A program made the position numbers and the translations under genes. The notes under the pieces are model-generated. The model had not been told where the DNA came from, ran no database searches, and was given only the letters and a program-made list of their open reading frames with translations. Of a stretch of DNA of 64,000 nucleotides, positions 1 to 64,000 are shown piece by piece (positions within the stretch are counted from its first letter, which is position 1; every line of letters starts with the position of its first letter). The stretch is from Parcubacteria group bacterium GW2011_GWA2_42_14 (GTDB taxonomy: Bacteria > Patescibacteriota > Minisyncoccia > Sungbacterales > GWA2-42-14), in NCBI GenBank assembly GCA_000998135.1, contig LCCV01000002.1, forward strand, positions 29,421 through 93,420. Direction: 5' to 3'.

Positions 1-672
1 ATTTGCCAAAAAAAGATAGGTCCAGAAATAAAAATAGGCATAAAAAGAAAGGCCTAGAAAAACCGCGCAAAAAAATAAATATCTTATTTGGGATGATTTC
101 AAAAGACGGTATAAACTCAAAAGATACCCAAAAAGCAAAAGCGAACTAAACGCGGGATTGAGCGGGCGCGCGTATCTCAAAAACTCAAGGTTTTTTATTT
201 CCCACGAAAATACTGAACGCATATCGCTTGACGACAACAAAGACGGCGCAAGCAAGGTTAAGGCAGACGACATGAGTGCTAAATATTTATCGCCGAATAA
301 TTCCAAAACAAAAAAATAAAGCAAAAAAGAAAGTAAGAAACCGAAAAAGAATTTTGCAAATATATTAATTTGAACGGCATTCATGCCTAAAATTTTTCCC
401 AAATACGCGGTTGCTATTTCCAGAAACGGCGGCGGCAAATATGGCTGATTTTTCCCCTCCCAAAAATAAGTTGAACCAAGAAACAAATGGCCGTCATAAA
501 CCTCCTGAACCCGCGCTACGTAATGAGTTTCGGCGTCAGAACCAAGAACATCAACTCCCCGAAAAAAACCGCGGTCAATGGTTCTTAAATAAACGTGAGG
601 AAAAACAAAAATAAAACCGATTGCCGCGGACAATATTATTATGACCCAATGCTGTTTTAAAAAAGATTTCAT
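1..672 (-). CDS. Integral membrane protein, 5' part only (N-terminal 224 aa). It runs off the window start. Probably another polytopic glycosyltransferase or polymerase of the envelope cluster.
   Basis: Manual reverse-complement translation of 1-672 gives an uninterrupted frame with ATG at 670-672, beginning MKSFLKQHWVIIILSAAIGFIFVF and ending YAYFYFWTYLFLAN at the window edge. It is hydrophobic and rich in helices. Its ATG overlaps the stop of the upstream methyltransferase gene (ATGA overlap). The ORF track lacks it because it runs off the window edge. The + strand ORF 411..614 is its antisense shadow. Confidence 0.5.
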   Translation of the reverse strand, partial: MKSFLKQHWVIIILSAAIGFIFVFPHVYLRTIDRGFFRGVDVLGSDAETHYVARVQEVYDGHLFLGSTYFWEGKNQPYLPPPFLEIATAYLGKILGMNAVQINIFAKFFFGFLLSFLLYFFVLELFGDKYLALMSSALTLLAPSLLSSSDMRSVFSWEIKNLEFLRYARPLNPAFSSLLLFGYLLSLYRLLKSSQIRYLFFCAVFLGLSFYAYFYFWTYLFLAN

Positions 673-1445
673 TTTTTTCTCACAATAACAAAAATAGAAA
701 TGCCAAAAGGAAAAGCGATATAACGAAGAAAAAATCGTTCTAAAGAAAATATCCAGAAAAACACGGCATTCAAAAAAACATTCGGCGTTTTTACCTCGGC
801 CCCGACCAATTGCCGGGGTTCCCATATTTTAGAGGCAAGCTTTACTAAAACAATAGGCAGAAAAAGAAACGTGTTAAAATAAGTTACATTCATAGTCATA
901 AACCCTGTTTGTAAAAGAAGCTCAATAAATTGTTTTCTGCTATAACGCCGGAAATGATGCGCTCTCACGTCACTTTCGTTCCAAAGCCATTGATGCGCCG
1001 GTACGCTGAAAAATCCCATTCCACCGCTCTTAAGCGCGCGAAAGGCCTCATGTACGGCAATTTTATCATCAGCGGTATGCTCAATAACATCCATGGCAAA
1101 AACAGCATCAAACCATTCATCCGGAAAAGGAATTTTTTCAGCCGAACCGAGCAAAACCCGATTATTGCCGCCATTATTTCCGTGATGCGAAACCACTTCC
1201 TCGATAGGGTCAACTCCGAATACTTCCCCGTAATTTTTAAGCATCAGAAGCTCACTGCCAATACCGCACCCTATGGACAAAAGGCGCCTATTACCGTCCG
1301 AAGAAAGAAAATCGCCGGCGAATTGTTTAAGAATTTCCAATCTCCCGCGATACCACCAATGATTAGAGGCGCTATCCTTTAATATATGATATAACGCTTG
1401 TTCCATGTTATGATAACCAGTTATCTTTCCAAAAATGAAAGGCAA
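669..1445 (-). CDS. Class I SAM-dependent methyltransferase (Methyltransf_11-like).
   Basis: Motif I LLSIGCGIGSELLML and post-I acidic motif VFGVDPIEE, with a typical MTase size. The true start is possibly the internal Met (MEQALYHIL) at about 1406, which would remove the overlap with asnB. Confidence 0.75.
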   Translation of the reverse strand: MPFIFGKITGYHNMEQALYHILKDSASNHWWYRGRLEILKQFAGDFLSSDGNRRLLSIGCGIGSELLMLKNYGEVFGVDPIEEVVSHHGNNGGNNRVLLGSAEKIPFPDEWFDAVFAMDVIEHTADDKIAVHEAFRALKSGGMGFFSVPAHQWLWNESDVRAHHFRRYSRKQFIELLLQTGFMTMNVTYFNTFLFLPIVLVKLASKIWEPRQLVGAEVKTPNVFLNAVFFWIFSLERFFLRYIAFPFGISIFVIVRKK

Positions 1446-3288
1446 TTAACGCCCATAAAGGTTTCCGATTGTCTTTTTTACCCTGAAGATGCTCGTCAAT
1501 CAATCGCCTCACCGCCGGATAATGAAAAATGGCGCCACGGTCAATCTTTTCTTTGGATAGACAATCCAGCATAATTTCTTTCAATTCGCCGCGTAGCAGG
1601 CGGGCGGTTGGGATATTGCCCCCCCTTTTTTTGGCTGAAAGAATTTTTTGGGGAAGACGATTCTCCATCAATTTCCTGATAATGTATTTTCCGGTAAAAC
1701 CGCGCATTTTGAATCTTGGCGGCAAGGAATTAGCAAAATCAACAATGGTGTAATCAAGAAGCGGAGAACGAACCTCCAGAGAAACCGCCATGCTAGCCCT
1801 GTCAAAATACGGAAGTATATTTTCCATCATATAAAACTTCTGATAAAAATAAATCGAACGGTCAAGCGGGGACAGATTCTTAACTTCTTTAACTATGCGG
1901 TCAACCGCGGAAAAATCTTCTGTCATACCAAGTTTTATCCTTACATCTTCGGTATATAATTGGCGTTTTTCTTCGGGAGTAAACGCGCCTATCCAGATGG
2001 CATCGCGATAATCAGCGGAATATTCAAGTCCGGCGAAAAACCGCTTTATCTTATAGTCCAAACTTACTTTTCCTAAAGAAGTTGGGAAAAGATTAACTAG
2101 CGGACGAACAATGTTTCGCCGTAAAACTCCGGGGATGGCTGACGCATAGGGAACCAATCGGCCGGCTTGAAAGGTCTGATAACCCATAAAAAGTTCGTCC
2201 CCTCCCGAGCCGCTCAGGGCAACCGTAACGATATTACGAGCAAACTTTGATACGGCATAAATCAAGAAAAGGCCGGTATCAGCAATCGGCTCATCAATGT
2301 GTTTCGCCAATTCAAAAACCATATCTTTAATCTCGTTTGATAAAAGTCGTTTTTCATGATGAACCGTTCCTATCCGGGAAGCGGTAAGACGCGCATCCGC
2401 CATCTCGTCAAAATCCTTATCGGAAAACCCTATGGAAAAAGAATTAAGAGGGCGGCTTGAGAGTTCTTGGGCATAAGAACAAACCGTGCTTGAATCAAGG
2501 CCCCCGCTTAAAAATAGTCCCAAGGGAACATCAGAAACAAGCCGCAGTTTCACTGCCTCTCGAAGCTTTTCATCAAACATTTTAAGACATTCTTCAATGG
2601 TGCCGCGGGAGGGAGGTAACGCAAAAGCTTCTTCCTGGCGATAATATCGGCTTGTTTTAATTTCATCATTTTTAAAAATCAAATAGGTTGCCGGCTCAAT
2701 TTTAAAAATTCCTTGAAATATCGTGCGGGGAGACGGAACGCACTCATGAATTAAATAAAGGTTAAGCGATTCAAGGTCAAGTTCTCTTTTAACCAAGGAA
2801 TGCGATAAAACCGCTTTAAGTTCGGAACCAAAAATCAACGTCCCGCCGAAAATAGCGTAATAAAGGGGCTTTTTTCCGAAACGGTCCCGCGCCAAAATCA
2901 GTTTCTTTTTACGAACATCCCAAATGGCTATAGCAAACATGCCGTTTAATTTTTCAAACATCTTCTCGCCTTCTTCTTCATAAAGATGGACTAATACTTC
3001 CGTATCGGTTCGGGTAGTAAAACGGTGTCTGGGTTCCAAATTTTTCCTTAACTCGCGATAGTTGTAAATTTCTCCGTTGAAAATAATTGCTACGGTTTTA
3101 TCCTCGTTAAAAATCGGTTGATTCCCGGTCTTTAAATCAATTATGGAAAGCCGGCGAAAACCCAAGCCGACTTCATCAGGAACAAAAAAATAACCCTCGT
3201 CATCAGGGCCTCTATGCTTTAGGGTAGCGGCCATGCTCTCAAGTTCTTCACGCGTACCCTTACCCGCGAAACCGGTTATACCACACAA
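1408..3288 (-). CDS. asnB: Asparagine synthetase (glutamine-hydrolysing), AsnB-type.
   Basis: N-terminal Ntn amidotransferase signature LCGITGF (catalytic Cys must be residue 2). PP-loop SGGLDSS is present. Length is about 625 aa. The ORF-track start at 3384 is upstream of the catalytic Cys. The likely real start is TTG at 3286-3288 immediately preceding the Cys codon. Confidence 0.85.
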   Translation of the reverse strand: MCGITGFAGKGTREELESMAATLKHRGPDDEGYFFVPDEVGLGFRRLSIIDLKTGNQPIFNEDKTVAIIFNGEIYNYRELRKNLEPRHRFTTRTDTEVLVHLYEEEGEKMFEKLNGMFAIAIWDVRKKKLILARDRFGKKPLYYAIFGGTLIFGSELKAVLSHSLVKRELDLESLNLYLIHECVPSPRTIFQGIFKIEPATYLIFKNDEIKTSRYYRQEEAFALPPSRGTIEECLKMFDEKLREAVKLRLVSDVPLGLFLSGGLDSSTVCSYAQELSSRPLNSFSIGFSDKDFDEMADARLTASRIGTVHHEKRLLSNEIKDMVFELAKHIDEPIADTGLFLIYAVSKFARNIVTVALSGSGGDELFMGYQTFQAGRLVPYASAIPGVLRRNIVRPLVNLFPTSLGKVSLDYKIKRFFAGLEYSADYRDAIWIGAFTPEEKRQLYTEDVRIKLGMTEDFSAVDRIVKEVKNLSPLDRSIYFYQKFYMMENILPYFDRASMAVSLEVRSPLLDYTIVDFANSLPPRFKMRGFTGKYIIRKLMENRLPQKILSAKKRGGNIPTARLLRGELKEIMLDCLSKEKIDRGAIFHYPAVRRLIDEHLQGKKDNRKPLWALIAFHFWKDNWLS

Positions 3289-3293
3289 GAAAT

Positions 3294-3962
3294 TTAGCGC
3301 ACGCGGTCCTGTTCCTGTTCCTGTCGGAGCTTTAAAATGGTTTCCGATGGAACAAAACCGCGAAGCAACATATTGGGATAACAATAAACTTTTTTTCCAA
3401 GAAATGTAGCCGGCTGGGTTACGGTATTGCAGCCAAGGGAACTGTCGTCGCCGATAATCACGCCAAATTTTTCCAATCCGGTTTTCACTCCGGCAATTAC
3501 AACCTCGCTTCCGGTAACTTTAAAATTGGAAATCTTTGTTCCCGCTCCCAGATTTACTTTATTTCCCAAAATACTATGTCCTACAAACGCAAAATGCGGA
3601 GCTCTCGCGCCGTCCAAAAAAACAGAATTGCCCACTTCGCTAGCGTGTCCAATTACCACATTATTTCCGGCAATTACGTTCGCGCCCACAAAAGCGCCGT
3701 GGCGAATTTCACAATTCTCGCCTATAATAGCGGGCCCCATAATCCAGGCACCGGGCTGAACAACAGTTCCCTTACCCAAAAAAACTTTTTCTCCGACAAA
3801 CGCCCCCGGCATAACAACCCCTTCTGTAGCCGGTTTTAAATTTTTTTCTAAATATTCGGGAAGAAATTTCAAAAAATCAAAAATATAACCGCATCTTTCA
3901 AATAAGCTCTTGTGGGCAAATCGCGATAAATCAAAATAATATGAAAAATCTTTTATTTCCAT
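3294..3962 (-). CDS. Left-handed beta-helix (hexapeptide repeat) transferase, GlmU C-terminal-like (acetyl/acyltransferase).
   Basis: Multiple [LIV]-G-x-x-x-x hexapeptide repeats (GAFVGEKVFLGKGTVV, GPAIIGENCEI, GAFVGANVIAGNNVVIG, and others). Confidence 0.6.
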   Translation of the reverse strand: MEIKDFSYYFDLSRFAHKSLFERCGYIFDFLKFLPEYLEKNLKPATEGVVMPGAFVGEKVFLGKGTVVQPGAWIMGPAIIGENCEIRHGAFVGANVIAGNNVVIGHASEVGNSVFLDGARAPHFAFVGHSILGNKVNLGAGTKISNFKVTGSEVVIAGVKTGLEKFGVIIGDDSSLGCNTVTQPATFLGKKVYCYPNMLLRGFVPSETILKLRQEQEQDRVR

Positions 3963-4528
3963 AAATGTTTATATAATTTTTTAAAATCACGCAAAGCGTT
4001 TTCTTGGCTGTCAAAAGCCAGCTTGGGCAGGCGGCGGACATCAAACCATTTGCTTTCGGAAACATCGTCATAAGCTCCGGCTTTTACGCTATCAACACGC
4101 AACACATAAACAATATTCAATATATGAAATGGGTCAAATTTGGCCGGATATGTACCCGGATATATTCCAAATAATCTTTCAACTTTAGCCGAAAGCCCCG
4201 TTTCCTCCTTAATCTCGCGAAGAATCGTTTTTTGCGGATTTTCGCCTCTTTCCACAAAACCTCCGGGCAAGTCCCACCATCCTTTAAACGGCTCGCGCGC
4301 CCTTTTTGTTAAAAGAATCCTTCTGCCGTTTAAAATAAAAGCGCCGGTGGTCGGACGAGGGTTCCGATAATTAACAAAAGGACACCTTTCACACGCCAAA
4401 TTAATACCCTTATTAACCAGTTTGCTTCCGCACACTGAACAGAATCCATACCGAACCAAAGGATTTTGCTTACCATTCTTTGCGTTCTTTTGGCTATTTT
4501 TCACCGTTAATTTCTTCATAGTATTCAA
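3953..4528 (-). CDS. NUDIX hydrolase with N-terminal zinc ribbon.
   Basis: Nudix box GGFVERGENPQKTILREIKEETGL (Gx5Ex7REUxEExGU). N-terminal CxxC...CxxC (CSVCGSK...CERC). Confidence 0.8.
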   Translation of the reverse strand: MNTMKKLTVKNSQKNAKNGKQNPLVRYGFCSVCGSKLVNKGINLACERCPFVNYRNPRPTTGAFILNGRRILLTKRAREPFKGWWDLPGGFVERGENPQKTILREIKEETGLSAKVERLFGIYPGTYPAKFDPFHILNIVYVLRVDSVKAGAYDDVSESKWFDVRRLPKLAFDSQENALRDFKKLYKHLWK

Positions 4529-5459
4529 CTTCCCGCGGGGTATGGCGTATAATCAACTCTGCCAAAAGCCCCATAAGGATAAACTGGAATCCTACCATAA
4601 TAAATATGCCTATAAGAACCGGCAAGGGAGTTTTAATAAAATCAGCGTACTTTATGAATTTCAAATAAACCATCCAGCCGAATAAAAGAAAAGCTATAAA
4701 AAATGACCAAAAACCGACCGCACCAAAAAAATGCATAGGGCGCCTGCCGTACTTATAAAAAAAGTGAAAAGTTATTACGTCAAAAAATACCCGGAAAGTG
4801 CGAAGAAGCCCGTAATTGGATTTTCCGAAGGGCCTTGGTTTGAACCCTATGGGAATTTCAGTAACTTTGGCGCCCTCCTTAGACGCGTAAGCGGCAATCA
4901 TACGCTGCATATAAATACCGAGTTCGAGCCTCTCAAGAATCTGGCGGCGATATGCCTTCATGTTGCATCCGTAATCATTAAGGTAAACTCCGGTCACCCA
5001 AGAAATAAATTTATTAGCGGCCAGCGACGGAATGCGGCGCGTAAAAAATTCCCCCTCCCAGCGGTTTTTTCTCCACCCGCATACCACGTCAAAACCCTCG
5101 CCCAATTTGCCGATAAGTTTTAAAATATCTTCCGGGTCATTCTCAAGGTCGCCGTCCATGGTCACCACGATTTCTCCATGAGCTTTTCTGATGCCCGTGG
5201 CCATAGCCGTAAACTGGCCGTAATTCCGGTTTAAAAGAATAGAACGCGCCCTTAAGGTGCGTATAATTTCTCTTGTTTTGTCGGTGGAGCCGTCATCAAC
5301 CAAAATAATCTCAAACGTTTTTCCGGTTCTACTAAGAGTTTCCCGTAATTTTTGAGTTAGCGCCTGAACTGATTTTTCCTCGTTGAAAACAGGCACGACC
5401 ACCGAAATTTCAATTCTTTCCATAATCAAAATCGTACCATAAGACAAGGGTTGAGTCAA
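4494..5459 (-). CDS. GT2 polyprenyl-phosphate glycosyltransferase (GtrB/ArnC/DPM1-like) with a C-terminal TM pair.
   Basis: ISVVVPVFNEE...ILVDDGSTDKT...DGDLENDPE motifs typical of GT2 lipid-phosphate sugar transferases. Two C-terminal hydrophobic helices. Confidence 0.8.
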   Translation of the reverse strand: MTQPLSYGTILIMERIEISVVVPVFNEEKSVQALTQKLRETLSRTGKTFEIILVDDGSTDKTREIIRTLRARSILLNRNYGQFTAMATGIRKAHGEIVVTMDGDLENDPEDILKLIGKLGEGFDVVCGWRKNRWEGEFFTRRIPSLAANKFISWVTGVYLNDYGCNMKAYRRQILERLELGIYMQRMIAAYASKEGAKVTEIPIGFKPRPFGKSNYGLLRTFRVFFDVITFHFFYKYGRRPMHFFGAVGFWSFFIAFLLFGWMVYLKFIKYADFIKTPLPVLIGIFIMVGFQFILMGLLAELIIRHTPREVEYYEEINGEK

Positions 5460-5534
5460 AAAAAGTAAGGCCCCCTTGCTCCTAAATTAAGTACAAATCC
5501 TAAAAATAGAGCCGTACTGAATTAGAATAATAGA

Positions 5535-6062
5535 TTAAGAATTTGTTGTGTTATCATCCTTTGGTGTGCAGAGTGTTGGAGTAAAATATTTCTCCACCAT
5601 CACGTCAAATTTATCCAAAAGTTCTTGGAAAATACAGAACTGTTCTAAATTTTTTATCGGCTCCATTTCGCCAAAAGGATGTTTAGAAAATCTAAAATAA
5701 GGTTTTTCTTTGCAGCTTACAACCGCTATAATAACTTCCTGCCAACTATTTTTAAGCAACCAAAGCATTTTATAGTCATTATCATGCCATTTGGAATCCC
5801 ATCTAAACTTAACTTCAACCAAATAAGGACTGCCGGTTTTATCAATAACAAAGAAGTCGGGAATAGACCTTATTTTTTCACCAACTTCACTATTGCGCTT
5901 AAAAGATTCCTGAATACGAGCAAGACCCGGAAGTATTGCTTCATATCCAATTCTAAATACTTCATTTCCGGATTCTTTCAACAAATCATAAACCAAAGAT
6001 TCGGCCATACGGCCCTTTAAACTTGTTTCACGCCATTCTTGTTTTTTAGGTTGAATATCCAT
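5535..6062 (-). CDS. Hypothetical protein with a PD-(D/E)xK nuclease-fold motif (YraN/UPF0102-like).
   Basis: IPDFFVIDKTGSPYLVEVKFR contains PD...EVK spaced as in restriction-endonuclease-fold proteins. There is no other recognisable domain. Its start codon and first 9 codons lie inside repeat module R1, which is duplicated at 6554-6592. Confidence 0.4.
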   Translation of the reverse strand: MDIQPKKQEWRETSLKGRMAESLVYDLLKESGNEVFRIGYEAILPGLARIQESFKRNSEVGEKIRSIPDFFVIDKTGSPYLVEVKFRWDSKWHDNDYKMLWLLKNSWQEVIIAVVSCKEKPYFRFSKHPFGEMEPIKNLEQFCIFQELLDKFDVMVEKYFTPTLCTPKDDNTTNS

Positions 6063-6139
6063 AAATTTGTTTTATAACATACCAACATTCTCAAGTTTGT
6101 AAGGATGTTGTAAATATGTTGTTATGCTATATGCGACTA

Positions 6140-6424
6140 TTAGATGCGCTGGAATGATTTCAAAAAACTAACAAACGTTTTGCCGTACGGAGACAGAGTA
6201 TGCTCCACAAATTTACCACGATATTTTTTGTTGATAAGCCCCGCTTGATAAAGGCGCCTGGTATGTTCGCCTAAGGTTTTCTCATTTGCTCCGAGTGCCT
6301 CAACAATATCCTCAAGGGTTATACCTTCACTCCCCGCAATCAAAAGCAATATCTCAATGCGGTAATGATTCGACATTCCCTTAAGATGCCGCTCCATTTG
6401 TTTTGCCGTCTTCATTTTCATCAT
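6140..6424 (-). CDS. ArsR/SmtB-like winged-HTH transcriptional regulator (small, about 95 aa).
   Basis: HYRIEILLLIAG...LEDIVEALGANEKTLGEHTRRLYQAGLI is a classic HTH_20 layout. The ORF is open to 6559, but that N-terminal extension overlaps a palindromic repeat. The start is more likely the internal MMKMK at about 6424. It is a paralog of 33158..33427. Confidence 0.6.
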   Translation of the reverse strand: MMKMKTAKQMERHLKGMSNHYRIEILLLIAGSEGITLEDIVEALGANEKTLGEHTRRLYQAGLINKKYRGKFVEHTLSPYGKTFVSFLKSFQRI

Positions 6425-6598
6425 ATTTGTATTACACAACATCCTTATATTCTCAAGTTTGTAAGGATGTTGTGGATGTGTTGTAATATTGTATGCTACT
6501 ATCTTAAATTTGTTAGTGTATTGTTTTGATTTTGTTGCGCCAACCCGGTCCCGCTTCATTCTTGTTTTTTAGCTTGAGTATCCATAAATTTATTTAAT

Positions 6599-7756
6599 TT
6601 AAGCCAGCGCCAACTTTACATGCCCAACAATATAATCCAGTTCGGATTCTGTTAGGTCAGGAAAAAGCGGAAGGGTTATGACGCTTTTGGAAAGTTTTTC
6701 GGTTGCCGGAAGGGACTTGACCGGAAAATTCTTTTTATAAAAAGTTTGTAAATGCACCGGAGGGTCAAAGTGAACGCTTGCGCTGATCCCATTTTCCCGC
6801 AGTTTTAAAACAAGGCCGTCCCGTACTTCCGGCTTAACTTTAATAACATACATTTGCCAGACCGACTCGGCTCCGGGAAATTCACGCGGCAACTCTATCA
6901 ATCCTTCCGTTTCAAGTGAATTCAAAGATGAATTAAGATATTCCGCGTGCTTTTTTCTTTTGGCATTCAAACCCGACAGCTTCTTCATCTGCGCTACTCC
7001 GATCGCGGCCGGTATATCCCCCATCCGATAATTTACTCCGGCCATAACCGAATCGCGTTCCCATGGCCTTTCCAGTTTTTGCCGTTCATGGGTGTCGCGC
7101 GATATTCCGTGCGACATAAATGTCCGCACACGCTCGGCAAATGAATGGTCATTAGTAATAATCACCCCGCCTTCACCGGTAGTAATATTCTTGGTTGCCC
7201 AAAAAGAAAAGCATCCGGCACTTCCGAATGTTCCCGCGAATTTTCCATTCCATTTACCGCCAATACACTCCGCGGAATCCTCAATTACGTAAAGATTATG
7301 TTTTTTAGCGATTGCCGCTATCGCATCCATATCGCACGGAAACCCAGCAAAATGTACCGGCATAATGACCTCCGTTTTTTTTGTAATAAGCCCTTCAATT
7401 AAAGAAGCGTCCATATTGCCGGTCTTCCATTCAACATCACAAAAAACCGGTGTGGCACCGGCGCGAACAACCGCGTTTGCTGTCGCGGACATGGTAAAAC
7501 TCGGAATTATCACTTCCCCCCTTATGCCAAGCCCTACCAATGCCGCCTCAAGAGCCGAAGCGCAGGAATTAAGCAGAATCACTTCTTTTACTCCAAAAAA
7601 ATCAGCAAGAAGTTTTTCAAATTCTTTATTTTTGGGCCCATGCGCCACCCAGCCCGAAGCAAGCACACCCCTAACTTCTTCAAGCTCCGAACCATCAAAA
7701 GATGGCCGGCAAAGCGGAATATTCACCCCGTTAGATATTTTAAGCCGCTTTAGCAT
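6599..7756 (-). CDS. DegT/DnrJ/EryC1/StrS-family PLP-dependent sugar aminotransferase.
   Basis: Length about 385 aa. N-terminal ELEEVRGVLASGWV and the fold-type I aminotransferase pattern. Sits in a sugar-modification context. Confidence 0.85.
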   Translation of the reverse strand: MLKRLKISNGVNIPLCRPSFDGSELEEVRGVLASGWVAHGPKNKEFEKLLADFFGVKEVILLNSCASALEAALVGLGIRGEVIIPSFTMSATANAVVRAGATPVFCDVEWKTGNMDASLIEGLITKKTEVIMPVHFAGFPCDMDAIAAIAKKHNLYVIEDSAECIGGKWNGKFAGTFGSAGCFSFWATKNITTGEGGVIITNDHSFAERVRTFMSHGISRDTHERQKLERPWERDSVMAGVNYRMGDIPAAIGVAQMKKLSGLNAKRKKHAEYLNSSLNSLETEGLIELPREFPGAESVWQMYVIKVKPEVRDGLVLKLRENGISASVHFDPPVHLQTFYKKNFPVKSLPATEKLSKSVITLPLFPDLTESELDYIVGHVKLALA

Positions 7757-7840
7757 TTTATATACTAAAATCCCATTACAACATCTTTGCTTTAATTTCT
7801 AACACAATTACGATATCTAACGGGGTTCTTATTTTGTTTT

Positions 7841-8839
7841 TTATGAGTCATTTAAACTATGTATATCTTTAAGAAAATCCACGTAGCGATTAATGCCTTC
7901 TTCAAGAGAATACCGCGGTTTATATCCCAATAAGTTCCTCGCGCGCGAGATATCCAAAGCGCCTCTGGACGGTCTTTGTTCTCCTTCCGGAATTTCTTTA
8001 TACACAATTTTAGTTTTAGGAAAATGCTGTTTTACGATTTCAGCCAACTCCTCAAGAGTCCTTCCCTGGCCATATGTAATATTAAAGGTTTCATTAGCGC
8101 CTTTTTCTTCTTTGGTTGCGAGAAAAATTCCTTGAGCGGCATCATCCACAAAAGTAAAGTCAAGCTCCGATTTACCTCCACCATGAAGAACAATGGGCTC
8201 CCCCTTAATGGCGTTCTCCAAAAAAAGCTGCGTTACTCTGCGATTGCAATCGGTGGGACCATAAATTGCCGAGGGGCGAACAATGGCATAAGAAAATTTA
8301 TAACGCCTGCTATAGGTTTTGGTAAGAATTTCAGAGCCAAGCTTGGTTGAACCATAAATCCCTTTTGGCTCGGTTGAGTGCGATTCATCGCAGGGCTTAT
8401 ATTTAAAATCCCCGTAAATCATGCTTGAAGAAATCAAAACAAAACGCTTGAGCCCTAAATTTTTTGATGCCTCTAAGATATTATGCGCGCCGTTATAAGT
8501 TACGGCAACGGCTTCATGCGGGTATTTATCGGAAAGGTCGGCTATGGGAAACGCGGCGGCATGTATAATGCGGTCGGGTTTCGCGTTTCTAACCGAATCG
8601 TTAAGCAATACGTAATCCCGCACGTCCCCGTGAACTACTTCCACCTTATTTTCCAATCCTTCGTACCGTTTCTTAAAATACAGCGAATAGTTTTGGTCAA
8701 TTAAGGGCGACAAATAACTCCGAAAAGCGTCATAAACCACCACCCTGTCTCCGGCTTCAAGAAATTTACGGCAAAGCATCGCGCCCACAAATCCAAGGCC
8801 GCCGGTAATAAAAATTGTTTCTTGTTTATTTTGAACCAT
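7841..8839 (-). CDS. NAD-dependent sugar epimerase/dehydratase (extended SDR).
   Basis: Rossmann motif IFITGGLGFVGAML and catalytic YGSTK (YxxxK). Confidence 0.8.
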   Translation of the reverse strand: MVQNKQETIFITGGLGFVGAMLCRKFLEAGDRVVVYDAFRSYLSPLIDQNYSLYFKKRYEGLENKVEVVHGDVRDYVLLNDSVRNAKPDRIIHAAAFPIADLSDKYPHEAVAVTYNGAHNILEASKNLGLKRFVLISSSMIYGDFKYKPCDESHSTEPKGIYGSTKLGSEILTKTYSRRYKFSYAIVRPSAIYGPTDCNRRVTQLFLENAIKGEPIVLHGGGKSELDFTFVDDAAQGIFLATKEEKGANETFNITYGQGRTLEELAEIVKQHFPKTKIVYKEIPEGEQRPSRGALDISRARNLLGYKPRYSLEEGINRYVDFLKDIHSLNDS

Positions 8840-8851
8840 AAAATTGAAAAA

Positions 8852-9292
8852 TTATTTAAGCATATAGCGCAAAGCGAAAAACGGCCTGATTTCGTCTTTA
8901 GAATGAAAACCGCATTTGATATAAAACTTTTTAGCGTCCTCGCGCCTTGTAAAAACATCCACGAACTCCGCACTAAGCTCTTTTGCCCTTGATAGCAGGG
9001 CTTCCGTAAGCTTGTGCCCTATTCCGCTGCCCCTTAATCCTTTAGACACCACCACATCTTCTATAATAAAAACTTTTCCTCCGAGTTTTTGATACCAAGC
9101 AAGCGACGCGGTTCCCACAACGCGCTTTTCCAATTCTGCCACAAATATATCAACGCCTTCGTCATCAAGCAAACCTTCAAATATATTGGCGGATAATGGC
9201 GGATTATTGGGATAAAGCTCAAGAAGTAAATTCTTAATTTCTTCAAAAGCGGATTCATCGCCAGCGCCAATTCTCCTGATAGAAATATCCAT
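8852..9292 (-). CDS. GNAT-family N-acetyltransferase.
   Basis: Acetyl-CoA binding motif RGSGIGHKL. Size 146 aa. Confidence 0.75.
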   Translation of the reverse strand: MDISIRRIGAGDESAFEEIKNLLLELYPNNPPLSANIFEGLLDDEGVDIFVAELEKRVVGTASLAWYQKLGGKVFIIEDVVVSKGLRGSGIGHKLTEALLSRAKELSAEFVDVFTRREDAKKFYIKCGFHSKDEIRPFFALRYMLK

Positions 9293-9498
9293 AATTTCAA
9301 TAGATTATCATATTATATAATAAATAGCAAGTTTTTGACTAGAAACTGTTAAATAATTGCCAAAAAGTTATTTCCTGAGCCCGTCGAAGGATAACTTTTT
9401 AGCTTATTAAGGTAAACCCTTCGACTCGCTTCGCTCGCTCAGGGAATAATTCAAAAGGCTCGACTATTACTAATATCTGTTGTATTCTAAAAAAATCT

Positions 9499-10587
9499 AT
9501 GAAAAAAGAAATAAAAATAGAACCCAATATTTGTAACGTCTGCCAAGAACCCAGGTTACAATATGCTTTCTCCGCCCACGATTATATCACGGACGAAAAT
9601 TTTGAGTTATGGCTATGTCCCGATTGCCAAGCCATGGCAACCATGCCGCGATTAAATGACGAGGAACTGCAAAAATATTATCAAGGCGTATATTATGGCA
9701 GAAGAAAATCATTCGTTGACCAATTTATTAATAACGAAAGGGTTTGGACCATTAAAAAACTTTACAAAACTTATCTCAAAAATTACTCTTTCGGTCATTC
9801 TGCCGCCAGAGGCGAGCCTCGCCTTCGGCGGGAGCGAGGCGAAGAATCTCATGATACTCTATCAAGCGATAAACCTGAGATCCTTCACTTCGTTCAGGAC
9901 GACAATATGTCGATTTTAGATATCGGCTGCGGGAACGGTTTATTTCTAAATGGCCTTAAAAAAATAGGATGGAAAATTGCCGGAACAGAACTCGCGCCGG
10001 AAAGCCATGTGCATCCTGATATATCGCCATTCGTCTGCAACAAGCCGGTTAACGAATGTACTTTTACCGGAGAATCATTTGACATCATTACCATGTGGCA
10101 TACATTGGAACATTTCATAAATCCGTCTCTGTATCTTCGTGATGCTAACAGAATTTTAAAAAGAAGCGGAGTTTTAATTATTGAAGTTCCCAACTTCAAA
10201 TCATGGCAATTTTTGATAACAGGCAAACACTGGTTTCCACTGGAAATTCCCCGACACCGCACACATTTTTCTCCCCAAGCCATTAAAATAATTTTGGAAA
10301 AAACCGAATTTCAGATAGTGCGGATATCCTACGGAAACTTTTTTTATGATGTTTTTGGGTTCACGCAAAGCATATTAAACTCCTTGTGCCGGCAAAAAAA
10401 TATCCTTTTTAATATCTTAAACGGAAAACTTTCTGCTTCTATCAACGGAGTACGAAGCGTATTTGATGTTTTTATAACAGTAGTACTCACTCCCCCGCTT
10501 TCAATTATCGGCATAATATTGTTTTTTATAGAAATCGCGACAAAACACGGAGGAACTATGCGGATTTATTCCAAAAAAACATCATAG
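9499..10587 (+). CDS. Class I SAM methyltransferase with N-terminal Zn-ribbon. Carries an in-frame repeat-derived insert.
   Basis: CxxC...CxxC N-terminus and motif I ILDIGCGNGLF. Nucleotides about 9797-9910 (peptide GHSAARGEPRLRRERGEESHDTLSSDKPEILHFVQDD) match repeat families found elsewhere in the window. Confidence 0.7.
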   Translation: MKKEIKIEPNICNVCQEPRLQYAFSAHDYITDENFELWLCPDCQAMATMPRLNDEELQKYYQGVYYGRRKSFVDQFINNERVWTIKKLYKTYLKNYSFGHSAARGEPRLRRERGEESHDTLSSDKPEILHFVQDDNMSILDIGCGNGLFLNGLKKIGWKIAGTELAPESHVHPDISPFVCNKPVNECTFTGESFDIITMWHTLEHFINPSLYLRDANRILKRSGVLIIEVPNFKSWQFLITGKHWFPLEIPRHRTHFSPQAIKIILEKTEFQIVRISYGNFFYDVFGFTQSILNSLCRQKNILFNILNGKLSASINGVRSVFDVFITVVLTPPLSIIGIILFFIEIATKHGGTMRIYSKKTS

Positions 10588-10640
10588 CAACACCGAGTGT
10601 TGCTAAACCCATTAAGCAACACTCAGTGTTGCTTACGGCT
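10588..10640. terminator. Two tandem perfect hairpins between convergent genes (candidate bidirectional terminator).
   Basis: agcaacaccgagtgttgct and agcaacactcagtgttgct each form 7-8 bp stems. There are no strong T-tracts. The same caacaccgagtg palindrome recurs inside CDS 35352..39356. Confidence 0.35.
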
Positions 10641-12221
10641 AATTAAAAATTTTATTTTAGAAAATACAAAAACTACTCCGGTAGCTACAAAAATGAAATA
10701 AAACGGCGCAAAAGGAACACGATAACGGGCGTTTAGGGCCGCTGAAACAGGCAAGGAAACCAAAACCGTTAAAAATATCAAAGCGATGAGAAAATAAGCC
10801 ATCGCTTTTTGGTTATAAACGCCGTTTCTAACTAAAACCCAAGCTCCCAAAACCGATAAAACCCAAAAAACCAACCAAACAACGCGCATGGCATAAGGTA
10901 TAAGATACTGCCCCTTAAGATACGGCAACATATCGCGCCAGGCCGATGGCCCTTTTTGGAGTAAAAGCAAAGATAGCGGTATTGGAGGGCGCTTGGCATC
11001 GGGCAATAAACGGGAATGATTCAAAATATAAAGCAAATCATCCTGTGTAAATAACGTCTGAACCGAATTCAATTGCACCAAAATAGTTTCTTTGGGATGC
11101 TCTTTTAATATTTCAATCGTGCGCTCTTTTAAAAGCGGAATAAATTTAACATCAAATAATTCATGCTCATCGGCGCGGGAAATATACCCTTCGTTTTTTA
11201 ACTGATTCATCAGGTTCTCCAAACTTTGAATATATGACTTCTGGCTGACTGTTGCATTAACCATGGCCGCCATTCTTGTATACATATTATACCAACCGAG
11301 CGTGGAAAGAGTAAATTGTCCGGAGACCTGTTTATTCCGGTACATCCAAGGAACGACCAAGGCCAAAGCTATAAATAAAAAACAAAGTGCCGGTGCCATC
11401 ATTCTGCCGCCAGAGGCGAGCCTCGCTTTCAGCGGGAGCAATGCTAAAAATCCGGCGTCCGTTGTCGCCCTGAACGCAATGAAGGGTCTAAATAATAAAT
11501 TAAAGACCCTTCGGGCTAAACCCTCAGGATGACGTACCGCGCCAGTTCCTTCGCTAACGCCCAAGATGACGCCGTTTCGACGAACCGAAGATATTACCAA
11601 AAAAATAAAAATAAGCGGAAACGCGTAATAAAAAAACGGGCGAGTTAAGGCGGCGAATCCCGACAAAAAACCTATAACGGCGGCTTTTTTAAAACTAGGC
11701 GTTTCAATATATTGATATATTAAAACAACAGCCAGGACCGTAATAAAAACAAAAATACTTTCGGTATTAAGGGTAAGAGTATGAACCGCTATGTGATAGT
11801 CAAAAACTGTTAAAAATCCCGCTATAGCAGATGTTTTTAAATTATCCGTAATCCTTAAGCATAACCAAAATATAAAAACCGGAACAAATGAATTTAAAAC
11901 GGCCTCAAACAAAGAAGCGGGCCAATAAACGCCGAATAAATAATAAAATAATGAAAGAAAAACAGGATAGCCGGGAGTGCGAAGGGTATGCGGTTCAAAA
12001 GGCAACGAATCGCTTAAAGAAAAACCGTTTCCAAGCGATAAATTCCTGGCCAAGGCCATATAATTATTGGCGTCAATCCAGGCCAAACCGCTCCATTCGC
12101 CTAAACGGAAAAATAAAATACCAAATATAAAAAGACGGACGCCAAGCGCCGTTATAAAAATGACCAGTGCGAGACGAAAATATTTTTTGTCAGAAAAAAG
12201 ATATGAAAAAAGTCCGTTCAC
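10623..12221 (-). CDS. Polytopic membrane glycosyltransferase, ArnT/PMT-like (GT39/GT83 family). Carries an in-frame repeat insert.
   Basis: N-terminal multi-TM region with GYPVFLSLFYYLFG-type loop typical of the lipid-carrier-dependent GT-C fold. Residues GTGAVRHPEGLARRV...LASGG are encoded by repeat sequence 11395-11560. Confidence 0.6.
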   Translation of the reverse strand: MNGLFSYLFSDKKYFRLALVIFITALGVRLFIFGILFFRLGEWSGLAWIDANNYMALARNLSLGNGFSLSDSLPFEPHTLRTPGYPVFLSLFYYLFGVYWPASLFEAVLNSFVPVFIFWLCLRITDNLKTSAIAGFLTVFDYHIAVHTLTLNTESIFVFITVLAVVLIYQYIETPSFKKAAVIGFLSGFAALTRPFFYYAFPLIFIFLVISSVRRNGVILGVSEGTGAVRHPEGLARRVFNLLFRPFIAFRATTDAGFLALLPLKARLASGGRMMAPALCFLFIALALVVPWMYRNKQVSGQFTLSTLGWYNMYTRMAAMVNATVSQKSYIQSLENLMNQLKNEGYISRADEHELFDVKFIPLLKERTIEILKEHPKETILVQLNSVQTLFTQDDLLYILNHSRLLPDAKRPPIPLSLLLLQKGPSAWRDMLPYLKGQYLIPYAMRVVWLVFWVLSVLGAWVLVRNGVYNQKAMAYFLIALIFLTVLVSLPVSAALNARYRVPFAPFYFIFVATGVVFVFSKIKFLISRKQH

Positions 12222-12332
12222 TCAAGCCGTTATTGTCCGAGCTTGTCGAGGACTTTACATTTTACATTAATGTTAACTTCTCGACTCGGCTCGAAGAATA
12301 ACCATATTACGCTCGTTTTCGCAGACAAACAG

Positions 12333-13343
12333 TTAAAATAACCTATCTTTCCAAGTAGACGGCGTTTTATCATTTATTATTTCCAGAGCCATGTGATACC
12401 TGAATGGGCGCGCCCCTCTTTCTTTAATCCAATCAATCATTTCCGACAGGCCGCGGTCAAGCGTATAAGTTGTTTTATAATCCAAAAGGCGACGGGATTT
12501 TTCCGCGGAACAAGTGGCGTACTTAACCTCCATCGGCCTATCACCCACATAAACAGGTTTCAGGGATTTAAAATCCATAAGGACTGCTATTCTTTGAGCA
12601 AGTTCGTTGACGCTTACATATTCTTCATCAGGACCGACATTTATCGCCTCACCTACGACATTCGGCTGAAACCCCATTTTTACCAGAGGGTCAACTACGT
12701 CATTCACAAAAGAAAAACCTCGCTTCTGCTCTCCATCGCCATAAATAATGGGCTGCCTCCCTTGTAGCATCAAATTAATCATAATGGACGCCACATTGCG
12801 ATATGGGTCATCATATTTCTGACGGGGACCGATAATGTTATGGGGAATAGCATGCACATATTCCAAACCATGCGCCCTGCACAAACTCTCGGTAACAAGT
12901 TCAGCCGCGTATTTGGCCACGCCATAAGGGTCTTTGGGTTTGGGTGCCATGTCTTCGGTAAAGGGCAAACGCTCCTGCTCGCCGTATCTGGCCATGCTTG
13001 AACAAAAAACAACCCGTTTGACGGAATTGATAACTGCGGCGCTTACCGTGGCCACCGTAGAATTATAAGTATGCTCGGTGATAATATTAGGCGAAAATAC
13101 GGAAAGGCCCTCATGCGGAGCGGCGGCGCAGTGATACACAATATCAACCCCCTTAGTAAGGGATTTCATTTTATCAAAATCGCGGGAATCATCTTTATAA
13201 AATTCCACGTCATTGGAAACATTATCCTCATATCCGCCCAAAAGATTATCCACTCCTACAACTTTATGGCCATCGCGAATAAGCCAATCCGCAAGGTGAC
13301 TCCCTAAAAAACCGGCAACGCCTGTTATAAGAATTTTAGACAT
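12333..13343 (-). CDS. NAD-dependent sugar epimerase/dehydratase (GalE/UXS-like).
   Basis: ILITGVAGFLGSHLADWL Rossmann motif. PYGVAKYAAE (YxxxK). Confidence 0.8.
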   Translation of the reverse strand: MSKILITGVAGFLGSHLADWLIRDGHKVVGVDNLLGGYEDNVSNDVEFYKDDSRDFDKMKSLTKGVDIVYHCAAAPHEGLSVFSPNIITEHTYNSTVATVSAAVINSVKRVVFCSSMARYGEQERLPFTEDMAPKPKDPYGVAKYAAELVTESLCRAHGLEYVHAIPHNIIGPRQKYDDPYRNVASIMINLMLQGRQPIIYGDGEQKRGFSFVNDVVDPLVKMGFQPNVVGEAINVGPDEEYVSVNELAQRIAVLMDFKSLKPVYVGDRPMEVKYATCSAEKSRRLLDYKTTYTLDRGLSEMIDWIKERGARPFRYHMALEIINDKTPSTWKDRLF

Positions 13344-13385
13344 ATCTCTAAAAGATTAACGAAATATAAACAAATAGTCAATAGT

Positions 13386-13415
13386 TTGACAAATTAATAC
13401 TAAAAATGTTATAAT
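13386..13415 (+). promoter_or_regulatory. Sigma70-like promoter (TTGACA - 18 bp - TGtTATAAT, extended -10) for the downstream + strand gene.
   Basis: Perfect -35 TTGACA at 13386-13391 and TATAAT at 13410-13415 with TG at -15/-14. It lies 58 bp upstream of ATG 13474. Confidence 0.45.
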
Positions 13416-13473
13416 TTAAATAAGGTACTTGAAACTGCAATCATTCCACCAACCACAGAAGAAAGGCGGCTAA

Positions 13474-14013
13474 ATGAAGCCAACTGCGGTGTATGTACCG
13501 TCGCTCTGCCTTACCCATGATGGCTCACGCCTTACGGCGATGAATGAAACGGCTACAAGAAAAGCTGCAAAACTTGTCCGAGACGGTCAGGCAACTCACC
13601 TTATCTTCTCAACTGCTTACGATACGTGGAAACGAGAAGCTGAACTAAAAAAAGATATTGCGGTATCTCTCGATGTCAAACCCAGCGCCATACACATCAT
13701 TCCGTCTGCCACAACAACATATAACGAAACTGCTCAATTGGCAAAATTGATTAATACCCTCGGCATCAATTCACTCATACTCGTTACAGACAAATGGCAC
13801 ATGCCTCGGGCGTCCCTCGCAATACGGATAGTAGTTCCCAAGGTCCAACTCGAAAAAGTATCAATAACAACTCCGTATTATGAACGAACTCACCATCCGG
13901 CAGGAATTATTCCGCAAATTAAAAGTATCCGAGATAGTTCTATGCCATTTTGGATCTTATTTAACTTGTTCTTTTTTATTATCACGCCGATTATGATGCG
14001 GCGGCAAAAATAA
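13474..14013 (+). CDS. DUF218 (YdcF/ElyC/SanA-like) domain protein.
   Basis: LIFSTAYDTWKRE...LVTDKWHMPRA pattern resembles the DUF218 fold (HxxRA). Confidence 0.5.
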   Translation: MKPTAVYVPSLCLTHDGSRLTAMNETATRKAAKLVRDGQATHLIFSTAYDTWKREAELKKDIAVSLDVKPSAIHIIPSATTTYNETAQLAKLINTLGINSLILVTDKWHMPRASLAIRIVVPKVQLEKVSITTPYYERTHHPAGIIPQIKSIRDSSMPFWILFNLFFFIITPIMMRRQK

Positions 14014-14056
14014 TTAAACGGGGTACCAAAAACGGTACCCCGAAACTATTTATTCG

Positions 14057-14833
14057 CTACACACCATATTTTCCTAAAATATATTTAGCCATTATTCCCA
14101 AAACGTGAAACCCATATTGAATCGGCTTGACGTGGCTTACTTCATCGGCATATTGAGTAGGGATGGGAATTTCCTTGACGCGCAGTCCTTTTTTTGCGCC
14201 GACAAAAAGCATTTCACCGTCAAAATGAAAAGTATTGGAAAATTTTTGAAATGGGATTGTTTCCAATGCTTTTCGCGAATAAAGCATATAACCGGAATGA
14301 TATTCGGCAAAGTTAAGGCCATAAACAAAATTTTCAAGTGTACTTAAACCGACATTAGCAATGAATTTATAAATCGGCATTCCGCCCCTAAGAGCGGCTT
14401 TTTTATCCATCATGCGCGAGCCCTGAACAATATCCGCGGTTTCCCCCTCAAGCGGTTTAAGAAGCTCTGGAAGCATTTCCGGAGCGTACTGGCAATCAGA
14501 ATGGAGCAATATGGCGATATCCGCTCCTTCAGCAAGCGCCCTTAAAAACCCGTCCTTTTGCGCCTTGGCATATCCTTCGTTTTTTGGTTTATCAATAACC
14601 TGAATTTCCGGCCAACGGCTTTGGATTTCTTTTATTTTTTTTGCCGTATCGTCATTACTACCATCATTAACAATAATAACCACAGGAGACTTTTTCCAAA
14701 TTTCTTGAGGAATTCTTTCAAAAACCGAAACAATTTTTGAAGCGGCATTATAGGCGGGAACGATTATATATATGTTCATTATTGAATTTAGAAGCAATAA
14801 TAAACGCAAACGACTACGCAACATTAGACGCAA
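14057..14833 (-). CDS. GT2 family glycosyltransferase.
   Basis: IYIIVPAYNAASKI...VVIIVNDGSNDDT...DxD region. The likely start is the internal Met MNIYIIV. Confidence 0.8.
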   Translation of the reverse strand: MRLMLRSRLRLLLLLNSIMNIYIIVPAYNAASKIVSVFERIPQEIWKKSPVVIIVNDGSNDDTAKKIKEIQSRWPEIQVIDKPKNEGYAKAQKDGFLRALAEGADIAILLHSDCQYAPEMLPELLKPLEGETADIVQGSRMMDKKAALRGGMPIYKFIANVGLSTLENFVYGLNFAEYHSGYMLYSRKALETIPFQKFSNTFHFDGEMLFVGAKKGLRVKEIPIPTQYADEVSHVKPIQYGFHVLGIMAKYILGKYGV

Positions 14834-14841
14834 TCCTGCGT

Positions 14842-16266
14842 TTAATTTTGCGTTATAATCTTGCGTATAATTTTGCTTCTACTTAACCCAACCACTGCCG
14901 CGAGCATAATCAAGGGCTCAATCGGATATCTTACGCGCCCTTCAATTCCGAATCCGGCTCCAAAAGCCATCACGGTATAATAAACAAAAATAAGGCCGGC
15001 AAGTACCGCAAATGACTTTTGAGAATAATCGCCCGATTTATACAAGGTCCAAATTCCTAAAACGGCGGACATCGCCAAAATAAGGCGCAAAATCTTTCCG
15101 CCCAAAGAAACGAGATAATACGGAGCAGCTATAAACTTAAGCGTTCCATAAAAAGCTTCGCCGATTTTTCCCTGAAACAAAAGCTGGGTTGGCGGAATAA
15201 TATAGACAGGTTTTTCCAACACCGTAAAAAAATAGGTAAGGAAATATGAGTAATTATGAGATGACCAAAAACTTATGGTAGTAAGAATGGCAAGCTTCAT
15301 GGTACTTCCCAAATTTTGCACGGCAAATTCAACGCCCTTTTTTTGCATCACCTCGGCCAAGTTCAAATTGCTTGCCACAACAATGATATCAGTACCGGTT
15401 TCCTCTTTCCATGAATCAATTCTTATTTTCTTTCCCTCTTCGTAGCTTATGCCATCCCGCAATGAAAGGATTGAGGCGCCGTCATAAACATAAAGATTAT
15501 ATGCCTCATGAGAACTCATCTGCCAAAGACCGAAGTGATAATAATTTCTTAAAAACCAGGGGAAAATCATAGCTATAAAAACAGAAAGAAAAATGACGGC
15601 AGCCGTAAAAACCTTCTTTGTATCTGCCCTAATCAACCGCAAATAAAATATAATCGCGGCCAGATACAAAAATACCAAATAATTGGAAACTTTCACATAC
15701 GCCGCCAGCCCCAATGAAATACTTGATAACAAAATATTTGCCGTAAGACCGCTTTTCATTATTCTTGCAAAAAATAAAACGCCGGCCATAAACAAAAACC
15801 CATAAAGCGCTTCGGTCATATAAACAATGCTAAAAATTACCAAATGCGGTTCAAGAGCGCTAAGCAGCGCGCCAGCTAAATTTATTTTGGGGGAAAATTC
15901 CAAAATACGACCGATTCTTAAAATAATTACTGAAACCAGCGACGACAAAAAAATCTGCGCTATTAAAGCAGGCCAAAAACTACCGAACAAAAACATGGAT
16001 ACTGCAAGAAAAAACGGATAACCGGGAACAAAAAGCACATGCGGAGTTAATCCGCCATCACGGCTAAAACCCATTCCCGAAACAATGGAACGCGCCATAT
16101 CAATAAAACCGCCGGAATCGCTCAAATACAAAATTCCTTCGCCATGATTATAAAGGGCAAGAAATAAAGCTATCAGCCTTACTGAAAGCGCAATTCCAAA
16201 AATAATAATTTCTATTTTGTATTTCTGAAAAAAATCCTGTGAAAATGATGCCATAAGAAAAATCAT
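14842..16266 (-). CDS. Polytopic membrane glycosyltransferase, ArnT/PMT-like (GT39/GT83).
   Basis: More than 10 predicted TM helices and an N-terminal loop FVPGYPFFLAVSMFLFG. Adjacent to a GT2 lipid-sugar synthase gene. Confidence 0.6.
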   Translation of the reverse strand: MIFLMASFSQDFFQKYKIEIIIFGIALSVRLIALFLALYNHGEGILYLSDSGGFIDMARSIVSGMGFSRDGGLTPHVLFVPGYPFFLAVSMFLFGSFWPALIAQIFLSSLVSVIILRIGRILEFSPKINLAGALLSALEPHLVIFSIVYMTEALYGFLFMAGVLFFARIMKSGLTANILLSSISLGLAAYVKVSNYLVFLYLAAIIFYLRLIRADTKKVFTAAVIFLSVFIAMIFPWFLRNYYHFGLWQMSSHEAYNLYVYDGASILSLRDGISYEEGKKIRIDSWKEETGTDIIVVASNLNLAEVMQKKGVEFAVQNLGSTMKLAILTTISFWSSHNYSYFLTYFFTVLEKPVYIIPPTQLLFQGKIGEAFYGTLKFIAAPYYLVSLGGKILRLILAMSAVLGIWTLYKSGDYSQKSFAVLAGLIFVYYTVMAFGAGFGIEGRVRYPIEPLIMLAAVVGLSRSKIIRKIITQN

Positions 16267-16323
16267 ACCACAAAATAATGTTTTTACAATGAAAAAAGCC
16301 CATATTATGGGCTTTAAAATGGC

Positions 16324-16707
16324 TTAAATATGCGGATTTATCCACCAAACAAAGAAAACTGCCCCGGCAAGGTCGGCAAAAAGGTCGCCGGCCGAGTCCC
16401 CCAAAAATTCTTTAATTCGGAAATTCGCGCCAAAAACATTAAAATCATGATAAAACTGATATACTTCCCACAAAAAACCGATGGTTAAAACCATGCCGAT
16501 AATCAGCCGCGCGTCTTTAAAAAAAACCGAGAGAAGAAGGGCTATAAAAATTGACATTAAAATGTGAAAGACCTTATCAATATTGGATGATTCCGAAAAT
16601 TTATCTCCAAGCCGCCAGGAAATAAAGAATAAAATCAAAACACCGAGCAGGAATGCAAGTATTCTCAACCGGCACCTCTTTAAACTTAACCAACGCCCAT
16701 CCTGCAA
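16324..16707 (-). CDS. VanZ-like small membrane protein.
   Basis: WEVYQ...R...GDSAGDLFADLAGAVFF matches the VanZ family conserved E-x-x-Q / R / D...D...G pattern. Has 3-4 TM helices. Confidence 0.4.
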   Translation of the reverse strand: MQDGRWLSLKRCRLRILAFLLGVLILFFISWRLGDKFSESSNIDKVFHILMSIFIALLLSVFFKDARLIIGMVLTIGFLWEVYQFYHDFNVFGANFRIKEFLGDSAGDLFADLAGAVFFVWWINPHI

Positions 16708-16843
16708 GAATAGCGCCGGAAACCGATAAAGTCAAAACAAGCATTAGGCAATAGGGCCAAACTTCATTTTTAAAAAATATCCCTCTTATGCGCTTAAGCG
16801 CTTAAAAGGGATAAAATCAAAAAGGCAGAATATTAACGCTTAT

Positions 16844-18331
16844 TTATATCAAGCCGCTGATTTTTTCAAAGATTCTATCAAAATTCCTGACGACATCAAA
16901 AATGGTATTGCCGAAAAGAATGATGAAAACTAAAAATAAAATTTTAAGATTTTTATATTGACCATTTTTAATAAATTTTATAGCTTCCATAATACCTACT
17001 CCGGCAAAAATCGCGAAAAAAGCGTAAGAAGGATAACGATAGCGAGTCTCAACCACAATAAAAACAACCGGCAAAACTACGGCGGCCAGAAACGCTAATA
17101 ACCACATCTTGTTTGTGGTGAAAAACGTGTATGGTAAATCCTTCGACTTCGCTTCGCTGCGCTCAGGAAATAATTTATTGCCTGAACCTGTCGAAGGCAT
17201 ACCTTTCTTTGAACTCCAGATTGCTTCTACAATTCCGTAGAAACCGAAGGTAAAAATAATTACCGACCATAAGGAGGAAAGCGACAAAACGACCGCCTGC
17301 CAAGGACTTCCAAAAAGATACGGCCACCAGCCGGTGGGACGCGCAAAACTAAAATACATGGAAATTCTGAAAAAAGTTATTTTTATGAATTCCAGCGGAT
17401 TAAAAAGTATGAAAATGATAGCTTCTTTTGCCGCCAAACGATCCCCGGTAACCATGTCATAATCATTATATTTAGCGGTAAATTGTATGCGCGAATCGTC
17501 AAGTTCTCCGGACGAGCCGGGGTGATTTCCGGATAAAAGGTCGTCCCCAAACGTTAAACTTGTCGGAATAAAAGCGCCATACACCTTGAAATTGCGGATT
17601 GTCCAAGGAGTCATCACCGCCAGAATGACCGCCGTAAAAATCGCCAAACTGATAAACAATTTCTTTTTGTAAAAAAAATAAATAAAGGGCAAAAAAATCA
17701 AAAGCAAAGGAGTTCTCACAAGAACAGACGCGGCAAAAACAAAACCGAGAAGCGCGGCCAATTTAATGCCCGATTTATCAAGTATGCGAAAAAAAATAAA
17801 AATGGATAACAGCATTAAAAAAATAGCGAGGGTTTCGGCAAGAAGCATGGAACTGCCGATTATTAAATCGGGGTAAAAACCGAATATAACAGCCGCAATT
17901 AAAGCGGCGGCACGCACGTTTAAGGTCGGACCTTCCGCGGAAGGTCCGACCTTTCGCATAATCAAAAAAACCAAAAGAACTGACAAAGCGTGAAATATCG
18001 CCTGCAAGAACCAAACTACCTCATAATGATGCCCAAAAATAAAATAAACCCCCACCAGAAAAAATTCATAGCCCGGGCCTACCCTGCCGATAGAATTATC
18101 TTTTTCAAACGGAAGGTCAAAATTTTGGCGATAACCATGACCATTTAATATATTCACGGCAATACGGTCATAAGCTCCGGCATCAACCGAAGGTTCAATC
18201 TGAAAATAAAAAGAATGGGTCAAAGACAGCAAAAAAGAGGCAAATACAATGCCCCAAAGCAACTTTTTCCAATTCGCATTAACAAAATTCAAAGCACAAA
18301 GCACCAAATCCCAAATAAATTCAAACTTCAA
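16844..18331 (-). CDS. Polytopic membrane glycosyltransferase, ArnT/PMT-like (GT39/GT83). Carries an in-frame repeat insert.
   Basis: N-terminal ...DAGAYDRIAVNILNGHGY... loop and many TM helices. Residues MPSTGSGNKLFPERSEAKSKDLPYT are encoded by palindromic repeat 17130-17215. The annotated N-terminus (MKFEFIWDLVL) lies inside the intergenic IR element 18291-18406, so the real start is probably downstream. Confidence 0.6.
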   Translation of the reverse strand: MKFEFIWDLVLCALNFVNANWKKLLWGIVFASFLLSLTHSFYFQIEPSVDAGAYDRIAVNILNGHGYRQNFDLPFEKDNSIGRVGPGYEFFLVGVYFIFGHHYEVVWFLQAIFHALSVLLVFLIMRKVGPSAEGPTLNVRAAALIAAVIFGFYPDLIIGSSMLLAETLAIFLMLLSIFIFFRILDKSGIKLAALLGFVFAASVLVRTPLLLIFLPFIYFFYKKKLFISLAIFTAVILAVMTPWTIRNFKVYGAFIPTSLTFGDDLLSGNHPGSSGELDDSRIQFTAKYNDYDMVTGDRLAAKEAIIFILFNPLEFIKITFFRISMYFSFARPTGWWPYLFGSPWQAVVLSLSSLWSVIIFTFGFYGIVEAIWSSKKGMPSTGSGNKLFPERSEAKSKDLPYTFFTTNKMWLLAFLAAVVLPVVFIVVETRYRYPSYAFFAIFAGVGIMEAIKFIKNGQYKNLKILFLVFIILFGNTIFDVVRNFDRIFEKISGLI

Positions 18332-18406
18332 AATTCAGATATTAAAACTTATGTATTTTAAGCATTTGGATTTTGATATTATTTGGGATTTGGGATTTTA
18401 AAATTG
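18291..18406. repeat. Intergenic inverted-repeat element (family ccaaatcccaaat...ttcaaaattcaa / ttgRattttgRtattatttgggatttg), copy 1 of 4.
   Basis: Other copies are at 22511-22666, 50333-50457 and 59438-59556. Each lies between the stop of one minus-strand gene and the start of the next. Confidence 0.6.
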
Positions 18407-18413
18407 TGATTTA

Positions 18414-19109
18414 TCAACTAAATAGGTTGAATCGGATTATATGCCAAATTGCCGCTACTCCGTCTTTCCAATTTATTTTTTTTCCTTCTTCATAAGTTCT
18501 TCCGGAATAAGAAATGCCTACTTCGTAAACCCGCCATTTCTTTTTGGCGACTCGCGCGGTTAATTCAACCTCGATTCCGAATCTGTCAGACTGCAATTTG
18601 GGCAAAATTGAATCAATAACTTCTTTCCGGAACGCCTTATATCCGGTTTCAATGTCAGAAAGGTTTAAGTTGGTAAAAATATTGGAAAGAAAAGTTATAA
18701 AAATATTAGCGATATAATGATGAAAGAGAAGTACACGCCTCGGCTGATTGGTAACAAAGCGCGAACCATATACCGCATCCGCCTTGCCGTCTAAAATCGG
18801 TTTAAGCAGGATCGGGTAATCTTTAGGGTCGTATTCCAAATCGGCATCCTGAATTAAAACAATATCTCCGCCTGCCTTTTTAAAACCTGTTTTTAAAGCC
18901 GCTCCCTTTCCCTTGTTCCTCCAATGTTTTTCAACAATAATTCCGATTTCACTTTCAAGCACTTCTTTGGTTGAATCGGTTGAAGCGTCGTCCACAACAA
19001 TAATTTCCTTATCCAAACCCAAAGAATCGGCGGTTTTTACACGTTTAATAATTTCGGAAATAGTTGATGATTCGTTATAGACGGGGATAATTATAGAAAG
19101 TTTATTCAT
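18414..19109 (-). CDS. GT2 family glycosyltransferase.
   Basis: [14 protein letters not shown]...[12 protein letters not shown]...QDADLEYDP. Confidence 0.8.
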
Positions 19110-19178
19110 ATCCCCTACGAATTACGAATGTATTCGAATTACGAATTCGTAATTCGGTTTTATTCGTAATTCGTAGGA

Positions 19179-19943
19179 TTATTTTTTAAATATAAACACC
19201 GTAATCACCCCTAATCTATTCAGAAACGGAATTTTTTCCATTACAGCATTAAAAATATTAGAAAAAACAGGAATATACTTGGGGAACGGCAAATGGTATG
19301 ACATTTGCCTTAAAGATAATCCTGAATCTCGGCAAATCTCAATTAGTTCCTTAATAGAAATCCTTTCGTGCGGGCCTTCGGGCATTTTTAATTTCAATTT
19401 TTCGGCTAAATCCAGAATCGGCTCCCATAAAGGATTGGCCATGGATACAATAACTTTTGTACTGTCGGAAGCAAGTTTTGCGATATTTCGCACACTCATT
19501 CTAACATCATCCAGATGCTCAATTACATCTGCCAAAATTATATAATCAAATTTTTCTTCGGTTCGAAAATCAGCCGCCGTTGATTGAAAAAACGTTAAAT
19601 TTTTAAAATTGGCATATTTTTCTTGCGCCCTTTTTATCATTTCTCCGCTTACATCAACGCCAATCCCCAATGACGGCCTAAGTTCGGCTAAAATTTCTCC
19701 GGTACCACAGCCAATTTCCAAAACCCTTGAACCAGCCGGAATAGAACTTTTATAAATTTTTTTGACGGCATCATAATAATACCAATTCTTCCTTTTCCAA
19801 TAGTCGTAAGAAGGGGCTATTTCGTCAAAATGTTTTTGTACTTCGTCCATGCCAATTTTCTCAGCGAGGCAAGCAAGATTGCTTGCCACAGCCGAGATGT
19901 TAGAAAATTGAGCAGTTTTGTTGCTAAAATTGACAATTTTCAA
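19179..19943 (-). CDS. Class I SAM methyltransferase (paralog of the N-terminal domain of 20040..21446).
   Basis: Motif I VLEIGCGTGEILAEL. The N-terminal YDYWKRKNWYYYD... segment is shared with the neighbouring fused gene. Confidence 0.7.
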   Translation of the reverse strand: MKIVNFSNKTAQFSNISAVASNLACLAEKIGMDEVQKHFDEIAPSYDYWKRKNWYYYDAVKKIYKSSIPAGSRVLEIGCGTGEILAELRPSLGIGVDVSGEMIKRAQEKYANFKNLTFFQSTAADFRTEEKFDYIILADVIEHLDDVRMSVRNIAKLASDSTKVIVSMANPLWEPILDLAEKLKLKMPEGPHERISIKELIEICRDSGLSLRQMSYHLPFPKYIPVFSNIFNAVMEKIPFLNRLGVITVFIFKK

Positions 19944-20029
19944 TTGTCATCCTGAACGAAGTGAAGGATCTATATATCTTTTGAGATTCTTCGCCTAGCT
20001 CAGAATGACAGCACGGCTGTCAATTTTAG
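19924..20029. mobile_element. About 105-bp MITE-like palindromic element with terminal inverted repeats (ctaaaattgacaa ... ttgtcaattttag).
   Basis: TIRs plus an internal inverted pair gtcatcctgaacgaagtgaaggatc / gattcttcgcctagctcagaatgac. The core recurs inverted inside CDS at 9877-9905 and partially at 52030-52075. Confidence 0.55.
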
Positions 20030-20039
20030 ACAAAGCCCT

Positions 20040-21446
20040 TTATATAAATTTAATCTTCCTCATGGCAAAAACGACCATCTCGAGCAAAAGCCAGCCGTGC
20101 TTCCAGCGCTGAATATTGGTCTTGCCGTAAGTTCGTGCATGATACCGAACCGGCAATTCCACTATTTTTAAATTCAATTTAGCCGCTCCGAAAAGCAAAT
20201 CAAAATCGCCAAAAGGGTCAAAATCACCAAAATATGAACGCCCGGCGGCTATTTTTTCGTAATCTTTTTTAAATAAAACTTTTGTTCCGCAAAGCGTATC
20301 TTTAATGCGCTGGCCTAAAAGCCAAGAAAACATAATGCTAAAAAACTTATTTCCCAATATATTAAGAAATCTCATGGCTTGTTTTTCCATAGGATAAACC
20401 AGACGGGAACCATTTATAAACTCTCCTCTTCCCGAACGCATCGCCTCATAAAACTTAGGCAAATCTTCGGGAGCAACCGTAAGGTCGGCATCCAGTATCA
20501 TTAGTATATCGCCCTTAGCCACGGAAAAACCCTTTCTTACGGCATCTCCCTTGCTCCTCCCTTCCTGCGCCAACCAGCGAATATTTCTTTTGCCAGCATA
20601 CTTTTCTGAAACTTTTTTAATCTCGTCCAGTGTGCCGTCGCTTGAATGGCCCTCAACAAAAATTATCTCATTATAAAAGCCGAAGTGGGGCAGGCGCAAA
20701 ATTACCTGTTCTATATTACCTTTTTCATTTCTTGCCGGAATTATTATAGAAATAGAATATTCACGAGACTCGCTTGGAATTGGACGGGCAACAAAATATT
20801 GGACCAGGCATAAACGATTTAGCAAAGGAAAATTAGCGATAAAACGATTTATAAACGCAGAAATTAAAGGAATATAAATAGGAAAAATAATTTTTTTTCC
20901 GCGCTTTATAATTTCAAAACCTGCTAAATAGAGCAAATTTTCAATATCTTTCTCCGACAACCAGTGCTGAAGGGGTTGACGGAATTTCAAACCGAGAACT
21001 TCCGCCAATCTTAATATCGGCTCCCATAAATAATTAAAATAAGTGATTACCACGCGCGTTTGATCATGACTTATATTTTTCAAATTATAAAAGACCTTTT
21101 CAACATCAAAAAAATACCCAAGAACATCCGAAAGAATTATATAGTCAAATCTTTCGCCCAACCTCATTTCTTCGGCATCCATCAATACCCATTCATGTTG
21201 CGGATATTTTTTTTGGGCCAACTCCACCATTTTTGGACTTATGTCAATTCCAACACCGCGCTTAGGATTTACATGCATAAGCAAATCGCCCATTCCAGAA
21301 CCTATTTCAAGCACTGTTTCTCCCGCGGGCACCAAAAAACCAACGAGTTTCTCAATGGTTTTATGATAATACCAGTTTCGCTTTTTCCAATAATCACGGC
21401 TTTCTGCCTGCTTGTTTAGATATGCAATTAATTGTTCTTTATTCAA
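20040..21446 (-). CDS. Bifunctional protein: N-terminal class I SAM methyltransferase fused to a C-terminal GT2 glycosyltransferase.
   Basis: N-terminal VLEIGSGMGDLLMHV (motif I). C-terminal SISIIIPARNEKGNI...ILDADLTV (GT2). Confidence 0.7.
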   Translation of the reverse strand: MNKEQLIAYLNKQAESRDYWKKRNWYYHKTIEKLVGFLVPAGETVLEIGSGMGDLLMHVNPKRGVGIDISPKMVELAQKKYPQHEWVLMDAEEMRLGERFDYIILSDVLGYFFDVEKVFYNLKNISHDQTRVVITYFNYLWEPILRLAEVLGLKFRQPLQHWLSEKDIENLLYLAGFEIIKRGKKIIFPIYIPLISAFINRFIANFPLLNRLCLVQYFVARPIPSESREYSISIIIPARNEKGNIEQVILRLPHFGFYNEIIFVEGHSSDGTLDEIKKVSEKYAGKRNIRWLAQEGRSKGDAVRKGFSVAKGDILMILDADLTVAPEDLPKFYEAMRSGRGEFINGSRLVYPMEKQAMRFLNILGNKFFSIMFSWLLGQRIKDTLCGTKVLFKKDYEKIAAGRSYFGDFDPFGDFDLLFGAAKLNLKIVELPVRYHARTYGKTNIQRWKHGWLLLEMVVFAMRKIKFI

Positions 21447-21524
21447 AATAAGATTTAAGATAAGATTTAATACTTATGATTTAAGATTTAAGAATATTTT
21501 TAAAATTTTAAAACATAAAAACTT

Positions 21525-22481
<957 letters not shown>

Positions 22482-22662
22482 TTAATAAATCCTTAATCCA
22501 ATTCCAAAAAACCCCAAATTCAAAATCCCAAATTCCAAATATCAAAATTCAAATAATAAATACAAAATATATTACTGTTTGAATTTTGAAATTTTCCGCC
22601 GAAGGCGGATCCGCCTCTGGCGGAGAATTTATTTGGGATTTGGTGCTTTGGATTTTGAATTT

Positions 22663-23652
22663 TCAAACCAATCCCTTCAATCCGTTTTTCTTCATATCAC
22701 TATCCAGCATTTTTTTCACAAGCTCTTTAAATCTTACCTTCGGCTCCCAACCAAGTTCTTTTTTGGCTTTAGAATAATCGCCCTGCAATATATCGGCCTC
22801 GGTGGGTCGATAATGCTTTTCGTCAATCTCCACATATTTTTTCCAATCAAGGCCGGCAAGCCCGAATGCTTCTTCAACAAATTCTTTTACCGAGTGGGTT
22901 TCCCCCGTAGCCACTACAAAATCATCCGGACGAGAATGCTGCATCATGAGCCACATGGCTTCCACATAATCGGGGGCATAGCCCCAATCGCGCTTGGCAT
23001 CCATATTCCCCAAAATTAATTTATCTTTTTTCCCGGCAACAATATCCGCCACTCCTCTGGTGATTTTTCTGGTCACAAATGCTTCGCCCCTCCTCTCTGA
23101 TTCATGATTAAAAAGTATGCCGTTCACAATAAACATATTATAGGCCTCGCGGTAATTTTTAGAAATCCAGTAACCAAAAACCTTAGAAACGGCATAAGGA
23201 GAACGGGGATAAAACGGCGTTGTTTCTTTTTGGGGCACTTCCTGGGCCTTGCCGAACATTTCTGAAGAAGAAGCATTATAAAATTTAATAGAGTCCATCC
23301 CGGCATCTCTGATTGCCTCAAGTAATCGCAAAACCCCCAAACCGGTAACATTGGCCGTAAATTCCGGCGTATCAAAACTTAACCGCACATGGCTTTGCGC
23401 CCCCAAATGATACAATTCATCCGGCTTGACTCTCCGTATCAAATAATTTACGGAGCTTGCATCAGTCAAGTCCCCGTAATGCAGGAAAAAACGCTCATAT
23501 TTAGGATGCTTTTGCATATGGTCAATTCTTTCGGTATTGGTGGAACTGGAACGGCGTATAAGCCCATGAACTTCATAATCCTTGGAAAGCAAAAACTCGG
23601 CCAAATATGAGCCGTCTTGTCCGGTTATGCCTGTAATTAAGGCCTTCTTCAT
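22663..23652 (-). CDS. gmd: GDP-mannose 4,6-dehydratase.
   Basis: [43 protein letters not shown] is the canonical Gmd N-terminus. Confidence 0.9.
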
Positions 23653-23714
23653 AATTAACTATTTTACCATTTTAATTTAAAAAATCAATATCTTAAAGTA
23701 CGACTTCCAAAATA

Positions 23715-24869
23715 CTATGGAAGTCGGACTTCCGTAGTTATAGACGATATTATTTTTTTTGCCCTCTTTTCCCAAGTATAATTTTCAACATCACGTTTTG
23801 CTTCTTCAACTAATAATTTGGCAGTGCTCGGATTTTCAAAAATATACGCAATTCCGTCAGCCAGCGCTCTTTCATCATCCGGTTGAACGAGCCATGAGTT
23901 TTTTTTATGAACTAACACCTCTTGAATGGCGCTCGTTCCCGAAGCCACTATCGGCCTGCCTGATGCCATATACTCAAAAAGCTTCAGGGGAGAGGTAAAA
24001 TAATTGGAATGCTCGTCTTTAGCGGTCCCGGTAATAACAAGACAATCAGCCGCTTTAAGATAAAACGGAATCTCCGAATATTTTTTCTGGCCGATTAATA
24101 TTATGTTTTCAGGAAGTTTCTCTTTAAGAAGCGTGGAATCTTCGGGGGTGCCGCCGCCAACCAGCAAAACTGTTATATCTTTTGGCAAAAGGGCGGCCGC
24201 TTTAATTAATGTATCAATCCCCTTCCAGCTGTAAAAATGCCCCGTATATACCACATAACGTCCTTTAACAGCCAAACCGAGTTTACGGCGAGCATCTTCT
24301 TTGGTTATCGAAAGAGCAAAATCCTCAATGGAAACTCCATCCGGAGCCCAAACAACTTTGTCTTTCATGCCTTTTATGGACTGATATATTTCTTTAGCCG
24401 AGCGGTTGATGGCTACGGCCAATTTCAGCCGCGGAAAAAATCTCTGATATTTCTTTTCAGCAAGAAAATGAAACTCGCTAATCAGTTTTTTCTTACAGAA
24501 AATGAAAAACCAAAAAAGTATGGAGTCATGGCGAAAATATAAAAAATCATGACTATGGGTCATACTATGAAACGCCGCGGACAATGAAAAAGTAACGCTA
24601 ATCAGCCAATAAGGAATAGGGCCTAAAAAATAAAGGTAAGGAATTAAATCCAAACAAGCAAGTTTTTTAAGCTTAAAAACCCTTTCAACTTTATAATAAT
24701 CAAAAGGGTCCTCATTCATTGCTTCTGTTTTTCGCCGCGGAATAACAAGTTCAAGTTCCACGCCGTTTTTGGCCATGGCCTCGCAGGTTTTCATAATCTG
24801 CAAACCGTTGGCCCTGTCGGTGGGTATTCTTTCGTTAGCTATATATAATAATTTTATTTTTTCGCGCAT
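23715..24869 (-). CDS. GT4 family (GT-B, retaining) glycosyltransferase.
   Basis: C-terminal Glycos_transf_1 pattern (GGGTPEDST...ADCLVITG...FEYMASGRPIVAS). Confidence 0.7.
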   Translation of the reverse strand: MREKIKLLYIANERIPTDRANGLQIMKTCEAMAKNGVELELVIPRRKTEAMNEDPFDYYKVERVFKLKKLACLDLIPYLYFLGPIPYWLISVTFSLSAAFHSMTHSHDFLYFRHDSILFWFFIFCKKKLISEFHFLAEKKYQRFFPRLKLAVAINRSAKEIYQSIKGMKDKVVWAPDGVSIEDFALSITKEDARRKLGLAVKGRYVVYTGHFYSWKGIDTLIKAAALLPKDITVLLVGGGTPEDSTLLKEKLPENIILIGQKKYSEIPFYLKAADCLVITGTAKDEHSNYFTSPLKLFEYMASGRPIVASGTSAIQEVLVHKKNSWLVQPDDERALADGIAYIFENPSTAKLLVEEAKRDVENYTWEKRAKKIISSITTEVRLP

Positions 24870-26146
24870 GATTCAAAACCGGCTTTCATTTTTAATAAAT
24901 ATTCTTCCTTGGACGGCATTGAAAAAAAACTGGCAAAATCATTCACATTTTGTTTCATGTTATTATACAAATCATCTTCCGAAAATACTTTGATAAGTTC
25001 CGACGCCAAATTTTTAGGACTTATACCGACCGGTAAAATTTTGCCGGTTTTACCGTCCTTAATTACCTCGCTTGCAATACCGACATCCGTAGAAAAAACA
25101 GGAAGACCGCTGGCCAAAGCTTCAATAATTGTCCTGCCGTATCCTTCATAATTTGAGGTTAACAAAAAAAGGTCTGCGGTTTTGTAATACGAAACAAGCA
25201 TTTCGTAAGAAACTGCGTCCTCAAAAATAATATTCGAATATTTGGAAGACTGTCCGAGAACGTCATTGCGAGGGAGCGAAGCGACCGAAGCAATCTCTAA
25301 ATAAGCCGTTTTTGGATTGCTTCCCGCCACGCTCCCCTCGGTCGCTCGCGGTCGCAATGACGGAAACGACGGTTTTCGTACGTTCTGCCCCAAATTTTCG
25401 TATTTTTCTTTAAGTGTTTTTTTTAACGGCCCTTCGCCAACAATTACCAGCAAAGATTTGGAATGAACCTTTACCACTTCACCAAAAGCAAGGCACGCGG
25501 TTTCTATGTTTTTCTCCCTCGTAAGACGCGAGGCCATAAGAACAATAAAATCATGTTCAGGATATTTTTTATGAAGGTTGTATGTTACCGGCGTTTTTTT
25601 TATTTTTTCCGCGTCAATGAAAATCGGCAAAACCGAAATTTTTGAATCATAAATCTTAAGAATTGAAACAATCGAACTTTTTATTCGTTCCGAAACAACG
25701 CGAACGCAATCGGCTTTTTTTATTGTTCGGGGATAAAGCAAATAACGGATATAATTTTTCCATGATTCGCTTTTAAAAAATGGCGACAAAAAATCGGTAT
25801 GAATTTGCGCCTGAAGGGACAGGCCAAATTTCTTTTTCAAAAAAAAGGCGACAATATTGGTAAAAGCGTCTTGAGAAGTAATTAGTGAATTATGAATTAT
25901 GAATGATGAATTACGGATTATACGTTTGGCGATGCGATAGGCATTAAAAAAATAAAACAGTTTAAAAACTGTATTTGTCGGATAAACCCACGCATTTTCC
26001 GAAATTTTTCTCTCTTTAAATCCTGTATCGGTATAAACTATTATATGCAATTCTTCAGCAATACTGCCGTATTCTTTCATCCTTTCCTGCGCCTCGCTCC
26101 CGTCCCGTAAAATAGATTTATCAATGCTTAACATTATTATTTTCAT
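24854..26146 (-). CDS. GT4 family glycosyltransferase carrying an in-frame palindromic repeat insert.
   Basis: LLVIVGEGPLK...ADLFLLTSNYEGYGRTIIEALASGLPV (GT4 EX7E region). Residues PSFPSLRPRATEGSVAGSNPKTAYLEIASVASLPRNDVL are encoded by the cgtcattgcgaggg...ggtcgcaatgacgg palindrome at 25255-25385. Confidence 0.65.
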   Translation of the reverse strand: MKIIMLSIDKSILRDGSEAQERMKEYGSIAEELHIIVYTDTGFKERKISENAWVYPTNTVFKLFYFFNAYRIAKRIIRNSSFIIHNSLITSQDAFTNIVAFFLKKKFGLSLQAQIHTDFLSPFFKSESWKNYIRYLLYPRTIKKADCVRVVSERIKSSIVSILKIYDSKISVLPIFIDAEKIKKTPVTYNLHKKYPEHDFIVLMASRLTREKNIETACLAFGEVVKVHSKSLLVIVGEGPLKKTLKEKYENLGQNVRKPSFPSLRPRATEGSVAGSNPKTAYLEIASVASLPRNDVLGQSSKYSNIIFEDAVSYEMLVSYYKTADLFLLTSNYEGYGRTIIEALASGLPVFSTDVGIASEVIKDGKTGKILPVGISPKNLASELIKVFSEDDLYNNMKQNVNDFASFFSMPSKEEYLLKMKAGFESCAKK

Positions 26147-26176
26147 AATATCTCTTGTAAATTTTACTTAAACAAA

Positions 26177-27610
26177 TCAAGACCGTTGACCGGACGAATA
26201 TGCTTGCGCTACCCCCTTCTCAAGGTATTCAACCGCAAATTCCGCCTTATCGCCGACGAACTTAACCTTAATTTCTTTTAAATTTGTTTTCACGTCCGGA
26301 CCAATAACGCGCGCGTTTAATATTTTCGATAGCTTTTGGCCCATACCCTCTCTAAACCCCGTTTCGCATGAATTTAGAATGATAGTCGGATTTTTTTCAA
26401 AATACCTGCTCTTGTTTTTTGCGCGCTTGTCAATCAAATCGGATATTTTCAGACGATGCTTCGCTTCCGAACCGCCAAATTGGATACAATCCGGAGCGCC
26501 ATGTCCGCCGATAATAGCAAATTGAATCTTATGGCTTTTGCCGTATTTCCTGTCAAGCCGATGCAGCATTTTTACAATATCAATCTTGCTGTCTCCCTCA
26601 ACAACACGAAGAGCGTATTTCCCCGCTGTCTGCGAAAATAAATTCCCAAAAACATGATTTGTGCCATAAAAAGCTCCATTATGGTCATTCTTCGGATAAA
26701 ATATAACTCCATAGGGCATGGCTGTGTCTTCATATTCGTCATATTGTTTTATGAGCATGCCAGGCGGGTATCTCCCAAAGTCATATATGCCAAACTCTGA
26801 ATTTAAAAACAGCGCGATACCGGGACGTTGTCCTTCCAAATATTCCAAAGAACGCAGATTAAAAGACATGGTAGGCCCCCAAAAACTCTTTTTATCGCTT
26901 ATACTCCACGCGTCTAAAAATTTTTTGCTGTCAAGGCCATACCGGCCAATCTTTTCTTCCATTATGGACTCCGCAAACTTCCGCATGTCGGAATTAAAAC
27001 TCCGCAGACATTCACCGAGAATATGATAATCTTCTTCATTTCTCACGTAATCATGTAAAATCGAAAGAGCTTTTTTAACGTCTTCCGGCGCGCCGTTTTC
27101 AGCCACGGCTTCAATAACGTAAACATACGCGCTGCCGTGTCCCTCCCTCATATTTAAATCAATATCTTGAAAATGGCGGACAAGAAAATCAACGCCCTGT
27201 TTTTTTTGAATAGCAGTGCCGTAATCAATAAGAGAAACAGCTGCATTAAACACTTGATTATTTAGATTCCTCCGCTTGGACTCTATTTTGCCCTCAAGAA
27301 AATCAAGATTTCTGGAAAGCGCGTCTGCGGCCAATTCAGACACTTCAACAGTATTTGGGGCAGGAACCGCGAGTTCTCTTAAAAGATAGAAAGCATCGTC
27401 AAAATAGTCCTTTTCCCTAAGGCCGTCTTCAATGATATCAAGATTTTCTTCAACCGCTTTTGCCAATTCTCCCGCCTCTTCGGCGCTTAATTCTTTAGAA
27501 TTTACGAGCCTGATTATTCTCTTGATTGCCTTATTCCACCGCGCATGGTTAAATTCATCTTTTTTTTCAGAAGTTATGCGCTCTTTTTCGTTATGTGAAT
27601 ACTCGGCCAT
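26177..27610 (-). CDS. Hypothetical protein: helical N-terminal region plus a C-terminal segment with a caspase-fold-like His/Cys dyad (speculative clan CD peptidase-like).
   Basis: ...QFAIIGGHGAPD... followed 45 residues later by ...PTIILNSCETG... This beta-strand/HG and beta-strand/xSCxxG spacing resembles caspase/legumain/CHAT dyads. No other motif was recognised. Confidence 0.35.
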   Translation of the reverse strand: MAEYSHNEKERITSEKKDEFNHARWNKAIKRIIRLVNSKELSAEEAGELAKAVEENLDIIEDGLREKDYFDDAFYLLRELAVPAPNTVEVSELAADALSRNLDFLEGKIESKRRNLNNQVFNAAVSLIDYGTAIQKKQGVDFLVRHFQDIDLNMREGHGSAYVYVIEAVAENGAPEDVKKALSILHDYVRNEEDYHILGECLRSFNSDMRKFAESIMEEKIGRYGLDSKKFLDAWSISDKKSFWGPTMSFNLRSLEYLEGQRPGIALFLNSEFGIYDFGRYPPGMLIKQYDEYEDTAMPYGVIFYPKNDHNGAFYGTNHVFGNLFSQTAGKYALRVVEGDSKIDIVKMLHRLDRKYGKSHKIQFAIIGGHGAPDCIQFGGSEAKHRLKISDLIDKRAKNKSRYFEKNPTIILNSCETGFREGMGQKLSKILNARVIGPDVKTNLKEIKVKFVGDKAEFAVEYLEKGVAQAYSSGQRS

Positions 27611-27619
27611 TGCTTTATT

Positions 27620-28351
27620 CTACGACGAAAAAAACTTAATTGCCTTCTCAAGCCGTTCAAATGTCCCGCAATCAAAAAATCGGCCATCGTGTTTATAGCC
27701 CAAAAGCAGTTTCGCTTGAGCTAATTTGGGAAATAAATCTTTCTCAATCATTAAAAATTTTGAATTTCCGGACGTAGCAACGCGGGAAAAGGATTCGGGA
27801 GAAATCAGATAAAGCCCGCCGGATATGAAAGAAGACGGCGGATTTTCCGGCTTTTCCAAAAATTCCGTTATTCTTTCATTTTGCATAATGGCAACGCCAT
27901 AATCCGAAGGATTGTCAACCTTCATCAGGGCGAGTGTGGCCAAACCGGAATTTTCAACATGAAAATCATGCATTCCCGCGAGGTCAACCTCTTTTAATTC
28001 ATCGGCATTGCTCATAAAAAACGGCTCATTCCCTATCCAGTCGCGAAGATGATGATAAACGTAGCCCAAAGTGCCCATGGGTTCTTTTTCCACTTCAAAA
28101 GTAATGGAGCGCAAATCAAATCTGGTTTCATACCTTTTTCTCCACCAAAAAAAATCCTCTTTATCTGCCTCTTTAATGATTATTTTTACCTCCCGAATGC
28201 CGTATTTTTTAAAAATATCCAACAAATAATTAATAATCGGCTGTTTTTTCACGGTCAATAACGGCTTGGGAATTTCAAGCGTTATGGGGTGCAGGCGCGT
28301 ACCCTTTCCTCCGGCAAGTATTATTGCTTTTTTGGGCATTGTAGAAGCCAT
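27620..28351 (-). CDS. Sugar-1-phosphate nucleotidyltransferase (NTP_transferase domain, for example mannose-1-P guanylyl- or glucose-1-P thymidylyltransferase).
   Basis: KAIILAGGKGTRLHPITLEIPKPLL is the G-x-G-T-R-L signature of sugar nucleotidyltransferases. Confidence 0.75.
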   Translation of the reverse strand: MASTMPKKAIILAGGKGTRLHPITLEIPKPLLTVKKQPIINYLLDIFKKYGIREVKIIIKEADKEDFFWWRKRYETRFDLRSITFEVEKEPMGTLGYVYHHLRDWIGNEPFFMSNADELKEVDLAGMHDFHVENSGLATLALMKVDNPSDYGVAIMQNERITEFLEKPENPPSSFISGGLYLISPESFSRVATSGNSKFLMIEKDLFPKLAQAKLLLGYKHDGRFFDCGTFERLEKAIKFFSS

Positions 28352-28378
28352 ATTAAACGCAAACGATTTAACGCAAAA

Positions 28379-30844
28379 TTAAACGCTAATAAATTTAATT
28401 AATTCATCTATCATCCTTTTCTTAGTAAATTGTTTGGCGGTTTTTATGCCGTTTTCGCTTAATTTTGAATAAAGTCCGGAATCGGTCAACAATATTTCAA
28501 TTGCCCCTTTTATATCATTTTTACCGTTATACGCAACAAGCAAGCCGTTTTCCTTGTCCTGAATAATTTCCGCGTTGCCGCCGCAAGCCGTAGTAATAAC
28601 GGGAATTCCCGCGCCTAACGCTTCCACCAGCTGATGGGAAAAACCCTCATAAGCGGTATTTAAAATGAAAATATCGGATGCCCTTAAATATTTAAAAATT
28701 TCTTCGTGATTGATTTTTCCGAGCAAAGCAATGTGGTTTCCCAATCCCGAACCGCCGATTTTTAATTCCAAATTCCCGCGTTCGGGGCCGTCTCCTATAA
28801 TAATCAACTTCAATTGCGGCCGGTTTTTTATCAATCCGGAAAAAATATCAATTACCGCTCCAAACCCTTTCCATTTTACTATTCTACCTATAGAAATAAT
28901 TATTTTCTCTTCGGGCAAAATTTTCAATTCTCTCCTTAAAACATCCTTATTTTTATTAATCGCGTTCGCGCCAACGGAATTATATATGACCGTAATTTTG
29001 CTGTATCGGGCTCCCCAGCCGACCGCCAGATTTTTTAAATAATGGGACGGTACGATTATTTTATCGGAATGCCTCGCGATAAATGCCTGCAAGGCCCGTA
29101 AAAATTCAACGGCAATGCCGTATTTTTGCGCCTGAAACAAATCAATAGCGTCATCAACGCCGAATCTGGCCATTCCCTGTTCCCATGCATAATCCCCGGT
29201 AATTTTCAAAAAAAAATTTTTTCTTAAAAAAATGCTCGCGGCATAAGCCGGGAAACCGGCAGAAATAACGTCTTGAGCATAAAAAATATCAGTATTAAAA
29301 CCATTTTTTAAGCATTGGCAAAAATAAATAAAATGTCTCAACCCCTTAGGAATTCTTCTTGATACGGTAATAAGTTTATAGCCCGCCGTGTTTGGAATTT
29401 GCTTGCCCTCCGTAGCTTTTCCGGCCTTCGTAGCCGAGGATACTTCGGCGGAGTAGGCAGCGAAGGAGGGGGATTTCAAATCATCCGCATAAGTAATAAC
29501 CTTAATTATAAAATTGCGCTTGGCTAATTCCTCGGCGATTGTCTTTGTGTAGGTAGCCGGTCCTCCGATATCAGAAGGAAAAATTCCGGTAGCAAGCAAA
29601 ATGAGCGGCTTGGAAAATCTGTCAATCTGGGTTAAAAATAATTTTGAGAAATTTTGAGAAATTTTTTCCCAATCATATTTTTCAATTACAAGTTTTTTAG
29701 CCGCCGAAATTACTTCATTTTTATTTATTTCTCCTTTTATGACTGAAAGAATTTTTTGTGAAAGGTCGTCGGGGTCATCCACTTTCGCAAAAAAACCGGT
29801 TTTTTGGTCTTTAAGAAAATCAGGAATTCCTCCGACCGGCGTCGCGATTACCGGAATTTCCGCGGCCATGGCTTCTATGAAAGAATTTCCAAACCCCTCG
29901 GAGCGCGCCGGCCTGACAAACACATCGGCTAATTTAAGATATTTTAATAAATTTTTATGGGAAAATTCTCCGGCAAATATAATATCATCCAAAACTCCCA
30001 GAGAACGCGCCAAATCCTTTAAATTATGGGCTTCCGGCCCTACCCCCAAAATCAAAAATTTAACAGGCAATTTTTTCTCTTTTTTTCTGATTATAGCCAA
30101 GGCCCTGATAACCGTATCCAGGCCGTTTTTGGACACAAGGCGGGAAGTGGTAATAATTATTTTTTCATTGCCCTTAAGGGCAAGATGGCCCCTAACCTCT
30201 TCAATTTCTTCCGCGTTTATTTCTTTCATAAAATTGGATAAATCTACGCCGTTCGGCAACACCTTACCCATCCCTTGATAATTAAAACGATGCGCGACAT
30301 CCAAAAGATACGCGGAAATAGCCGTTACAAAATCGCACATTTTAAAAGCGTAACGAAACCCGAGAATGTTTACGAGATAAAATCTGGATTTTCTCAAATG
30401 CTCTTCGGTATCCCCTTCCTGCAATGTAAGGATATAAGGAACTTTCGGAAAAAATAATTTAAGGGTGCTTGCGGCAATGGAACCGTAAGAAGCCATGACT
30501 ACCCAAAGCACGCGGGGACGGGAGCGGAAATGAGCAAGGAGGAAACAGGAATAAAAAAAACAGGTTATTGGCAGTAAAAATTTATCCCACGGCTTGCCGA
30601 AGCCCAGCCGGATAATTCTGGCTCCTTCTTTAAATTCACGGCGGGGCAGTTCTTTCCTAAAGCGGGCAGTAAGAATAAAAAAATCAAACTCACCCTGCAT
30701 ACGCTTAACATTTTCAAGTATGGCAATTTCAGCCCCTCCGATAAACGGGTCATAGGCCGTGGTAAATACCAAAACAATGGGTTTTTTATTGTTATTTTCA
30801 GCAGTCAATAACACGATTTTAACACAATTTTCATAATTTTCCAA
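28379..30844 (-). CDS. Tandem double GT4 glycosyltransferase (821 aa) with an in-frame repeat insert.
   Basis: Two Glycos_transf_1-like C-terminal halves (...ADVFVRPARSEGFGNSFIEAMAAEIPVIAT... and ...SDIFILNTAYEGFSHQLVEALGAGIPVIT...). Residues SAEVSSATKAGKATEGK are encoded by palindrome 29395-29465. Confidence 0.7.
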   Translation of the reverse strand: MENYENCVKIVLLTAENNNKKPIVLVFTTAYDPFIGGAEIAILENVKRMQGEFDFFILTARFRKELPRREFKEGARIIRLGFGKPWDKFLLPITCFFYSCFLLAHFRSRPRVLWVVMASYGSIAASTLKLFFPKVPYILTLQEGDTEEHLRKSRFYLVNILGFRYAFKMCDFVTAISAYLLDVAHRFNYQGMGKVLPNGVDLSNFMKEINAEEIEEVRGHLALKGNEKIIITTSRLVSKNGLDTVIRALAIIRKKEKKLPVKFLILGVGPEAHNLKDLARSLGVLDDIIFAGEFSHKNLLKYLKLADVFVRPARSEGFGNSFIEAMAAEIPVIATPVGGIPDFLKDQKTGFFAKVDDPDDLSQKILSVIKGEINKNEVISAAKKLVIEKYDWEKISQNFSKLFLTQIDRFSKPLILLATGIFPSDIGGPATYTKTIAEELAKRNFIIKVITYADDLKSPSFAAYSAEVSSATKAGKATEGKQIPNTAGYKLITVSRRIPKGLRHFIYFCQCLKNGFNTDIFYAQDVISAGFPAYAASIFLRKNFFLKITGDYAWEQGMARFGVDDAIDLFQAQKYGIAVEFLRALQAFIARHSDKIIVPSHYLKNLAVGWGARYSKITVIYNSVGANAINKNKDVLRRELKILPEEKIIISIGRIVKWKGFGAVIDIFSGLIKNRPQLKLIIIGDGPERGNLELKIGGSGLGNHIALLGKINHEEIFKYLRASDIFILNTAYEGFSHQLVEALGAGIPVITTACGGNAEIIQDKENGLLVAYNGKNDIKGAIEILLTDSGLYSKLSENGIKTAKQFTKKRMIDELIKFISV

Positions 30845-30901
30845 TAAAATACCGCAACGCTTAAAAAAATCGCCTAATTAATAAGCGATTAATTTATACA
30901 A

Positions 30902-32029
30902 TTATCTCTTTTTCGCAAGGGATGCGGTAGAATATCCTTCTATGCCGGTTACTTCCCGAAGCGGATAAAAAAACGGAGGAATTTCAACCGGTTCATTTTT
31001 ATCAATCAATTCTATTTCAAGAATAGCCAACCCCTTAAGACGTTCCGGTTTTTCAAAAATATCCAGTTCAAAATATTGATTTTTCCACAAAAAATAATGC
31101 CGTCTTTTATGAATGACATTACGCGTTTCATCGCGTTCATTTTCAAAAAAATCATTGTATTCTTTGCCATTGATCCGCGATTCATCCTCTATTGCCGCGC
31201 CGGCTTCCAAACCGCTTTTTTGAGTATGGTAATACAAACTAAAACCGCCACACACACGTTTTCTTATTCTTGACATGGGTTTACCGACCTCATGTTTAAG
31301 GTAAACCTGCTCCATAAAAACCTTAACCACTTTGACATTATACGGAGCTTCAACCACCACCATGTCGGAATAACCTAAATATCCCAGTAAAAATCTGCGC
31401 TCAATCTCAAGGGACCGCGGGATTCCCGCAAAGTGCCGTATCGCTTTTAATGTATTGAGAATTTTTTCTTCAAAATCAGCGCGGCTTTCTATCACCCGTA
31501 AATGCGGACAACCAATCCATGTTTCCCGGGTTCTCCCATCAAGAGAGGCGGCTTTTTCCGGTGATTCTGTTCTTGCGGTATTATTGGCCGTAGTATAAGA
31601 ATTTTCAGCGCCGATAGCGGCGGTAACCAAATGTATTACGCCGTCATTGATATCGCGCAATTCTGATACACTAATTCCCAATTTGCGTATCATGGCTTCA
31701 AGTTGCCCGGGAGGAAGGTAAGCAGAACCGCTCATAGTGCTACGGTCTTTAAGCAAAATAACAATTTTTTTGTTTTTATACCGCTCTGCTATTCTTCTAT
31801 ACCACCTTTCTTTCTCAATTTGCATAAACAGGATATGCATTTGAAATTCTTCATTAGAAAGTCCGTACTTACCGCCAGGAGAAACTCCGGCATTAAAAAC
31901 TTCAGTAGCGGTTTCCGGCACAATAATAATGCCCACATCTTCACTCTCAAGCTCCCTGGCGCGCTTTAAAACAGAGGATTTTCCGGCACCCGGACCGCCG
32001 TCAACAACAATTTCAACAATTCTGTTCAT
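30902..32029 (-). CDS. P-loop kinase/ATPase (AAA_28/NadR-kinase-like) fused to a CYTH (CyaB/ThTPase) triphosphate-tunnel domain.
   Basis: Walker A VVDGGPGAGKSSV at the N-terminus. The C-terminal domain opens with the CYTH hallmark EIERRFLL (ExExK-type) and downstream acidic and Arg/Lys residues. Confidence 0.6.
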   Translation of the reverse strand: MNRIVEIVVDGGPGAGKSSVLKRARELESEDVGIIIVPETATEVFNAGVSPGGKYGLSNEEFQMHILFMQIEKERWYRRIAERYKNKKIVILLKDRSTMSGSAYLPPGQLEAMIRKLGISVSELRDINDGVIHLVTAAIGAENSYTTANNTARTESPEKAASLDGRTRETWIGCPHLRVIESRADFEEKILNTLKAIRHFAGIPRSLEIERRFLLGYLGYSDMVVVEAPYNVKVVKVFMEQVYLKHEVGKPMSRIRKRVCGGFSLYYHTQKSGLEAGAAIEDESRINGKEYNDFFENERDETRNVIHKRRHYFLWKNQYFELDIFEKPERLKGLAILEIELIDKNEPVEIPPFFYPLREVTGIEGYSTASLAKKR

Positions 32030-32101
32030 CCCTATCCTTTATTTTTACAAAGAACGATAATCTATAAGTATCAGAAAAAATACAAAAGTAAAACCCTCGC
32101 A

Positions 32102-32758
32102 CTATCGAAGGTTTCGGCCATGGCCAAATTCATTATTAATCGGAATGCCGCTTTCACAAAACGGGCACTCACTTTTGTCAAAATCTTCAAAACGTTTTTC
32201 AAACAGGGAAAAAAGCGGAATTCCTCCAAGATCGCCCGAAGTAACTCCACCGCGATTCCATAAGCACCCCAAACCAACAACATTCGCTCCGTAACGGTTT
32301 GCGAGCTCCGTTAATTCGTAAAATGTGCTTCCGGAAGTTAAAATATCATCAATCAAAAACACTTTCTTTCCGGAAATATGCTTTATAAAGGCCCGCGGCA
32401 AAACAAATTTTCTTAAACCGTTATCGCCGTACTGTTTCTTCGCCCACAAAGAAATCCGTTTTCCCCCGAATCGGTCCAAATGTTCTTTTAAAAATCGGGA
32501 CAATATTATGCCGCCTCCTTCCGGGCCTAAAACAACCTCAATTTCACAACCAAGCGATAAATCATATATGTCCTCAGCCATAAACCGGCACATTTGGGAA
32601 ACGGCTTTTAAAACGGTATAAATCGCGTGATGGTCAATATAAACACTGCCGTGCCTTCCAGAAACGTAAACAAAATGGCTATTTTCAATAATCGCTCCGG
32701 CTTCCTTAAAAGAACGCCAAACAAACATCCTCGTCAATTCCTTTTTGCGCGCGCTCAT
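32102..32758 (-). CDS. Type I phosphoribosyltransferase (PyrE/Hpt-like).
   Basis: PRPP-binding motif KKVFLIDDILTSGST. Confidence 0.7.
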   Translation of the reverse strand: MSARKKELTRMFVWRSFKEAGAIIENSHFVYVSGRHGSVYIDHHAIYTVLKAVSQMCRFMAEDIYDLSLGCEIEVVLGPEGGGIILSRFLKEHLDRFGGKRISLWAKKQYGDNGLRKFVLPRAFIKHISGKKVFLIDDILTSGSTFYELTELANRYGANVVGLGCLWNRGGVTSGDLGGIPLFSLFEKRFEDFDKSECPFCESGIPINNEFGHGRNLR

Positions 32759-33072
32759 TTTTCCTCCCTCTTTCTTTTTTTAAAATAAAATCGCCAGCCG
32801 GTTTTTTTATAGATGATAATACGGCTGTTCCTAATCAATTTTCTGAAAAATTTTATCTTCCTAAACAGGCGCAAATGAAACGCGACAATTGTCCTCATCC
32901 ACGGCACATCACCGAGGATTATAATTAACCCGGGAAGCCAAAAAATGAACCCTCCGGGACCCGGAAGCAATCCTACTAAAATACCGATTATGAGCAAAAA
33001 AACGCCGGAAATAATCCTTATCATCCGCAATTGCCAAAGCCGTTTCAGCACATTTATCGCCTTTATTTTCAA
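32755..33072 (-). CDS. Small hypothetical membrane protein.
   Basis: Two hydrophobic helices (ISGVFLLIIGILVGLLPGPGGFIFWLPGLIIILG). Its 3' end overlaps the PRTase start by 4 nt. Confidence 0.3.
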   Translation of the reverse strand: MKIKAINVLKRLWQLRMIRIISGVFLLIIGILVGLLPGPGGFIFWLPGLIIILGDVPWMRTIVAFHLRLFRKIKFFRKLIRNSRIIIYKKTGWRFYFKKRKREEK

Positions 33073-33157
33073 AGAACCTACAAAATCTTACTTAAATTCG
33101 TTGCATAAATTTTGGAAAAAATCAATAAAAAAGAATCTTTATTCTTCATCAAAAACC

Positions 33158-33427
33158 TTATTCCAATGTTCTTAAGAACTTGAGAATAATCCTGCCTGTC
33201 GGGCTTAAGGCATGGCGCACGGCCGCTCCCTGATTTCTTTTTAAAACCAAACCGACTAAAGCAAGACGCCTGATATGCTCGGAAGCGGTTTTGAAATTTA
33301 TACCAAGTTCATCGGCAATCTCCATAACCGAAAGTTCCGGCATTTTATCCAAAAGAGCCATTATCTCTATCCGCCTATGATTAGAAAAACCCCTTACTAT
33401 TTTTTCCAAATATCTTGGTTTTTGCAT
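33158..33427 (-). CDS. ArsR/SmtB-like winged-HTH regulator (paralog of 6140..6424).
   Basis: FSNHRRIEIMALL...VMEIADELGINFKTASEHIRRLALVGLV aligns with the 6140 paralog. The ORF-track start (TTG at 33508) is probably too far upstream. The Met at about 33427 gives an 89-aa ArsR-size protein. Confidence 0.55.
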   Translation of the reverse strand: MQKPRYLEKIVRGFSNHRRIEIMALLDKMPELSVMEIADELGINFKTASEHIRRLALVGLVLKRNQGAAVRHALSPTGRIILKFLRTLE

Positions 33428-33512
33428 AAAATTAAACTGATTAAAATTTCTATAATTAACTCTGTGCTCATACACCATGACCAATATTATATTACTATTT
33501 TTATTCAACCCC

Positions 33513-33544
33513 GCCTTATTCTAATGTTCTTGAGAACATTAGAA
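33513..33544. promoter_or_regulatory. Perfect 14-4-14 palindrome TTATTCTAATGTTC-ttga-GAACATTAGAATAA upstream of the ArsR-like gene. Candidate autoregulatory operator.
   Basis: Read directly. The arms are exact reverse complements. A degenerate copy (cttattccaatgttcttaagaacttgagaataa) lies at the 3' flank of the same gene (33148-33182). Confidence 0.5.
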
Positions 33545-33567
33545 TAACACAAAGGGATTAAAAAAAA

Positions 33568-35289
33568 TTAAAGACGGCCCAGTGAACGCAGGATAAAAAA
33601 TCCGACCGCGCCAAGAATGCCGACTAAAATGCTTGCCCCCAAAAGAAGTTTTGAATTTATTAAAAATCGACTTTGGCTGTTTAAAACAATCGGAGCGGCG
33701 GTTTGAGAATCCGGCAACTGTTCTGACACCACAATTGAAACATCCGGCATTTTTTCTTCTTTAGCCGTATCTTTAGCTGTGATGTTTCCGATTAGCAAAG
33801 AACTGTCTTTTAATTCTGACGATTCCGGTTTAACCTCTTTTGTTTTGATAACAACTTCCGTTTTAACGCTTAATTCTTTACGGCCCGAATCATCCGCTAA
33901 ACTTTGCTGAACAATTTTTGTATTTAAATTTCCCGGCGAAGGGGCGGATATTTTTATAAATTCGCTGCCTTCTCGCGCAAAACTTTCTTCAACATCCAAT
34001 ACACCTTCAAAATGCGCCGAATCAACAACTCTGCCGTTTGAAGTAACCAGCGTTAAATCGGCGGTTTTGTAGAAAATTTGCATTATGGCATTGGGAAAAA
34101 CAAGCAAGGCGTTTTTGTCCAAAATAGTTGATTGGGGTACGGAAAAAACGCCTCCTGACGCGTCTTTTATAATTAGTCCCCCGATATCAAGTTTCTGGCC
34201 GGTTTCATTTTGAAGTTCAATAAAACCGTCCTGCCCCGGCTTGGCTTCGGAAATTATAATTTTAGGAGTTAAAACTTCAACGTTAAGATAATCAGCGTGA
34301 GATTCTTCGGCAATACTGGCATTAAGGTTCACAATATATTTTCCGGGAAATAAAAAAGTGTGAGATGTAACGCGAATGCCGCTTGTTGAACCATCGCCAA
34401 AATTCCATAAAAATCTGGCATTATCAATTTGTTTGCCTTTTAGATCGGCTACTTTTCCTGAAAACACGGTTTCCTGCCCCGCAAGAACCGTTTTGTCCTC
34501 TCCGGCATAAACTTTAAATGTCTCGGGCATGGCAGATGATGATTGCGAAGGCAGATTTGAAAGCTCGTTTGTTTCCGAAGTTGTATGACCCTCCTGATTT
34601 GGCGGCGGAGGCGACGGTGGAACGTTATTAGAACCGGAAACATAAACACTGTTTTCCGACTTGGGAGTGCCGTTGATTGAATTTCCCGCCGCGTTTTTGC
34701 CGTTTATTTTTTGACCGTTATTTGTTGCCCAATTTGAAGCAATAGAACCATCAGCCAAAGGACTGATTCTTTCCATGGATGTTTCAGGACTAACTAAACC
34801 AGCACACCATTTGTTATCGCAAAGCTCCGGCGAGCTATCAACCACACTGCTATTATCAGCCAATCTTAAAATCATACCCGAATCAACCAGACCGGTTCCA
34901 AAAGCGGTAAAAATATCTGCGGCCACATCCGAAATGGTAGTGTCATCGGTTCGTTCAATAAGATAATAGCCGCCGGAAAAAATTGTGCCGGAAAGAGAAA
35001 TAATTTTTGAAGGAGAGGTTGTGGCCGGTTTGAAAAAAGACAAAGTCCAGCCGGTTAAATCAACTGCCGATGCTGAAGCATTATAAAGCTCAACCCACTC
35101 GTCAGAAGCGCTGACCACGGTACCCATCCAGCCAATTTCATTAATCACAACACCGGCAGCATGAGCCGTAAAAGAAATAGAAAAGAAAATGATTAAAATA
35201 AGAATAAAGCTTTTTCGCATACAATATCTGTTGCAAATCACAAAAAATCTGTCAATCTCAATCAATAGATACCTTATAAGTTTCAACAT
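33568..35289 (-). CDS. Secreted/surface protein with two lamin-tail domains (LTD) and a C-terminal TM anchor.
   Basis: Signal/TM at the N-terminus. LTD signatures VINEIGWMG...DEWVELYN...DLTGWTLS, and a second copy IIISEAKPG...FIELQN...GGLIIKD. C-terminal LLLGASILVGILGAVGFFIL. Confidence 0.65.
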   Translation of the reverse strand: MLKLIRYLLIEIDRFFVICNRYCMRKSFILILIIFFSISFTAHAAGVVINEIGWMGTVVSASDEWVELYNASASAVDLTGWTLSFFKPATTSPSKIISLSGTIFSGGYYLIERTDDTTISDVAADIFTAFGTGLVDSGMILRLADNSSVVDSSPELCDNKWCAGLVSPETSMERISPLADGSIASNWATNNGQKINGKNAAGNSINGTPKSENSVYVSGSNNVPPSPPPPNQEGHTTSETNELSNLPSQSSSAMPETFKVYAGEDKTVLAGQETVFSGKVADLKGKQIDNARFLWNFGDGSTSGIRVTSHTFLFPGKYIVNLNASIAEESHADYLNVEVLTPKIIISEAKPGQDGFIELQNETGQKLDIGGLIIKDASGGVFSVPQSTILDKNALLVFPNAIMQIFYKTADLTLVTSNGRVVDSAHFEGVLDVEESFAREGSEFIKISAPSPGNLNTKIVQQSLADDSGRKELSVKTEVVIKTKEVKPESSELKDSSLLIGNITAKDTAKEEKMPDVSIVVSEQLPDSQTAAPIVLNSQSRFLINSKLLLGASILVGILGAVGFFILRSLGRL

Positions 35290-35301
35290 TATAAAAATAT
35301 A

Positions 35302-35327
35302 AATTAATTAACGATCGTTAATTAATT
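35302..35327. promoter_or_regulatory. 26-bp palindromic operator-like motif AATTAATTAACGATCGTTAATTAATT, 13-38 bp upstream of the LTD-protein start.
   Basis: Perfect palindrome. Near-identical copies are at 57699-57724 and 58424-58449, each upstream of a minus-strand gene. Confidence 0.5.
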
Positions 35328-35351
35328 TTTCACTTTAAATATGGCCATATA

Positions 35352-38300
35352 CTACGGCAATAAATCCGGCGGAATGGTTTTTATGACATTGGAATCATCA
35401 TAAAAGTCAATGCCGCCGTTGTTTATGAGGTGATGCGAACTATCCACAGCCATGCCGACGCCGTTGTCGCGAAAAATCAAATTGCTTATAGTAGTGGTTG
35501 CGCTGCCGGAAATAACCAAAGCGTAATATTGCTTGCCGGGCAATAAATTGTCCCGAAAAATCGTATCCGTAACGGTGCTTGAGGCATTACTCGCGAGCCA
35601 AACGCCCTTAAACTTATTTTTTTCAATCACGGAATTTTTAATGGTAAGCGGCTCATTGCCGCCGGCCTTGATTCCGGCAAGATTATACCGCTCTTCTTCT
35701 CCTCCGGCGTATCTTATAACGGCGCCGTCAAAAACCGCTTCTCCAGAACCCCAAAAATCAATGCCCCGCCAATGCCCCAAAATCGGCTGGCTGGAAGTGG
35801 CGTCATTATTGGTATCCCCGCCGTATTCATCATCATAAAATGATGTAAAAACAACCGGCTCCTCGAGGGTGCCATTAGCCGAAAAAGCTCCGGCAATGGT
35901 CAAACCGGTATTAGGCATAAATTTAAACACCGCGCCCTTTTCCGCGGAAATATTTCCCGCAAACGTGTAATTTCCCCAATCAATAATATAAGGCAAGTCC
36001 TTGGCAAAAACATGATCATTGCCCGCGTTATTCCTGATAATAATTCCTTTAACGCCGGGGCTGTCGGAAATAACAGTGTTTCCTCCGAATAACGGCGGAG
36101 AACTTTCCGCAATGATAACATTTCCATTTTTATCAAAAGTGTTGTTGCGAACTTCTCCGCCATGTATGTCGGAGGAAAAAATTCCTCCGCCATTTTCCAA
36201 AAATGTATTATTTAAAACTTTTGGAGCAGAACCGGCTATTATCAATGCCTCAAGAGCGTTTTTATAAAATACGCTATTTTCTATGTTCGCATTGCAGTTT
36301 ATACAAGACAAACCCCTAAGCAAAGAGTGCTCAAGGCGTGAATTTTTAAACGAAAGAGCCGCGCTTGTGATATAAATCATGGCCCTTCTTTTAAACGGCA
36401 AATTATTATCCATATTTCCACCGTATCTGAAAAACGTGTTTAAAAATTCCGAACCGGAGCTTTCCAAATTAAAAGTGAATTGCCTCCAATTGCCTGCTTG
36501 AGGGCATATCGCGGTTGAAGAAGCGTTTAACGGGTCGCAAACGCCATCTTTATTGGTATCTCCGCCGTATTCATCATCATAAATGCCGGTAAAAACAATT
36601 GGCTCTTCGGGCGCGCCTCGCGAAAAGATTTTTCCGTAAACATTAATAATTGCCCAATAATCATTAGGCGGCATAATCTTTATAACCACGCCCGGCTCAA
36701 TATTAAGAACAGCGCCGTCTCTTATAGTTAAACCCGCTCTTCGGATAAGGTAAGGAGAATTTTCTTTGGTCAGAATTCTATCACCAGTCAAATTTCCGTC
36801 AACGGCAATCAAATAATTAACGCTGTTTCTGGCTTTGGGAGTACCATAAACCGGCCCGTCCTCGGCGTTTTTGTTAATATTGACTATTTCCTCTTCAAAA
36901 TAAGTCCCCCAGTTTGCCTGCGTTTCACCCGGAGCGTCCGGGTCAATTCTTTCCATAGAAAATCTTGCTAACAAAATACCTGCGCACCAGCCGGTAGGGC
37001 GCGAGCGATCCCATGGACAAAGTTCCGGGGTTCTATCAATGGTTCGGCTTGGCTCACCACTGGCGGTCGTAGAACCTTTTTCCAGTTTTAAAATCATTCC
37101 GTTGTCATCAAGCCCCGCGCCGAACGAAGCGATAAAATCGGCCTTAATAATTGATACGGCGTTATCATCATCACGCTCAATCAAATAATAACTTTTGGGC
37201 GCGATTTTACCGGAAAGATTGATTATTATTTTTGGCTCGGGCTCGCCGGGCTTAAAAAATTTCAACTGCCAACCGGTTAAATCAATTTCGGCTTCAGAAC
37301 GGCTCTTTAACTCAATCCATTCATCTTCACTGGTGGTTGCCGAATTGCCGGTTCCCGCCCAGGCGATTTCGTTTATAATGACCGGCATTTGATTTATTTC
37401 TAAGATTTTTACAATTTCAGCCGATTCATTTCCGGTTTTATCTTTGGCTTTAGCGCGAAATTCATAAAAAGTGTTTGGGGAAGCAGTAAAAATAAATGAT
37501 GTCGCAAACGGCGCGGTTGACGACGCCGTTGAGGTCGAACCTCCCATGGGAGGTTCGACCTCTATAAATTTCAGAAAATCGTCGCAATCTTGCCACGGCT
37601 GGCTTGTTTTTTGACGATAAGCGCAATTTAGGAAAAAGGACGCAATATCTTCGCTATTGGACTCCAAAAAAATCGTAAGAGTGGTTGTAGCAATAACGCA
37701 ATCAGTTTGAGAAAAACTGTCAGAACATTCCTGAATGTTCAAAGAAATGTCCGGCGGAGTAGTATCGGTCGTTGTAGTAGCAACACCGAGTGCTGCTGAC
37801 GCTTCAGCATCACTCGGTGTTGAAGCTTGAACCGGCGCAACATATTCCCCGCCCGCGCCAGCTATAAAATCACCCAAAGCATAAGGAGGAGGCGGAGGCG
37901 GAGTTGAAGTAGCAACACCGAGTGTTGGCATTGGTAGAAAAACACTCGGTGTTGAAGTGGCTGCAGGAGCCAAATCTAAAGTTTCAGAATCTATGGAGGT
38001 TGAACCTCCATAGATTTGAGGAACGGGCTCAATATCGGAGGTTTCCGAAATGGTTCGACTCGACTCACCATAAAAAGAGCCGAAATTCGCGATTTCGTCA
38101 TCAGCAACACCGAGTGCTGCCGACGCATCGGCATCACTCGGTGTTGACAACTCCGTTGTCGACTCCGTACTCGTAATAATCGCCGCTGTGTAAGAAGTGT
38201 TACTGTCTGAGCTTGCTTGCCCGTCCAAGTTTTCCGCAGAAAAGTTGGTCAGGGTCGAGAACAAACTACTTGTCCAATTCCACGCTTTCTGCCACCACGA

Positions 38301-39356
38301 GCGGTTTTTAAACCATAATTCCTTTGTTTGCTTTTCCTTTTCCACTTCGTCAAAAAAGAGCTTAACCACCCCGGCGCCGTTAATAACCGCCTGTTTTGAC
38401 AGCAAATTCCAGTAGTCGGTGAGGATGAGGTTGTCGTCGTCAGCAATAGAAAACTTGTTTTTGTTGTCTTTAGGATTCAACAAGTAATACCATCCAAAAG
38501 ATACATCCGACATTACAATATGATATTTTTTATCACTCAAAATACGATAACCAAATAATACGGATAACCCATTTGATAACTGTTCTTCTTCATAAAAACT
38601 TACATCTGGTTTAATAAATAAATCTGAAAAAATAGTATCTTTACTAAAAAAATTATTATTTGAATAGTTTGCCGTTGCATCAAAATAACTACTGATATTT
38701 GATAAAACATATGGTTTTTTACCGCTTTCTATAAGCTCGGCAACCGTATTTAAATTTTCCGGAGAAAATTTTCTGGTCCAATCTTCATAAGGACTTGAGT
38801 TTAAAACTTGAGAATGTTCAAACAGGCCAGCATGACCATCATTACGGGTATGTTCAGGCACAGTTGCGTCTTCCAAAAGATGTAATGTATGCCCCAATGA
38901 CTCCAATCCCCTATTTTTATCTACCCAGGCATAATCGTAAATCGCCCTTTCCCATGAATAATCCGAAGGCGATGAAAATAGGTCAAAAATTGAACCATAA
39001 GTTTTGTCGCGAAACACTCCGTCTTCCTGGGCTTGAGCCAAGGTGTTTTGCGACCAGTCTTTTGAGCTTTCCCAGCTCTCGCCAAGTATAGTAAGACCGC
39101 GATTATAAATCGGGTCGTAAAAATGGTGAAGCCATCTTGTCTCTTCGTCTTCATCAATGCTTCCATTCATTAAAATCGCAATCTCTTCGCTATTTAAGGC
39201 CTTTTCCTGATAATTGTGATTAAAAAAACGGCCGATTTCTTTGGTTAAAGCCGGATGAGTGGTTTGATCGTCATAGGCAAAAACAAGAATGGGCAGAAAT
39301 AAAACAAATACTGCCGCCCCAATCGCTGATATTGTGTGGGAATACTTCGATTGCAT
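35352..39356 (-). CDS. Very large (1334 aa) secreted surface protein with a lamin-tail domain, right-handed beta-helix/pectate-lyase-like repeats and Ala/Ser-rich repeated linkers.
   Basis: N-terminal signal peptide. LTD motif VIINEIAWAGTG...DEWIELKS...DLTGWQLK. Repeated NNTF-type beta-helix segments. Three repeats of PSDA[ED]ASAALGVA. Confidence 0.65.
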   Translation of the reverse strand: MQSKYSHTISAIGAAVFVLFLPILVFAYDDQTTHPALTKEIGRFFNHNYQEKALNSEEIAILMNGSIDEDEETRWLHHFYDPIYNRGLTILGESWESSKDWSQNTLAQAQEDGVFRDKTYGSIFDLFSSPSDYSWERAIYDYAWVDKNRGLESLGHTLHLLEDATVPEHTRNDGHAGLFEHSQVLNSSPYEDWTRKFSPENLNTVAELIESGKKPYVLSNISSYFDATANYSNNNFFSKDTIFSDLFIKPDVSFYEEEQLSNGLSVLFGYRILSDKKYHIVMSDVSFGWYYLLNPKDNKNKFSIADDDNLILTDYWNLLSKQAVINGAGVVKLFFDEVEKEKQTKELWFKNRSWWQKAWNWTSSLFSTLTNFSAENLDGQASSDSNTSYTAAIITSTESTTELSTPSDADASAALGVADDEIANFGSFYGESSRTISETSDIEPVPQIYGGSTSIDSETLDLAPAATSTPSVFLPMPTLGVATSTPPPPPPYALGDFIAGAGGEYVAPVQASTPSDAEASAALGVATTTTDTTPPDISLNIQECSDSFSQTDCVIATTTLTIFLESNSEDIASFFLNCAYRQKTSQPWQDCDDFLKFIEVEPPMGGSTSTASSTAPFATSFIFTASPNTFYEFRAKAKDKTGNESAEIVKILEINQMPVIINEIAWAGTGNSATTSEDEWIELKSRSEAEIDLTGWQLKFFKPGEPEPKIIINLSGKIAPKSYYLIERDDDNAVSIIKADFIASFGAGLDDNGMILKLEKGSTTASGEPSRTIDRTPELCPWDRSRPTGWCAGILLARFSMERIDPDAPGETQANWGTYFEEEIVNINKNAEDGPVYGTPKARNSVNYLIAVDGNLTGDRILTKENSPYLIRRAGLTIRDGAVLNIEPGVVIKIMPPNDYWAIINVYGKIFSRGAPEEPIVFTGIYDDEYGGDTNKDGVCDPLNASSTAICPQAGNWRQFTFNLESSGSEFLNTFFRYGGNMDNNLPFKRRAMIYITSAALSFKNSRLEHSLLRGLSCINCNANIENSVFYKNALEALIIAGSAPKVLNNTFLENGGGIFSSDIHGGEVRNNTFDKNGNVIIAESSPPLFGGNTVISDSPGVKGIIIRNNAGNDHVFAKDLPYIIDWGNYTFAGNISAEKGAVFKFMPNTGLTIAGAFSANGTLEEPVVFTSFYDDEYGGDTNNDATSSQPILGHWRGIDFWGSGEAVFDGAVIRYAGGEEERYNLAGIKAGGNEPLTIKNSVIEKNKFKGVWLASNASSTVTDTIFRDNLLPGKQYYALVISGSATTTISNLIFRDNGVGMAVDSSHHLINNGGIDFYDDSNVIKTIPPDLLP

Positions 39357-39505
39357 AAATTTATAAGTAGCAAAACACCACTAAAACGGCAAGGCCGGGC
39401 CTTTATAACGAAATCCGCTCTGCAAGCGGATTTAAGTTTAAAGATTTTGTGTCTGCGTATGTCTGCATTCTGTCTACGCCGGTCAGCGATGCGTGAAGCG
39501 CATAT

Positions 39506-39976
39506 TTATAAATCTAAAATTTTCCATTTATTGTTTACATTTTTAGCAACTAAAATTGTTAAGGCAACTTGTTTTTGGTCATTAGCAATACTAAAAGACA
39601 CCTGCCCATCAGAAATATCATTTTTATATTTCTTACGTTCTAAATCAAATGTCATTTCGGTAATTTTATTAGCGCTCTTAACATTATTTAAATTCCCTCT
39701 CCACTCCTCCTGCTTGTCCAGCACAAAGTATTTAGAGGCCAAATCAATGTCGCCGGTTTTCAGGGCCGAAATAAAAAGCTCAAGGGTTTCTTCGGGCGTG
39801 TCTCCGCCGTAAGTGTCGGCCATGTAGCGCTCTTTTTGGGCCAAAAGGTCCTGATATTTGTGGTATTCAGGCGAGGTTCTATAGCGATAATATCCTATGC
39901 CAAAGAAAATCCCGGCGCCGATAAGCACTATGACCAAAAACTGTAAAAAGTATTTAATTATGAGTTTTTTGTTCAT
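39506..39976 (-). CDS. Hypothetical membrane-anchored small protein.
   Basis: N-terminal TM helix (FLQFLVIVLIGAGIFFGIGYY), then a soluble domain with no recognised motif. Confidence 0.35.
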   Translation of the reverse strand: MNKKLIIKYFLQFLVIVLIGAGIFFGIGYYRYRTSPEYHKYQDLLAQKERYMADTYGGDTPEETLELFISALKTGDIDLASKYFVLDKQEEWRGNLNNVKSANKITEMTFDLERKKYKNDISDGQVSFSIANDQKQVALTILVAKNVNNKWKILDL

Positions 39977-40217
39977 AATATCAAATTATTATAATTGACT
40001 CAATTACTCTAAGTTACTCTGATTAAAACCAAAAGTCAAATGTCTTGTGTCTTGTGTAACTGTTGAATAATTGCCAAAAAGTTACCTCCTGAACTTTTCG
40101 CAAGACAACTTTTTGGCTTTAAATAAGGTAACCCCTCGACTCTGCTCGGGGGGTAAGAGGATTATTAATAACCTCTGTGGATAACTTTCGGTTTATTTTC
40201 GGTATTAAGGTGTTAAT

Positions 40218-41687
40218 ATGAAAATGATGCTAACTTTACGGCAAAAACAAATACTGGATTTTGTTGCCACCTACGCGCATAAACGGAAAATTGCCCCCTC
40301 GCTTGAAGAAATCAAAAGGCATTTTCGGCTAAAATCGGTTTCAAATATCCATCAGCACCTCAATGCTTTAGCGGCCAAGGGCTATTTAAACAGGTTCAAA
40401 AACCGGAAACGCGGCATTGAGCTCCCCCAATCCGAACGTCTCGTAAAAATACCGCTCTTGGGAGAAATTGCCGCAGGCAAACCGATAGAAGCAATAGAAC
40501 ATAAAGAGTTTATCGCGGTCCCCGAGTCAAAATTGGCTTCAGGCGGGGAAATTTACGCCCTTCGCGTAAAAGGAGACAGCATGATTGACGAACATATAAA
40601 TAACGGGGACACAATTTTAATAAAAAGGCAGAATGTCGCCGAAAACGGCCAAAAAGTGGTAGCGCTCCTTAACGGAAATGAAGCAACGCTTAAAACTTTT
40701 TACAAAGAAAGGGGGCAGATAAGATTGGAGCCGGCCAATAAAAATTATCAACCCCTCATAATAAAAAGGGGGCAGGAGTTTTCTTTGCAGGGCGTTTTAC
40801 TTGATGTAATAAAAACAAATGAGGATGAATGGCAAACAAAACCTTTTACATTGCCAGCCGAAGAAGGAAAAGGGCGACAAACTATTACTTTTCAAAAAAT
40901 CCCTCCTTATTTTGAAGAACGAAATTTTATTTTATATCATGGAGATTGTGTCGGCGTTCTTGCACAACTGCCGCCAGAATCGGTTGATATGATTTTTGCC
41001 GATCCTCCATACAATCTTTCCAATGATGGATTTTCGCTTCACGCCGGCAAAAGAGTTAGTGTAAATAAAGGAAACTGGGATAAGAGCAAGGGGTTTAAAG
41101 ATGACTACGATTTTCATTATCGCTGGCTCAATGCCTGCAAAAATATTCTAAAGCCCAACGGCACTCTTTGGGTAAGCGGAACATACCACTCAATTTATCA
41201 ATGCGGCTACGCGCTGCAATCTCTTGGTTATCACATATTAAATGATATTTCATGGTTCAAACCAAACGGCTCGCCGAATTTGAGCTGCCGTTATTTTACG
41301 GCCTCACACGAAACTTTGCTCTGGGCGCGAAAAGACAAAAAAGCGAAACATTTTTTCAACTATAATTTAATGAAAAAAGGGAATTGGCCGGAAGATTTTA
41401 TTAAAAAACCAAACCTGCAAATGCGTTCGGTTTGGGCGATTTATCCGCCTAAAAAGCCGGAAAAAACTTTTGGCAAACACCCAACGCAGAAGCCGCTAGA
41501 ATTATTAAAGAGAATTATCCTTGCATCAACAAACCCCGGCGCCGTCATTCTTGACCCGTTCACCGGAAGTTCCACAACGGGAATTGCCTCGGAAATAATA
41601 GGAAAAAGAAAGTTTATCGGAATTGATACTGATAAAAAATATCTCGAACTATCCGTAAAACGCTTTAAAGAGATTATGACGACATAA
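40218..41687 (+). CDS. Fusion protein: complete LexA-type repressor (wHTH plus S24 autopeptidase) fused to a beta-class (DPPY...FxGxG) N6-adenine/N4-cytosine DNA methyltransferase.
   Basis: N-terminal 200 aa: LTLRQKQILDFV... wHTH, cleavage-site region LLGEIAAGKPIEA, catalytic Ser in VKGDSMIDE and Lys in GNEATLKTFYK. C-terminal 270 aa: motif IV MIFADPPYN (41001-41012), then ...WVSGTY..., and C-terminal motif I ILDPFTGSSTTGIA. This is a single uninterrupted 489-codon ORF. Confidence 0.8.
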   Translation: MKMMLTLRQKQILDFVATYAHKRKIAPSLEEIKRHFRLKSVSNIHQHLNALAAKGYLNRFKNRKRGIELPQSERLVKIPLLGEIAAGKPIEAIEHKEFIAVPESKLASGGEIYALRVKGDSMIDEHINNGDTILIKRQNVAENGQKVVALLNGNEATLKTFYKERGQIRLEPANKNYQPLIIKRGQEFSLQGVLLDVIKTNEDEWQTKPFTLPAEEGKGRQTITFQKIPPYFEERNFILYHGDCVGVLAQLPPESVDMIFADPPYNLSNDGFSLHAGKRVSVNKGNWDKSKGFKDDYDFHYRWLNACKNILKPNGTLWVSGTYHSIYQCGYALQSLGYHILNDISWFKPNGSPNLSCRYFTASHETLLWARKDKKAKHFFNYNLMKKGNWPEDFIKKPNLQMRSVWAIYPPKKPEKTFGKHPTQKPLELLKRIILASTNPGAVILDPFTGSSTTGIASEIIGKRKFIGIDTDKKYLELSVKRFKEIMTT

Positions 41688-41703
41688 GCAATCTCTACAA
41701 ACC

Positions 41704-42279
41704 CTATCTTCTAAGGGGTAGGGCCGACTCTAACACTTCTGTATAGTGTTTTTTGCCGTCAATGTAGTCCCTTAATGTAAAGAGGAGATTTCGGAACATA
41801 TATGCACCCGGAGTCGCTTTTTCGTTTTTGGAAAAAAGTTCAATGACCGTAGCCACATAATCAAGCGAAAGGGTATAATTCTGCTCAATATGGGCATAAC
41901 GTTTGGTAATTTCTTCCACCGTTTCAAGTTTTAAATCATCTCGCTTCTTAACGGTAGTGAAAGGCGTGACACGGTCATAATAATCGATGTAATATTGTAT
42001 GATTTCTCGAACTTCTTTTCTATATTCCGGAATCTTAAGAAGTAAATCAACCACCCAATATGTATGCGGCGGGAGTACGGGTTTTTTATCGAGACCGGGC
42101 ACTAACACCTTAAGCTTAAAATCCAGTTTCGGATTCGCCCCGCGGCTACCTTGAAAAAGGGCGACAAGCGTCCCATCTTTTATTTTATATGTCTTGAACG
42201 CGCGCTCTTTGGGCGATAATTGCCAAAGATGCGTGCCGTCATAATATTTAAGATTATAAACAAGAGGAGTTTGCGGCAT
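41704..42279 (-). CDS. Hypothetical protein (191 aa), convergent with the LexA-MTase gene.
   Basis: ORF with good coding appearance. No recognised motif. It has a weak D...E-x-K-like segment (VVDLLLKIPEYRK). Confidence 0.35.
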   Translation of the reverse strand: MPQTPLVYNLKYYDGTHLWQLSPKERAFKTYKIKDGTLVALFQGSRGANPKLDFKLKVLVPGLDKKPVLPPHTYWVVDLLLKIPEYRKEVREIIQYYIDYYDRVTPFTTVKKRDDLKLETVEEITKRYAHIEQNYTLSLDYVATVIELFSKNEKATPGAYMFRNLLFTLRDYIDGKKHYTEVLESALPLRR

Positions 42280-42357
42280 AACCTCTCTAGTGTAATCTTT
42301 TCAAACGAAATGATCAACCGCCTCTCCGCTCCCTTGCTCGTTGCTCGCCCCGAATAT

Positions 42358-43176
42358 TTAGAAGACCGGCGATAAAGTAGGGAAAGTTTCAAAAAGACTT
42401 TTAATTTTGGGTAGCGGTGATCGGTTGAATGGCGGATAAGCAAAAGCGAAAAAAAATTTTGCAAGAGAACGGCGGTTTAATAAAACCGCAACCAAATTAG
42501 CAAAAGTAAGCAGGGTATTTATTCTTCCGTAATCACCCTCTGCATTCTCATGGCCCATGGTATGCATTTTTACATCTTCATTTAACGCCAAAACGTCTAA
42601 AAAATACAAATACACATCTATAGGAATGCCCTCAATTTCTGGCAATCTTTTTTTGAGAACAGCTAAGGAAATTTTCGGAGGCACATATCTCCATTTATTC
42701 TCCTTATTTTTCATATGGTCTAACATAAAAGCCATTCGATAAATCAACATTCCAAAAATTTCTAAGCCGAAGATGTCGGCGCGCATAAGATGCCCTATTT
42801 GCTCAAACATATCTCCAAACGTTAAATCCTTACCAATCTTAACTCCTGCTTGCATGATAAAAGGATTCATATCATTTTTATTATTTGTGATTTTACCTGT
42901 TTTATAATGCTTACGTTTAAAATCGGGGGCCGCTTCTTTTCCCGGCTTGCCAACAGCAACAACAAAATCATGGCTCTTATAAATCTCCGTTGTTATTCTA
43001 TGCGCCTGGTCTTTGCCCCTCGGCCATCCTATTGCCTCTTGCAGCATTTCTATTCGAAGGGGCCTGGCAGTTGAGCTTAATTTATTAAGAGTAATTAAAC
43101 AAAGTTCTTTATTAATTGCCAAAATGGTTTCTTCCGGTATGCCGAGAGCTAAATAATATTCTTCGGTTATTTTCAT
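42358..43176 (-). CDS. Hypothetical protein (272 aa).
   Basis: ORF only. No recognised domain. It has a possible Rx6H segment (RMAFMLDH) but nothing diagnostic. Confidence 0.35.
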   Translation of the reverse strand: MKITEEYYLALGIPEETILAINKELCLITLNKLSSTARPLRIEMLQEAIGWPRGKDQAHRITTEIYKSHDFVVAVGKPGKEAAPDFKRKHYKTGKITNNKNDMNPFIMQAGVKIGKDLTFGDMFEQIGHLMRADIFGLEIFGMLIYRMAFMLDHMKNKENKWRYVPPKISLAVLKKRLPEIEGIPIDVYLYFLDVLALNEDVKMHTMGHENAEGDYGRINTLLTFANLVAVLLNRRSLAKFFFAFAYPPFNRSPLPKIKSLFETFPTLSPVF

Positions 43177-43180
43177 ATTT

Positions 43181-44041
43181 TTATTTTTTTAGCGCGTCAA
43201 TCTCTGCTGCGACTGCCTTATTATGGGGGTCTAAAGCAAGGACTTTTTGGTAATACTCAAGGGCTTTGGGGAAATTGCCCTGTTCTTTATAAAAACGGGC
43301 GAGGTAGCTTAAAAGGGTTTGGTTGTCGGGGTTGGCGGCGAGACCGGATTCAATTATTTTTATAATTTTGTTGCTTCTCGACTCGCCTGCGGGTTCGCTC
43401 GAAGAATATAAATCGGCAAGGGCTGTATATGGATAAATATCGCCCGGAGCATTCTCTATGGCCTTCTTATAGCTTAATTCGGCCTTAGGATAGTCCTTAA
43501 GATATAAAGCGTATAATCCACCCAGATTAGCAAAAGAGGTGGAATTTTGGGGCCTGATGAGTGAGGCATACTCCCAGGCGTCCCGCGCTCCCAAATAATC
43601 GCCGAAAAATTTCTTAATTACCCCGGCTCTTAACCAATTATCAAGATTATCCGGGCTTTCGGAAACGAATTTGGCAATGTCCAAAAGTTCATTTCTTAGC
43701 TTGGTTTTGACATCTTCAGGATAAGCTAAAACGACGCTTTTATCTTCGTTTACGGTTCCGATTGGGGCGCCATTGTATTGAGGAAGCGTAGGTAATTCTG
43801 TTGGTTTTACAACTTCACCGGACAAGTCACGACCTTCTTTGCGGACAAGGTCGGGACTTGATTGACCGACAAGACCCGGTCTTTTTTCCTCAAGGTCGGG
43901 CCTTAAAACGTCACCGAAAAAATAATAGCCGGAGGCGATAAAGGCCAAAAATAATAAAATAACGAGGTCGCGGAGGAGTAGATTTTTTGTTGAATTGGAC
44001 ATGTTTTTATTAATAGGTATGACTTCGACGAAATCAGGCAA
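43181..44041 (-). CDS. TPR-repeat protein with N-terminal TM anchor.
   Basis: N-terminal hydrophobic helix. C-terminal TPR-like repeats (WEYASLIRPQNSTSFANLGGLYALYLKDYPKAELSYKKAIE...ALEYYQKVLALDPHNKAV). Confidence 0.6.
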   Translation of the reverse strand: MPDFVEVIPINKNMSNSTKNLLLRDLVILLFLAFIASGYYFFGDVLRPDLEEKRPGLVGQSSPDLVRKEGRDLSGEVVKPTELPTLPQYNGAPIGTVNEDKSVVLAYPEDVKTKLRNELLDIAKFVSESPDNLDNWLRAGVIKKFFGDYLGARDAWEYASLIRPQNSTSFANLGGLYALYLKDYPKAELSYKKAIENAPGDIYPYTALADLYSSSEPAGESRSNKIIKIIESGLAANPDNQTLLSYLARFYKEQGNFPKALEYYQKVLALDPHNKAVAAEIDALKK

Positions 44042-44384
44042 TAAAATGATACTCCCTAAGCGAGCCCTGCGAGTCGAAGGGTTTCCTTGAATGTATGCCT
44101 TCGACCCGCTTCGCCAAAGCTTCAGCGAGGCGAGTCAGCGAGGCGAGCAAGCTCGAAGAATAAGCAGAGATTACTTCGTCGGTACGCCTCCTCGCAATGA
44201 CGCCGGAATAGTACCTTATAAAAATTATCATTAATAAAGAGATAAATCAATGGTCGTCATCATATATTGCCTGAACTTGTTGAAGGCATACCTTAATGGT
44301 AAACCCTTCGACTCGGCTCAGGGAATAATATTTATAAACAGACCGTCCGAAAACTATAGAACTTCAAAAAACTCGAACAATAAT

Positions 44385-44416
44385 AAAACCAGCCCCGAAA
44401 GGGGGCTGGTTTTATT
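44385..44416 (-). terminator. Rho-independent terminator downstream of the 1205-aa surface-protein gene.
   Basis: ccagcccc-gaaa-gggggctgg makes an 8-9 bp GC-rich stem, flanked by an A-tract on + and a T-tract on - (ggttttattattgttcgagtttttt in the gene sense). It lies 45 bp past the stop. Confidence 0.6.
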
Positions 44417-44460
44417 AGAATCGTCTAGAGAGGCCACAAGACTCTTAAGACGTTCAGAGG

Positions 44461-47400
44461 TTAGTAGGAAACAACTTCAGCTGCCATGTTCGTCGCGGGC
44501 AGACCTACCACGCCAAATCCATTGGTCCAGTCCTTGCTGGAAAGCGCAGCGGTAGTCGTAGCGTTTGGAGACCAGATTAAGTCATTATGGGTTTGATCAG
44601 CTATACCCGCAGTTGAAGGAGTAGTTGATGCCTGACCCATAATCGGGTTGGTAGCAGACGGTGTTCCGGGTATCAATCCAGGATATGCTCCATCACCTTC
44701 AAGTTGTGTTGATACGGATGAGTTGGTGGAAACCGAGGAAACGGTTGCCACAACATCAAAGTATCTGGTTGCGCCCGCGGGAACTTGAATAACATCTGTA
44801 GGTACTCCTAGAACACTTCCTGACTGAGTTACCGGGTCAAAGTAGACGCTAAACTGGTTACCACCGCCATACAAAACGTTATCCTCAGTTCCAGCGCTAA
44901 ACCATTCTTTCTTATTTTGAACCGGAATCGCGGTATTGTTCAACAAACCGGAATTGGCATAAGCCGCGATTGAGAAGAGAATATCGCTATAACCATACAC
45001 ACGCAAATTCTGCACAGTTGCCGAAGTCGTTGACATCACAAAGGTGAATTTAGCCAATCCTATATCGCCGTGGGAATCCGCGGTTACCTTGAACCTCAAC
45101 AAACTGACAGTACCTGCGGCGAGTTTATTCGTCGACAAGGAAACTTTAGCAAATGTCGGGTAGGACTTGAACATCCTTACGCCGTTGGAAGCTGTGCTTG
45201 AAACCGCGGCAGTATCAGCGGTCTTTGTCTGAATGGTAGAACCGGATGATTGCCCAACGCCTTCCGTTCCCCTGCTGCCTCCGTCAAAATCAACTACAAC
45301 CAAAGCTCCTTCAGTTCCAACCTGCGAAGTGCCGATTGCGCTCAAATCGCCTTTTACGGTCAGAGTCTTATCCCCATCTTTGGGAATCACGAAATCGGCC
45401 GTAAGGGTTGAAGTTGAATAATCGGTACCGGTAAACAAACCTTCTCCGACCTTGGTTGAACCGTCCCACAAAGTATATTTCACAATATCCGCGGGAGCGT
45501 TATTGGTCGTGGAAGAAAGTTTCAATGCAAGTTTTTGAAGCGTAATGGCTTCGTTGGTCGCGTGTAAGTTGAGTAACGCCAACGGAACATCCGTAGTGTT
45601 TCCGGCAACTATCGCGTAAGTCGGACTTGAAGCGCTAAGCGATACGGACAATGAGCCACCTGCAACCAAAGTCATTTCATTCTGATCGTCGGTGGAAGCG
45701 AGATGAGTTACGGTTGCCGCTTGCCCTGATGTAACACCAGTCGCGGAAAGAGTACTTGCCGCAATCTGCCATTCTGCCTGATTACTAGCAGTCAAGTTTG
45801 CAGGAATATTGCACTTGATGGCCAAGGTCTTGGTTGTTCCTTTGGGAATAATCAAGTGGCTATCAAGCGTAAAGGTTTTTGCTCCTTCAGTAGCTATATC
45901 AACAACATTGGTGCCGGTATTCAGGGCGGTTGCTCCGTCCCAAACTTGGCAACCAGTCAAATCTGTCGTATCTGCTCCGGTATCATCCGCAAACGTAAAG
46001 CTAAGGGTGGTAAAACGAATATCCTCGCCGGAAGCCGTTGCGTCAAACACCGGCTTGGCAAAGGTAAATCCTTGTATACCCATAACTACGTTTTGCGCGG
46101 GCGGGTCGGAAGACAAAGTAACAGTAACAACCGCGCTTTTTACAGTCATAGTATTTCCGGTAACTTGTCCAGCTGGAGTCGGGGTAACCGCTGTTCCGGT
46201 AACGGCACCGGTTCCGTTCCTCCAATCCGTTCCCGGAGTGGTGGAAGCGATAATAGTGTCATTATTTTCAAAACCGGAAGTCGCGGCTAATTTGCCCTTT
46301 AAGGTATAAAGGCCTTTTCCAATGGGGAAAGTAATGGAATCGGTAAAGGTTACATATCCATGAGCAACTAAGCTGTTTACGGTATTTCCCGCTTGTCCGT
46401 CAACAGGACCGGCAACAACCGCTCCTGACGGGCCAACCAATACTATATTGTCAATGTCGTCAACATCAATTTCCGCTCCTCCGTCAGAATCAGAAAGAGT
46501 AAAGCGGAAAGAAGTTTCTGGAATCGTTACCGCCTCTCCCTTTACTTCCACATCAAATCCACCCAAGGGCTGGTCAGCAAGAGTTACAGCAACATTTTGC
46601 GATGCTACCGCTGTTGATTTGGATACAACTATGGAGCCAGCGCCGATATTAATGGCATTGGCATTATAAGCCGGGCTAGCTGAATCAAATCCAGCTGTGC
46701 CAGTATCGGCAGGCAATAAGCCATATCCATACTGGGCTCCGACTACATAAAGGTCGTCATGGCGGTAAATGTCAAAATCAACTGTTCTCGCGGAACCGGA
46801 AACAATATCGCCTTTTACGTAAATTTCAGCGGTATTGCCTTTCAAAACTTTGACTCCAGTTCCAAAAACAGAGGTGTAATATTTTCCATCAGAACTTACG
46901 GTCGTGTCATAAGCAGTTCCGGCAACATAAACCTTGACATTAGCAAGGTCGGCCGTGGCCGCGGAACCGGATTGGTTGAATTTGACTGATTTAATCCAGA
47001 TGTCCTCCCCTGCTCCTGCTGTTCCTTTAATAGAAGAGAACACATAACCGGTTGTTCCAACTTCTTTGGTAATACCGGTTGTTGAAGGATCAAGCGGACC
47101 CCTGATAAGGTCAAATCCACCTACAAGGCCTGATGTTTCGTTCATGGTCTGACCGGTGCCTGCAACCGGAAGTCCGGTAACTGTGGCTGAACCAGCGCTC
47201 ACCGCCACAACTGTCAAGCGGATAACCTGTCCGGAATAACCGGTGGTTGCTCCGCGATTAGCGGCAATAGTCATGGTTTTAGAAGTTCCTGCTTTTACGG
47301 TGAAGGGCTCGGTCAAGACCGCCTGATGAAGGGAATTCAAGGTCTTGGAAAGACCTAATTGAAGTCCGTCTTCACCAAGAATAACGATTCCGGAAAGAGC

Positions 47401-48078
47401 CGCATCCTGTCCAATGCCCTGACGTTCAACTGTTACGGAGCTGACAGTTACATCACCGTCAGAACCGGCAGTAAACACTACACTGGTAAATGGAACGCGA
47501 GTTACACTCAACGGAACCAAGGCCGCGGCAGGCTGTGCACCTGCTGATACGCTAAGACCTGTTCCTGATGGAACTGTTGGCGTTGTTGGTGTTTCTGTGG
47601 TTGGCGTTGTTGGTGTTTCTGTGGTTGGCGTTGTTGGAGTTGTTGGAGTTGTTGGAGTTACCGGAGCCACTGCCATTGAATTATACTTTGCCTGGGAAAT
47701 TGGACCAAAGTATCCGACGGCCGGAGAAACCCCGTTTGCCGCCTGCCAAGCAGCTACTGCCGCTTGAGTGACAGAACCGAAATATCCGGTGGCACCCCCC
47801 GCATAAGTGAAGTGACCTGTTGAAGTTAAATAATTCTGCAAGCATGTTACAGCATCCCCTCTTGAACCGACTGTAAGAGCGCTAGTGAAACCGCAAGCGG
47901 CTCCGCCGCCACCTCCTCCGCCGGAAAGGGCGACGAGTTGTGCTTGAAGGGCCGTGATTTGAGCTTGCAACTGGGCAATGAGATCTGCCGTTGACTGTTG
48001 CGCCAATGACGCGACAGGGGTCAGAACCAAAGCTCCGGTAAGCCAAACCGCGGCTGAGGTTGAAATAAATTTATTCAT
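44461..48078 (-). CDS. Giant (1205 aa) secreted cell-surface protein with an N-terminal peptidoglycan-binding-like domain, a PTT-repeat linker and long Thr/Gly/Val-rich beta-repeats.
   Basis: Signal peptide MNKFISTSAAVWLTGALVLTPVASLAQ. A Gly run. PG_binding_1-like GSRGDAVTCLQNYLTSTGHF...GYFGSVTQAAVAAWQAANGV. (PTTPTTETPTT)n linker. The remainder is Ig-like beta-rich. Confidence 0.65.
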   Translation of the reverse strand: MNKFISTSAAVWLTGALVLTPVASLAQQSTADLIAQLQAQITALQAQLVALSGGGGGGGAACGFTSALTVGSRGDAVTCLQNYLTSTGHFTYAGGATGYFGSVTQAAVAAWQAANGVSPAVGYFGPISQAKYNSMAVAPVTPTTPTTPTTPTTETPTTPTTETPTTPTVPSGTGLSVSAGAQPAAALVPLSVTRVPFTSVVFTAGSDGDVTVSSVTVERQGIGQDAALSGIVILGEDGLQLGLSKTLNSLHQAVLTEPFTVKAGTSKTMTIAANRGATTGYSGQVIRLTVVAVSAGSATVTGLPVAGTGQTMNETSGLVGGFDLIRGPLDPSTTGITKEVGTTGYVFSSIKGTAGAGEDIWIKSVKFNQSGSAATADLANVKVYVAGTAYDTTVSSDGKYYTSVFGTGVKVLKGNTAEIYVKGDIVSGSARTVDFDIYRHDDLYVVGAQYGYGLLPADTGTAGFDSASPAYNANAINIGAGSIVVSKSTAVASQNVAVTLADQPLGGFDVEVKGEAVTIPETSFRFTLSDSDGGAEIDVDDIDNIVLVGPSGAVVAGPVDGQAGNTVNSLVAHGYVTFTDSITFPIGKGLYTLKGKLAATSGFENNDTIIASTTPGTDWRNGTGAVTGTAVTPTPAGQVTGNTMTVKSAVVTVTLSSDPPAQNVVMGIQGFTFAKPVFDATASGEDIRFTTLSFTFADDTGADTTDLTGCQVWDGATALNTGTNVVDIATEGAKTFTLDSHLIIPKGTTKTLAIKCNIPANLTASNQAEWQIAASTLSATGVTSGQAATVTHLASTDDQNEMTLVAGGSLSVSLSASSPTYAIVAGNTTDVPLALLNLHATNEAITLQKLALKLSSTTNNAPADIVKYTLWDGSTKVGEGLFTGTDYSTSTLTADFVIPKDGDKTLTVKGDLSAIGTSQVGTEGALVVVDFDGGSRGTEGVGQSSGSTIQTKTADTAAVSSTASNGVRMFKSYPTFAKVSLSTNKLAAGTVSLLRFKVTADSHGDIGLAKFTFVMSTTSATVQNLRVYGYSDILFSIAAYANSGLLNNTAIPVQNKKEWFSAGTEDNVLYGGGNQFSVYFDPVTQSGSVLGVPTDVIQVPAGATRYFDVVATVSSVSTNSSVSTQLEGDGAYPGLIPGTPSATNPIMGQASTTPSTAGIADQTHNDLIWSPNATTTAALSSKDWTNGFGVVGLPATNMAAEVVSY

Positions 48079-48079
48079 A

Positions 48080-49453
48080 ATTTTTTATCTAAGTTAATTA
48101 TAACTTTTCCAAAAATTTTTTCCGTGGTTCGATAAACTCACCACGAGAAGAAAAAGATGGAAAAGAAATTTACAATCACGATTCATAACCTCTTCGACTT
48201 TACCCGATATTCCAAAGGAAAATTTAGGGTAAAAAAGATTTAAATCGTGAATAACAAAATCAAATTAATAATAATCAATGTTTTGGAGTCAAGTCACCCT
48301 CATGCGTCTTGAATCATGAATCTTGAAACTTGAAACATGAATTACGAAACATGAGATGGTCCGCTCCATCTTGTCATATTTAAATATTTTAATATTTAAA
48401 TATTCAAAGCGGGAGGGTCGACCGGACTTTAAAACTCCTAAATCAAAAACAAATTAAGAATTTACTAATTTTTTCTTTTGCATCCGAACCTAAACCAAAA
48501 CCATCATCAAACAGAAAAGTAATTTTTAATTATCAAGGTTCTTGCCGTTCAGAATCATGAAACATGAAACATGAAATTTCAATCGTTTACAACCAAATTT
48601 CGAAATTAAAGCAACCAAGTTATACTATCAATTCCGAAATTTAATTGCAAATTATATTGTGAATAATGGTGGTTCGATAAACTTACCATAAATTCGGTTT
48701 GCTCACCGCAAGTGTTAAATAACTACAAACAAGCCAAAAATTGGCTCATTTAATTTAAAAAAATTAAGTCATAACTATCTTAAATTATTATATATCTCCG
48801 CAAATGGTTCAACTCTGCTTACCACAAGTATATTATAAACCCACTAAAAATCACTTGCAAATAGGCATTGTGGATAAGTGCTACAGCTTCAAAACCAAAA
48901 TATAGTACTTATATTGCTTAATTTTCAAGCATTTTTGCCATTTCGGCAATAACAGCAATTTAACGGCAAAAAACCAACTTATCTGATATCTGATATTATT
49001 ATTATAAATCATATAAAAAAGCAAATAAACTCTGTTGTGGATAAGTTAATTCTATACAAAAATGGCATAAAAAACCCCATTTGCAACTATCCTTTTTACC
49101 TTTCACGGCATTCAAAGCTCATAGGAGCAGATTTCACGCGAATATTAACACTGATTAACGCGGAAATAAATAACCGGGAATGGCCAAAATCTATCTTAAA
49201 GCCTTAAAAAATAGCTTATTTTATTAAAATTAACCTAATTATTCTGATAAATTCACCTAATTCCTAATTACCTAATTCACCTAATAAAATTTCTAATGCA
49301 CTAATACTTAATTCTTAATTTAAAATTTTGGAATTTGGTTATTTTATTAGAAATTAGGTGAATTAGACAATTAGAAATTCTTTAAGCAAACTCAAAAATC
49401 AGCAAAATTTATCCTTCGACAAGCTCAGGCAATAACCATTTTTGATATGGGTT
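48080..49453. other. 1.37-kb gene-free AT-rich region with short tandem repeats, two perfect DnaA-box nonamers and two covarying hairpins.
   Basis: No ORF of 60 aa or more on either strand. tgtggataa occurs at 48869-48877 and 49036-49044. ggttcgataaact loops sit at about 48125-48150 and 48668-48695 with different stems. catgaaa heptad repeats are present. Confidence 0.5.
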
Positions 49454-50323
49454 CTAAACAATGCTCTCCAAATGTTCTCTAAAACCTTTTTTCACTTCCG
49501 GATGACGAAGACCGAAATCCACGACAGCCTTAAGGAGGCCGAGTTTATCTCCGCAATCATATCTGATTCCTTTGAATTCATAACCGTATAAATTTTCACC
49601 TTTGGCAAGCATTCTTTCAAAAGCATCAGTTAAAAATAATTCCTTACCGGGTTCATATTTTACTTTGGCAAGTTCGTCAAATACCGCGGGCGTCAAAATA
49701 TATTTTCCAACGATTGACAGATTAGACGGAGCCTCCTCTATTGTAGGTTTCTCAATTATTTTCTCTACTTCGTATGTCCTTGATGAAATTTTTTTGCCGC
49801 CAATAACACCGTATTTGTAAACCATTTCTTTGGGAACCCGTTCTAAAGCAAATACCGGCTTATTAAATTTTTCAAAAACGACAGCAAGCTGTTTAAGACA
49901 TGGTATCTTTGAATATACGACATCATCTCCATAAAGGACAGCGACAGGTTCATCGCCAATTAAATGACGGGCCTGCAACAAAGCGTCACCAACCCCAAGC
50001 GGTTCTTTCTGACGGACAAAAGCAAAACGAGCAAGTGATGAAATTTTTCTTATTTCTTTAGCCAAACCATGTTTACCTTTCTTTGTCAGAAAAAATTCCA
50101 GCTCTCCGGCATGGTCAAAATGATCCTCAATAGCGCGCTTGCCCCTGCCGGTAACAAATATGATTTCCTTTATTCCGGAATCAACAGCTTCCTCAACCAA
50201 ATACTGAATAACCGGCTTATCCACAATAGGAAGCATTTCTTTTGGCTGGGCTTTGGTGGCAGGAAGAAAGCGGGTGCCGAAACCAGCTACAGGGATGATG
50301 ACTTTTTTGATTTTAGAAACCAT
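49454..50323 (-). CDS. galU: UTP--glucose-1-phosphate uridylyltransferase.
   Basis: KKVIIPVAGFGTRFLPATKAQPKEMLPIVDKPVIQYLVEEA is the canonical GalU N-terminus. Confidence 0.85.
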   Translation of the reverse strand: MVSKIKKVIIPVAGFGTRFLPATKAQPKEMLPIVDKPVIQYLVEEAVDSGIKEIIFVTGRGKRAIEDHFDHAGELEFFLTKKGKHGLAKEIRKISSLARFAFVRQKEPLGVGDALLQARHLIGDEPVAVLYGDDVVYSKIPCLKQLAVVFEKFNKPVFALERVPKEMVYKYGVIGGKKISSRTYEVEKIIEKPTIEEAPSNLSIVGKYILTPAVFDELAKVKYEPGKELFLTDAFERMLAKGENLYGYEFKGIRYDCGDKLGLLKAVVDFGLRHPEVKKGFREHLESIV

Positions 50324-50520
50324 TTAAATCTAATAAATCCAAATCTCAAAATCCCAAATAAATTCAAACTTCAAAATTCAAGTATAAAAACTTAATTCTT
50401 TAACAATTTGGATTTTGGTATTATTTGGGATTTGATGCTTTGGATTTTGAATTTTTAAACCCGGTTTGTCGCTTATAAACGACACCTGAAATGTCGCTTA
50501 TAATAATGTCGTTTATAAAT

Positions 50521-51375
50521 CTATGCCTTAATTTTATATATTGCCCATCTCTTATCACCCCGTCTTTCAATCGTATTATTACCCATAAGAGCGGCCAGGT
50601 CGCGCTGTAAAGTTTTAATGCTGAATTTGTTGGAAAAAATCTGGGACAAATCAACTGATTTTACCGCTTGATTTTGACGTATGTAATCAAGAATAGTTTG
50701 CCGTCTTTCATTAAAACCGTTTGTTTCTTTATTGACAATACTTTTATGGTTATTTTGCTCAATTCCGTTACCATACCCATTGGAAAGACTATTGCCATTA
50801 CCATTACCGTTTCCATTTCCATTTTCCAAAGATACCTTTTGGCTGTTCACTCCGTTAGAAGTCCACTTTGCAAAAGTATGCATACTATTTGAATGCCCTG
50901 TATAATTACCGTTTCCAACAACATGATTATTATTTTTACTTCTAACGGGGTAAATTATGCTTCTTTCCACTTTGGGCTTGCGGATATTTTTGATGGAAGT
51001 GGAAGCGGTCTGGATTTGAGGAATTGACTTATTCTTTTCCTCTTCTTCTGCTATTTTTTCCGTAAAACACGCCAACTCTCTCTCAAAAAAATTAGCAAAA
51101 AATTCATATTCTCTGTCCAAAACTGCCGTATTAACGGCTTTTACCAGATTACTGAAACGCGCGACTCCAAAATAAGTGCGGATTGCCTGAATTTTTGCAA
51201 GCAGAAACCTGGCATTATTTTCCCCTATTTTTCTGTCATATTCGCAAACCGAAGACAATATTTCATTCGCTTTTTCGCGTATTTGGCGTTTAAGCACTTC
51301 ATCCTTAGGGAATATATCTGTAACACGATATACTGCGAGAGTCAATTCAAATATTTTTTTGTTTAATTCTCCCAT
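50521..51375 (-). CDS. Hypothetical regulator: N-terminal four-helix-bundle (Avd/23S-IVS-protein-like) domain, low-complexity NG repeats, and a C-terminal DeoR-type HTH.
   Basis: IFELTLAVYRVTDIFPKDEVLKRQIREKANEIL resembles four-helix-bundle family proteins. (NG)n run. C-terminal VDLSQIFSNKFSIKTLQRDLAALMGNNTIER is HTH-like. Confidence 0.4.
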   Translation of the reverse strand: MGELNKKIFELTLAVYRVTDIFPKDEVLKRQIREKANEILSSVCEYDRKIGENNARFLLAKIQAIRTYFGVARFSNLVKAVNTAVLDREYEFFANFFERELACFTEKIAEEEEKNKSIPQIQTASTSIKNIRKPKVERSIIYPVRSKNNNHVVGNGNYTGHSNSMHTFAKWTSNGVNSQKVSLENGNGNGNGNGNSLSNGYGNGIEQNNHKSIVNKETNGFNERRQTILDYIRQNQAVKSVDLSQIFSNKFSIKTLQRDLAALMGNNTIERRGDKRWAIYKIKA

Positions 51376-51552
51376 TTAAAGGCGACTCCAATATACGAAT
51401 TTCACTCTAATGACTCTAATAAATTCGGGGCATTCGAGTGTTTGATTTGAATCATTCGAGTCGCATTATAACAACCTTATTGAATGTACAAAATCCAACA
51501 ACCGCTTGTCAACAAAAAACTATTAACAGTAGTAAATATCAAAAGCTGACAT

Positions 51553-51578
51553 AAAAAAACGCGCGGTAAACCGCGCGA
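51553..51578 (-). terminator. Rho-independent terminator after the small secreted-protein gene.
   Basis: cgcgcgg-taaa-ccgcgcg stem-loop, followed in the gene sense by ttttttt. Confidence 0.55.
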
Positions 51579-51597
51579 TTATTATTACATTGAAGAT

Positions 51598-51867
51598 TTA
51601 ATTATCGCCCAAAACAACACCAGCTTTACATAATTCATAATCCGAACGGGCGTCTCTGGCTTTTTGGGAAAACCAAAATAAGTTAGGAAAAGTAATTGAG
51701 TATCTCTTTTCAGCTTCATACGCATATAGAGCAGCGTTTTTATAAAATCTTTCATCAAAAATATATTTTTCACAATCCTGCGAGCCAGCATTATTTACGT
51801 TTTCGTGAGCAAAAACTGGCGTAATCAAGAAAAAACCTAAAATCAATACTGCTGAAAAAATCTTCAT
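51598..51867 (-). CDS. Small secreted hypothetical protein (89 aa).
   Basis: Signal peptide MKIFSAVLILGFFLITPVFAHE. Cys-containing mature part. Confidence 0.4.
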   Translation of the reverse strand: MKIFSAVLILGFFLITPVFAHENVNNAGSQDCEKYIFDERFYKNAALYAYEAEKRYSITFPNLFWFSQKARDARSDYELCKAGVVLGDN

Positions 51868-52076
51868 ACTTTCTTATCCTTTTAGGTTTTCAAAAAACCG
51901 TATTTTATCGGTTGCACATCTTAGAATCTATGTCAAGACCTCAAAAACCCCCATCGGTTTACAATGGGAATTTTTTTCTTTCTTTTACTTATTTTTAATT
52001 AAAAGAGATACTTCATGTAGTTTACCTTGAGATTCTTCACAAAGTTAAGAATGACAATCAAAAGGATCAAAATGAC

Positions 52077-54773
52077 TTAAGCCCTAATAGCCTCCCGCCC
52101 CCTTACTCCATTAAAAACTTTGTTTCTGGCCGGAAAGGAAAACACCACCTGCCCCTCTTTAACATCAACCGTTAATTCGTCTCCGGCTTTAATGCGCCCG
52201 GCAATTAATTCTTCCGCTAATTTATTCAGCAAATACGACTGTATGGCCCGTTTTATAGGCCTGGCTCCGTAATGCTCATTATAACCTTTTTCCATTATAT
52301 ATTTTTTGAGAGAATCGCCGAAAACAATGGAAATTTCCTTTTCAGCCATTCTCTGTTTAACTTTTTCCAGCTGCTGTTCCACAATTTTTACAATAACTTT
52401 TTGGGTCAGGCTGTTGAAAATAATCACTTCGTCCAGTCGGTTTAAAAATTCCGGCCGGAAATGACGCTCCAGGGCCTTGCGGATTTTTTCTTTCAAATCC
52501 TCTTCTTTTTTTTCACGAGATTCTTCGGCTTCGCTGGAAAAACCGAGGTCAGCCATCTCCTGCATAAATTCGCTTCCAATATTGGAAGTCATTATTATAA
52601 TGGTATTTTTAAAATTTACTGTCCTGCCTTTGGCATCAGTAAGGCGACCGTTATCAAAAATCTGGAGCATTATATTGAAAATTTCAGGATGAGCTTTTTC
52701 AATCTCGTCAAAAAGAATCACCGAATAAGGACGGTGTTTTATTTTCTCGGTCAATTGCCCTCCTTCTTCATAGCCCACATAGCCGGCAGGAGAGCCGATG
52801 AGTTTGGAAACAGTATGCCGTTCCATATATTCTGACATATCATAACGAACAAGGGCTTTATCGTCATTAAACATAAATTCGGCAAGTGTTTTGGCCAATT
52901 CAGTTTTTCCAACCCCTGTCGGCCCCAAAAACATAAAAGAAGCAATGGGACGATCTTCATCCTGAATGCCGGCGCGGGAACGCCTGACCGCATTGGCAAC
53001 TTTAGAAATCGCTTCATCCTGCCCTATAACGCGACGGGTTAAAACCTCTTCGAGTTTCATCAGTTTTTGCGATTCTGATTCAAGCATTTTGGTTACCGGG
53101 ATATTAGTCCAGCGCGCCACCACCTGGGCAATTTCTTCCTCACCGACTTCCTCCTTAAGCAGTTTTCTTGATGACTGGAGATTTTTTAACCCAGCTTCGG
53201 CTTCGCGCAATTTATTTTCGTTTTGCGGCAAAAGTCCGTATCTTATTTCAGCCACCCTCTCAAAATTTCCTTCCCTTTCAACTTTATCGGCTTCCTGCGC
53301 CAAATCATTCATTTGTTTTTTAAATTCTCCTATCTGATTGATTAAGCCGCGTTCTTCTTTCCACTTAGTGTTCAATTTTTCAAACTTATCTTTAGCTTTA
53401 ACGATTGTTTTTTCAAGAATTTTTAGCCGATTTTTTTGTTTCTTATGCAAAGCCAAATTGCTTTCCGGCTCCTTTTTTAACACCTCTTTCTCAATTTCCA
53501 GCCGAGAAAGTTCTTTCTTTGTCTCATCCACGTCTTTAGGCAAAGAATCCATATCAATTCTCAAAGAAGAAGCGGCCTCGTCAATAAGGTCAATGGCTTT
53601 ATCTGGCAAAAATCTATCGGCTATATAGCGCGAAGAAAGCTGGGCCGCGGCAATCAAAGACGCGTCCGTAATTCTGACGGCGTGGTAAAGTTCGTATTTA
53701 TGTTTCAATCCCCGCAAAATAGCAATAGTTTCCTCAACAGTCGGCTCATCAATATAAACCGGCTGAAAACGCCTAGCCAAAGCCGGGTCCTTTTCTATAT
53801 ATTTATGATATTCTTTCAGGGTTGTGGCCCCGATTGCCCTTAACTCCCCTCTTGCCAAAGCCGGTTTTAACATATTAGAAGCATCAATAGCGCCTTCCGC
53901 GGCCCCGGCTCCTACAATAGTATGAAGTTCATCAATAAAAATCATAAACCTGCCCTTGGCTCTTTCTATTTCACGCAAAATCGCCTTAAGCCGGTCTTCA
54001 AATTCACCTCTATATTTTGTTCCCGCCACAATAGCGCCTATATCAATAGAAATGAGTTCCTTTTCTTTTAATGGTTCAGGTACTTCACCAGAAACAATTC
54101 TTTGGGCAAGACCTTCAGCAATGGCTGTTTTCCCCACACCTGCCTCCCCTATTAAAACAGGATTATTTTTTGTGCGGCGCGATAAAACCTGCATAACCCT
54201 GCGGATTTCGTCATCCCTGCCTATAACCGGGTCAAGTTTTTCCTCGCGAGCCAGTTTAGTTAGATTGCGGGCATATTTTTCCAATACATTATATTTATGT
54301 TCCGGCTCGGGGTCGGTTACTCTTTGCGAACCGCGTAGTCCGGCCAGGGCTTTTAATATATTCTCATGTCCAATATTAATTTCCACCAATACATCTTTGG
54401 CTCTTGAAGGCACTTCGGAAAGCGCTAAAAACAAATGCTCGGTTGAGATAAATTCGTCTTTTAACTGCCCAGCTTCTCTTTGCGCCTGTTCCATAACGCG
54501 CGCCAAATCCTGAGATAAATAAAGGGAAATAACCGGAGAAAGGACGTTTACGCGCGGCAAACCATCCAGTTTTTGAAGCAGTTTATCAACCAAAGAAGAA
54601 ACATTGATTTCAAGCTTTTCCAAAATCGCTTCCACTGTTCCGCCCTCCTGCAAAACCAGGGCGGTAAGCAAATGCAGGGGCTCAATTTGCTGATGAGACC
54701 GCTCAATTGCCAAGTCATGGGCTTTTTTAAGCGCTTCCTGCGCTTTAATTGTGAAGTTGTTGAATGGAGTCAT
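52077..54773 (-). CDS. clpB: ATP-dependent chaperone ClpB.
   Basis: Clp_N repeats, two AAA+ modules ([15 protein letters not shown] and [15 protein letters not shown] Walker A motifs), a long coiled-coil M-domain. Length 898 aa. Confidence 0.9.
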
Positions 54774-55168
54774 TTTTTAGACGCAGTTTTAAACGCAAAC
54801 TATTACGCAATTTTAAACGCAATTTGCGTATAATTTTGCATTTTACTTAGCGTTTAGTTTTGCTTCTACTTAAAATTATAGCAAAATTTTTGAAAGAAAT
54901 CAAACAAAAGAAAAAGCCGTAGAAATTACGACAGTATCTTCATTTTTAAAATCTTCAAAGGATTATCAAACAGCCAATTTAATTCTTTCCAGCAATGTTA
55001 TTTTATTGTGCCTTGATAGTATGTTCTATCGTCTTTTTTCGCGCGGAACAAACACATAAACAACCGCTAAATTAGTAAATTTTTCATTTTCACGCATTGC
55101 AACTGTGTACAAAAGAACCATTTTACGCTCCTGTGCAATCTGATATACTATAACTATACACTATTTTT

Positions 55169-57181
55169 ATGAAAAAAGCAAATTTAATAGCAATCTTAAT
55201 ACTTTCCTTCCAATTTATTCTAATGCTTGCTTCTTCATGGAACGATTCGGCCATTATGGACGAACTGGCGCATATTCCGGCGGCTTACTCTTATGTTTCC
55301 AAAATGGATTACCGGCTAAATCCAGAACATCCTCCGCTAATAAAAGACCTCTCGGCTCTTCCTCTTCTTTTTTTCAGGCCTAATTTTCCTACAGATGTCA
55401 AATCCTGGACAAGGGATAATAACGGCCAATGGACACAGGGCGCGATTTTTCTTTACGAATCAGGAAACAATCCCGATAAAATTATTTTTTGGTCGCGCCT
55501 GCCGATAATGCTTTTATCTGTATTCATGGGCTGGCTGATTTTTTCATTCATCAAAAAAAGATATAACGATAAAATAGCCCTGATGACCCTTGTTTTGTTC
55601 GCTTTTTCCCCGACTTTTCTCGCGCATTCCCGTTTTGTCACCACCGACTTGGCGGCCGCTTTCGGATTTTTCATAGGCATTATCGGCCTCATAATGTTTC
55701 TTGAAAAACCAACTTTGAAAATGACTATGATTGCGGGAATATTTTTTGGCGTCGCCCAACTTCTTAAATTTTCTTTAATACTGCTTATCCCGATTTTTTT
55801 AATAATTATTTTAATTTGGTTCTTCGTTGAAAAATCATATTATCGCGGAATTATCAAATTTCCTTTTTTTATCATACAAATTCTTGGAAAAACTGTTTTA
55901 ATATTTGCCGTTGGCGGCGTGGTTATTTATGGAGTATACGCAATTCATGTAATAAATTATCCGGCTTCCTCAATTGAACCGGATGGGAGGATTTGGACCA
56001 AAAAAGAATTAACCGAGGTTGTGCGATTACCGGAACCGCAAAGAACAGAAAAAATCGCAACCGTTCCACTTTCCCAAATGCGCGATACCGTTTATATATT
56101 GTCATCTTTTGCCGGAGGACCGGATCCGGAAGAATTTGCCTGCGACCCCAAATCAAACGCCGACCTAAAACGAAGAATAAGGTGCCTTGCGGAATTTACC
56201 ATCTGGGCAACGGATAAACCCCTTTTCCGACCCATGGCCCAATTCCTTCTCGGAATAGAAATGGTAATGCAGCGCTCTTCAGGAGGAAATACCGCATACT
56301 TCTTGGGTAAAGTTTCAGCCGGAGGGTGGAAACACTACTTCCCGGTTCTATATATATTGAAAGAGCCGTTAGCGCTTCATATCTTAACCTTAACCGCCCT
56401 GCTTTTTGCAACTTGGCGGGTTTTCAAAGGAAACAAATCATTACGGACGCTTAAAGAATGGATTCATGAAAACTTTTTTGAATTTGTTTCCTTGTTTTTT
56501 ATCGCGTTTTACTGGCTGTATTCAATTCAAAGCCCTTTGAATATCGGAATAAGGCACGTTCTTCCCACATTTCCCTTTATTTATTTTTTGGTGTCCAAAG
56601 AAATTTTTAGATGGCTCTCACTTCAAAAAAATGCCTCTCCTGAAACATGGTTTGAATGGCTCATTACAATTTATAAAAAATATATTGCCTCAATTCCAAA
56701 ATATATTTTTATTTCAACAATGCTTTTATGGCTGGTTTTTGACACTGTTTTTGCCTTCCCTAATTATCTTTCTTATTTTAATGAATTAGCCGGTTCTTGG
56801 AGTTCCAAAAAGATTACCCTGAACATCAAAACAGCCATTGCCAATGGACACGAAATTGCCGTTGATTCCAATTACGATTGGGGACAAGATTTAAAACGGC
56901 TGGCAAAATACGCCGAAGACCACCGCATAAAAAAAATCGCCTTGGATTATTTTGGCGGAGGTTCTCCACGATATTATTTAGGAGATAAATTTGAACCGTG
57001 GTGGTCTGCCAAAGGGCAATCGCACGGCTATTTCGCGATTTCAGCAACATTTTTACAGGGAGCGCACGGAAAACCAGCCAACGGATTTATCCGCAACCCG
57101 CAAGATTCCTACGAATGGCTAAGGCCCTTCCGGCCGATTGACCGAGCGGGAGAGTCAATATTTATTTATAAATTACCTTAA
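55169..57181 (+). CDS. Polytopic membrane glycosyltransferase, PMT/ArnT-like (GT39/GT83).
   Basis: N-terminal loop with DELAHIPAAYSY (DE motif of GT-C enzymes). More than 10 TM helices and a large C-terminal soluble domain. Confidence 0.65.
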   Translation: MKKANLIAILILSFQFILMLASSWNDSAIMDELAHIPAAYSYVSKMDYRLNPEHPPLIKDLSALPLLFFRPNFPTDVKSWTRDNNGQWTQGAIFLYESGNNPDKIIFWSRLPIMLLSVFMGWLIFSFIKKRYNDKIALMTLVLFAFSPTFLAHSRFVTTDLAAAFGFFIGIIGLIMFLEKPTLKMTMIAGIFFGVAQLLKFSLILLIPIFLIIILIWFFVEKSYYRGIIKFPFFIIQILGKTVLIFAVGGVVIYGVYAIHVINYPASSIEPDGRIWTKKELTEVVRLPEPQRTEKIATVPLSQMRDTVYILSSFAGGPDPEEFACDPKSNADLKRRIRCLAEFTIWATDKPLFRPMAQFLLGIEMVMQRSSGGNTAYFLGKVSAGGWKHYFPVLYILKEPLALHILTLTALLFATWRVFKGNKSLRTLKEWIHENFFEFVSLFFIAFYWLYSIQSPLNIGIRHVLPTFPFIYFLVSKEIFRWLSLQKNASPETWFEWLITIYKKYIASIPKYIFISTMLLWLVFDTVFAFPNYLSYFNELAGSWSSKKITLNIKTAIANGHEIAVDSNYDWGQDLKRLAKYAEDHRIKKIALDYFGGGSPRYYLGDKFEPWWSAKGQSHGYFAISATFLQGAHGKPANGFIRNPQDSYEWLRPFRPIDRAGESIFIYKLP

Positions 57182-57221
57182 TAATTTTTTTACCTGAGTT
57201 AATCCTATATGAATGCAACTG

Positions 57222-57247
57222 TTATGATGTTTTGAAACATCATAACA
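57222..57247. terminator. Perfect 11-bp stem / 4-nt loop hairpin between convergent genes (candidate bidirectional terminator).
   Basis: gttatgatgtt-ttga-aacatcataac. Only weak T-tracts flank it. Confidence 0.35.
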
Positions 57248-57305
57248 ATAATAAATTATTAAATCATAAAAACAAAAACTACCCGGCTATGGGCAGTATA
57301 TTTTT

Positions 57306-57614
57306 TTATCCGGATTCTCCGCCTTCGTCATTAGAACCATCAAGTTCTTTGGGTTCTTCTTGTTGAACAATAAGTTCACGGGGGTCACAATCTTCCACTC
57401 GCGCAATTTCGCGTAAATTATCCACCATCATAGATTTGTAAGGATGAACCAATTTTTTAATTGCCGCAACAACTTGCCTTGGGGTAAGACCGTCAGGCAT
57501 CAAGCAAATTTCGTCAGGTTTTGGGTGCCGTTCTAACCACCGTGCCCAAGCCGCAATAATTTCTTCGTCCGTTCGCTCAACGTAGGCCATGTTGCATCTC
57601 TCCCTTATTTTCAA
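57306..57614 (-). CDS. Small hypothetical protein.
   Basis: ORF only. The likely start is the internal MAYVERTDEE. Palindromic motif 57699-57724 is upstream. Confidence 0.35.
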   Translation of the reverse strand: MKIRERCNMAYVERTDEEIIAAWARWLERHPKPDEICLMPDGLTPRQVVAAIKKLVHPYKSMMVDNLREIARVEDCDPRELIVQQEEPKELDGSNDEGGESG

Positions 57615-57698
57615 AGATACTCTTCAAACATAAGATTGAGAAATAAAAAAGTCAAACACCTAACCCAAAAGAAAAGTGTTTTAAACATTTTTTAAAAA

Positions 57699-57724
57699 AA
57701 TTAATTGACGATCGTTAATTAATT
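57699..57724. promoter_or_regulatory. 26-bp palindromic operator-like motif AATTAATTGACGATCGTTAATTAATT.
   Basis: Copy 2 of the motif family (see 35302 and 58424). Confidence 0.5.
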
Positions 57725-57779
57725 TTTAAATATCTCCATATACATATACCGATTAACTCACACCATCAAACCGCTATTA

Positions 57780-58406
57780 TCAAACCAGCAAACCGAAAAA
57801 TTTACGGACTTTTATTTCGCTAAAACCAAGATCATCACTTACAACATATTGAACATATCTTTCAACATCAAAAAAGCGAGTTACAAAATCAATTTCATCC
57901 CGGCATTCATAAGGAAGCACAAATACGCTTTTTTGCAAAGGATAAAAACCAAGTTTAGACATTTTTTCGCGCAAAGCATTGCGGCTTTTCTTGTTTTTTT
58001 CCGGGATATCAAAAAAAACTATATGCCATCTCTCATTCCATTTCTCCGGCTTCAGAATTTTAATATCCTCGATATCAAATCTGCGAAGCGCGGATTTTCC
58101 TTCCTTCGTAATAACAATAAAAGTTTCTTTGCCGCGTTCTAAATACTTAACCAACCGCCGTTGGCGAAGACGTTCAACCGCCAAACGAAGTTTTCTCTGC
58201 TCTACTTCCCATTCTCTTTTGTCCCTATCCTCAAAATATTCAAGAAGCGGTTTTAGGGCTATGGGGAGACCAGGAACAACCACAAAGACGGCCAACGCGA
58301 CACCGGTCGCCGCGCATCCGGCAATAATCTTTAAAGCATGATAAGCGGGCGAGCCAAAAACCACGCTTCCGGCCTTTCTTCCTTTTTTATTCGCTGGTTT
58401 ATGCAT
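57780..58406 (-). CDS. Membrane-anchored winged-helix protein. Its C-terminal region has a Cas2/PaaX_C-like beta-alpha pattern (speculative).
   Basis: N-terminal TM helix. RRLVKYLERGKETFIVITKEGKSALRRF is wHTH-like. HIVFFDIPEKNKKSRNALREKMSKLGFYPLQKSVFV resembles the Cas2/PaaX C-domain core. Palindromic motif lies 18-43 bp upstream. Confidence 0.35.
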   Translation of the reverse strand: MHKPANKKGRKAGSVVFGSPAYHALKIIAGCAATGVALAVFVVVPGLPIALKPLLEYFEDRDKREWEVEQRKLRLAVERLRQRRLVKYLERGKETFIVITKEGKSALRRFDIEDIKILKPEKWNERWHIVFFDIPEKNKKSRNALREKMSKLGFYPLQKSVFVLPYECRDEIDFVTRFFDVERYVQYVVSDDLGFSEIKVRKFFGLLV

Positions 58407-58423
58407 TAATAAGCATTATAAAA

Positions 58424-58449
58424 AATTAAAAGACGATCGTCAATTAATT
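58424..58449. promoter_or_regulatory. 26-bp palindromic operator-like motif AATTAAAAGACGATCGTCAATTAATT.
   Basis: Copy 3 of the motif family. Confidence 0.5.
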
Positions 58450-58494
58450 TATAAAACGAAATACACTTAAAATTCAGAACAGAAAATTTAAAAA

Positions 58495-59385
58495 CTATCG
58501 TTTGAATTTATAGAAAATCTTGCTTCCGAAACGTAAATCAACGTAATCCAAATCGCCGATACGGGTTTTTATTTTAGAATCAATTATGGTTTTCAAATTA
58601 GCAGACCAGTCGGACGGCAAAACGTCCCTTGGCACAATTAAAAACCACCCGAAATTCGTTCCCAATATATAATCTTTGGAAATATCTTTGGAAATCGTAA
58701 GCGAAGACAAAGTAAATCCGGTTTTTTCCTTAAGAGCGGAATTCGCCTCTTCAAAAAAATTCAAAACCTCGCGGGATATAGCGGGCTTCCCCACCACAAA
58801 ATCCATATCCTCGTCATTTTCAATAATCGGAAAAACAGTTCCGGCAAAACTTATTGATAATTCAAAAATTACTCCCCCGCGATCAATATAAAAGCATTTG
58901 GAGCCGCTCTTTGTTTCAATAGCCGCCTCTTCTGCCAGAGCGATTGTGGTAGAACCCTTATTAACCGCGGGACAATAAATAGCAAAAACCTTTCTTTCTT
59001 CAACAACCACCGTTAAAATATCCGGAAATTTTTTTTCAACGCTTACCTGGCCGATTTTGGCAAATTTATTTTTAACGTGTTCGGAAATTTCCTCTTCGGG
59101 AAGAAAAAAATACTGACTTTTGGGAATGAACTTCCAAATATATCCGTCAAGCGGTTCCTGGATAGCCGCATATAATTCATCCTGCTCAATAATTTCAAAG
59201 CCGGTTACGGAAATATTCTTAATCTGCCAATAAGGCATATTGGCAAGTGAAAAAATGCCGTAGGCGATTACGGCAACGCCGATTAAAACTGCCAGAGAAA
59301 TTAAAATTACGGGGCGGAAATTCCTCCGTTTCTTTTTTTTATACAATAAACGGCTTTTAAAATATGTATCTACCATTGGTTTCAA
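58495..59385 (-). CDS. FtsQ/DivIB-like cell division protein (TM plus POTRA).
   Basis: Basic N-terminus, single TM helix, then IKNISVTGFEII typical of an FtsQ POTRA start. Confidence 0.45.
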   Translation of the reverse strand: MKPMVDTYFKSRLLYKKKKRRNFRPVILISLAVLIGVAVIAYGIFSLANMPYWQIKNISVTGFEIIEQDELYAAIQEPLDGYIWKFIPKSQYFFLPEEEISEHVKNKFAKIGQVSVEKKFPDILTVVVEERKVFAIYCPAVNKGSTTIALAEEAAIETKSGSKCFYIDRGGVIFELSISFAGTVFPIIENDEDMDFVVGKPAISREVLNFFEEANSALKEKTGFTLSSLTISKDISKDYILGTNFGWFLIVPRDVLPSDWSANLKTIIDSKIKTRIGDLDYVDLRFGSKIFYKFKR

Positions 59386-59553
59386 TATAACACAGGTAGA
59401 AAACTAAAAAAATAAGCCTAGTTATAAAGGCTAAAACAAATTCCAAATCCCAAGCACCAAATCCCAAATTCAAACTTCAAAATTCAAATCTAAAAAATTT
59501 TTAACATTTAAATTTTGATACTATTTGGGATTTAAGATTTTGAAATTGGGATT

Positions 59554-60600
59554 TTAAAGACTTATTATTTCCTCCCACGGCAGTCCCTCTTTGCCGAAAT
59601 GGCCGTAAGAAGCGGTTTGAAAATAAATGGGACGCCTTAAATTCAATTTTTCAATAATTGCCTGCGGACGGAAATCAAATGCCACTTTGACAAATCCACT
59701 TAAATCTTTACCTTTTTCATCTTCAGCATAAACCATCAACGGCTCGGCTCTGCCTATGGCATAAGCTACGGAAACCAAGCAATTTTTGGCGAATCCATTG
59801 GCAACCAGATTTTTTGCAACGAAACGAGACATATACGCGGCCGAGCGGTCCACTTTGGTCGGGTCTTTGCCGGAAAAAGCTCCTCCGCCATGCGGAAACA
59901 TTCCTCCATAAGTATCAACCATTATTTTTCTGCCGGTGAGTCCGGTATCGGAAGCAAACCCGCCGATAACAAATTTACCGGTGGGATTTACCAAAATTTC
60001 CACTTCTTCTAAATTACCGACTACGGGGCCAATAAGTTTTTTAATCAAATAATCTTTAATTTCCGGCTGGGCTATTTTTTCGTCATGCTGACAGGAAACC
60101 AGAACGGTATTAATTCTTCCGTCATGAATTGTAACCTGGGCCTTACCGTCGGGCCCAAGCCAATAAAAATCTTTATCGTTCCTGCGGAGATTTTCCAATC
60201 CTTTAGTAAGTTTATGAACCAACGAAACAGCCAAGGGTAAAAATTCTTTAGTTTCATCGGTCGCGTAACCGTACATAATTCCCTGGTCTCCCGCCCCGCC
60301 GGTATCCACCCCCTGCGCGATATCGGGAGATTGCTGGACAATATTGGTAATAATATTAAGATTATCCGAATATCCGATATCTTTATAAACGTTTCTCGCG
60401 ATTTCTCCCGCGTCAATTTTTCCTTTGGAAGTTACCTCCCCGCCCACAACCAAAAGATTATGAGAACCGAAAGTTTCCACGGCAACGCGCGAATAAGGGT
60501 CCTTTTCCAGATAAGCGTCAAGAATCGCGTCACTAATTTCGTCGCAAACTTTGTCCGGATGACCGGAGGTGACAGATTCGGCTGTGTAAGTATTATTCAT
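59554..60600 (-). CDS. metK: S-adenosylmethionine synthetase.
   Basis: TAESVTSGHPDK, GGGAFSGKDPTKVDRSAAY and other MetK signatures. The start is probably the Met of MNNTYTAESV (about 60600), not the ORF-track start at 60627. Confidence 0.9.
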   Translation of the reverse strand: MNNTYTAESVTSGHPDKVCDEISDAILDAYLEKDPYSRVAVETFGSHNLLVVGGEVTSKGKIDAGEIARNVYKDIGYSDNLNIITNIVQQSPDIAQGVDTGGAGDQGIMYGYATDETKEFLPLAVSLVHKLTKGLENLRRNDKDFYWLGPDGKAQVTIHDGRINTVLVSCQHDEKIAQPEIKDYLIKKLIGPVVGNLEEVEILVNPTGKFVIGGFASDTGLTGRKIMVDTYGGMFPHGGGAFSGKDPTKVDRSAAYMSRFVAKNLVANGFAKNCLVSVAYAIGRAEPLMVYAEDEKGKDLSGFVKVAFDFRPQAIIEKLNLRRPIYFQTASYGHFGKEGLPWEEIISL

Positions 60601-60665
60601 ATGCATGAAACATGGAACATGCAACATGGAACATGAAAACTATAAACATGCCACTTGCCGCACGC

Positions 60666-60842
60666 CGCTTGTTATTAAAAACACCGCTTATGAGCGGGTC
60701 TTAGATAAAATATTTTATCTTTCCCCGTTCGGTCTTCCTTCGCACGAAGCTTCGGAGGACGAGGATGGATTTAGCACCACATTAACACCTTTTGTTAATA
60801 GGCTGCTGGCGGTTCATTGAGCCAAAACTCTCCCCGCGCTCT
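60666..60842 (-). ncRNA. SAM-I (S-box) riboswitch with terminator in the metK leader.
   Basis: Minus-strand sequence: tttatcaagag (P1 5') ... ggggagagttttggctcaatgaacc ... gtggtgctaaatcc (conserved GUGCUAAAUCC) ... cgaagcttcgtgcgaagg (P4 hairpin) ... aaagataaa (P1 3'). It is followed by hairpin cccgct-cata-agcgg plus a T-tract. Confidence 0.6.
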
Positions 60843-61181
60843 TGATAAATTATTCAATTTTTATAAAACCATCATACTATGAAACGCGAAATGCGCAAGA
60901 AAAGTTATCCACCCCGTTAGAAGTTCGAAAATACACATTGATTTAAAAAATGACACAAAGCGAAAGCGGCTTACCCCGTTAGAAATCCAGCAACATGTCA
61001 ATTACGGCATAACGACGCGGAGCGAAACGGCTCCGCCTTACGTCTTTCTGAATAAAATAAGCTTTTTAAAGATTTCTAACGGGGCTTACGCCTTATGCCT
61101 GTGTCTGAATATGGCCACCCTTAAACCTCTAACGGAGTAAACAAAAACAAAAGGCCCCGAAATGAGGCCCAAGACAAATTA

Positions 61182-62120
61182 TTATACCAAACGAAGCTTA
61201 GCCAAAAACCGGCTTTCGGTCCTAACACGGTAACGAACAGTTGCTAAAAAGAAATCCGTACAATCAAGGACGGCGTAAAACAAGGTACGGTGCTCTCCGC
61301 TTTCAAATTCGGGAAATTCGTTATCAAGAATCAAGATAAGCCGATGAGCCGAAAAAGGAAGATTATTTAAACGCCGAAAATATTTTTCCCAAACAGATAG
61401 CGCCCGGCACAAACGCTCAAAATACAACCGGGGTTTTGGATTTTTACCGTCCTTAACATCTCTGATTATATTTCTGTAAATCTTTACCAAACTTTCTTTC
61501 TTGGGTAATTCGTTAACATTTGTTTCAGAAATTTCCGGCTGTCTTAGAACCAACCCTCCGGATTCAACACTCTCATCCAGTTCCAAGTGAACTTGTTCGT
61601 TCAAGAGAATAAAATTGTTTGCCTCTCTCAAACCACGGGGAATTTTATCATAAACAATTACAGATACGCGTTTACCCGCTTCTTTTAATCCGTTTACGAT
61701 TTTAGGAAAAGGATCCTGTCCGTCGCCGGAGCACAAAAATACTTCTTCAACTTCCGCATCTTCTTTGGTTTCACGCGCCAATTTTTCAAGCAGAAAATCA
61801 GCCGCGTTATAGGAAGAAGATTTAACCATAACTTCAAAACCGTTATCAACGAAAACCTGTATCACATCCGCCATATCTTTTCTAACCCTATACTTTCCGC
61901 TTTCGTCAATATCGGGGTTTGATGAAACATGCGGCAAAGAAACAGCCCCGAGCAAGTACTTAAGCCGGCCCCTTCCTCCAGCAAATTTAAGAATAATTCC
62001 ACACAACACCTCAGCAATATCCTTGGCTCCCGCCCTAACATTCTTATTTTTCAAATCTTTTCTGACGGCTATAAATAAATTTTCAATGTCCAGAAGAACA
62101 GCGGATTTCAGCGCTTCCAT
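61182..62120 (-). CDS. NYN/LabA-like (PIN-fold) domain protein.
   Basis: VLLDIENLFIAV...AADFLL...LCSGDGQDPF matches the LabA/NYN pattern D-x-E-N ... D ... SGDxD. Confidence 0.55.
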   Translation of the reverse strand: MEALKSAVLLDIENLFIAVRKDLKNKNVRAGAKDIAEVLCGIILKFAGGRGRLKYLLGAVSLPHVSSNPDIDESGKYRVRKDMADVIQVFVDNGFEVMVKSSSYNAADFLLEKLARETKEDAEVEEVFLCSGDGQDPFPKIVNGLKEAGKRVSVIVYDKIPRGLREANNFILLNEQVHLELDESVESGGLVLRQPEISETNVNELPKKESLVKIYRNIIRDVKDGKNPKPRLYFERLCRALSVWEKYFRRLNNLPFSAHRLILILDNEFPEFESGEHRTLFYAVLDCTDFFLATVRYRVRTESRFLAKLRLV

Positions 62121-62325
62121 TAGCAGAAAACCACCTTTCTACCGCTTCGGGCGGGCGCCTTCCTAGATCGTTCGTGCGCGAACACACGGACTAGCTAGGT
62201 GCCTTAGCTTCTTTTAAGCGGTTATTTATATAATAACATAATATCTAAAAATATGCAAATTTGACATAAAAACTATTATTTGATACCATTTAGAAAGCTC
62301 CCGAACAACCAAAAAAGAGAAAAAT

Positions 62326-63411
62326 ATGGCCTTTTTAATCAGCGCCGTAATTCTCGTTGTGTTGATTTTCCTCCTCAAATACCTGCCGGTAAAATCCGGG
62401 GTACTCATTGAGGGTGTTTTCAAAAAAATGGAATGCGGCAGTGATTTCAACGGAAGAGAATCAACCGCCTACTGGTTTGAAAACTACTGCAAAGATTGTT
62501 TTGAACGCAGAAATTTTGAAAATAATTCAATCTACGGCAAGTGCCTGGCAACGGTCCCGACGCGCGCCTGGAATAGAAGCACTTTTATTCCCGAGGCGGG
62601 AGATTCCATAAAAATCATTGCCCGGAAAAACATTTTTGGCACGATTAAAATATACAAAATCGTAAAAACCGATTTTCTTGAAACATACAGACCCAAACAG
62701 CGGGCTCTATACGAAGAACATTTCAGGAAACTTGGAGAGGCCCTAGACAAAAGAGGGGCTTTAGAAAAAGGCATGAGCGTTGAAGAATACCGCGAATCCA
62801 AAAGAGAAGAAACCATCCGCTATGCCATGGAAGAACTTGGGATGTCCAGAGAGGAAGTCATCAAAAATGGTATGCATGAATGGGGATATGGATCTATTCA
62901 TAACGAAGCGCGAAGACGGAAATTAATCGCAGAATTAGGCAGAGAAGCAACTCACGAGGACGTCTTGGAAGAAGACAGAAAGATAATGCAGAAAGTAGCA
63001 TCAAATTATCCCAACCAGGAATGTCTTGAACCTTATGAGATTGAGGAATACGGAGAAACAGGCACTCTTCCCGAGAACAGACTATTACATCTTAATGGAT
63101 GTACCAGTTGCTATATTCAAGCATCCATTAATAGAAACAATTGGGTTCTAACCCACACTCCGCCCGGACCGGAATGTTTTTCAAAAAATGAACTCCATAT
63201 TATTCACGAAACCGGAACACTTCCAAAAGAAAGACTCGAACACACAAAGAACTGCAAAAAATGCAAGTACGATTTTGATGTAAACAAAACCACTTATCTT
63301 GAACGCGTTGCGCCAATACCCCGCGAACATTGTCCCAGCATTGTTTTTACGCTTGACCCAAAGGATATTAAGGCGTTTTACGCCAGAAAGGCCGAACTGT
63401 TAAAGTTATAA
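62326..63411 (+). CDS. Hypothetical membrane-anchored Cys-rich protein with an internal repeat.
   Basis: N-terminal TM helix. Duplicated ETGTLP[EK]xRLxHxxxCxxCxY segments. No known domain was recognised. Confidence 0.35.
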   Translation: MAFLISAVILVVLIFLLKYLPVKSGVLIEGVFKKMECGSDFNGRESTAYWFENYCKDCFERRNFENNSIYGKCLATVPTRAWNRSTFIPEAGDSIKIIARKNIFGTIKIYKIVKTDFLETYRPKQRALYEEHFRKLGEALDKRGALEKGMSVEEYRESKREETIRYAMEELGMSREEVIKNGMHEWGYGSIHNEARRRKLIAELGREATHEDVLEEDRKIMQKVASNYPNQECLEPYEIEEYGETGTLPENRLLHLNGCTSCYIQASINRNNWVLTHTPPGPECFSKNELHIIHETGTLPKERLEHTKNCKKCKYDFDVNKTTYLERVAPIPREHCPSIVFTLDPKDIKAFYARKAELLKL

Positions 63412-63540
63412 ATTAAAAATTGCCGCCGGATTTAGCCCCGCGGTTTTTTTATACAAAGTACTTTATAATTTTGTGGCGTGAACAAAAACATTCTAATATT
63501 CTCCTTCCAGAGGCGGGCAGGCAAGAATATTAGAATGTTT

Positions 63541-64000
63541 TTAGGAACTTTTTTTGAAGCGTGGAAACCGAAAGGATGATGGACACAATTTGCTCAAAGG
63601 GCATAAATCACAACGAGGGTCTTTGGCGGTACAAATAGCGCGGCCGTGGTCAATCAAACGATAAGTTGTTTTGAACCATTCTGATTTTGGCAAAAGTTTC
63701 ATTAAATCCTGTTCAATTTTTACGGGGTCATCTTTTTCAGTCAGACCGAGCCGTTGGGAAAGACGGCGAACATGAGTATCAACAGCAATCCCCTCAACCA
63801 CGCCGTAGGCGTTTCCCAAAACCACATTAGCGGTTTTTCGCGCAACCCCTTTCAGAGTTAACATTTCCGGCATGGTGCGCGGGAGTTTACCGCCAAATTT
63901 ATCACGGATAATTTTTGCCGTTTCCAGAATATTTTTTGCTTTGGCGCGATAAAACCCAGTTGACCTAATCATTTTTTCAAATTTTTTCAAGGGAAGCGCG
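63541..64000 (-). CDS. nth: Endonuclease III (Nth), 3' part only. The gene continues past the window end.
   Basis: HhH-GPD region LPGVGRKTANVVL-like (LKGVARKTANVVLGNAYG) and C-terminal [4Fe-4S] loop CTAKDPRCDLCPLSKLC. The reading frame is open to position 64000 with no start in the window. Confidence 0.8.
   Translation of the reverse strand, partial: ALPLKKFEKMIRSTGFYRAKAKNILETAKIIRDKFGGKLPRTMPEMLTLKGVARKTANVVLGNAYGVVEGIAVDTHVRRLSQRLGLTEKDDPVKIEQDLMKLLPKSEWFKTTYRLIDHGRAICTAKDPRCDLCPLSKLCPSSFRFPRFKKSS

What the first reader, a model, noticed from the sequence alone, without database searches (positions are those of the whole stretch)
48080..49453. 1.37-kb non-coding AT-rich island with DnaA-box nonamers and a covarying hairpin motif
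In a genome with almost no intergenic space, this stretch has no ORF of 60 aa or more on either strand. It contains two perfect E. coli-type DnaA boxes (TTATCCACA, as tgtggataa at 48869-48877 and 49036-49044, same orientation). It has tandem heptads (catgaaa)n at 48300-48350 and 48555-48580 and AT-rich iterons near 49240-49380 (cacctaatt / aattaggtg inverted). There are two hairpins with an identical 13-nt loop ggttcgataaact but different, compensating stems: cgtgg/ccacg at about 48125-48150 and atggt/accat at about 48668-48695. That is covariation, suggesting a selected RNA or protein-binding structure. Candidates are a replication origin or DnaA-titration locus, a long structured ncRNA, or a decayed mobile-element or prophage junction.
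Basis: partly seen in the sequence, partly recalled or inferred. Interest (0 to 1): 0.6.

Follow-up and report, generated by a model that had tools for sequence, protein, structure and literature searches.

The report
Surface-protein gene promoter and leader
This 1.37-kb gene-free stretch is not a replication origin but the control region of a giant cell-surface protein gene in an uncultured Sungbacterium, with DnaA-type boxes just upstream of tandem promoters and a long structured leader carrying an rRNA-style boxA-like signal, an arrangement shared by about a dozen related Parcubacteria.

Summary
The 'covariation' between the two hairpins is not in register, and the origin reading fails: GC skew and gene orientation do not change here, and no dnaA or dnaN lies in the 64 kb.

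The gap sits between a galU-like gene and a 1205-aa peptidoglycan-binding surface protein gene, both on the minus strand. That protein family is Parcubacteria-wide. All 11 independent homologous loci I fetched also have a long non-coding gap (373 to 1154 nt) upstream of the gene.

Four things are conserved in those gaps:
- **DnaA boxes.** Perfect TTATCCACA boxes: 14 in 8.2 kb against 0.10 expected.
- **Promoters.** Each box lies 6-10 nt upstream of a promoter-like -35/-10 pair. The window has three such modules.
- **A boxA-like 12-mer**, GAACTTTGAAAA, in the leader of 9 of 12 loci, with one chance hit in 1.9 Mb of other loci.
- **A hairpin** with a (G/A)TCGA(A/T) apex about 50 nt before the start codon.

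The heptad arrays are slippage-prone repeats common in intergenic spacers of this lineage.

Best reading: tandem DnaA-box promoters plus a long antiterminated, structured 5' leader. This is a new member of known kinds. DnaA binding and Nus binding are inferred, not shown.

The parts
49245..49390 (-). Long AT-rich hairpin just after the galU-like stop codon, made of inverted (AATTAGG)-type heptad arrays. It may act as a terminator or insulator for the upstream gene. It is not conserved in relatives.
   Evidence: Inverted repeats I1/I2. RNA fold -36 kcal/mol, z = -5.67.
49036..49044 (-). DnaA box 1 (TTATCCACA) of promoter module 1.
48996..49030 (-). Promoter-like -35/-10 pair of module 1. It is the weakest of the three (TTTATT-N17-TATAAT, 9 of 12 matches).
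   Evidence: The module aligns with modules 2 and 3.
48869..48877 (-). DnaA box 2 (TTATCCACA) of promoter module 2.
48832..48860 (-). Promoter P2: TTGCAA-N17-TATAAT, starting 8 nt after box 2. The geometry matches L011 module 1.
48726..48752 (-). AGCCAATTTTTGGCT hairpin or palindrome followed by a T-tract, lying between modules 2 and 3. It is terminator-like and its sequence is conserved in L171, L176 and L011.
   Evidence: Fold z = -3.41.
48669..48688 (-). It abuts box 3.
48658..48666 (-). DnaA-type box 3 (TTATTCACA; fits TTATNCACA) of promoter module 3.
   Evidence: It is orthologous to L171 module 2 through the shared TTTGCAAWTAAATTTCGG.
48622..48650 (-). Promoter P3: TTGCAA-N17-TAGTAT, the last promoter before the leader.
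48552..48576 (-). (TTTCATG)n heptad array in the leader. One unit is deleted in the strain variants L007 and L009.
48530..48541 (-). boxA-like element GAACCTTGATAA, inside a 44-nt block that is 89% identical to L171.
48415..48430 (-). Conserved leader block AAAGTCCGGTCGACCC. Its role is unknown.
48308..48354 (-). Second heptad array (TTTCATG/TTTCAAG-type). L176 has an unrelated (ACTTAGA)n array at the homologous place.
48112..48156 (-). It is the local form of the conserved (G/A)TCGA(A/T) leader hairpin.
44461..48078 (-). The gene served by this region: a 1205-aa secreted protein with a PG_binding_1 domain. The family is Parcubacteria-wide.

Best explanation
Window 48079-49453, read on the minus strand, is the transcriptional control region and long 5' leader of the 1205-aa peptidoglycan-binding surface protein gene (44461-48078).

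**Anatomy (shown)**
- Three diverged copies of one module: a DnaA-type box (TTATCCACA twice, TTATTCACA once), 6-8 nt, then a sigma-70-like -35 (TTGCAA) and -10 (TATAAT).
- A small hairpin plus T-tract (AGCCA-T5-TGGCT) between modules 2 and 3.
- A leader of about 540 nt from the last promoter, P3, to the start codon. It carries a boxA-like element about 75 nt in, a conserved GTCCGGTCGA block, two heptad arrays, and a hairpin with an AUCGAA apex 55 nt before the start codon.

**Mechanism (inferred)**
- DnaA, or whatever protein reads TTATCCACA, binds at about -45 of each promoter and sets transcription of the surface protein gene.
- The AGCCA hairpin may attenuate transcripts from the upstream promoters.
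- The boxA-like element recruits NusB/NusE, so that RNA polymerase is not terminated in the long untranslated, AT-rich leader.
- The start-proximal hairpin stabilises the mRNA or controls translation.

The anatomy and its conservation are shown here. Transcription starts, DnaA binding, Nus binding and the role of the hairpin are inferences.
For: **Position and synteny**
- The gap lies between two co-oriented genes.
- The order ClpB, hypothetical, (GalU), gap, surface protein, TPR protein recurs in relatives whose surface protein is 40-56% identical.
- All 11 independent homologous loci have a non-coding gap of 373 to 1154 nt upstream of this gene.

**DnaA boxes**
- Perfect TTATCCACA occurs in 10 of 12 gaps: 14 boxes in 8188 nt (1.71 per kb), against 6 in 183 kb elsewhere in the same loci (0.033 per kb).
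- The expected number is 0.10, giving P of about 1e-25.
- 13 of the 14 are in the gene-sense orientation.
- L181 and window box 3 carry TTATTCACA in the same geometry.

**Promoters**
- Every one of 15 boxes is followed, after 6-10 nt (13 of 15 at 7-9 nt), by a -35/-10 pair matching 8-10 of 12 consensus positions.
- Random positions in the same gaps average 5.6 matches, and only 1.8% reach 9.
- The composite TTATCCACA-N8-TTG occurs only in loci holding this gene, among 183 loci.

**boxA-like element**
- GA[AC]C[CT]TTGA[ACT]AA occurs once, in sense and downstream of the last promoter, in 9 of 12 gaps. It occurs nowhere else in those loci.
- It occurs once more in 1.9 Mb of other loci, antisense inside a coding region.
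- L011 GAACTTTGAAAACTTAAT matches the Mycoplasma 16S-23S spacer primer GTTCTTTGAAAACTGAAT at 15 of 18 positions (PMC4312986). That spacer carries boxA (PMC3979950).
- The positions C4 and T6, mutated in the functional test of PMC5725501, are kept.

**Leader structure**
- The RNA from P3 to the ATG folds with z = -4.83.
- (G/A)TCGA(A/T) lies in the last 130 nt of 11 of 12 leaders: 8.3 per kb against 0.46 per kb.
- It sits at the apex of hairpins whose stems are unrelated in sequence.
- Median z is -3.1 against -0.38 for background windows, P = 8e-4.

**Non-coding**
- tblastx matches fall in all frames, only at blocks conserved at nucleotide level, and no ORF is conserved.

**Precedent**
- S-layer genes have two promoters and long stabilising 5' UTRs (PMC3666127).
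- boxA is known on non-rRNA transcripts (PMC5725501, PMC7665894).
- DnaA is known as a transcription factor (abstracts listed).
Against: - No transcript data exist here. Promoter-like hexamers are no more frequent in this AT-rich gap than in shuffles (8 found, 8.5 expected), so the promoter calls rest wholly on cross-genome conservation.
- Module 1 has a poor -35.
- The boxes are single and 120-210 bp apart, whereas E. coli DnaA prefers pairs of closely spaced sites (abstract of PMC11317965).
- A protein other than DnaA could read the motif.
- One locus, L176, has the box inverted.
- The boxA-like motif has AA where known boxA has YU at positions 2-3. It is missing in 3 of 12 loci. It could not be compared with the lineage's own rRNA boxA.
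- About 400 nt between the galU stop and box 1 (49054-49453) are not conserved. Apart from the long hairpin they have no assigned role.
- Several conserved blocks remain unexplained: GTCCGGTCGA, CTTGACTCCAA, and copy 2 of the 20-nt repeat.
Confidence: 0.7

Rival explanations
1. Same promoter and leader architecture, but TTATCCACA is not read by DnaA. It would be the site of another transcription factor, or an UP-like element fixed at about -45.
For: The spacing to the -35 is very tight and 13 of 14 boxes share one orientation. That is more typical of a promoter-proximal activator site or an UP element than of DnaA boxes, which work in either orientation. The boxes are single rather than clustered.
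Against: The 9-mer is exactly the classical high-affinity DnaA box (established knowledge). The variants seen (TTATTCACA) stay within TTATNCACA. L176 has it inverted at a similar distance. Boxes also occur away from this geometry: window 40176-40184, and the tandem TTATCCACAggTTTTCCACA in L179.
Confidence: 0.2
2. The gap holds one or more independent non-coding RNA genes. Examples would be a 60-110 nt sRNA made from P1/P2 and ended at the AGCCA hairpin plus T-tract, or a long structured RNA, rather than only a leader of the downstream mRNA.
For: A terminator-like hairpin lies downstream of the upstream promoter(s) and is conserved in four loci. The region folds well below shuffled controls.
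Against: The sequence between promoter and hairpin is not conserved. There is no Rfam family in the window or in 11 relatives. The hairpin stem does not vary, so it gives no covariation and could equally be a DNA palindrome. The conserved blocks stay colinear right up to the start codon of the gene.
Confidence: 0.12
3. A DnaA-titration or DnaA-reactivation locus, like datA, DARS or the Bacillus DnaA-box clusters. It would modulate replication initiation rather than transcription.
For: Two perfect boxes and one near-perfect box lie within 390 bp, and they are conserved in relatives.
Against: Relatives keep only one or two boxes, always locked to a promoter at a fixed distance. There is no dense cluster and no specific box arrangement. 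The boxes are 120-210 bp apart.
Confidence: 0.06
4. The chromosomal replication origin (oriC).
For: The DNA is AT-rich (GC 0.289) and has DnaA boxes.
Against: There is no GC-skew sign change, and cumulative skew falls monotonically through the locus. Flanking genes are co-oriented and 40 of 45 genes are on one strand. No dnaA or dnaN lies in the 64 kb. Homologous gaps in relatives reach 42-45% GC and carry a single box.
Confidence: 0.02
5. A decayed gene, or the scar of a mobile element or prophage.
For: The stretch is long, non-coding, AT-rich and repeat-rich.
Against: A gap at the same syntenic place occurs in 12 of 12 lineages, with colinear conserved blocks. There is no conserved reading frame, no phage match, and no tRNA or integrase nearby.
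Confidence: 0.02

Closest known systems
DnaA-regulated promoters (DnaA as transcription factor: E. coli dnaA and nrdAB, the B. subtilis DnaA regulon)
   Same: A consensus DnaA box lies in the promoter-upstream region of a gene unrelated to replication. The box is conserved in orthologous promoters.
   Different: The target is a giant cell-surface protein gene in Parcubacteria. The boxes are single and sit at a fixed distance of about 7-9 nt from the -35, repeated in tandem promoter modules. Binding and regulation are untested.
boxA / Nus-factor antitermination leaders (rrn operons; non-rRNA cases such as suhB and CRISPR arrays: PMC5725501, PMC7665894)
   Same: A 12-nt motif close to the Firmicute/Mollicute-type boxA lies in sense orientation, 50-190 nt downstream of a promoter and ahead of a long untranslated stretch.
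   Different: Positions 2-3 are AA instead of YU. It precedes a protein-coding gene. No boxB or boxC was recognised. The lineage's own rrn boxA is unknown.
S-layer gene expression signals (Lactobacillus slpA: two promoters and a long stabilising 5' UTR, PMC3666127)
   Same: Tandem promoters and a long, strongly folding 5' leader precede a large secreted surface protein gene.
   Different: The leader here is much longer (about 0.3-0.75 kb). It carries DnaA boxes and a boxA-like element. That the protein forms an S-layer is not shown.
oriC, datA, DARS and DnaA-box clusters
   Same: They contain TTATCCACA boxes. The window copy is AT-rich.
   Different: There is no skew switch, no dnaA or dnaN, no box cluster, and no conserved unwinding element. 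The boxes are coupled to promoters.
Cyanobacterial STRR heptanucleotide tandem repeats (from memory)
   Same: Short tandem arrays of 7-nt units lie mostly in intergenic DNA, with many different unit sequences.
   Different: The phylum is different and the units are AT-rich. This is a resemblance only; no homology is implied.

Membership tests
Chromosomal origin (oriC) | GC-skew sign change and switch of gene orientation at the locus | tested here: not met
   Skew is negative on both sides and cumulative skew is monotonic. Both flanking genes and 40 of 45 genes are on the minus strand.
Chromosomal origin (oriC) | Cluster of several DnaA boxes next to an unwinding element, usually beside dnaA/dnaN | tested here: not met
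   There are 2 perfect boxes and 1 relaxed box spread over 390 bp. Relatives have 1-2. No Bac_DnaA or beta-clamp domain was found in the window. An unwinding element was not specifically searched for.
DnaA-regulated promoter | Consensus DnaA box within or just upstream of a promoter, conserved in orthologous promoters | tested here: met
   14 perfect boxes in 12 homologous gaps against 0.10 expected. Each is 6-10 nt upstream of a -35/-10 pair.
DnaA-regulated promoter | DnaA binds the site and expression depends on DnaA | not testable with these tools
   This needs EMSA, footprinting or ChIP, plus reporter assays.
boxA / Nus antitermination leader | boxA consensus in the transcribed strand downstream of the promoter | tested here: inconclusive
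   GAACTTTGAAAA-type motif in 9 of 12 leaders, with one chance hit in 1.9 Mb. It matches GYTCTTTAANA (PMC5725501) and GTTCTTTGAAAACT (PMC4312986) except at positions 2-3 (and position 8 for the former).
boxA / Nus antitermination leader | Same motif in the organism's rRNA leader or spacer; NusB/NusE binding | not testable with these tools
   No rRNA gene is present in the window or in any fetched locus.
datA / DARS / DnaA-box cluster | Dense, specifically arranged set of three or more boxes that acts independently of a promoter | tested here: not met
   The boxes are 120-210 bp apart and each is tied to a promoter. Several relatives have a single box.
Known structured RNA families (Rfam 15) | Covariance-model match at the gathering score | tested here: not met
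   No match in the gap even at E <= 10 apart from chance miRNA/snoRNA hits. None in 11 related loci.
S-layer-type expression region | Tandem promoters and a long, stable 5' UTR ahead of the major surface protein gene | tested here: inconclusive
   The predicted tandem modules are conserved. The leader has z = -4.83 and a conserved hairpin. Transcripts were not observed, and S-layer formation by the protein was not tested.

The most novel reading that the evidence does not exclude
Across Parcubacteria, the replication initiator DnaA would directly gate transcription of the major cell-surface (S-layer-like) glycoprotein, through a box fixed at about -45 of tandem promoters. The resulting mRNA would use an rRNA-type Nus/boxA antitermination signal and a GUCGAA-apex hairpin in a 0.3-0.75 kb leader. 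This would be a compact circuit coupling envelope production to the replication cycle in ultra-small cells that have few transcription factors. The leader elements would form an undescribed cis-regulatory RNA class.
Probability: 0.3. Interest if true: 0.65.

Novelty: new member of a known kind. Interest (0 to 1): 0.42.

Why it matters
Almost nothing is known about promoters, leaders or regulation in Parcubacteria, which are uncultured.

- This locus gives a concrete, conserved cis-regulatory layout: box, -35/-10 pair, boxA-like element and start-proximal hairpin. It sits ahead of what is probably one of the most highly expressed genes of these cells.
- It yields testable hypotheses: DnaA acting as a regulator of the envelope, and Nus antitermination acting on an mRNA.
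- It offers candidate strong expression signals for future genetic tools in this group.
- It is also a caution. Perfect DnaA boxes in AT-rich non-coding DNA are not enough to call an origin.

Tried and rejected
- **Origin.** Rejected on skew, gene orientation and absence of dnaA/dnaN.
- **Known RNA families and tRNA/tmRNA.** Nothing in the gap or in relatives. An RNase P-like reading of AAAGTCCGG was considered and dropped, because there is no Rfam hit and the block is absent from several loci.
- **Hidden or decayed coding sequence.** No conserved frame.
- **Phage or mobile origin.** No match.
- **Near-identical strain contigs L001-L010.** They are 99.3% or more identical, so they say nothing about conservation. 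They did reveal the one-heptad indel.
- **GalU-based scans.** The genome scan gave one syntenic relative (L011). The metagenome scan gave none closer than 63%. The useful relatives came from the surface-protein family.
- **Promoter scan alone.** Not above chance.
- **Within-window covariation of the two hairpins.** Rejected as out of register.
- **Formal covariation test of the GUCGAA hairpin.** Not attempted. Loop and stem lengths differ too much among only 12 loci for a fair alignment.
- **Check against a Parcubacterial rRNA boxA.** Not possible, because no rRNA is present in any sequence held.

Full report
**1. What is in the sequence**

The interval 48079-49453 has no ORF of 60 aa or more. 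The longest are 56 and 47 aa. Its GC content is 0.289, against roughly 0.36-0.45 elsewhere in the window.

- The two perfect TTATCCACA boxes (as tgtggataa on the plus strand) at 48869-48877 and 49036-49044. Two boxes in 1375 nt compare with 0.018 expected (P = 1.6e-4), and 4 of 20000 shuffles reach two.
- The heptad arrays at 48310-48354 and 48552-48576.
- The AT-rich inverted repeats at 49259-49285 and 49353-49379.
- The two hairpin sequences, which share a 20-nt repeat with one mismatch at 48124-48143 and 48669-48688.

The claimed covariation between the two hairpins does not hold in a fixed register. TGGT...ACCA belongs to the shared repeat, and the extra pairs come from flanks offset by 3 nt.

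The window is also not free of intergenic space. About 15.6% lies outside gene-sized ORFs, and several gaps are 500-800 nt.

**2. Not an origin**

- GC skew is negative on both sides, and the cumulative curve falls monotonically through the locus.
- Both flanking genes, and 40 of 45 gene-sized ORFs, are on the minus strand.
- Pfam scans of the gene-sized ORFs found no DnaA or beta-clamp domain. They found mostly glycosyltransferases, sugar-nucleotide enzymes and large secreted proteins.
- No Rfam family or tRNA lies in the gap.
- There is no phage similarity.

**3. Context**

The organism is a Candidatus Sungbacteria (Parcubacteria) MAG population from aquifer metagenomes. On the minus strand the gap follows a galU-like nucleotidyltransferase gene (49454-50323). 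It precedes a 1205-aa protein with a signal-peptide-like N-terminus and a PG_binding_1 domain (44461-48078).

That protein has full-length homologues (42-56% identity among the 120 best listed) in many Parcubacteria lineages. The search returned 602 hits at E <= 1e-20.

Ten contigs carrying the identical GalU are 99.3% or more identical to the window, so they are uninformative.

**4. Comparative evidence**

I fetched 11 independent loci that encode a homologue of the surface protein: L011, L171, L174 and L176-L183. In every one the gene is preceded by a long non-coding gap, 373 to 1154 nt, against 1375 nt in the window. The gene is usually followed by a TPR protein.

*DnaA boxes and promoters*
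- Perfect TTATCCACA occurs in 10 of 12 gaps: 14 boxes in 8.2 kb, or 1.71 per kb.
- The rest of the same loci hold 6 boxes in 183 kb, or 0.033 per kb.
- The expected number in the gaps is 0.10, P of about 1e-25.
- 13 of the 14 are in the gene-sense orientation.
- Every box, including the TTATTCACA variants in L181 and at window 48658-48666, is followed after 6-10 nt by a -35/-10 pair matching 8-10 of 12 consensus positions.
- Random positions in the same gaps average 5.6 matches, and 1.8% reach 9.
- The window therefore has three box-promoter modules, at 49036, 48869 and 48658. They align with one another. The third is orthologous to the second module of L171.
- A bare promoter scan of this AT-rich DNA is not above chance. 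The promoter calls rest on conservation, not on the hexamers.

*boxA-like element*
- Downstream of the last promoter, 9 of 12 leaders carry one copy of GA[AC]C[CT]TTGA[ACT]AA, in sense. The window copy is at 48530-48541.
- The pattern is absent from the rest of those loci.
- It occurs once more in 1.9 Mb of other loci, antisense inside a gene.
- It resembles boxA. The gamma-proteobacterial consensus is GYTCTTTAANA, and boxA also acts on non-rRNA transcripts (PMC5725501). The consensus drifts with phylogeny, and boxA protects long untranslated CRISPR transcripts from Rho (PMC7665894).
- The Mycoplasma 16S-23S spacer primer GTTCTTTGAAAACTGAAT (PMC4312986) lies in a spacer that carries boxA (PMC3979950). 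It matches L011 GAACTTTGAAAACTTAAT at 15 of 18 positions. That this primer lies on the boxA itself is my inference.

*Other colinear conserved blocks*
- AGCCA-T5/6-GGCT plus a T-tract between promoter modules. It is terminator-like.
- AAAGTCCGGTCGAcC, 70-125 nt after the boxA-like element, in five loci.
- CTTGACTCCAA.
- None is in Rfam.

**5. The hairpin**

- (G/A)TCGA(A/T) lies in the last 130 nt of 11 of 12 leaders: 8.3 per kb against 0.46 per kb elsewhere.
- It usually sits at the apex of a hairpin whose stem sequence differs from locus to locus.
- L174 and L179 differ by one two-sided U-A to C-G change in the inner stem. I read this directly from the sequences.
- Windows centred on the motif fold with median z = -3.1, against -0.38 for other windows of the same gaps (P = 8e-4).
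The element lies at 45-59 nt in L174, L177, L178, L181 and L182.
- So the idea of a selected hairpin is right, for cross-genome reasons rather than because of the second copy.
- Copy 2 abuts box 3. It may be a by-product of duplication.
- The whole leader from P3 to the ATG folds with z = -4.83.

**6. The heptads**

- Period 7 is the commonest tandem-repeat period in the window (12 of 29 arrays) and across the 12 sources (27 of 72).
- Almost all the window's arrays lie in or beside intergenic spacers.
- Unit sequences differ between arrays. L176 has an unrelated (ACTTAGA)n array at the homologous place in its leader.
- The only indel in the gap among strain variants is the loss of exactly one heptad at 48571-48577.
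- They are slippage-prone simple repeats typical of the lineage, not iterons specific to this locus.

**7. Interpretation**

The best-supported reading is a promoter-plus-leader region. Tandem sigma-70-type promoters are each preceded, at a fixed short distance, by a DnaA-type box. They drive a long, structured and probably antiterminated 5' leader of a major surface-protein mRNA.

This parallels three known cases:
- DnaA acting as a transcription factor (abstracts).
- boxA-dependent protection of long untranslated RNA (PMC7665894).
- The two promoters and stabilising 5' UTRs of S-layer genes (PMC3666127).

The anatomy, its statistics and its conservation are shown. Transcription starts, DnaA and Nus binding, and the function of the hairpins are inferred.

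Weak points:
- There is no expression data.
- The boxes are single and widely spaced.
- The boxA-like motif departs from the consensus at positions 2-3, and no rRNA comparison was possible.
- The 400 nt next to galU are not conserved and are unexplained apart from a long AT-rich hairpin (z = -5.67).

**8. Verdict**

The origin, titration and mobile-element readings are not supported. The locus is a new member of known kinds of regulatory element in a poorly known lineage, and its interest is moderate.

Noticed in passing
window, e.g. 18317-18337, 19116-19175, 21449-21493, 22508-22568, 50360-50381, 59437-59489; also L011 3567-3681, L176 3591-3810: Tandem arrays of 7-nt units, each with a different AT-rich unit, are the commonest tandem-repeat class in this window and in related Parcubacteria loci (27 of 72 arrays). 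They lie almost only in intergenic spacers. One array varies by exactly one unit between strains (48571-48577).
   Followed up: partly
window 60712-60851 (-) and 60604-60638: A SAM-I riboswitch lies upstream of the metK gene (59554-60627, -). A (CATGGAA)n heptad array overlaps the metK start codon region, giving several ATGs spaced 7 nt apart.
   Followed up: no
window 40218-41687 (+), box at 40176-40184: A single ORF fuses a LexA DNA-binding domain, a Peptidase_S24 domain and an N6/N4 DNA methylase domain. A perfect DnaA box lies 33 nt upstream of its start.
   Followed up: no
window 47576-47666: 24-nt and 9-nt tandem repeats encode the Pro/Thr-rich linker of the surface protein. They vary in copy number between strain variants (L007 lacks 24 nt; L009 differs further).
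   Followed up: partly
window 56003-56016: A 14-nt stretch inside the PMT_2 mannosyltransferase gene (55169-57181, +) is missing in contig L001. There the gene is called as a shorter product, which suggests a frameshift polymorphism.
   Followed up: no
L176 8431; L182 7220; L179 10489: Further DnaA box plus promoter-like modules lie upstream of other genes in relatives. One is a tandem pair, TTATCCACAggTTTTCCACA. This hints at a small DnaA-box regulon in Parcubacteria.
   Followed up: partly
window about 37000-48000: This stretch has higher GC (0.45-0.52) and near-zero GC skew. It holds the two giant secreted proteins (1334 aa with LTD and beta-helix domains; 1205 aa with PG_binding_1), in contrast with the steady negative skew elsewhere.
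   Followed up: no
window 48094-48186 (-): A 30-codon ATG ORF, preceded by GAAGAGG, spans hairpin 1 and stops 15 nt before the main start codon. It could be an upstream ORF. Its conservation was not examined specifically, and the tblastx comparison showed no coding-type conservation.
   Followed up: partly

What the first reader, a model, noticed from the sequence alone, without database searches (positions are those of the whole stretch)
60666..60842. SAM-I riboswitch controlling metK
The minus-strand leader of metK contains the S-box core (P1 tttatc/gataaa, the GUGCUAAAUCC junction, a P4 hairpin) and a terminator hairpin plus T-tract. SAM-I is classically a Firmicutes feature, so its presence in what looks like a CPR genome is phylogenetically informative. 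Between it and the ATG lies a short (catgNaa)n tandem repeat (60600-60655) that the ORF track translated as a false N-terminal extension (MLHVPCFMHM).
Basis: partly seen in the sequence, partly recalled or inferred. Interest (0 to 1): 0.5.

Follow-up and report, generated by a model that had tools for sequence, protein, structure and literature searches.

The report
Ordinary SAM-I riboswitch before metK
The leader of the SAM synthetase gene (metK) of this candidate-phyla-radiation bacterium carries a standard SAM-sensing RNA switch that most likely stops transcription when SAM is plentiful, an arrangement that turns out to be common in this bacterial group.

Summary
The finding holds. Rfam's SAM-I model (RF00162) matches window 60712..60851 (-) over its full length at 63.6 bits (gathering score 44.4, E 1.9e-12). 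It is the only Rfam hit in the 64 kb. It sits about 105-111 nt upstream of metK on the same strand. P1-P4, the kink-turn signature and the P2-loop/J3-4 pseudoknot are present. Twelve of 13 published binding-pocket residues allow the known contacts; the exception is A46->G.

A terminator follows (stem 60697-60684, U-tract 60683-60676). A competing antiterminator (60727-60695) is predicted here and in two close relatives, so this is most likely a transcriptional OFF switch.

The phylogenetic point is weak, however. Of 80 CPR species-representative metK loci, 34 carry RF00162 above threshold, and 58 match a CPR-tuned model.

The CATG heptamer repeat is real (60604-60638). It is part of a ~65-nt insertion absent from the closest relatives. 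It is one of many period-7 repeats in this genome. Its predicted hairpin is not statistically significant. The N-terminal extension MLHVPCF is not conserved; the start is ATG 60606 or 60600.

This is a textbook element and of low interest.

The parts
60893..60898 (-). Putative -35 hexamer TTGCGC of the metK promoter.
   Evidence: Read from the sequence. The block is conserved in relatives L081 (TTGCAT) and L084 (TTGCGT) in alignment A1. It has only 3 of 6 matches to TTGACA, so the consensus scan did not call it. Inferred.
60871..60876 (-). Putative -10 hexamer TATGAT, 16 nt after the -35. It is about 20 nt upstream of P1.
   Evidence: The sequence, plus conservation in L081 (TAGGAT) and L084 (TATTAT) in alignment A1. 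Inferred.
60712..60851 (-). SAM-I (S-box) aptamer, the full four-way junction.
   Evidence: RF00162 at 63.6 bits against a gathering score of 44.4, E 1.9e-12, model positions 1-108 of 108. The CPR-tuned model R1 scores it 87.1 bits. The minimum-free-energy fold of exactly this stretch is the P1-P4 junction, -38.0 kcal/mol.
60844..60851 (-). P1 5' strand AAUUUAUC. It pairs with 60712-60719 (GAUAAAAU); 7 of 8 pairs are standard, and there is one A.A.
   Evidence: cmscan alignment and the pair list. The inner four P1 pairs are invariant or nearly so, and the fifth (431/4) has compensatory changes, across 61 CPR aptamers.
60808..60839 (-). P2 with its kink-turn. P2a is G60839 and 60837-60834 paired with 60812-60808. 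The kink-turn strands are GGA (60833-60831) and AAUGAA (60818-60813). P2b is GAG (60830-60828) paired with CUC (60821-60819). The loop is UUUUGG (60827-60822).
   Evidence: cmscan alignment to the consensus gGA / uaUGAA. All five P2a pairs and 2 of 3 P2b pairs show compensatory changes in CPR homologues.
60773..60807 (-). P3. It consists of AGCA/UGCU, CC/GG and an extended 8-bp distal stem, UAUUAACA/UGUUAAUG. The bulged binding-pocket position 60803 is G where the family has A (A46 in T. tengcongensis numbering).
   Evidence: Minimum-free-energy fold. The non-canonical marks in the cmscan alignment come from the longer stem. Position 60803 is G in 3 of 61 and A in 58 of 61 CPR aptamers.
60765..60772 (-). 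J3/4, AAAUCCAU. C60768, C60767 and A60766 pair with G60822, G60823 and U60824 of the P2 loop to form the pseudoknot. The fourth position is U.U here.
   Evidence: In alignment A2, pseudoknot columns 28-31 with 110-113 are 97.1% paired, and 4 of 4 pairs have compensatory changes.
60723..60764 (-). P4. The base is CCUCG (60764-60760) paired with CGGGG (60727-60723). It carries a 29-nt internal extension relative to the Rfam consensus.
   Evidence: cmscan shows a 29-nt insert. Fold. P4 length also varies in other CPR aptamers, for example L029 and L067.
60695..60727 (-). Antiterminator, the alternative helix. CGGG (60727-60724) pairs with CCCG (60698-60695), and AGAUAAA (60720-60714) pairs with UUUAUCU (60709-60703). 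It takes the 3' strands of P4 and P1 and the 5' strand of the terminator.
   Evidence: Fold of -10.7 kcal/mol, z -3.07, or -12.9 kcal/mol, z -2.57. It is part of the unconstrained minimum-free-energy fold of the whole leader, -50.9 against -46.3 kcal/mol for P1 plus terminator. The same two-part helix is predicted in L085 (z -3.90) and L081 (z -3.95) despite sequence differences.
60676..60702 (-). Intrinsic terminator. The core stem is CCGCU (60697-60693) paired with AGCGG (60688-60684), with loop CAUA. It can extend through AAGAC (60702-60698) paired with GUUUU. The U-tract is UGUUUUUA (60683-60676).
   Evidence: Terminator scan and folds. Most of the 36 CPR leaders carrying RF00162 at its gathering score (34 genome loci plus L081 and L085) have a hairpin plus U-tract at the equivalent place.
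60609..60673 (-). Predicted hairpin made of two heptamer arrays: (RWGYGGC)x3 on the 5' arm and (CAUGUUY)n on the 3' arm. It is a lineage-specific insertion between the terminator and the start codon.
   Evidence: RNA fold of -21.5 kcal/mol on the minus strand against -10.5 on the plus strand, but z is only -1.56, with 13 of 200 shuffles folding as well. It is absent from L081 and L085, where the ATG follows the aptamer by 38-43 nt. The TRF repeat is 60604-60638.
59554..60606 (-). metK (methionine adenosyltransferase) coding sequence. The start is ATG 60606 (MHMNNTY, as in NCBI) or ATG 60600 (MNNTY). The longer ORF from 60627 is a false extension.
   Evidence: ORF list. 100% identity to P0001, 350 aa, with Pfam PF00438/PF02772/PF02773. 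N-termini of homologues.

Best explanation
This is a canonical SAM-I (S-box) riboswitch in the 5' leader of metK in a Parcubacteria (CPR) genome. It most likely works as a transcriptional OFF switch.

- Transcription probably starts about 20 nt upstream of P1, from a conserved promoter-like block.
- When SAM is abundant it binds the four-way-junction aptamer and locks P1 and P4. The sequence CCCGCU is then free to form the terminator hairpin (60697-60684) ahead of the U-tract, and RNA polymerase stops before metK.
- When SAM is scarce, the 3' strands of P4 (CGGG) and P1 (AGAUAAA) pair instead with UUUAUCU and CCCG (60709-60695). This antiterminator removes the 5' arm of the terminator, and metK is transcribed.
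- The net effect is feedback control of SAM synthesis.

What is shown: the identity and architecture of the aptamer, the metK context, and conservation with covariation across CPR. What is inferred: the promoter, the terminator/antiterminator switch (thermodynamic prediction plus comparison with relatives), and SAM binding itself.

The CATG heptamer repeat and hairpin between the terminator and the start codon is a lineage-specific insertion. It belongs to a genome-wide class of period-7 repeats and is not part of the conserved switch.
For: - Rfam: RF00162 at 63.6 bits against a gathering score of 44.4, E 1.9e-12, full model, and the only Rfam hit in the window.
- Gene context: MetK lies downstream on the same strand.
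- Fold: the minimum-free-energy fold at aptamer length is the P1-P4 junction.
- Covariation, MAFFT alignment of 35 CPR aptamers: 89.3% of cells paired against at most 49.7% for slid controls, 24 of 34 pairs with compensatory changes, and 4 of 4 pseudoknot pairs compensatory.
- Covariation, 61-sequence model alignment: 89.0% against at most 50.1%.
- Consensus match: the window differs from the 85%-or-higher CPR consensus at a single column.
- Terminator: found by an independent scan.
- Antiterminator: z -2.6 to -3.1. It is the ground state of the ligand-free full leader, -50.9 against -46.3 kcal/mol.
- Relatives: the same terminator/antiterminator logic is predicted in L085 and L081 with different sequences. 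Most other CPR metK leaders have a terminator whose 5' arm, AUCUUUCC, is complementary to GGAAAGAU of the aptamer's 3' end.
- Translational control looks unlikely. The genome is poor in Shine-Dalgarno (SD) motifs: SD-like 4-mers precede 5 of 47 long ORFs, against 5.7% at random positions. No SD motif precedes metK.
Against: - Nothing experimental: no ligand-binding or termination data exist for any CPR SAM-I element.
- The core terminator stem has only 5 bp. With the U-tract included, the terminator and a local hairpin can coexist in a short-segment fold (-16.0 against -14.2 kcal/mol). The exclusivity of the two states therefore depends on co-transcriptional order and on the full-leader fold.
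- Binding-pocket position A46 is G here. A46 is listed as a binding-site residue in bioRxiv 10.64898/2026.03.23.713157.
- The outermost pseudoknot pair is U.U.
- P1 is very AU-rich, with one G-C pair.
- A close relative, L084 (MetK 86% identical), has lost the aptamer altogether. The control is therefore dispensable in this lineage.
Confidence: 0.87

Rival explanations
1. The aptamer is genuine but the switch acts mainly on translation, or on both levels. SAM-dependent folding, together with the downstream heptamer hairpin, would control access to the AUGs at 60606/60600 rather than terminating transcription.
For: Three other CPR leaders (L019, L028, L054) place the aptamer only 4-13 nt from the start codon, which suggests translational control exists in the group. 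In L081 and L085 the terminator U-tract lies within about 10 nt of the AUG. The predicted hairpin 60673-60609 ends 3-9 nt before the start codons and would cover the upstream AUGs at 60634, 60627, 60620 and 60613 (read from the sequence).
Against: In the window the start codon is 105-111 nt beyond the aptamer. No SD-like motif is present to be sequestered, and the genome is SD-poor. No predicted pairing links the aptamer to the start region. The hairpin is not significant (z -1.56) and is absent from the nearest relatives. A canonical hairpin plus U-tract sits where S-box terminators sit.
Confidence: 0.07
2. The aptamer is a decaying or retuned copy. The A46->G change in the binding pocket, together with a U.U in the pseudoknot, weakens or alters SAM recognition. 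The leader would then terminate or read through constitutively, or respond to a related ligand.
For: G at 60803 replaces an A found in 58 of 61 CPR aptamers and printed as highly conserved in the Rfam consensus GCAACC. A46 is counted among the 13 binding-site residues. Relative L084 has lost the whole aptamer, so selection on this control can lapse.
Against: This is the only deviation from the 85%-or-higher consensus. All helices, the kink-turn and the other pocket residues are intact. The same G occurs in two distant CPR aptamers, L013 and L030, which keep the rest of the fold, so it looks like a tolerated variant. The score is well above the gathering threshold. The terminator and antiterminator are intact.
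Confidence: 0.05
3. The match is a chance resemblance in an AT-rich intergenic region and there is no riboswitch.
For: None beyond the AU-rich P1.
Against: E 1.9e-12 over the full model. The position and strand are right, before metK. Homologous elements lie at the same place in 58 of 80 CPR genomes, with compensatory changes in every helix and in the pseudoknot.
Confidence: 0.01

Closest known systems
SAM-I / S-box riboswitch (Rfam RF00162). Examples are the Bacillus subtilis S-box leaders, including metK and yitJ, and the Thermoanaerobacter tengcongensis aptamer (PDB 2GIS).
   Same: - Four-way junction P1-P4.
- Kink-turn in P2 (GGA / UGAA).
- Pseudoknot between the P2 loop and J3/4.
- Conserved pocket residues A6, U7, C8, G11, A45, C47, U57, G58, C59, A87 and U88.
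- Location in the 5' leader of a SAM-metabolism gene.
- A terminator/antiterminator expression platform in which the 3' strand of P1 is shared.
- OFF-switch logic. The mechanism of the family rests on established knowledge: Grundy & Henkin 1998 and McDaniel et al. 2003, as cited in PMC5473149.
   Different: - A46 is G.
- G89 is A, which gives a U-A rather than a U.G pair in P1.
- P4 carries a 29-nt extension, and P3 is about 4 bp longer than the consensus.
- P1 is almost entirely A-U.
- The core terminator stem has only 5 bp.
- The antiterminator also recruits the 3' strand of P4.
- A heptamer-repeat insertion of about 65 nt separates the terminator from an SD-less start codon.
- The host is a Parcubacteria (CPR) genome rather than Firmicutes.
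SAM-IV and SAM-I/IV riboswitches (same Rfam clan, CL00012).
   Same: [quoted passage not shown]
   Different: They differ in their peripheral helices and pseudoknots. Here a SAM-I-type P4 and the P2-loop/J3-4 pseudoknot are present. cmscan keeps only the best match among overlapping clan members, and that match is SAM-I. This element is therefore not a SAM-IV or SAM-I/IV member.
Short tandemly repeated repetitive (STRR) heptanucleotide sequences of cyanobacteria. This is a resemblance for the CATG repeat only, recalled from memory and not tested here.
   Same: Tandem heptamers in intergenic regions that occur many times in one genome. In this window, period 7 accounts for 21 of the 71 TRF rows.
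   Different: The units are different (CATGTTY, AAATCCC, AAATTCA). The arrays here are often arranged as inverted pairs that fold into long hairpins. The host is a CPR bacterium. No relationship or function is established.

Membership tests
SAM-I riboswitch (RF00162) | The covariance-model score reaches Rfam's curated gathering score (44.4 bits) over the full model. | tested here: met
   63.6 bits, E 1.9e-12, model positions 1-108 of 108, at 60712..60851 (-).
SAM-I riboswitch (RF00162) | Four-way junction with helices P1, P2, P3 and P4. | tested here: met
   The minimum-free-energy fold of 60851-60712 gives exactly these four helices, -38.0 kcal/mol. In CPR homologues 89% of cells are paired against at most 50% for slid controls, with compensatory changes in every helix.
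SAM-I riboswitch (RF00162) | Kink-turn in P2: a 3-nt bulge followed by tandem G.A/A.G pairs. | tested here: met
   GGA (60833-60831) lies opposite AAUGAA (60818-60813), matching the consensus gGA / uaUGAA. This tests the sequence signature only; the three-dimensional kink was not tested.
SAM-I riboswitch (RF00162) | Pseudoknot between the P2 loop and J3/4. | tested here: met
   Three of four pairs form in the window: G60822-C60768, G60823-C60767 and U60824-A60766. The fourth is U.U. Across 35 CPR aptamers 97.1% of cells are paired, and all four pairs show compensatory changes.
SAM-I riboswitch (RF00162) | Conserved ligand-pocket nucleotides: A6, U7, C8, G11, A45, A46, C47, U57, G58, C59, A87, U88 and G89 (T. 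tengcongensis numbering; list from bioRxiv 10.64898/2026.03.23.713157). | tested here: inconclusive
   Eleven of 13 are identical. G89->A keeps the P1 pair. A46->G at 60803 is the one real deviation; G is found in 3 of 61 CPR aptamers. The mapping to 2GIS uses that sequence as recalled from memory. It is consistent with the residue numbers given.
SAM-I riboswitch (RF00162) | Location in the 5' leader, on the same strand, of a methionine/SAM metabolism or transport gene. | tested here: met
   metK starts 105-111 nt downstream on the minus strand. The same arrangement is seen in 58 of 80 CPR loci.
SAM-I riboswitch (RF00162) | An expression platform with mutually exclusive structures that share the 3' strand of P1 (terminator/antiterminator, or SD sequestration). 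| tested here: met
   Terminator at 60697-60684 plus U-tract. The antiterminator 60727-60695 overlaps P1, P4 and the terminator's 5' arm. This rests on prediction only.
SAM-I riboswitch (RF00162) | Selective SAM binding and SAM-dependent repression. | not testable with these tools
   This needs in-line probing or ITC, and in vitro transcription or reporter assays.

The most novel reading that the evidence does not exclude
The metK leader may be a composite regulator. The canonical SAM-I switch is followed by a strand-specific hairpin built from two complementary heptamer arrays (60673-60609). That hairpin would bury four upstream AUGs and leave only the AUGs at 60606/60600 exposed in an SD-less leader. 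On this reading it is one instance of a genome-wide, functional class of heptamer-array RNA hairpins in CPR bacteria, acting in start-site selection, mRNA stability or termination, rather than neutral repeat DNA. A related possibility is that the recurrent A46G pocket variant (3 of 61 CPR aptamers) retunes ligand affinity.
Probability: 0.1. Interest if true: 0.45.

Novelty: already known. Interest (0 to 1): 0.2.

Why it matters
For this locus, the result gives a correct annotation. It identifies a cis-regulatory RNA, sets the metK start at 60606 or 60600, and shows that an ORF called on the opposite strand over the riboswitch is probably a false gene.

More broadly, it shows that ultra-small CPR genomes, which have few recognisable regulators, commonly keep SAM-I feedback control of SAM synthetase. 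That holds for 34 to 58 of 80 species representatives. I found no paper reporting this in the searched library, but it is an expected extension of a very widely distributed riboswitch class. It is a useful footnote, for example as a native ligand-responsive element for future genetic tools in Patescibacteria. It is not a surprise to a specialist.

Tried and rejected
- **Significance of the CATG-repeat hairpin.** The fold is -21.5 kcal/mol but z is only -1.56, with 13 of 200 shuffles folding as well. I do not treat it as an established structure.
- **Repeat copy-number variation (phase variation).** Two other assemblies, L086 and L087, have an identical leader. The other three metagenome matches to the terminator 19-mer were unrelated sequences. 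No variation was seen.
- **Conservation of the repeat.** It is absent from the closest relatives L081, L085 and L084, so I rejected it as part of the conserved switch.
- **SD sequestration.** No SD-like motif is present, and the genome is SD-poor.
- **A replication origin in the ORF-free region 48079-49453.** It holds two perfect TTATCCACA boxes. However, GC skew stays negative across the whole window with no switch, and near-matches to the box are not clearly enriched (23 found, 15.3 expected). Not supported.
- **Rfam at a permissive E-value over 47800-51200.** Only noise hits.
- **Literature.** No paper in the held library pairs SAM-I with Patescibacteria or CPR. The Parcubacteria genome paper mentions only the absence of FMN riboswitches.
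- **RNAalifold on the raw MAFFT alignment.** It recovered only P1, P2b and P3, because of indels in P2a and P4. I resolved this by specifying the Rfam-type structure and re-aligning with a covariance model.

Full report
**Observation.** On the minus strand, Rfam's SAM-I model (RF00162) matches window 60712..60851 over its whole length, model positions 1-108. The score is 63.6 bits against a curated gathering score of 44.4, with E 1.9e-12. It is the only Rfam family found in the 64 kb at gathering thresholds.
- P1, UUUAUC paired with GAUAAA;
- GGUGCUAAAUCC;
- a P4 hairpin;
- a hairpin plus T-tract at 60697-60676;
- a 7-nt tandem repeat, CATGGAA on the + strand, at 60604-60638, 4.6 copies.

The only correction is that the aptamer begins at 60851. 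The 600-nt leader is identical in two other public assemblies.

**Anatomy.** From the cmscan alignment and the folds:
- P1 is 60851-60844 paired with 60719-60712; 7 of 8 pairs are standard and nearly all are A-U.
- P2a is G60839 and 60837-60834 paired with 60812-60808.
- The kink-turn signature is GGA (60833-60831) opposite AAUGAA (60818-60813).
- P2b is 60830-60828 paired with 60821-60819.
- P3 is 60807-60773, with a distal stem longer than the consensus. This explains the non-canonical marks in the cmscan alignment.
- J3/4 is 60772-60765. Its CCA pairs with UGG of the P2 loop to form the pseudoknot.
- P4 is 60764-60723, with a 29-nt extension.

Folding exactly the aptamer stretch gives this four-way junction as the minimum-free-energy structure, -38.0 kcal/mol.

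I mapped the window onto T. tengcongensis numbering. The 2GIS sequence was recalled from memory, but it is consistent with the residue numbers quoted. Eleven of the 13 residues listed as the binding site are identical. G89->A keeps a P1 pair. A46 is G at 60803.

**Gene and organism.** The downstream ORF is MetK. It is 100% identical to methionine adenosyltransferase of Parcubacteria group bacterium GW2011_GWA2_42_14, and its homologues carry the three S-AdoMet synthetase Pfam domains. The nearest named relatives are Candidatus Sungbacteria, at 76-77% identity. Homologues start MHKTY, MRNTY or MNNKVY. The ORF-track extension MLHVPCF, from ATG 60627, is therefore spurious. The start is ATG 60606 (as in NCBI, and homologous to the ATGCAT start of L085) or ATG 60600. 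Gene order is conserved in relatives: an NYN-domain gene, then metK, then a gene with a POTRA_1 domain.

**Comparative evidence.** A scan of one genome per species returned 80 metK loci, all from CPR/Patescibacteria or mislabelled CPR bins.
- RF00162 reaches its gathering score immediately upstream of metK, on the same strand, in 34 of them. It also does so in two closer relatives from metagenomes, L081 and L085.
- I built a covariance model from 35 of these aptamers. It finds such an element in 58 of the 80 loci, plus L081, L085 and the window, and nowhere else in the window.
- At least two of the 22 loci without a hit have almost no upstream DNA.
- The hits span Sungbacteria, Woesebacteria, Moranbacteria, Uhrbacteria, Jorgensenbacteria, Wildermuthbacteria, Lloydbacteria, Falkowbacteria, Kaiserbacteria, Gribaldobacteria, Portnoybacteria, Paceibacteria and Microgenomates, by the record titles.

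On the MAFFT alignment, which was not fitted to any structure, the Rfam-type structure plus pseudoknot gives 89.3% standard pairs, against at most 49.7% when partners are slid. Twenty-four of 34 pairs have compensatory changes, and no shuffle out of 500 reaches the observed values. All four pseudoknot pairs have compensatory changes. The 61-sequence model-based alignment agrees.

The window departs from the 85%-or-higher consensus of these 61 aptamers at one column only, the A46 position. That column is A in 58 sequences and G in 3: the window, L013 and L030.

**Mechanism.** After the aptamer comes CCGCU-CAUA-AGCGG followed by UGUUUUUA, called independently as terminator-like. The 3' strands of P4 (CGGG, 60727-60724) and P1 (AGAUAAA, 60720-60714) can instead pair with UUUAUCU (60709-60703) and CCCG (60698-60695). 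This forms a two-part helix that takes up four bases (60698-60695) at the terminator's 5' side, three of them in its core stem.
- This helix is predicted with z -2.6 to -3.1.
- For the whole leader up to the U-tract, the unconstrained minimum-free-energy structure (-50.9 kcal/mol) contains this antiterminator. The P1-plus-terminator state is at -46.3 kcal/mol. That gap is the kind ligand binding is expected to bridge in an OFF switch.
- The same two-part antiterminator is predicted in L085 (AUGGGG/CCCCAU with GAUAA/UUAUC, z -3.9) and in L081 (GGG/CCC with AGAUA/UGUCU, z -3.95) despite sequence changes.
- Among the 36 CPR leaders carrying RF00162 at its gathering score (34 genome loci plus L081 and L085), most have a hairpin plus U-tract directly after the aptamer. 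Its 5' arm, typically AUCUUUCC, is complementary to GGAAAGAU at the aptamer's 3' end. Only L019, L028 and L054 place the aptamer 4-13 nt from the start codon.
- The genome is SD-poor: SD-like 4-mers precede 5 of 47 long ORFs, against 5.7% at random positions. metK has no SD-like motif. Control by transcription termination is therefore the natural reading.
- A promoter-like block, TTGCGC (60898-60893), 16 nt, then TATGAT (60876-60871), is conserved in L081 and L084. It is inferred, not shown.

Caveats on the mechanism: the core terminator stem has 5 bp. In a short-segment fold the terminator can coexist with a local P1-3' hairpin. Nothing has been tested experimentally.

**The repeat.** In L085 and L081 the start codon follows the aptamer by 38-43 nt, directly after the terminator. 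The window has about 65 extra nucleotides there. The insert consists of three heptamers, RWGYGGC, followed after a spacer by the CAUGUUY heptamers. On the mRNA strand these can pair through several G.U pairs into a hairpin at 60673-60609: -21.5 kcal/mol, against -10.5 on the other strand. The z-score is only -1.56.

Period-7 arrays are the commonest tandem repeats in this window, 21 of 71 TRF rows. They include similar TTCATGT arrays at 48310-48354 and 48552-48576. In relative L084 the riboswitch is replaced by a (TTCATAA)n array. I therefore read the CATG repeat as one instance of a genome-wide repeat class inserted into the leader, not as part of the conserved switch. A role in start-site exposure or mRNA stability is not excluded.

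**Comparison with what is known, and novelty.** This is a member of RF00162. It resembles the S-box leaders of Firmicutes in fold, gene context and OFF-switch logic. Its particularities are A46G, a long P4 and P3, an AU-rich P1, a short terminator, an antiterminator that also uses P4, and the heptamer insertion.

SAM-I is described as one of the most widely distributed riboswitch classes (PMC5473149). I found no paper in the held library that reports it in CPR. The survey here shows it is the rule upstream of CPR metK, so its presence is not phylogenetically striking.

**Verdict.** The finding is correct, and the element is already known in kind. Interest is low, 0.2.

Noticed in passing
window 18280-18405 (+), 50320-50455 (+), 59425-59560 (-): A family of long imperfect hairpins of about 110 nt. 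They are built from inverted heptamer arrays, AAATCCC/AAATTCA paired with TGAATTT/GGGATTT. RNA folds are -33.5, -31.6 and -32.9 kcal/mol, with z -5.9, -4.6 and -3.2. The third copy starts right at the metK stop codon (59554) and may act as its terminator or as a repeat element. A shorter relative lies at 22535-22595.
   Followed up: partly
whole window, e.g. 18317, 19116, 21449, 22509, 25880, 48310, 48552, 49256, 50360, 59437, 60604: Tandem repeats with a 7-nt period are strongly over-represented, making up 21 of 71 TRF rows, and lie mostly between genes. This recalls cyanobacterial STRR heptamers (from memory). No function is known.
   Followed up: partly
window 7726-7736/7815-7825, 50850-50860/50940-50950, 61074-61084/60974-60984, plus 60912-60922: Pairs of inverted 14-nt arms, ACCCCGTTAGAWAT and ATWTCTAACGGGGT, lie about 75-90 nt apart with unrelated sequence between them. 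There are 8 matches to the 11-mer at one mismatch or fewer, against 1.3 expected. An extra direct copy sits 14 nt upstream of the putative metK -35. The copy pair at 61084/60974 lies in about 220 nt that relative L081 lacks. The same pairs occur in L008 and L062. This could be a protein-binding site or a small mobile or structured element.
   Followed up: partly
window 48079-49453: A stretch of about 1.37 kb has no ORF of 70 aa or more on either strand, which is unusual for a compact CPR genome. GC is low (0.34 in 48-52 kb). It is full of short tandem repeats and contains two perfect TTATCCACA (DnaA-box-like) 9-mers at 48869 and 49036. GC skew does not change sign anywhere in the window, so an origin is not supported. 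There are no Rfam matches at E<=1.
   Followed up: partly
L084:290-486 (Logan SRR22387914 contig; MetK 86% identical): This close relative keeps the promoter-like block and the first bases of P1 (ATAATTTAT). The aptamer and terminator are replaced by a (TTCATAA)n heptamer array, and metK starts with GTG. This is a natural loss of the riboswitch.
   Followed up: partly
L086:1287-1481 (-), equivalent to about window 60620-60814 (+); window ORF 60605..60820 (+), 71 aa: A public gene call places a 64-aa protein with no Pfam hit on the strand opposite the riboswitch and heptamer hairpin. It is almost certainly a false gene caused by the unannotated RNA element.
   Followed up: no
L019:2887-2990, L028:2855-2975, L054:2852-2984: In these three CPR genomes (Woesebacteria, a Microgenomates-group bacterium and one unnamed bin) the SAM-I aptamer ends only 4-13 nt before the metK start codon, with no room for a terminator. 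This suggests a translational variant of the same switch within CPR.
   Followed up: no
L067:1936-1999 (+): An Rfam DUF3800-II RNA (RF02961, 72.8 bits) lies about 800 nt upstream of the SAM-I element in a CPR bin.
   Followed up: no
window, 47 long ORFs: SD-like 4-mers (GGAG, GAGG, AGGA) occur at -18..-4 of only 5 of 47 long ORFs, against 5.7% at random positions. The genome appears to initiate translation largely without SD pairing. This is a rough count, because the start codons were not curated.
   Followed up: partly
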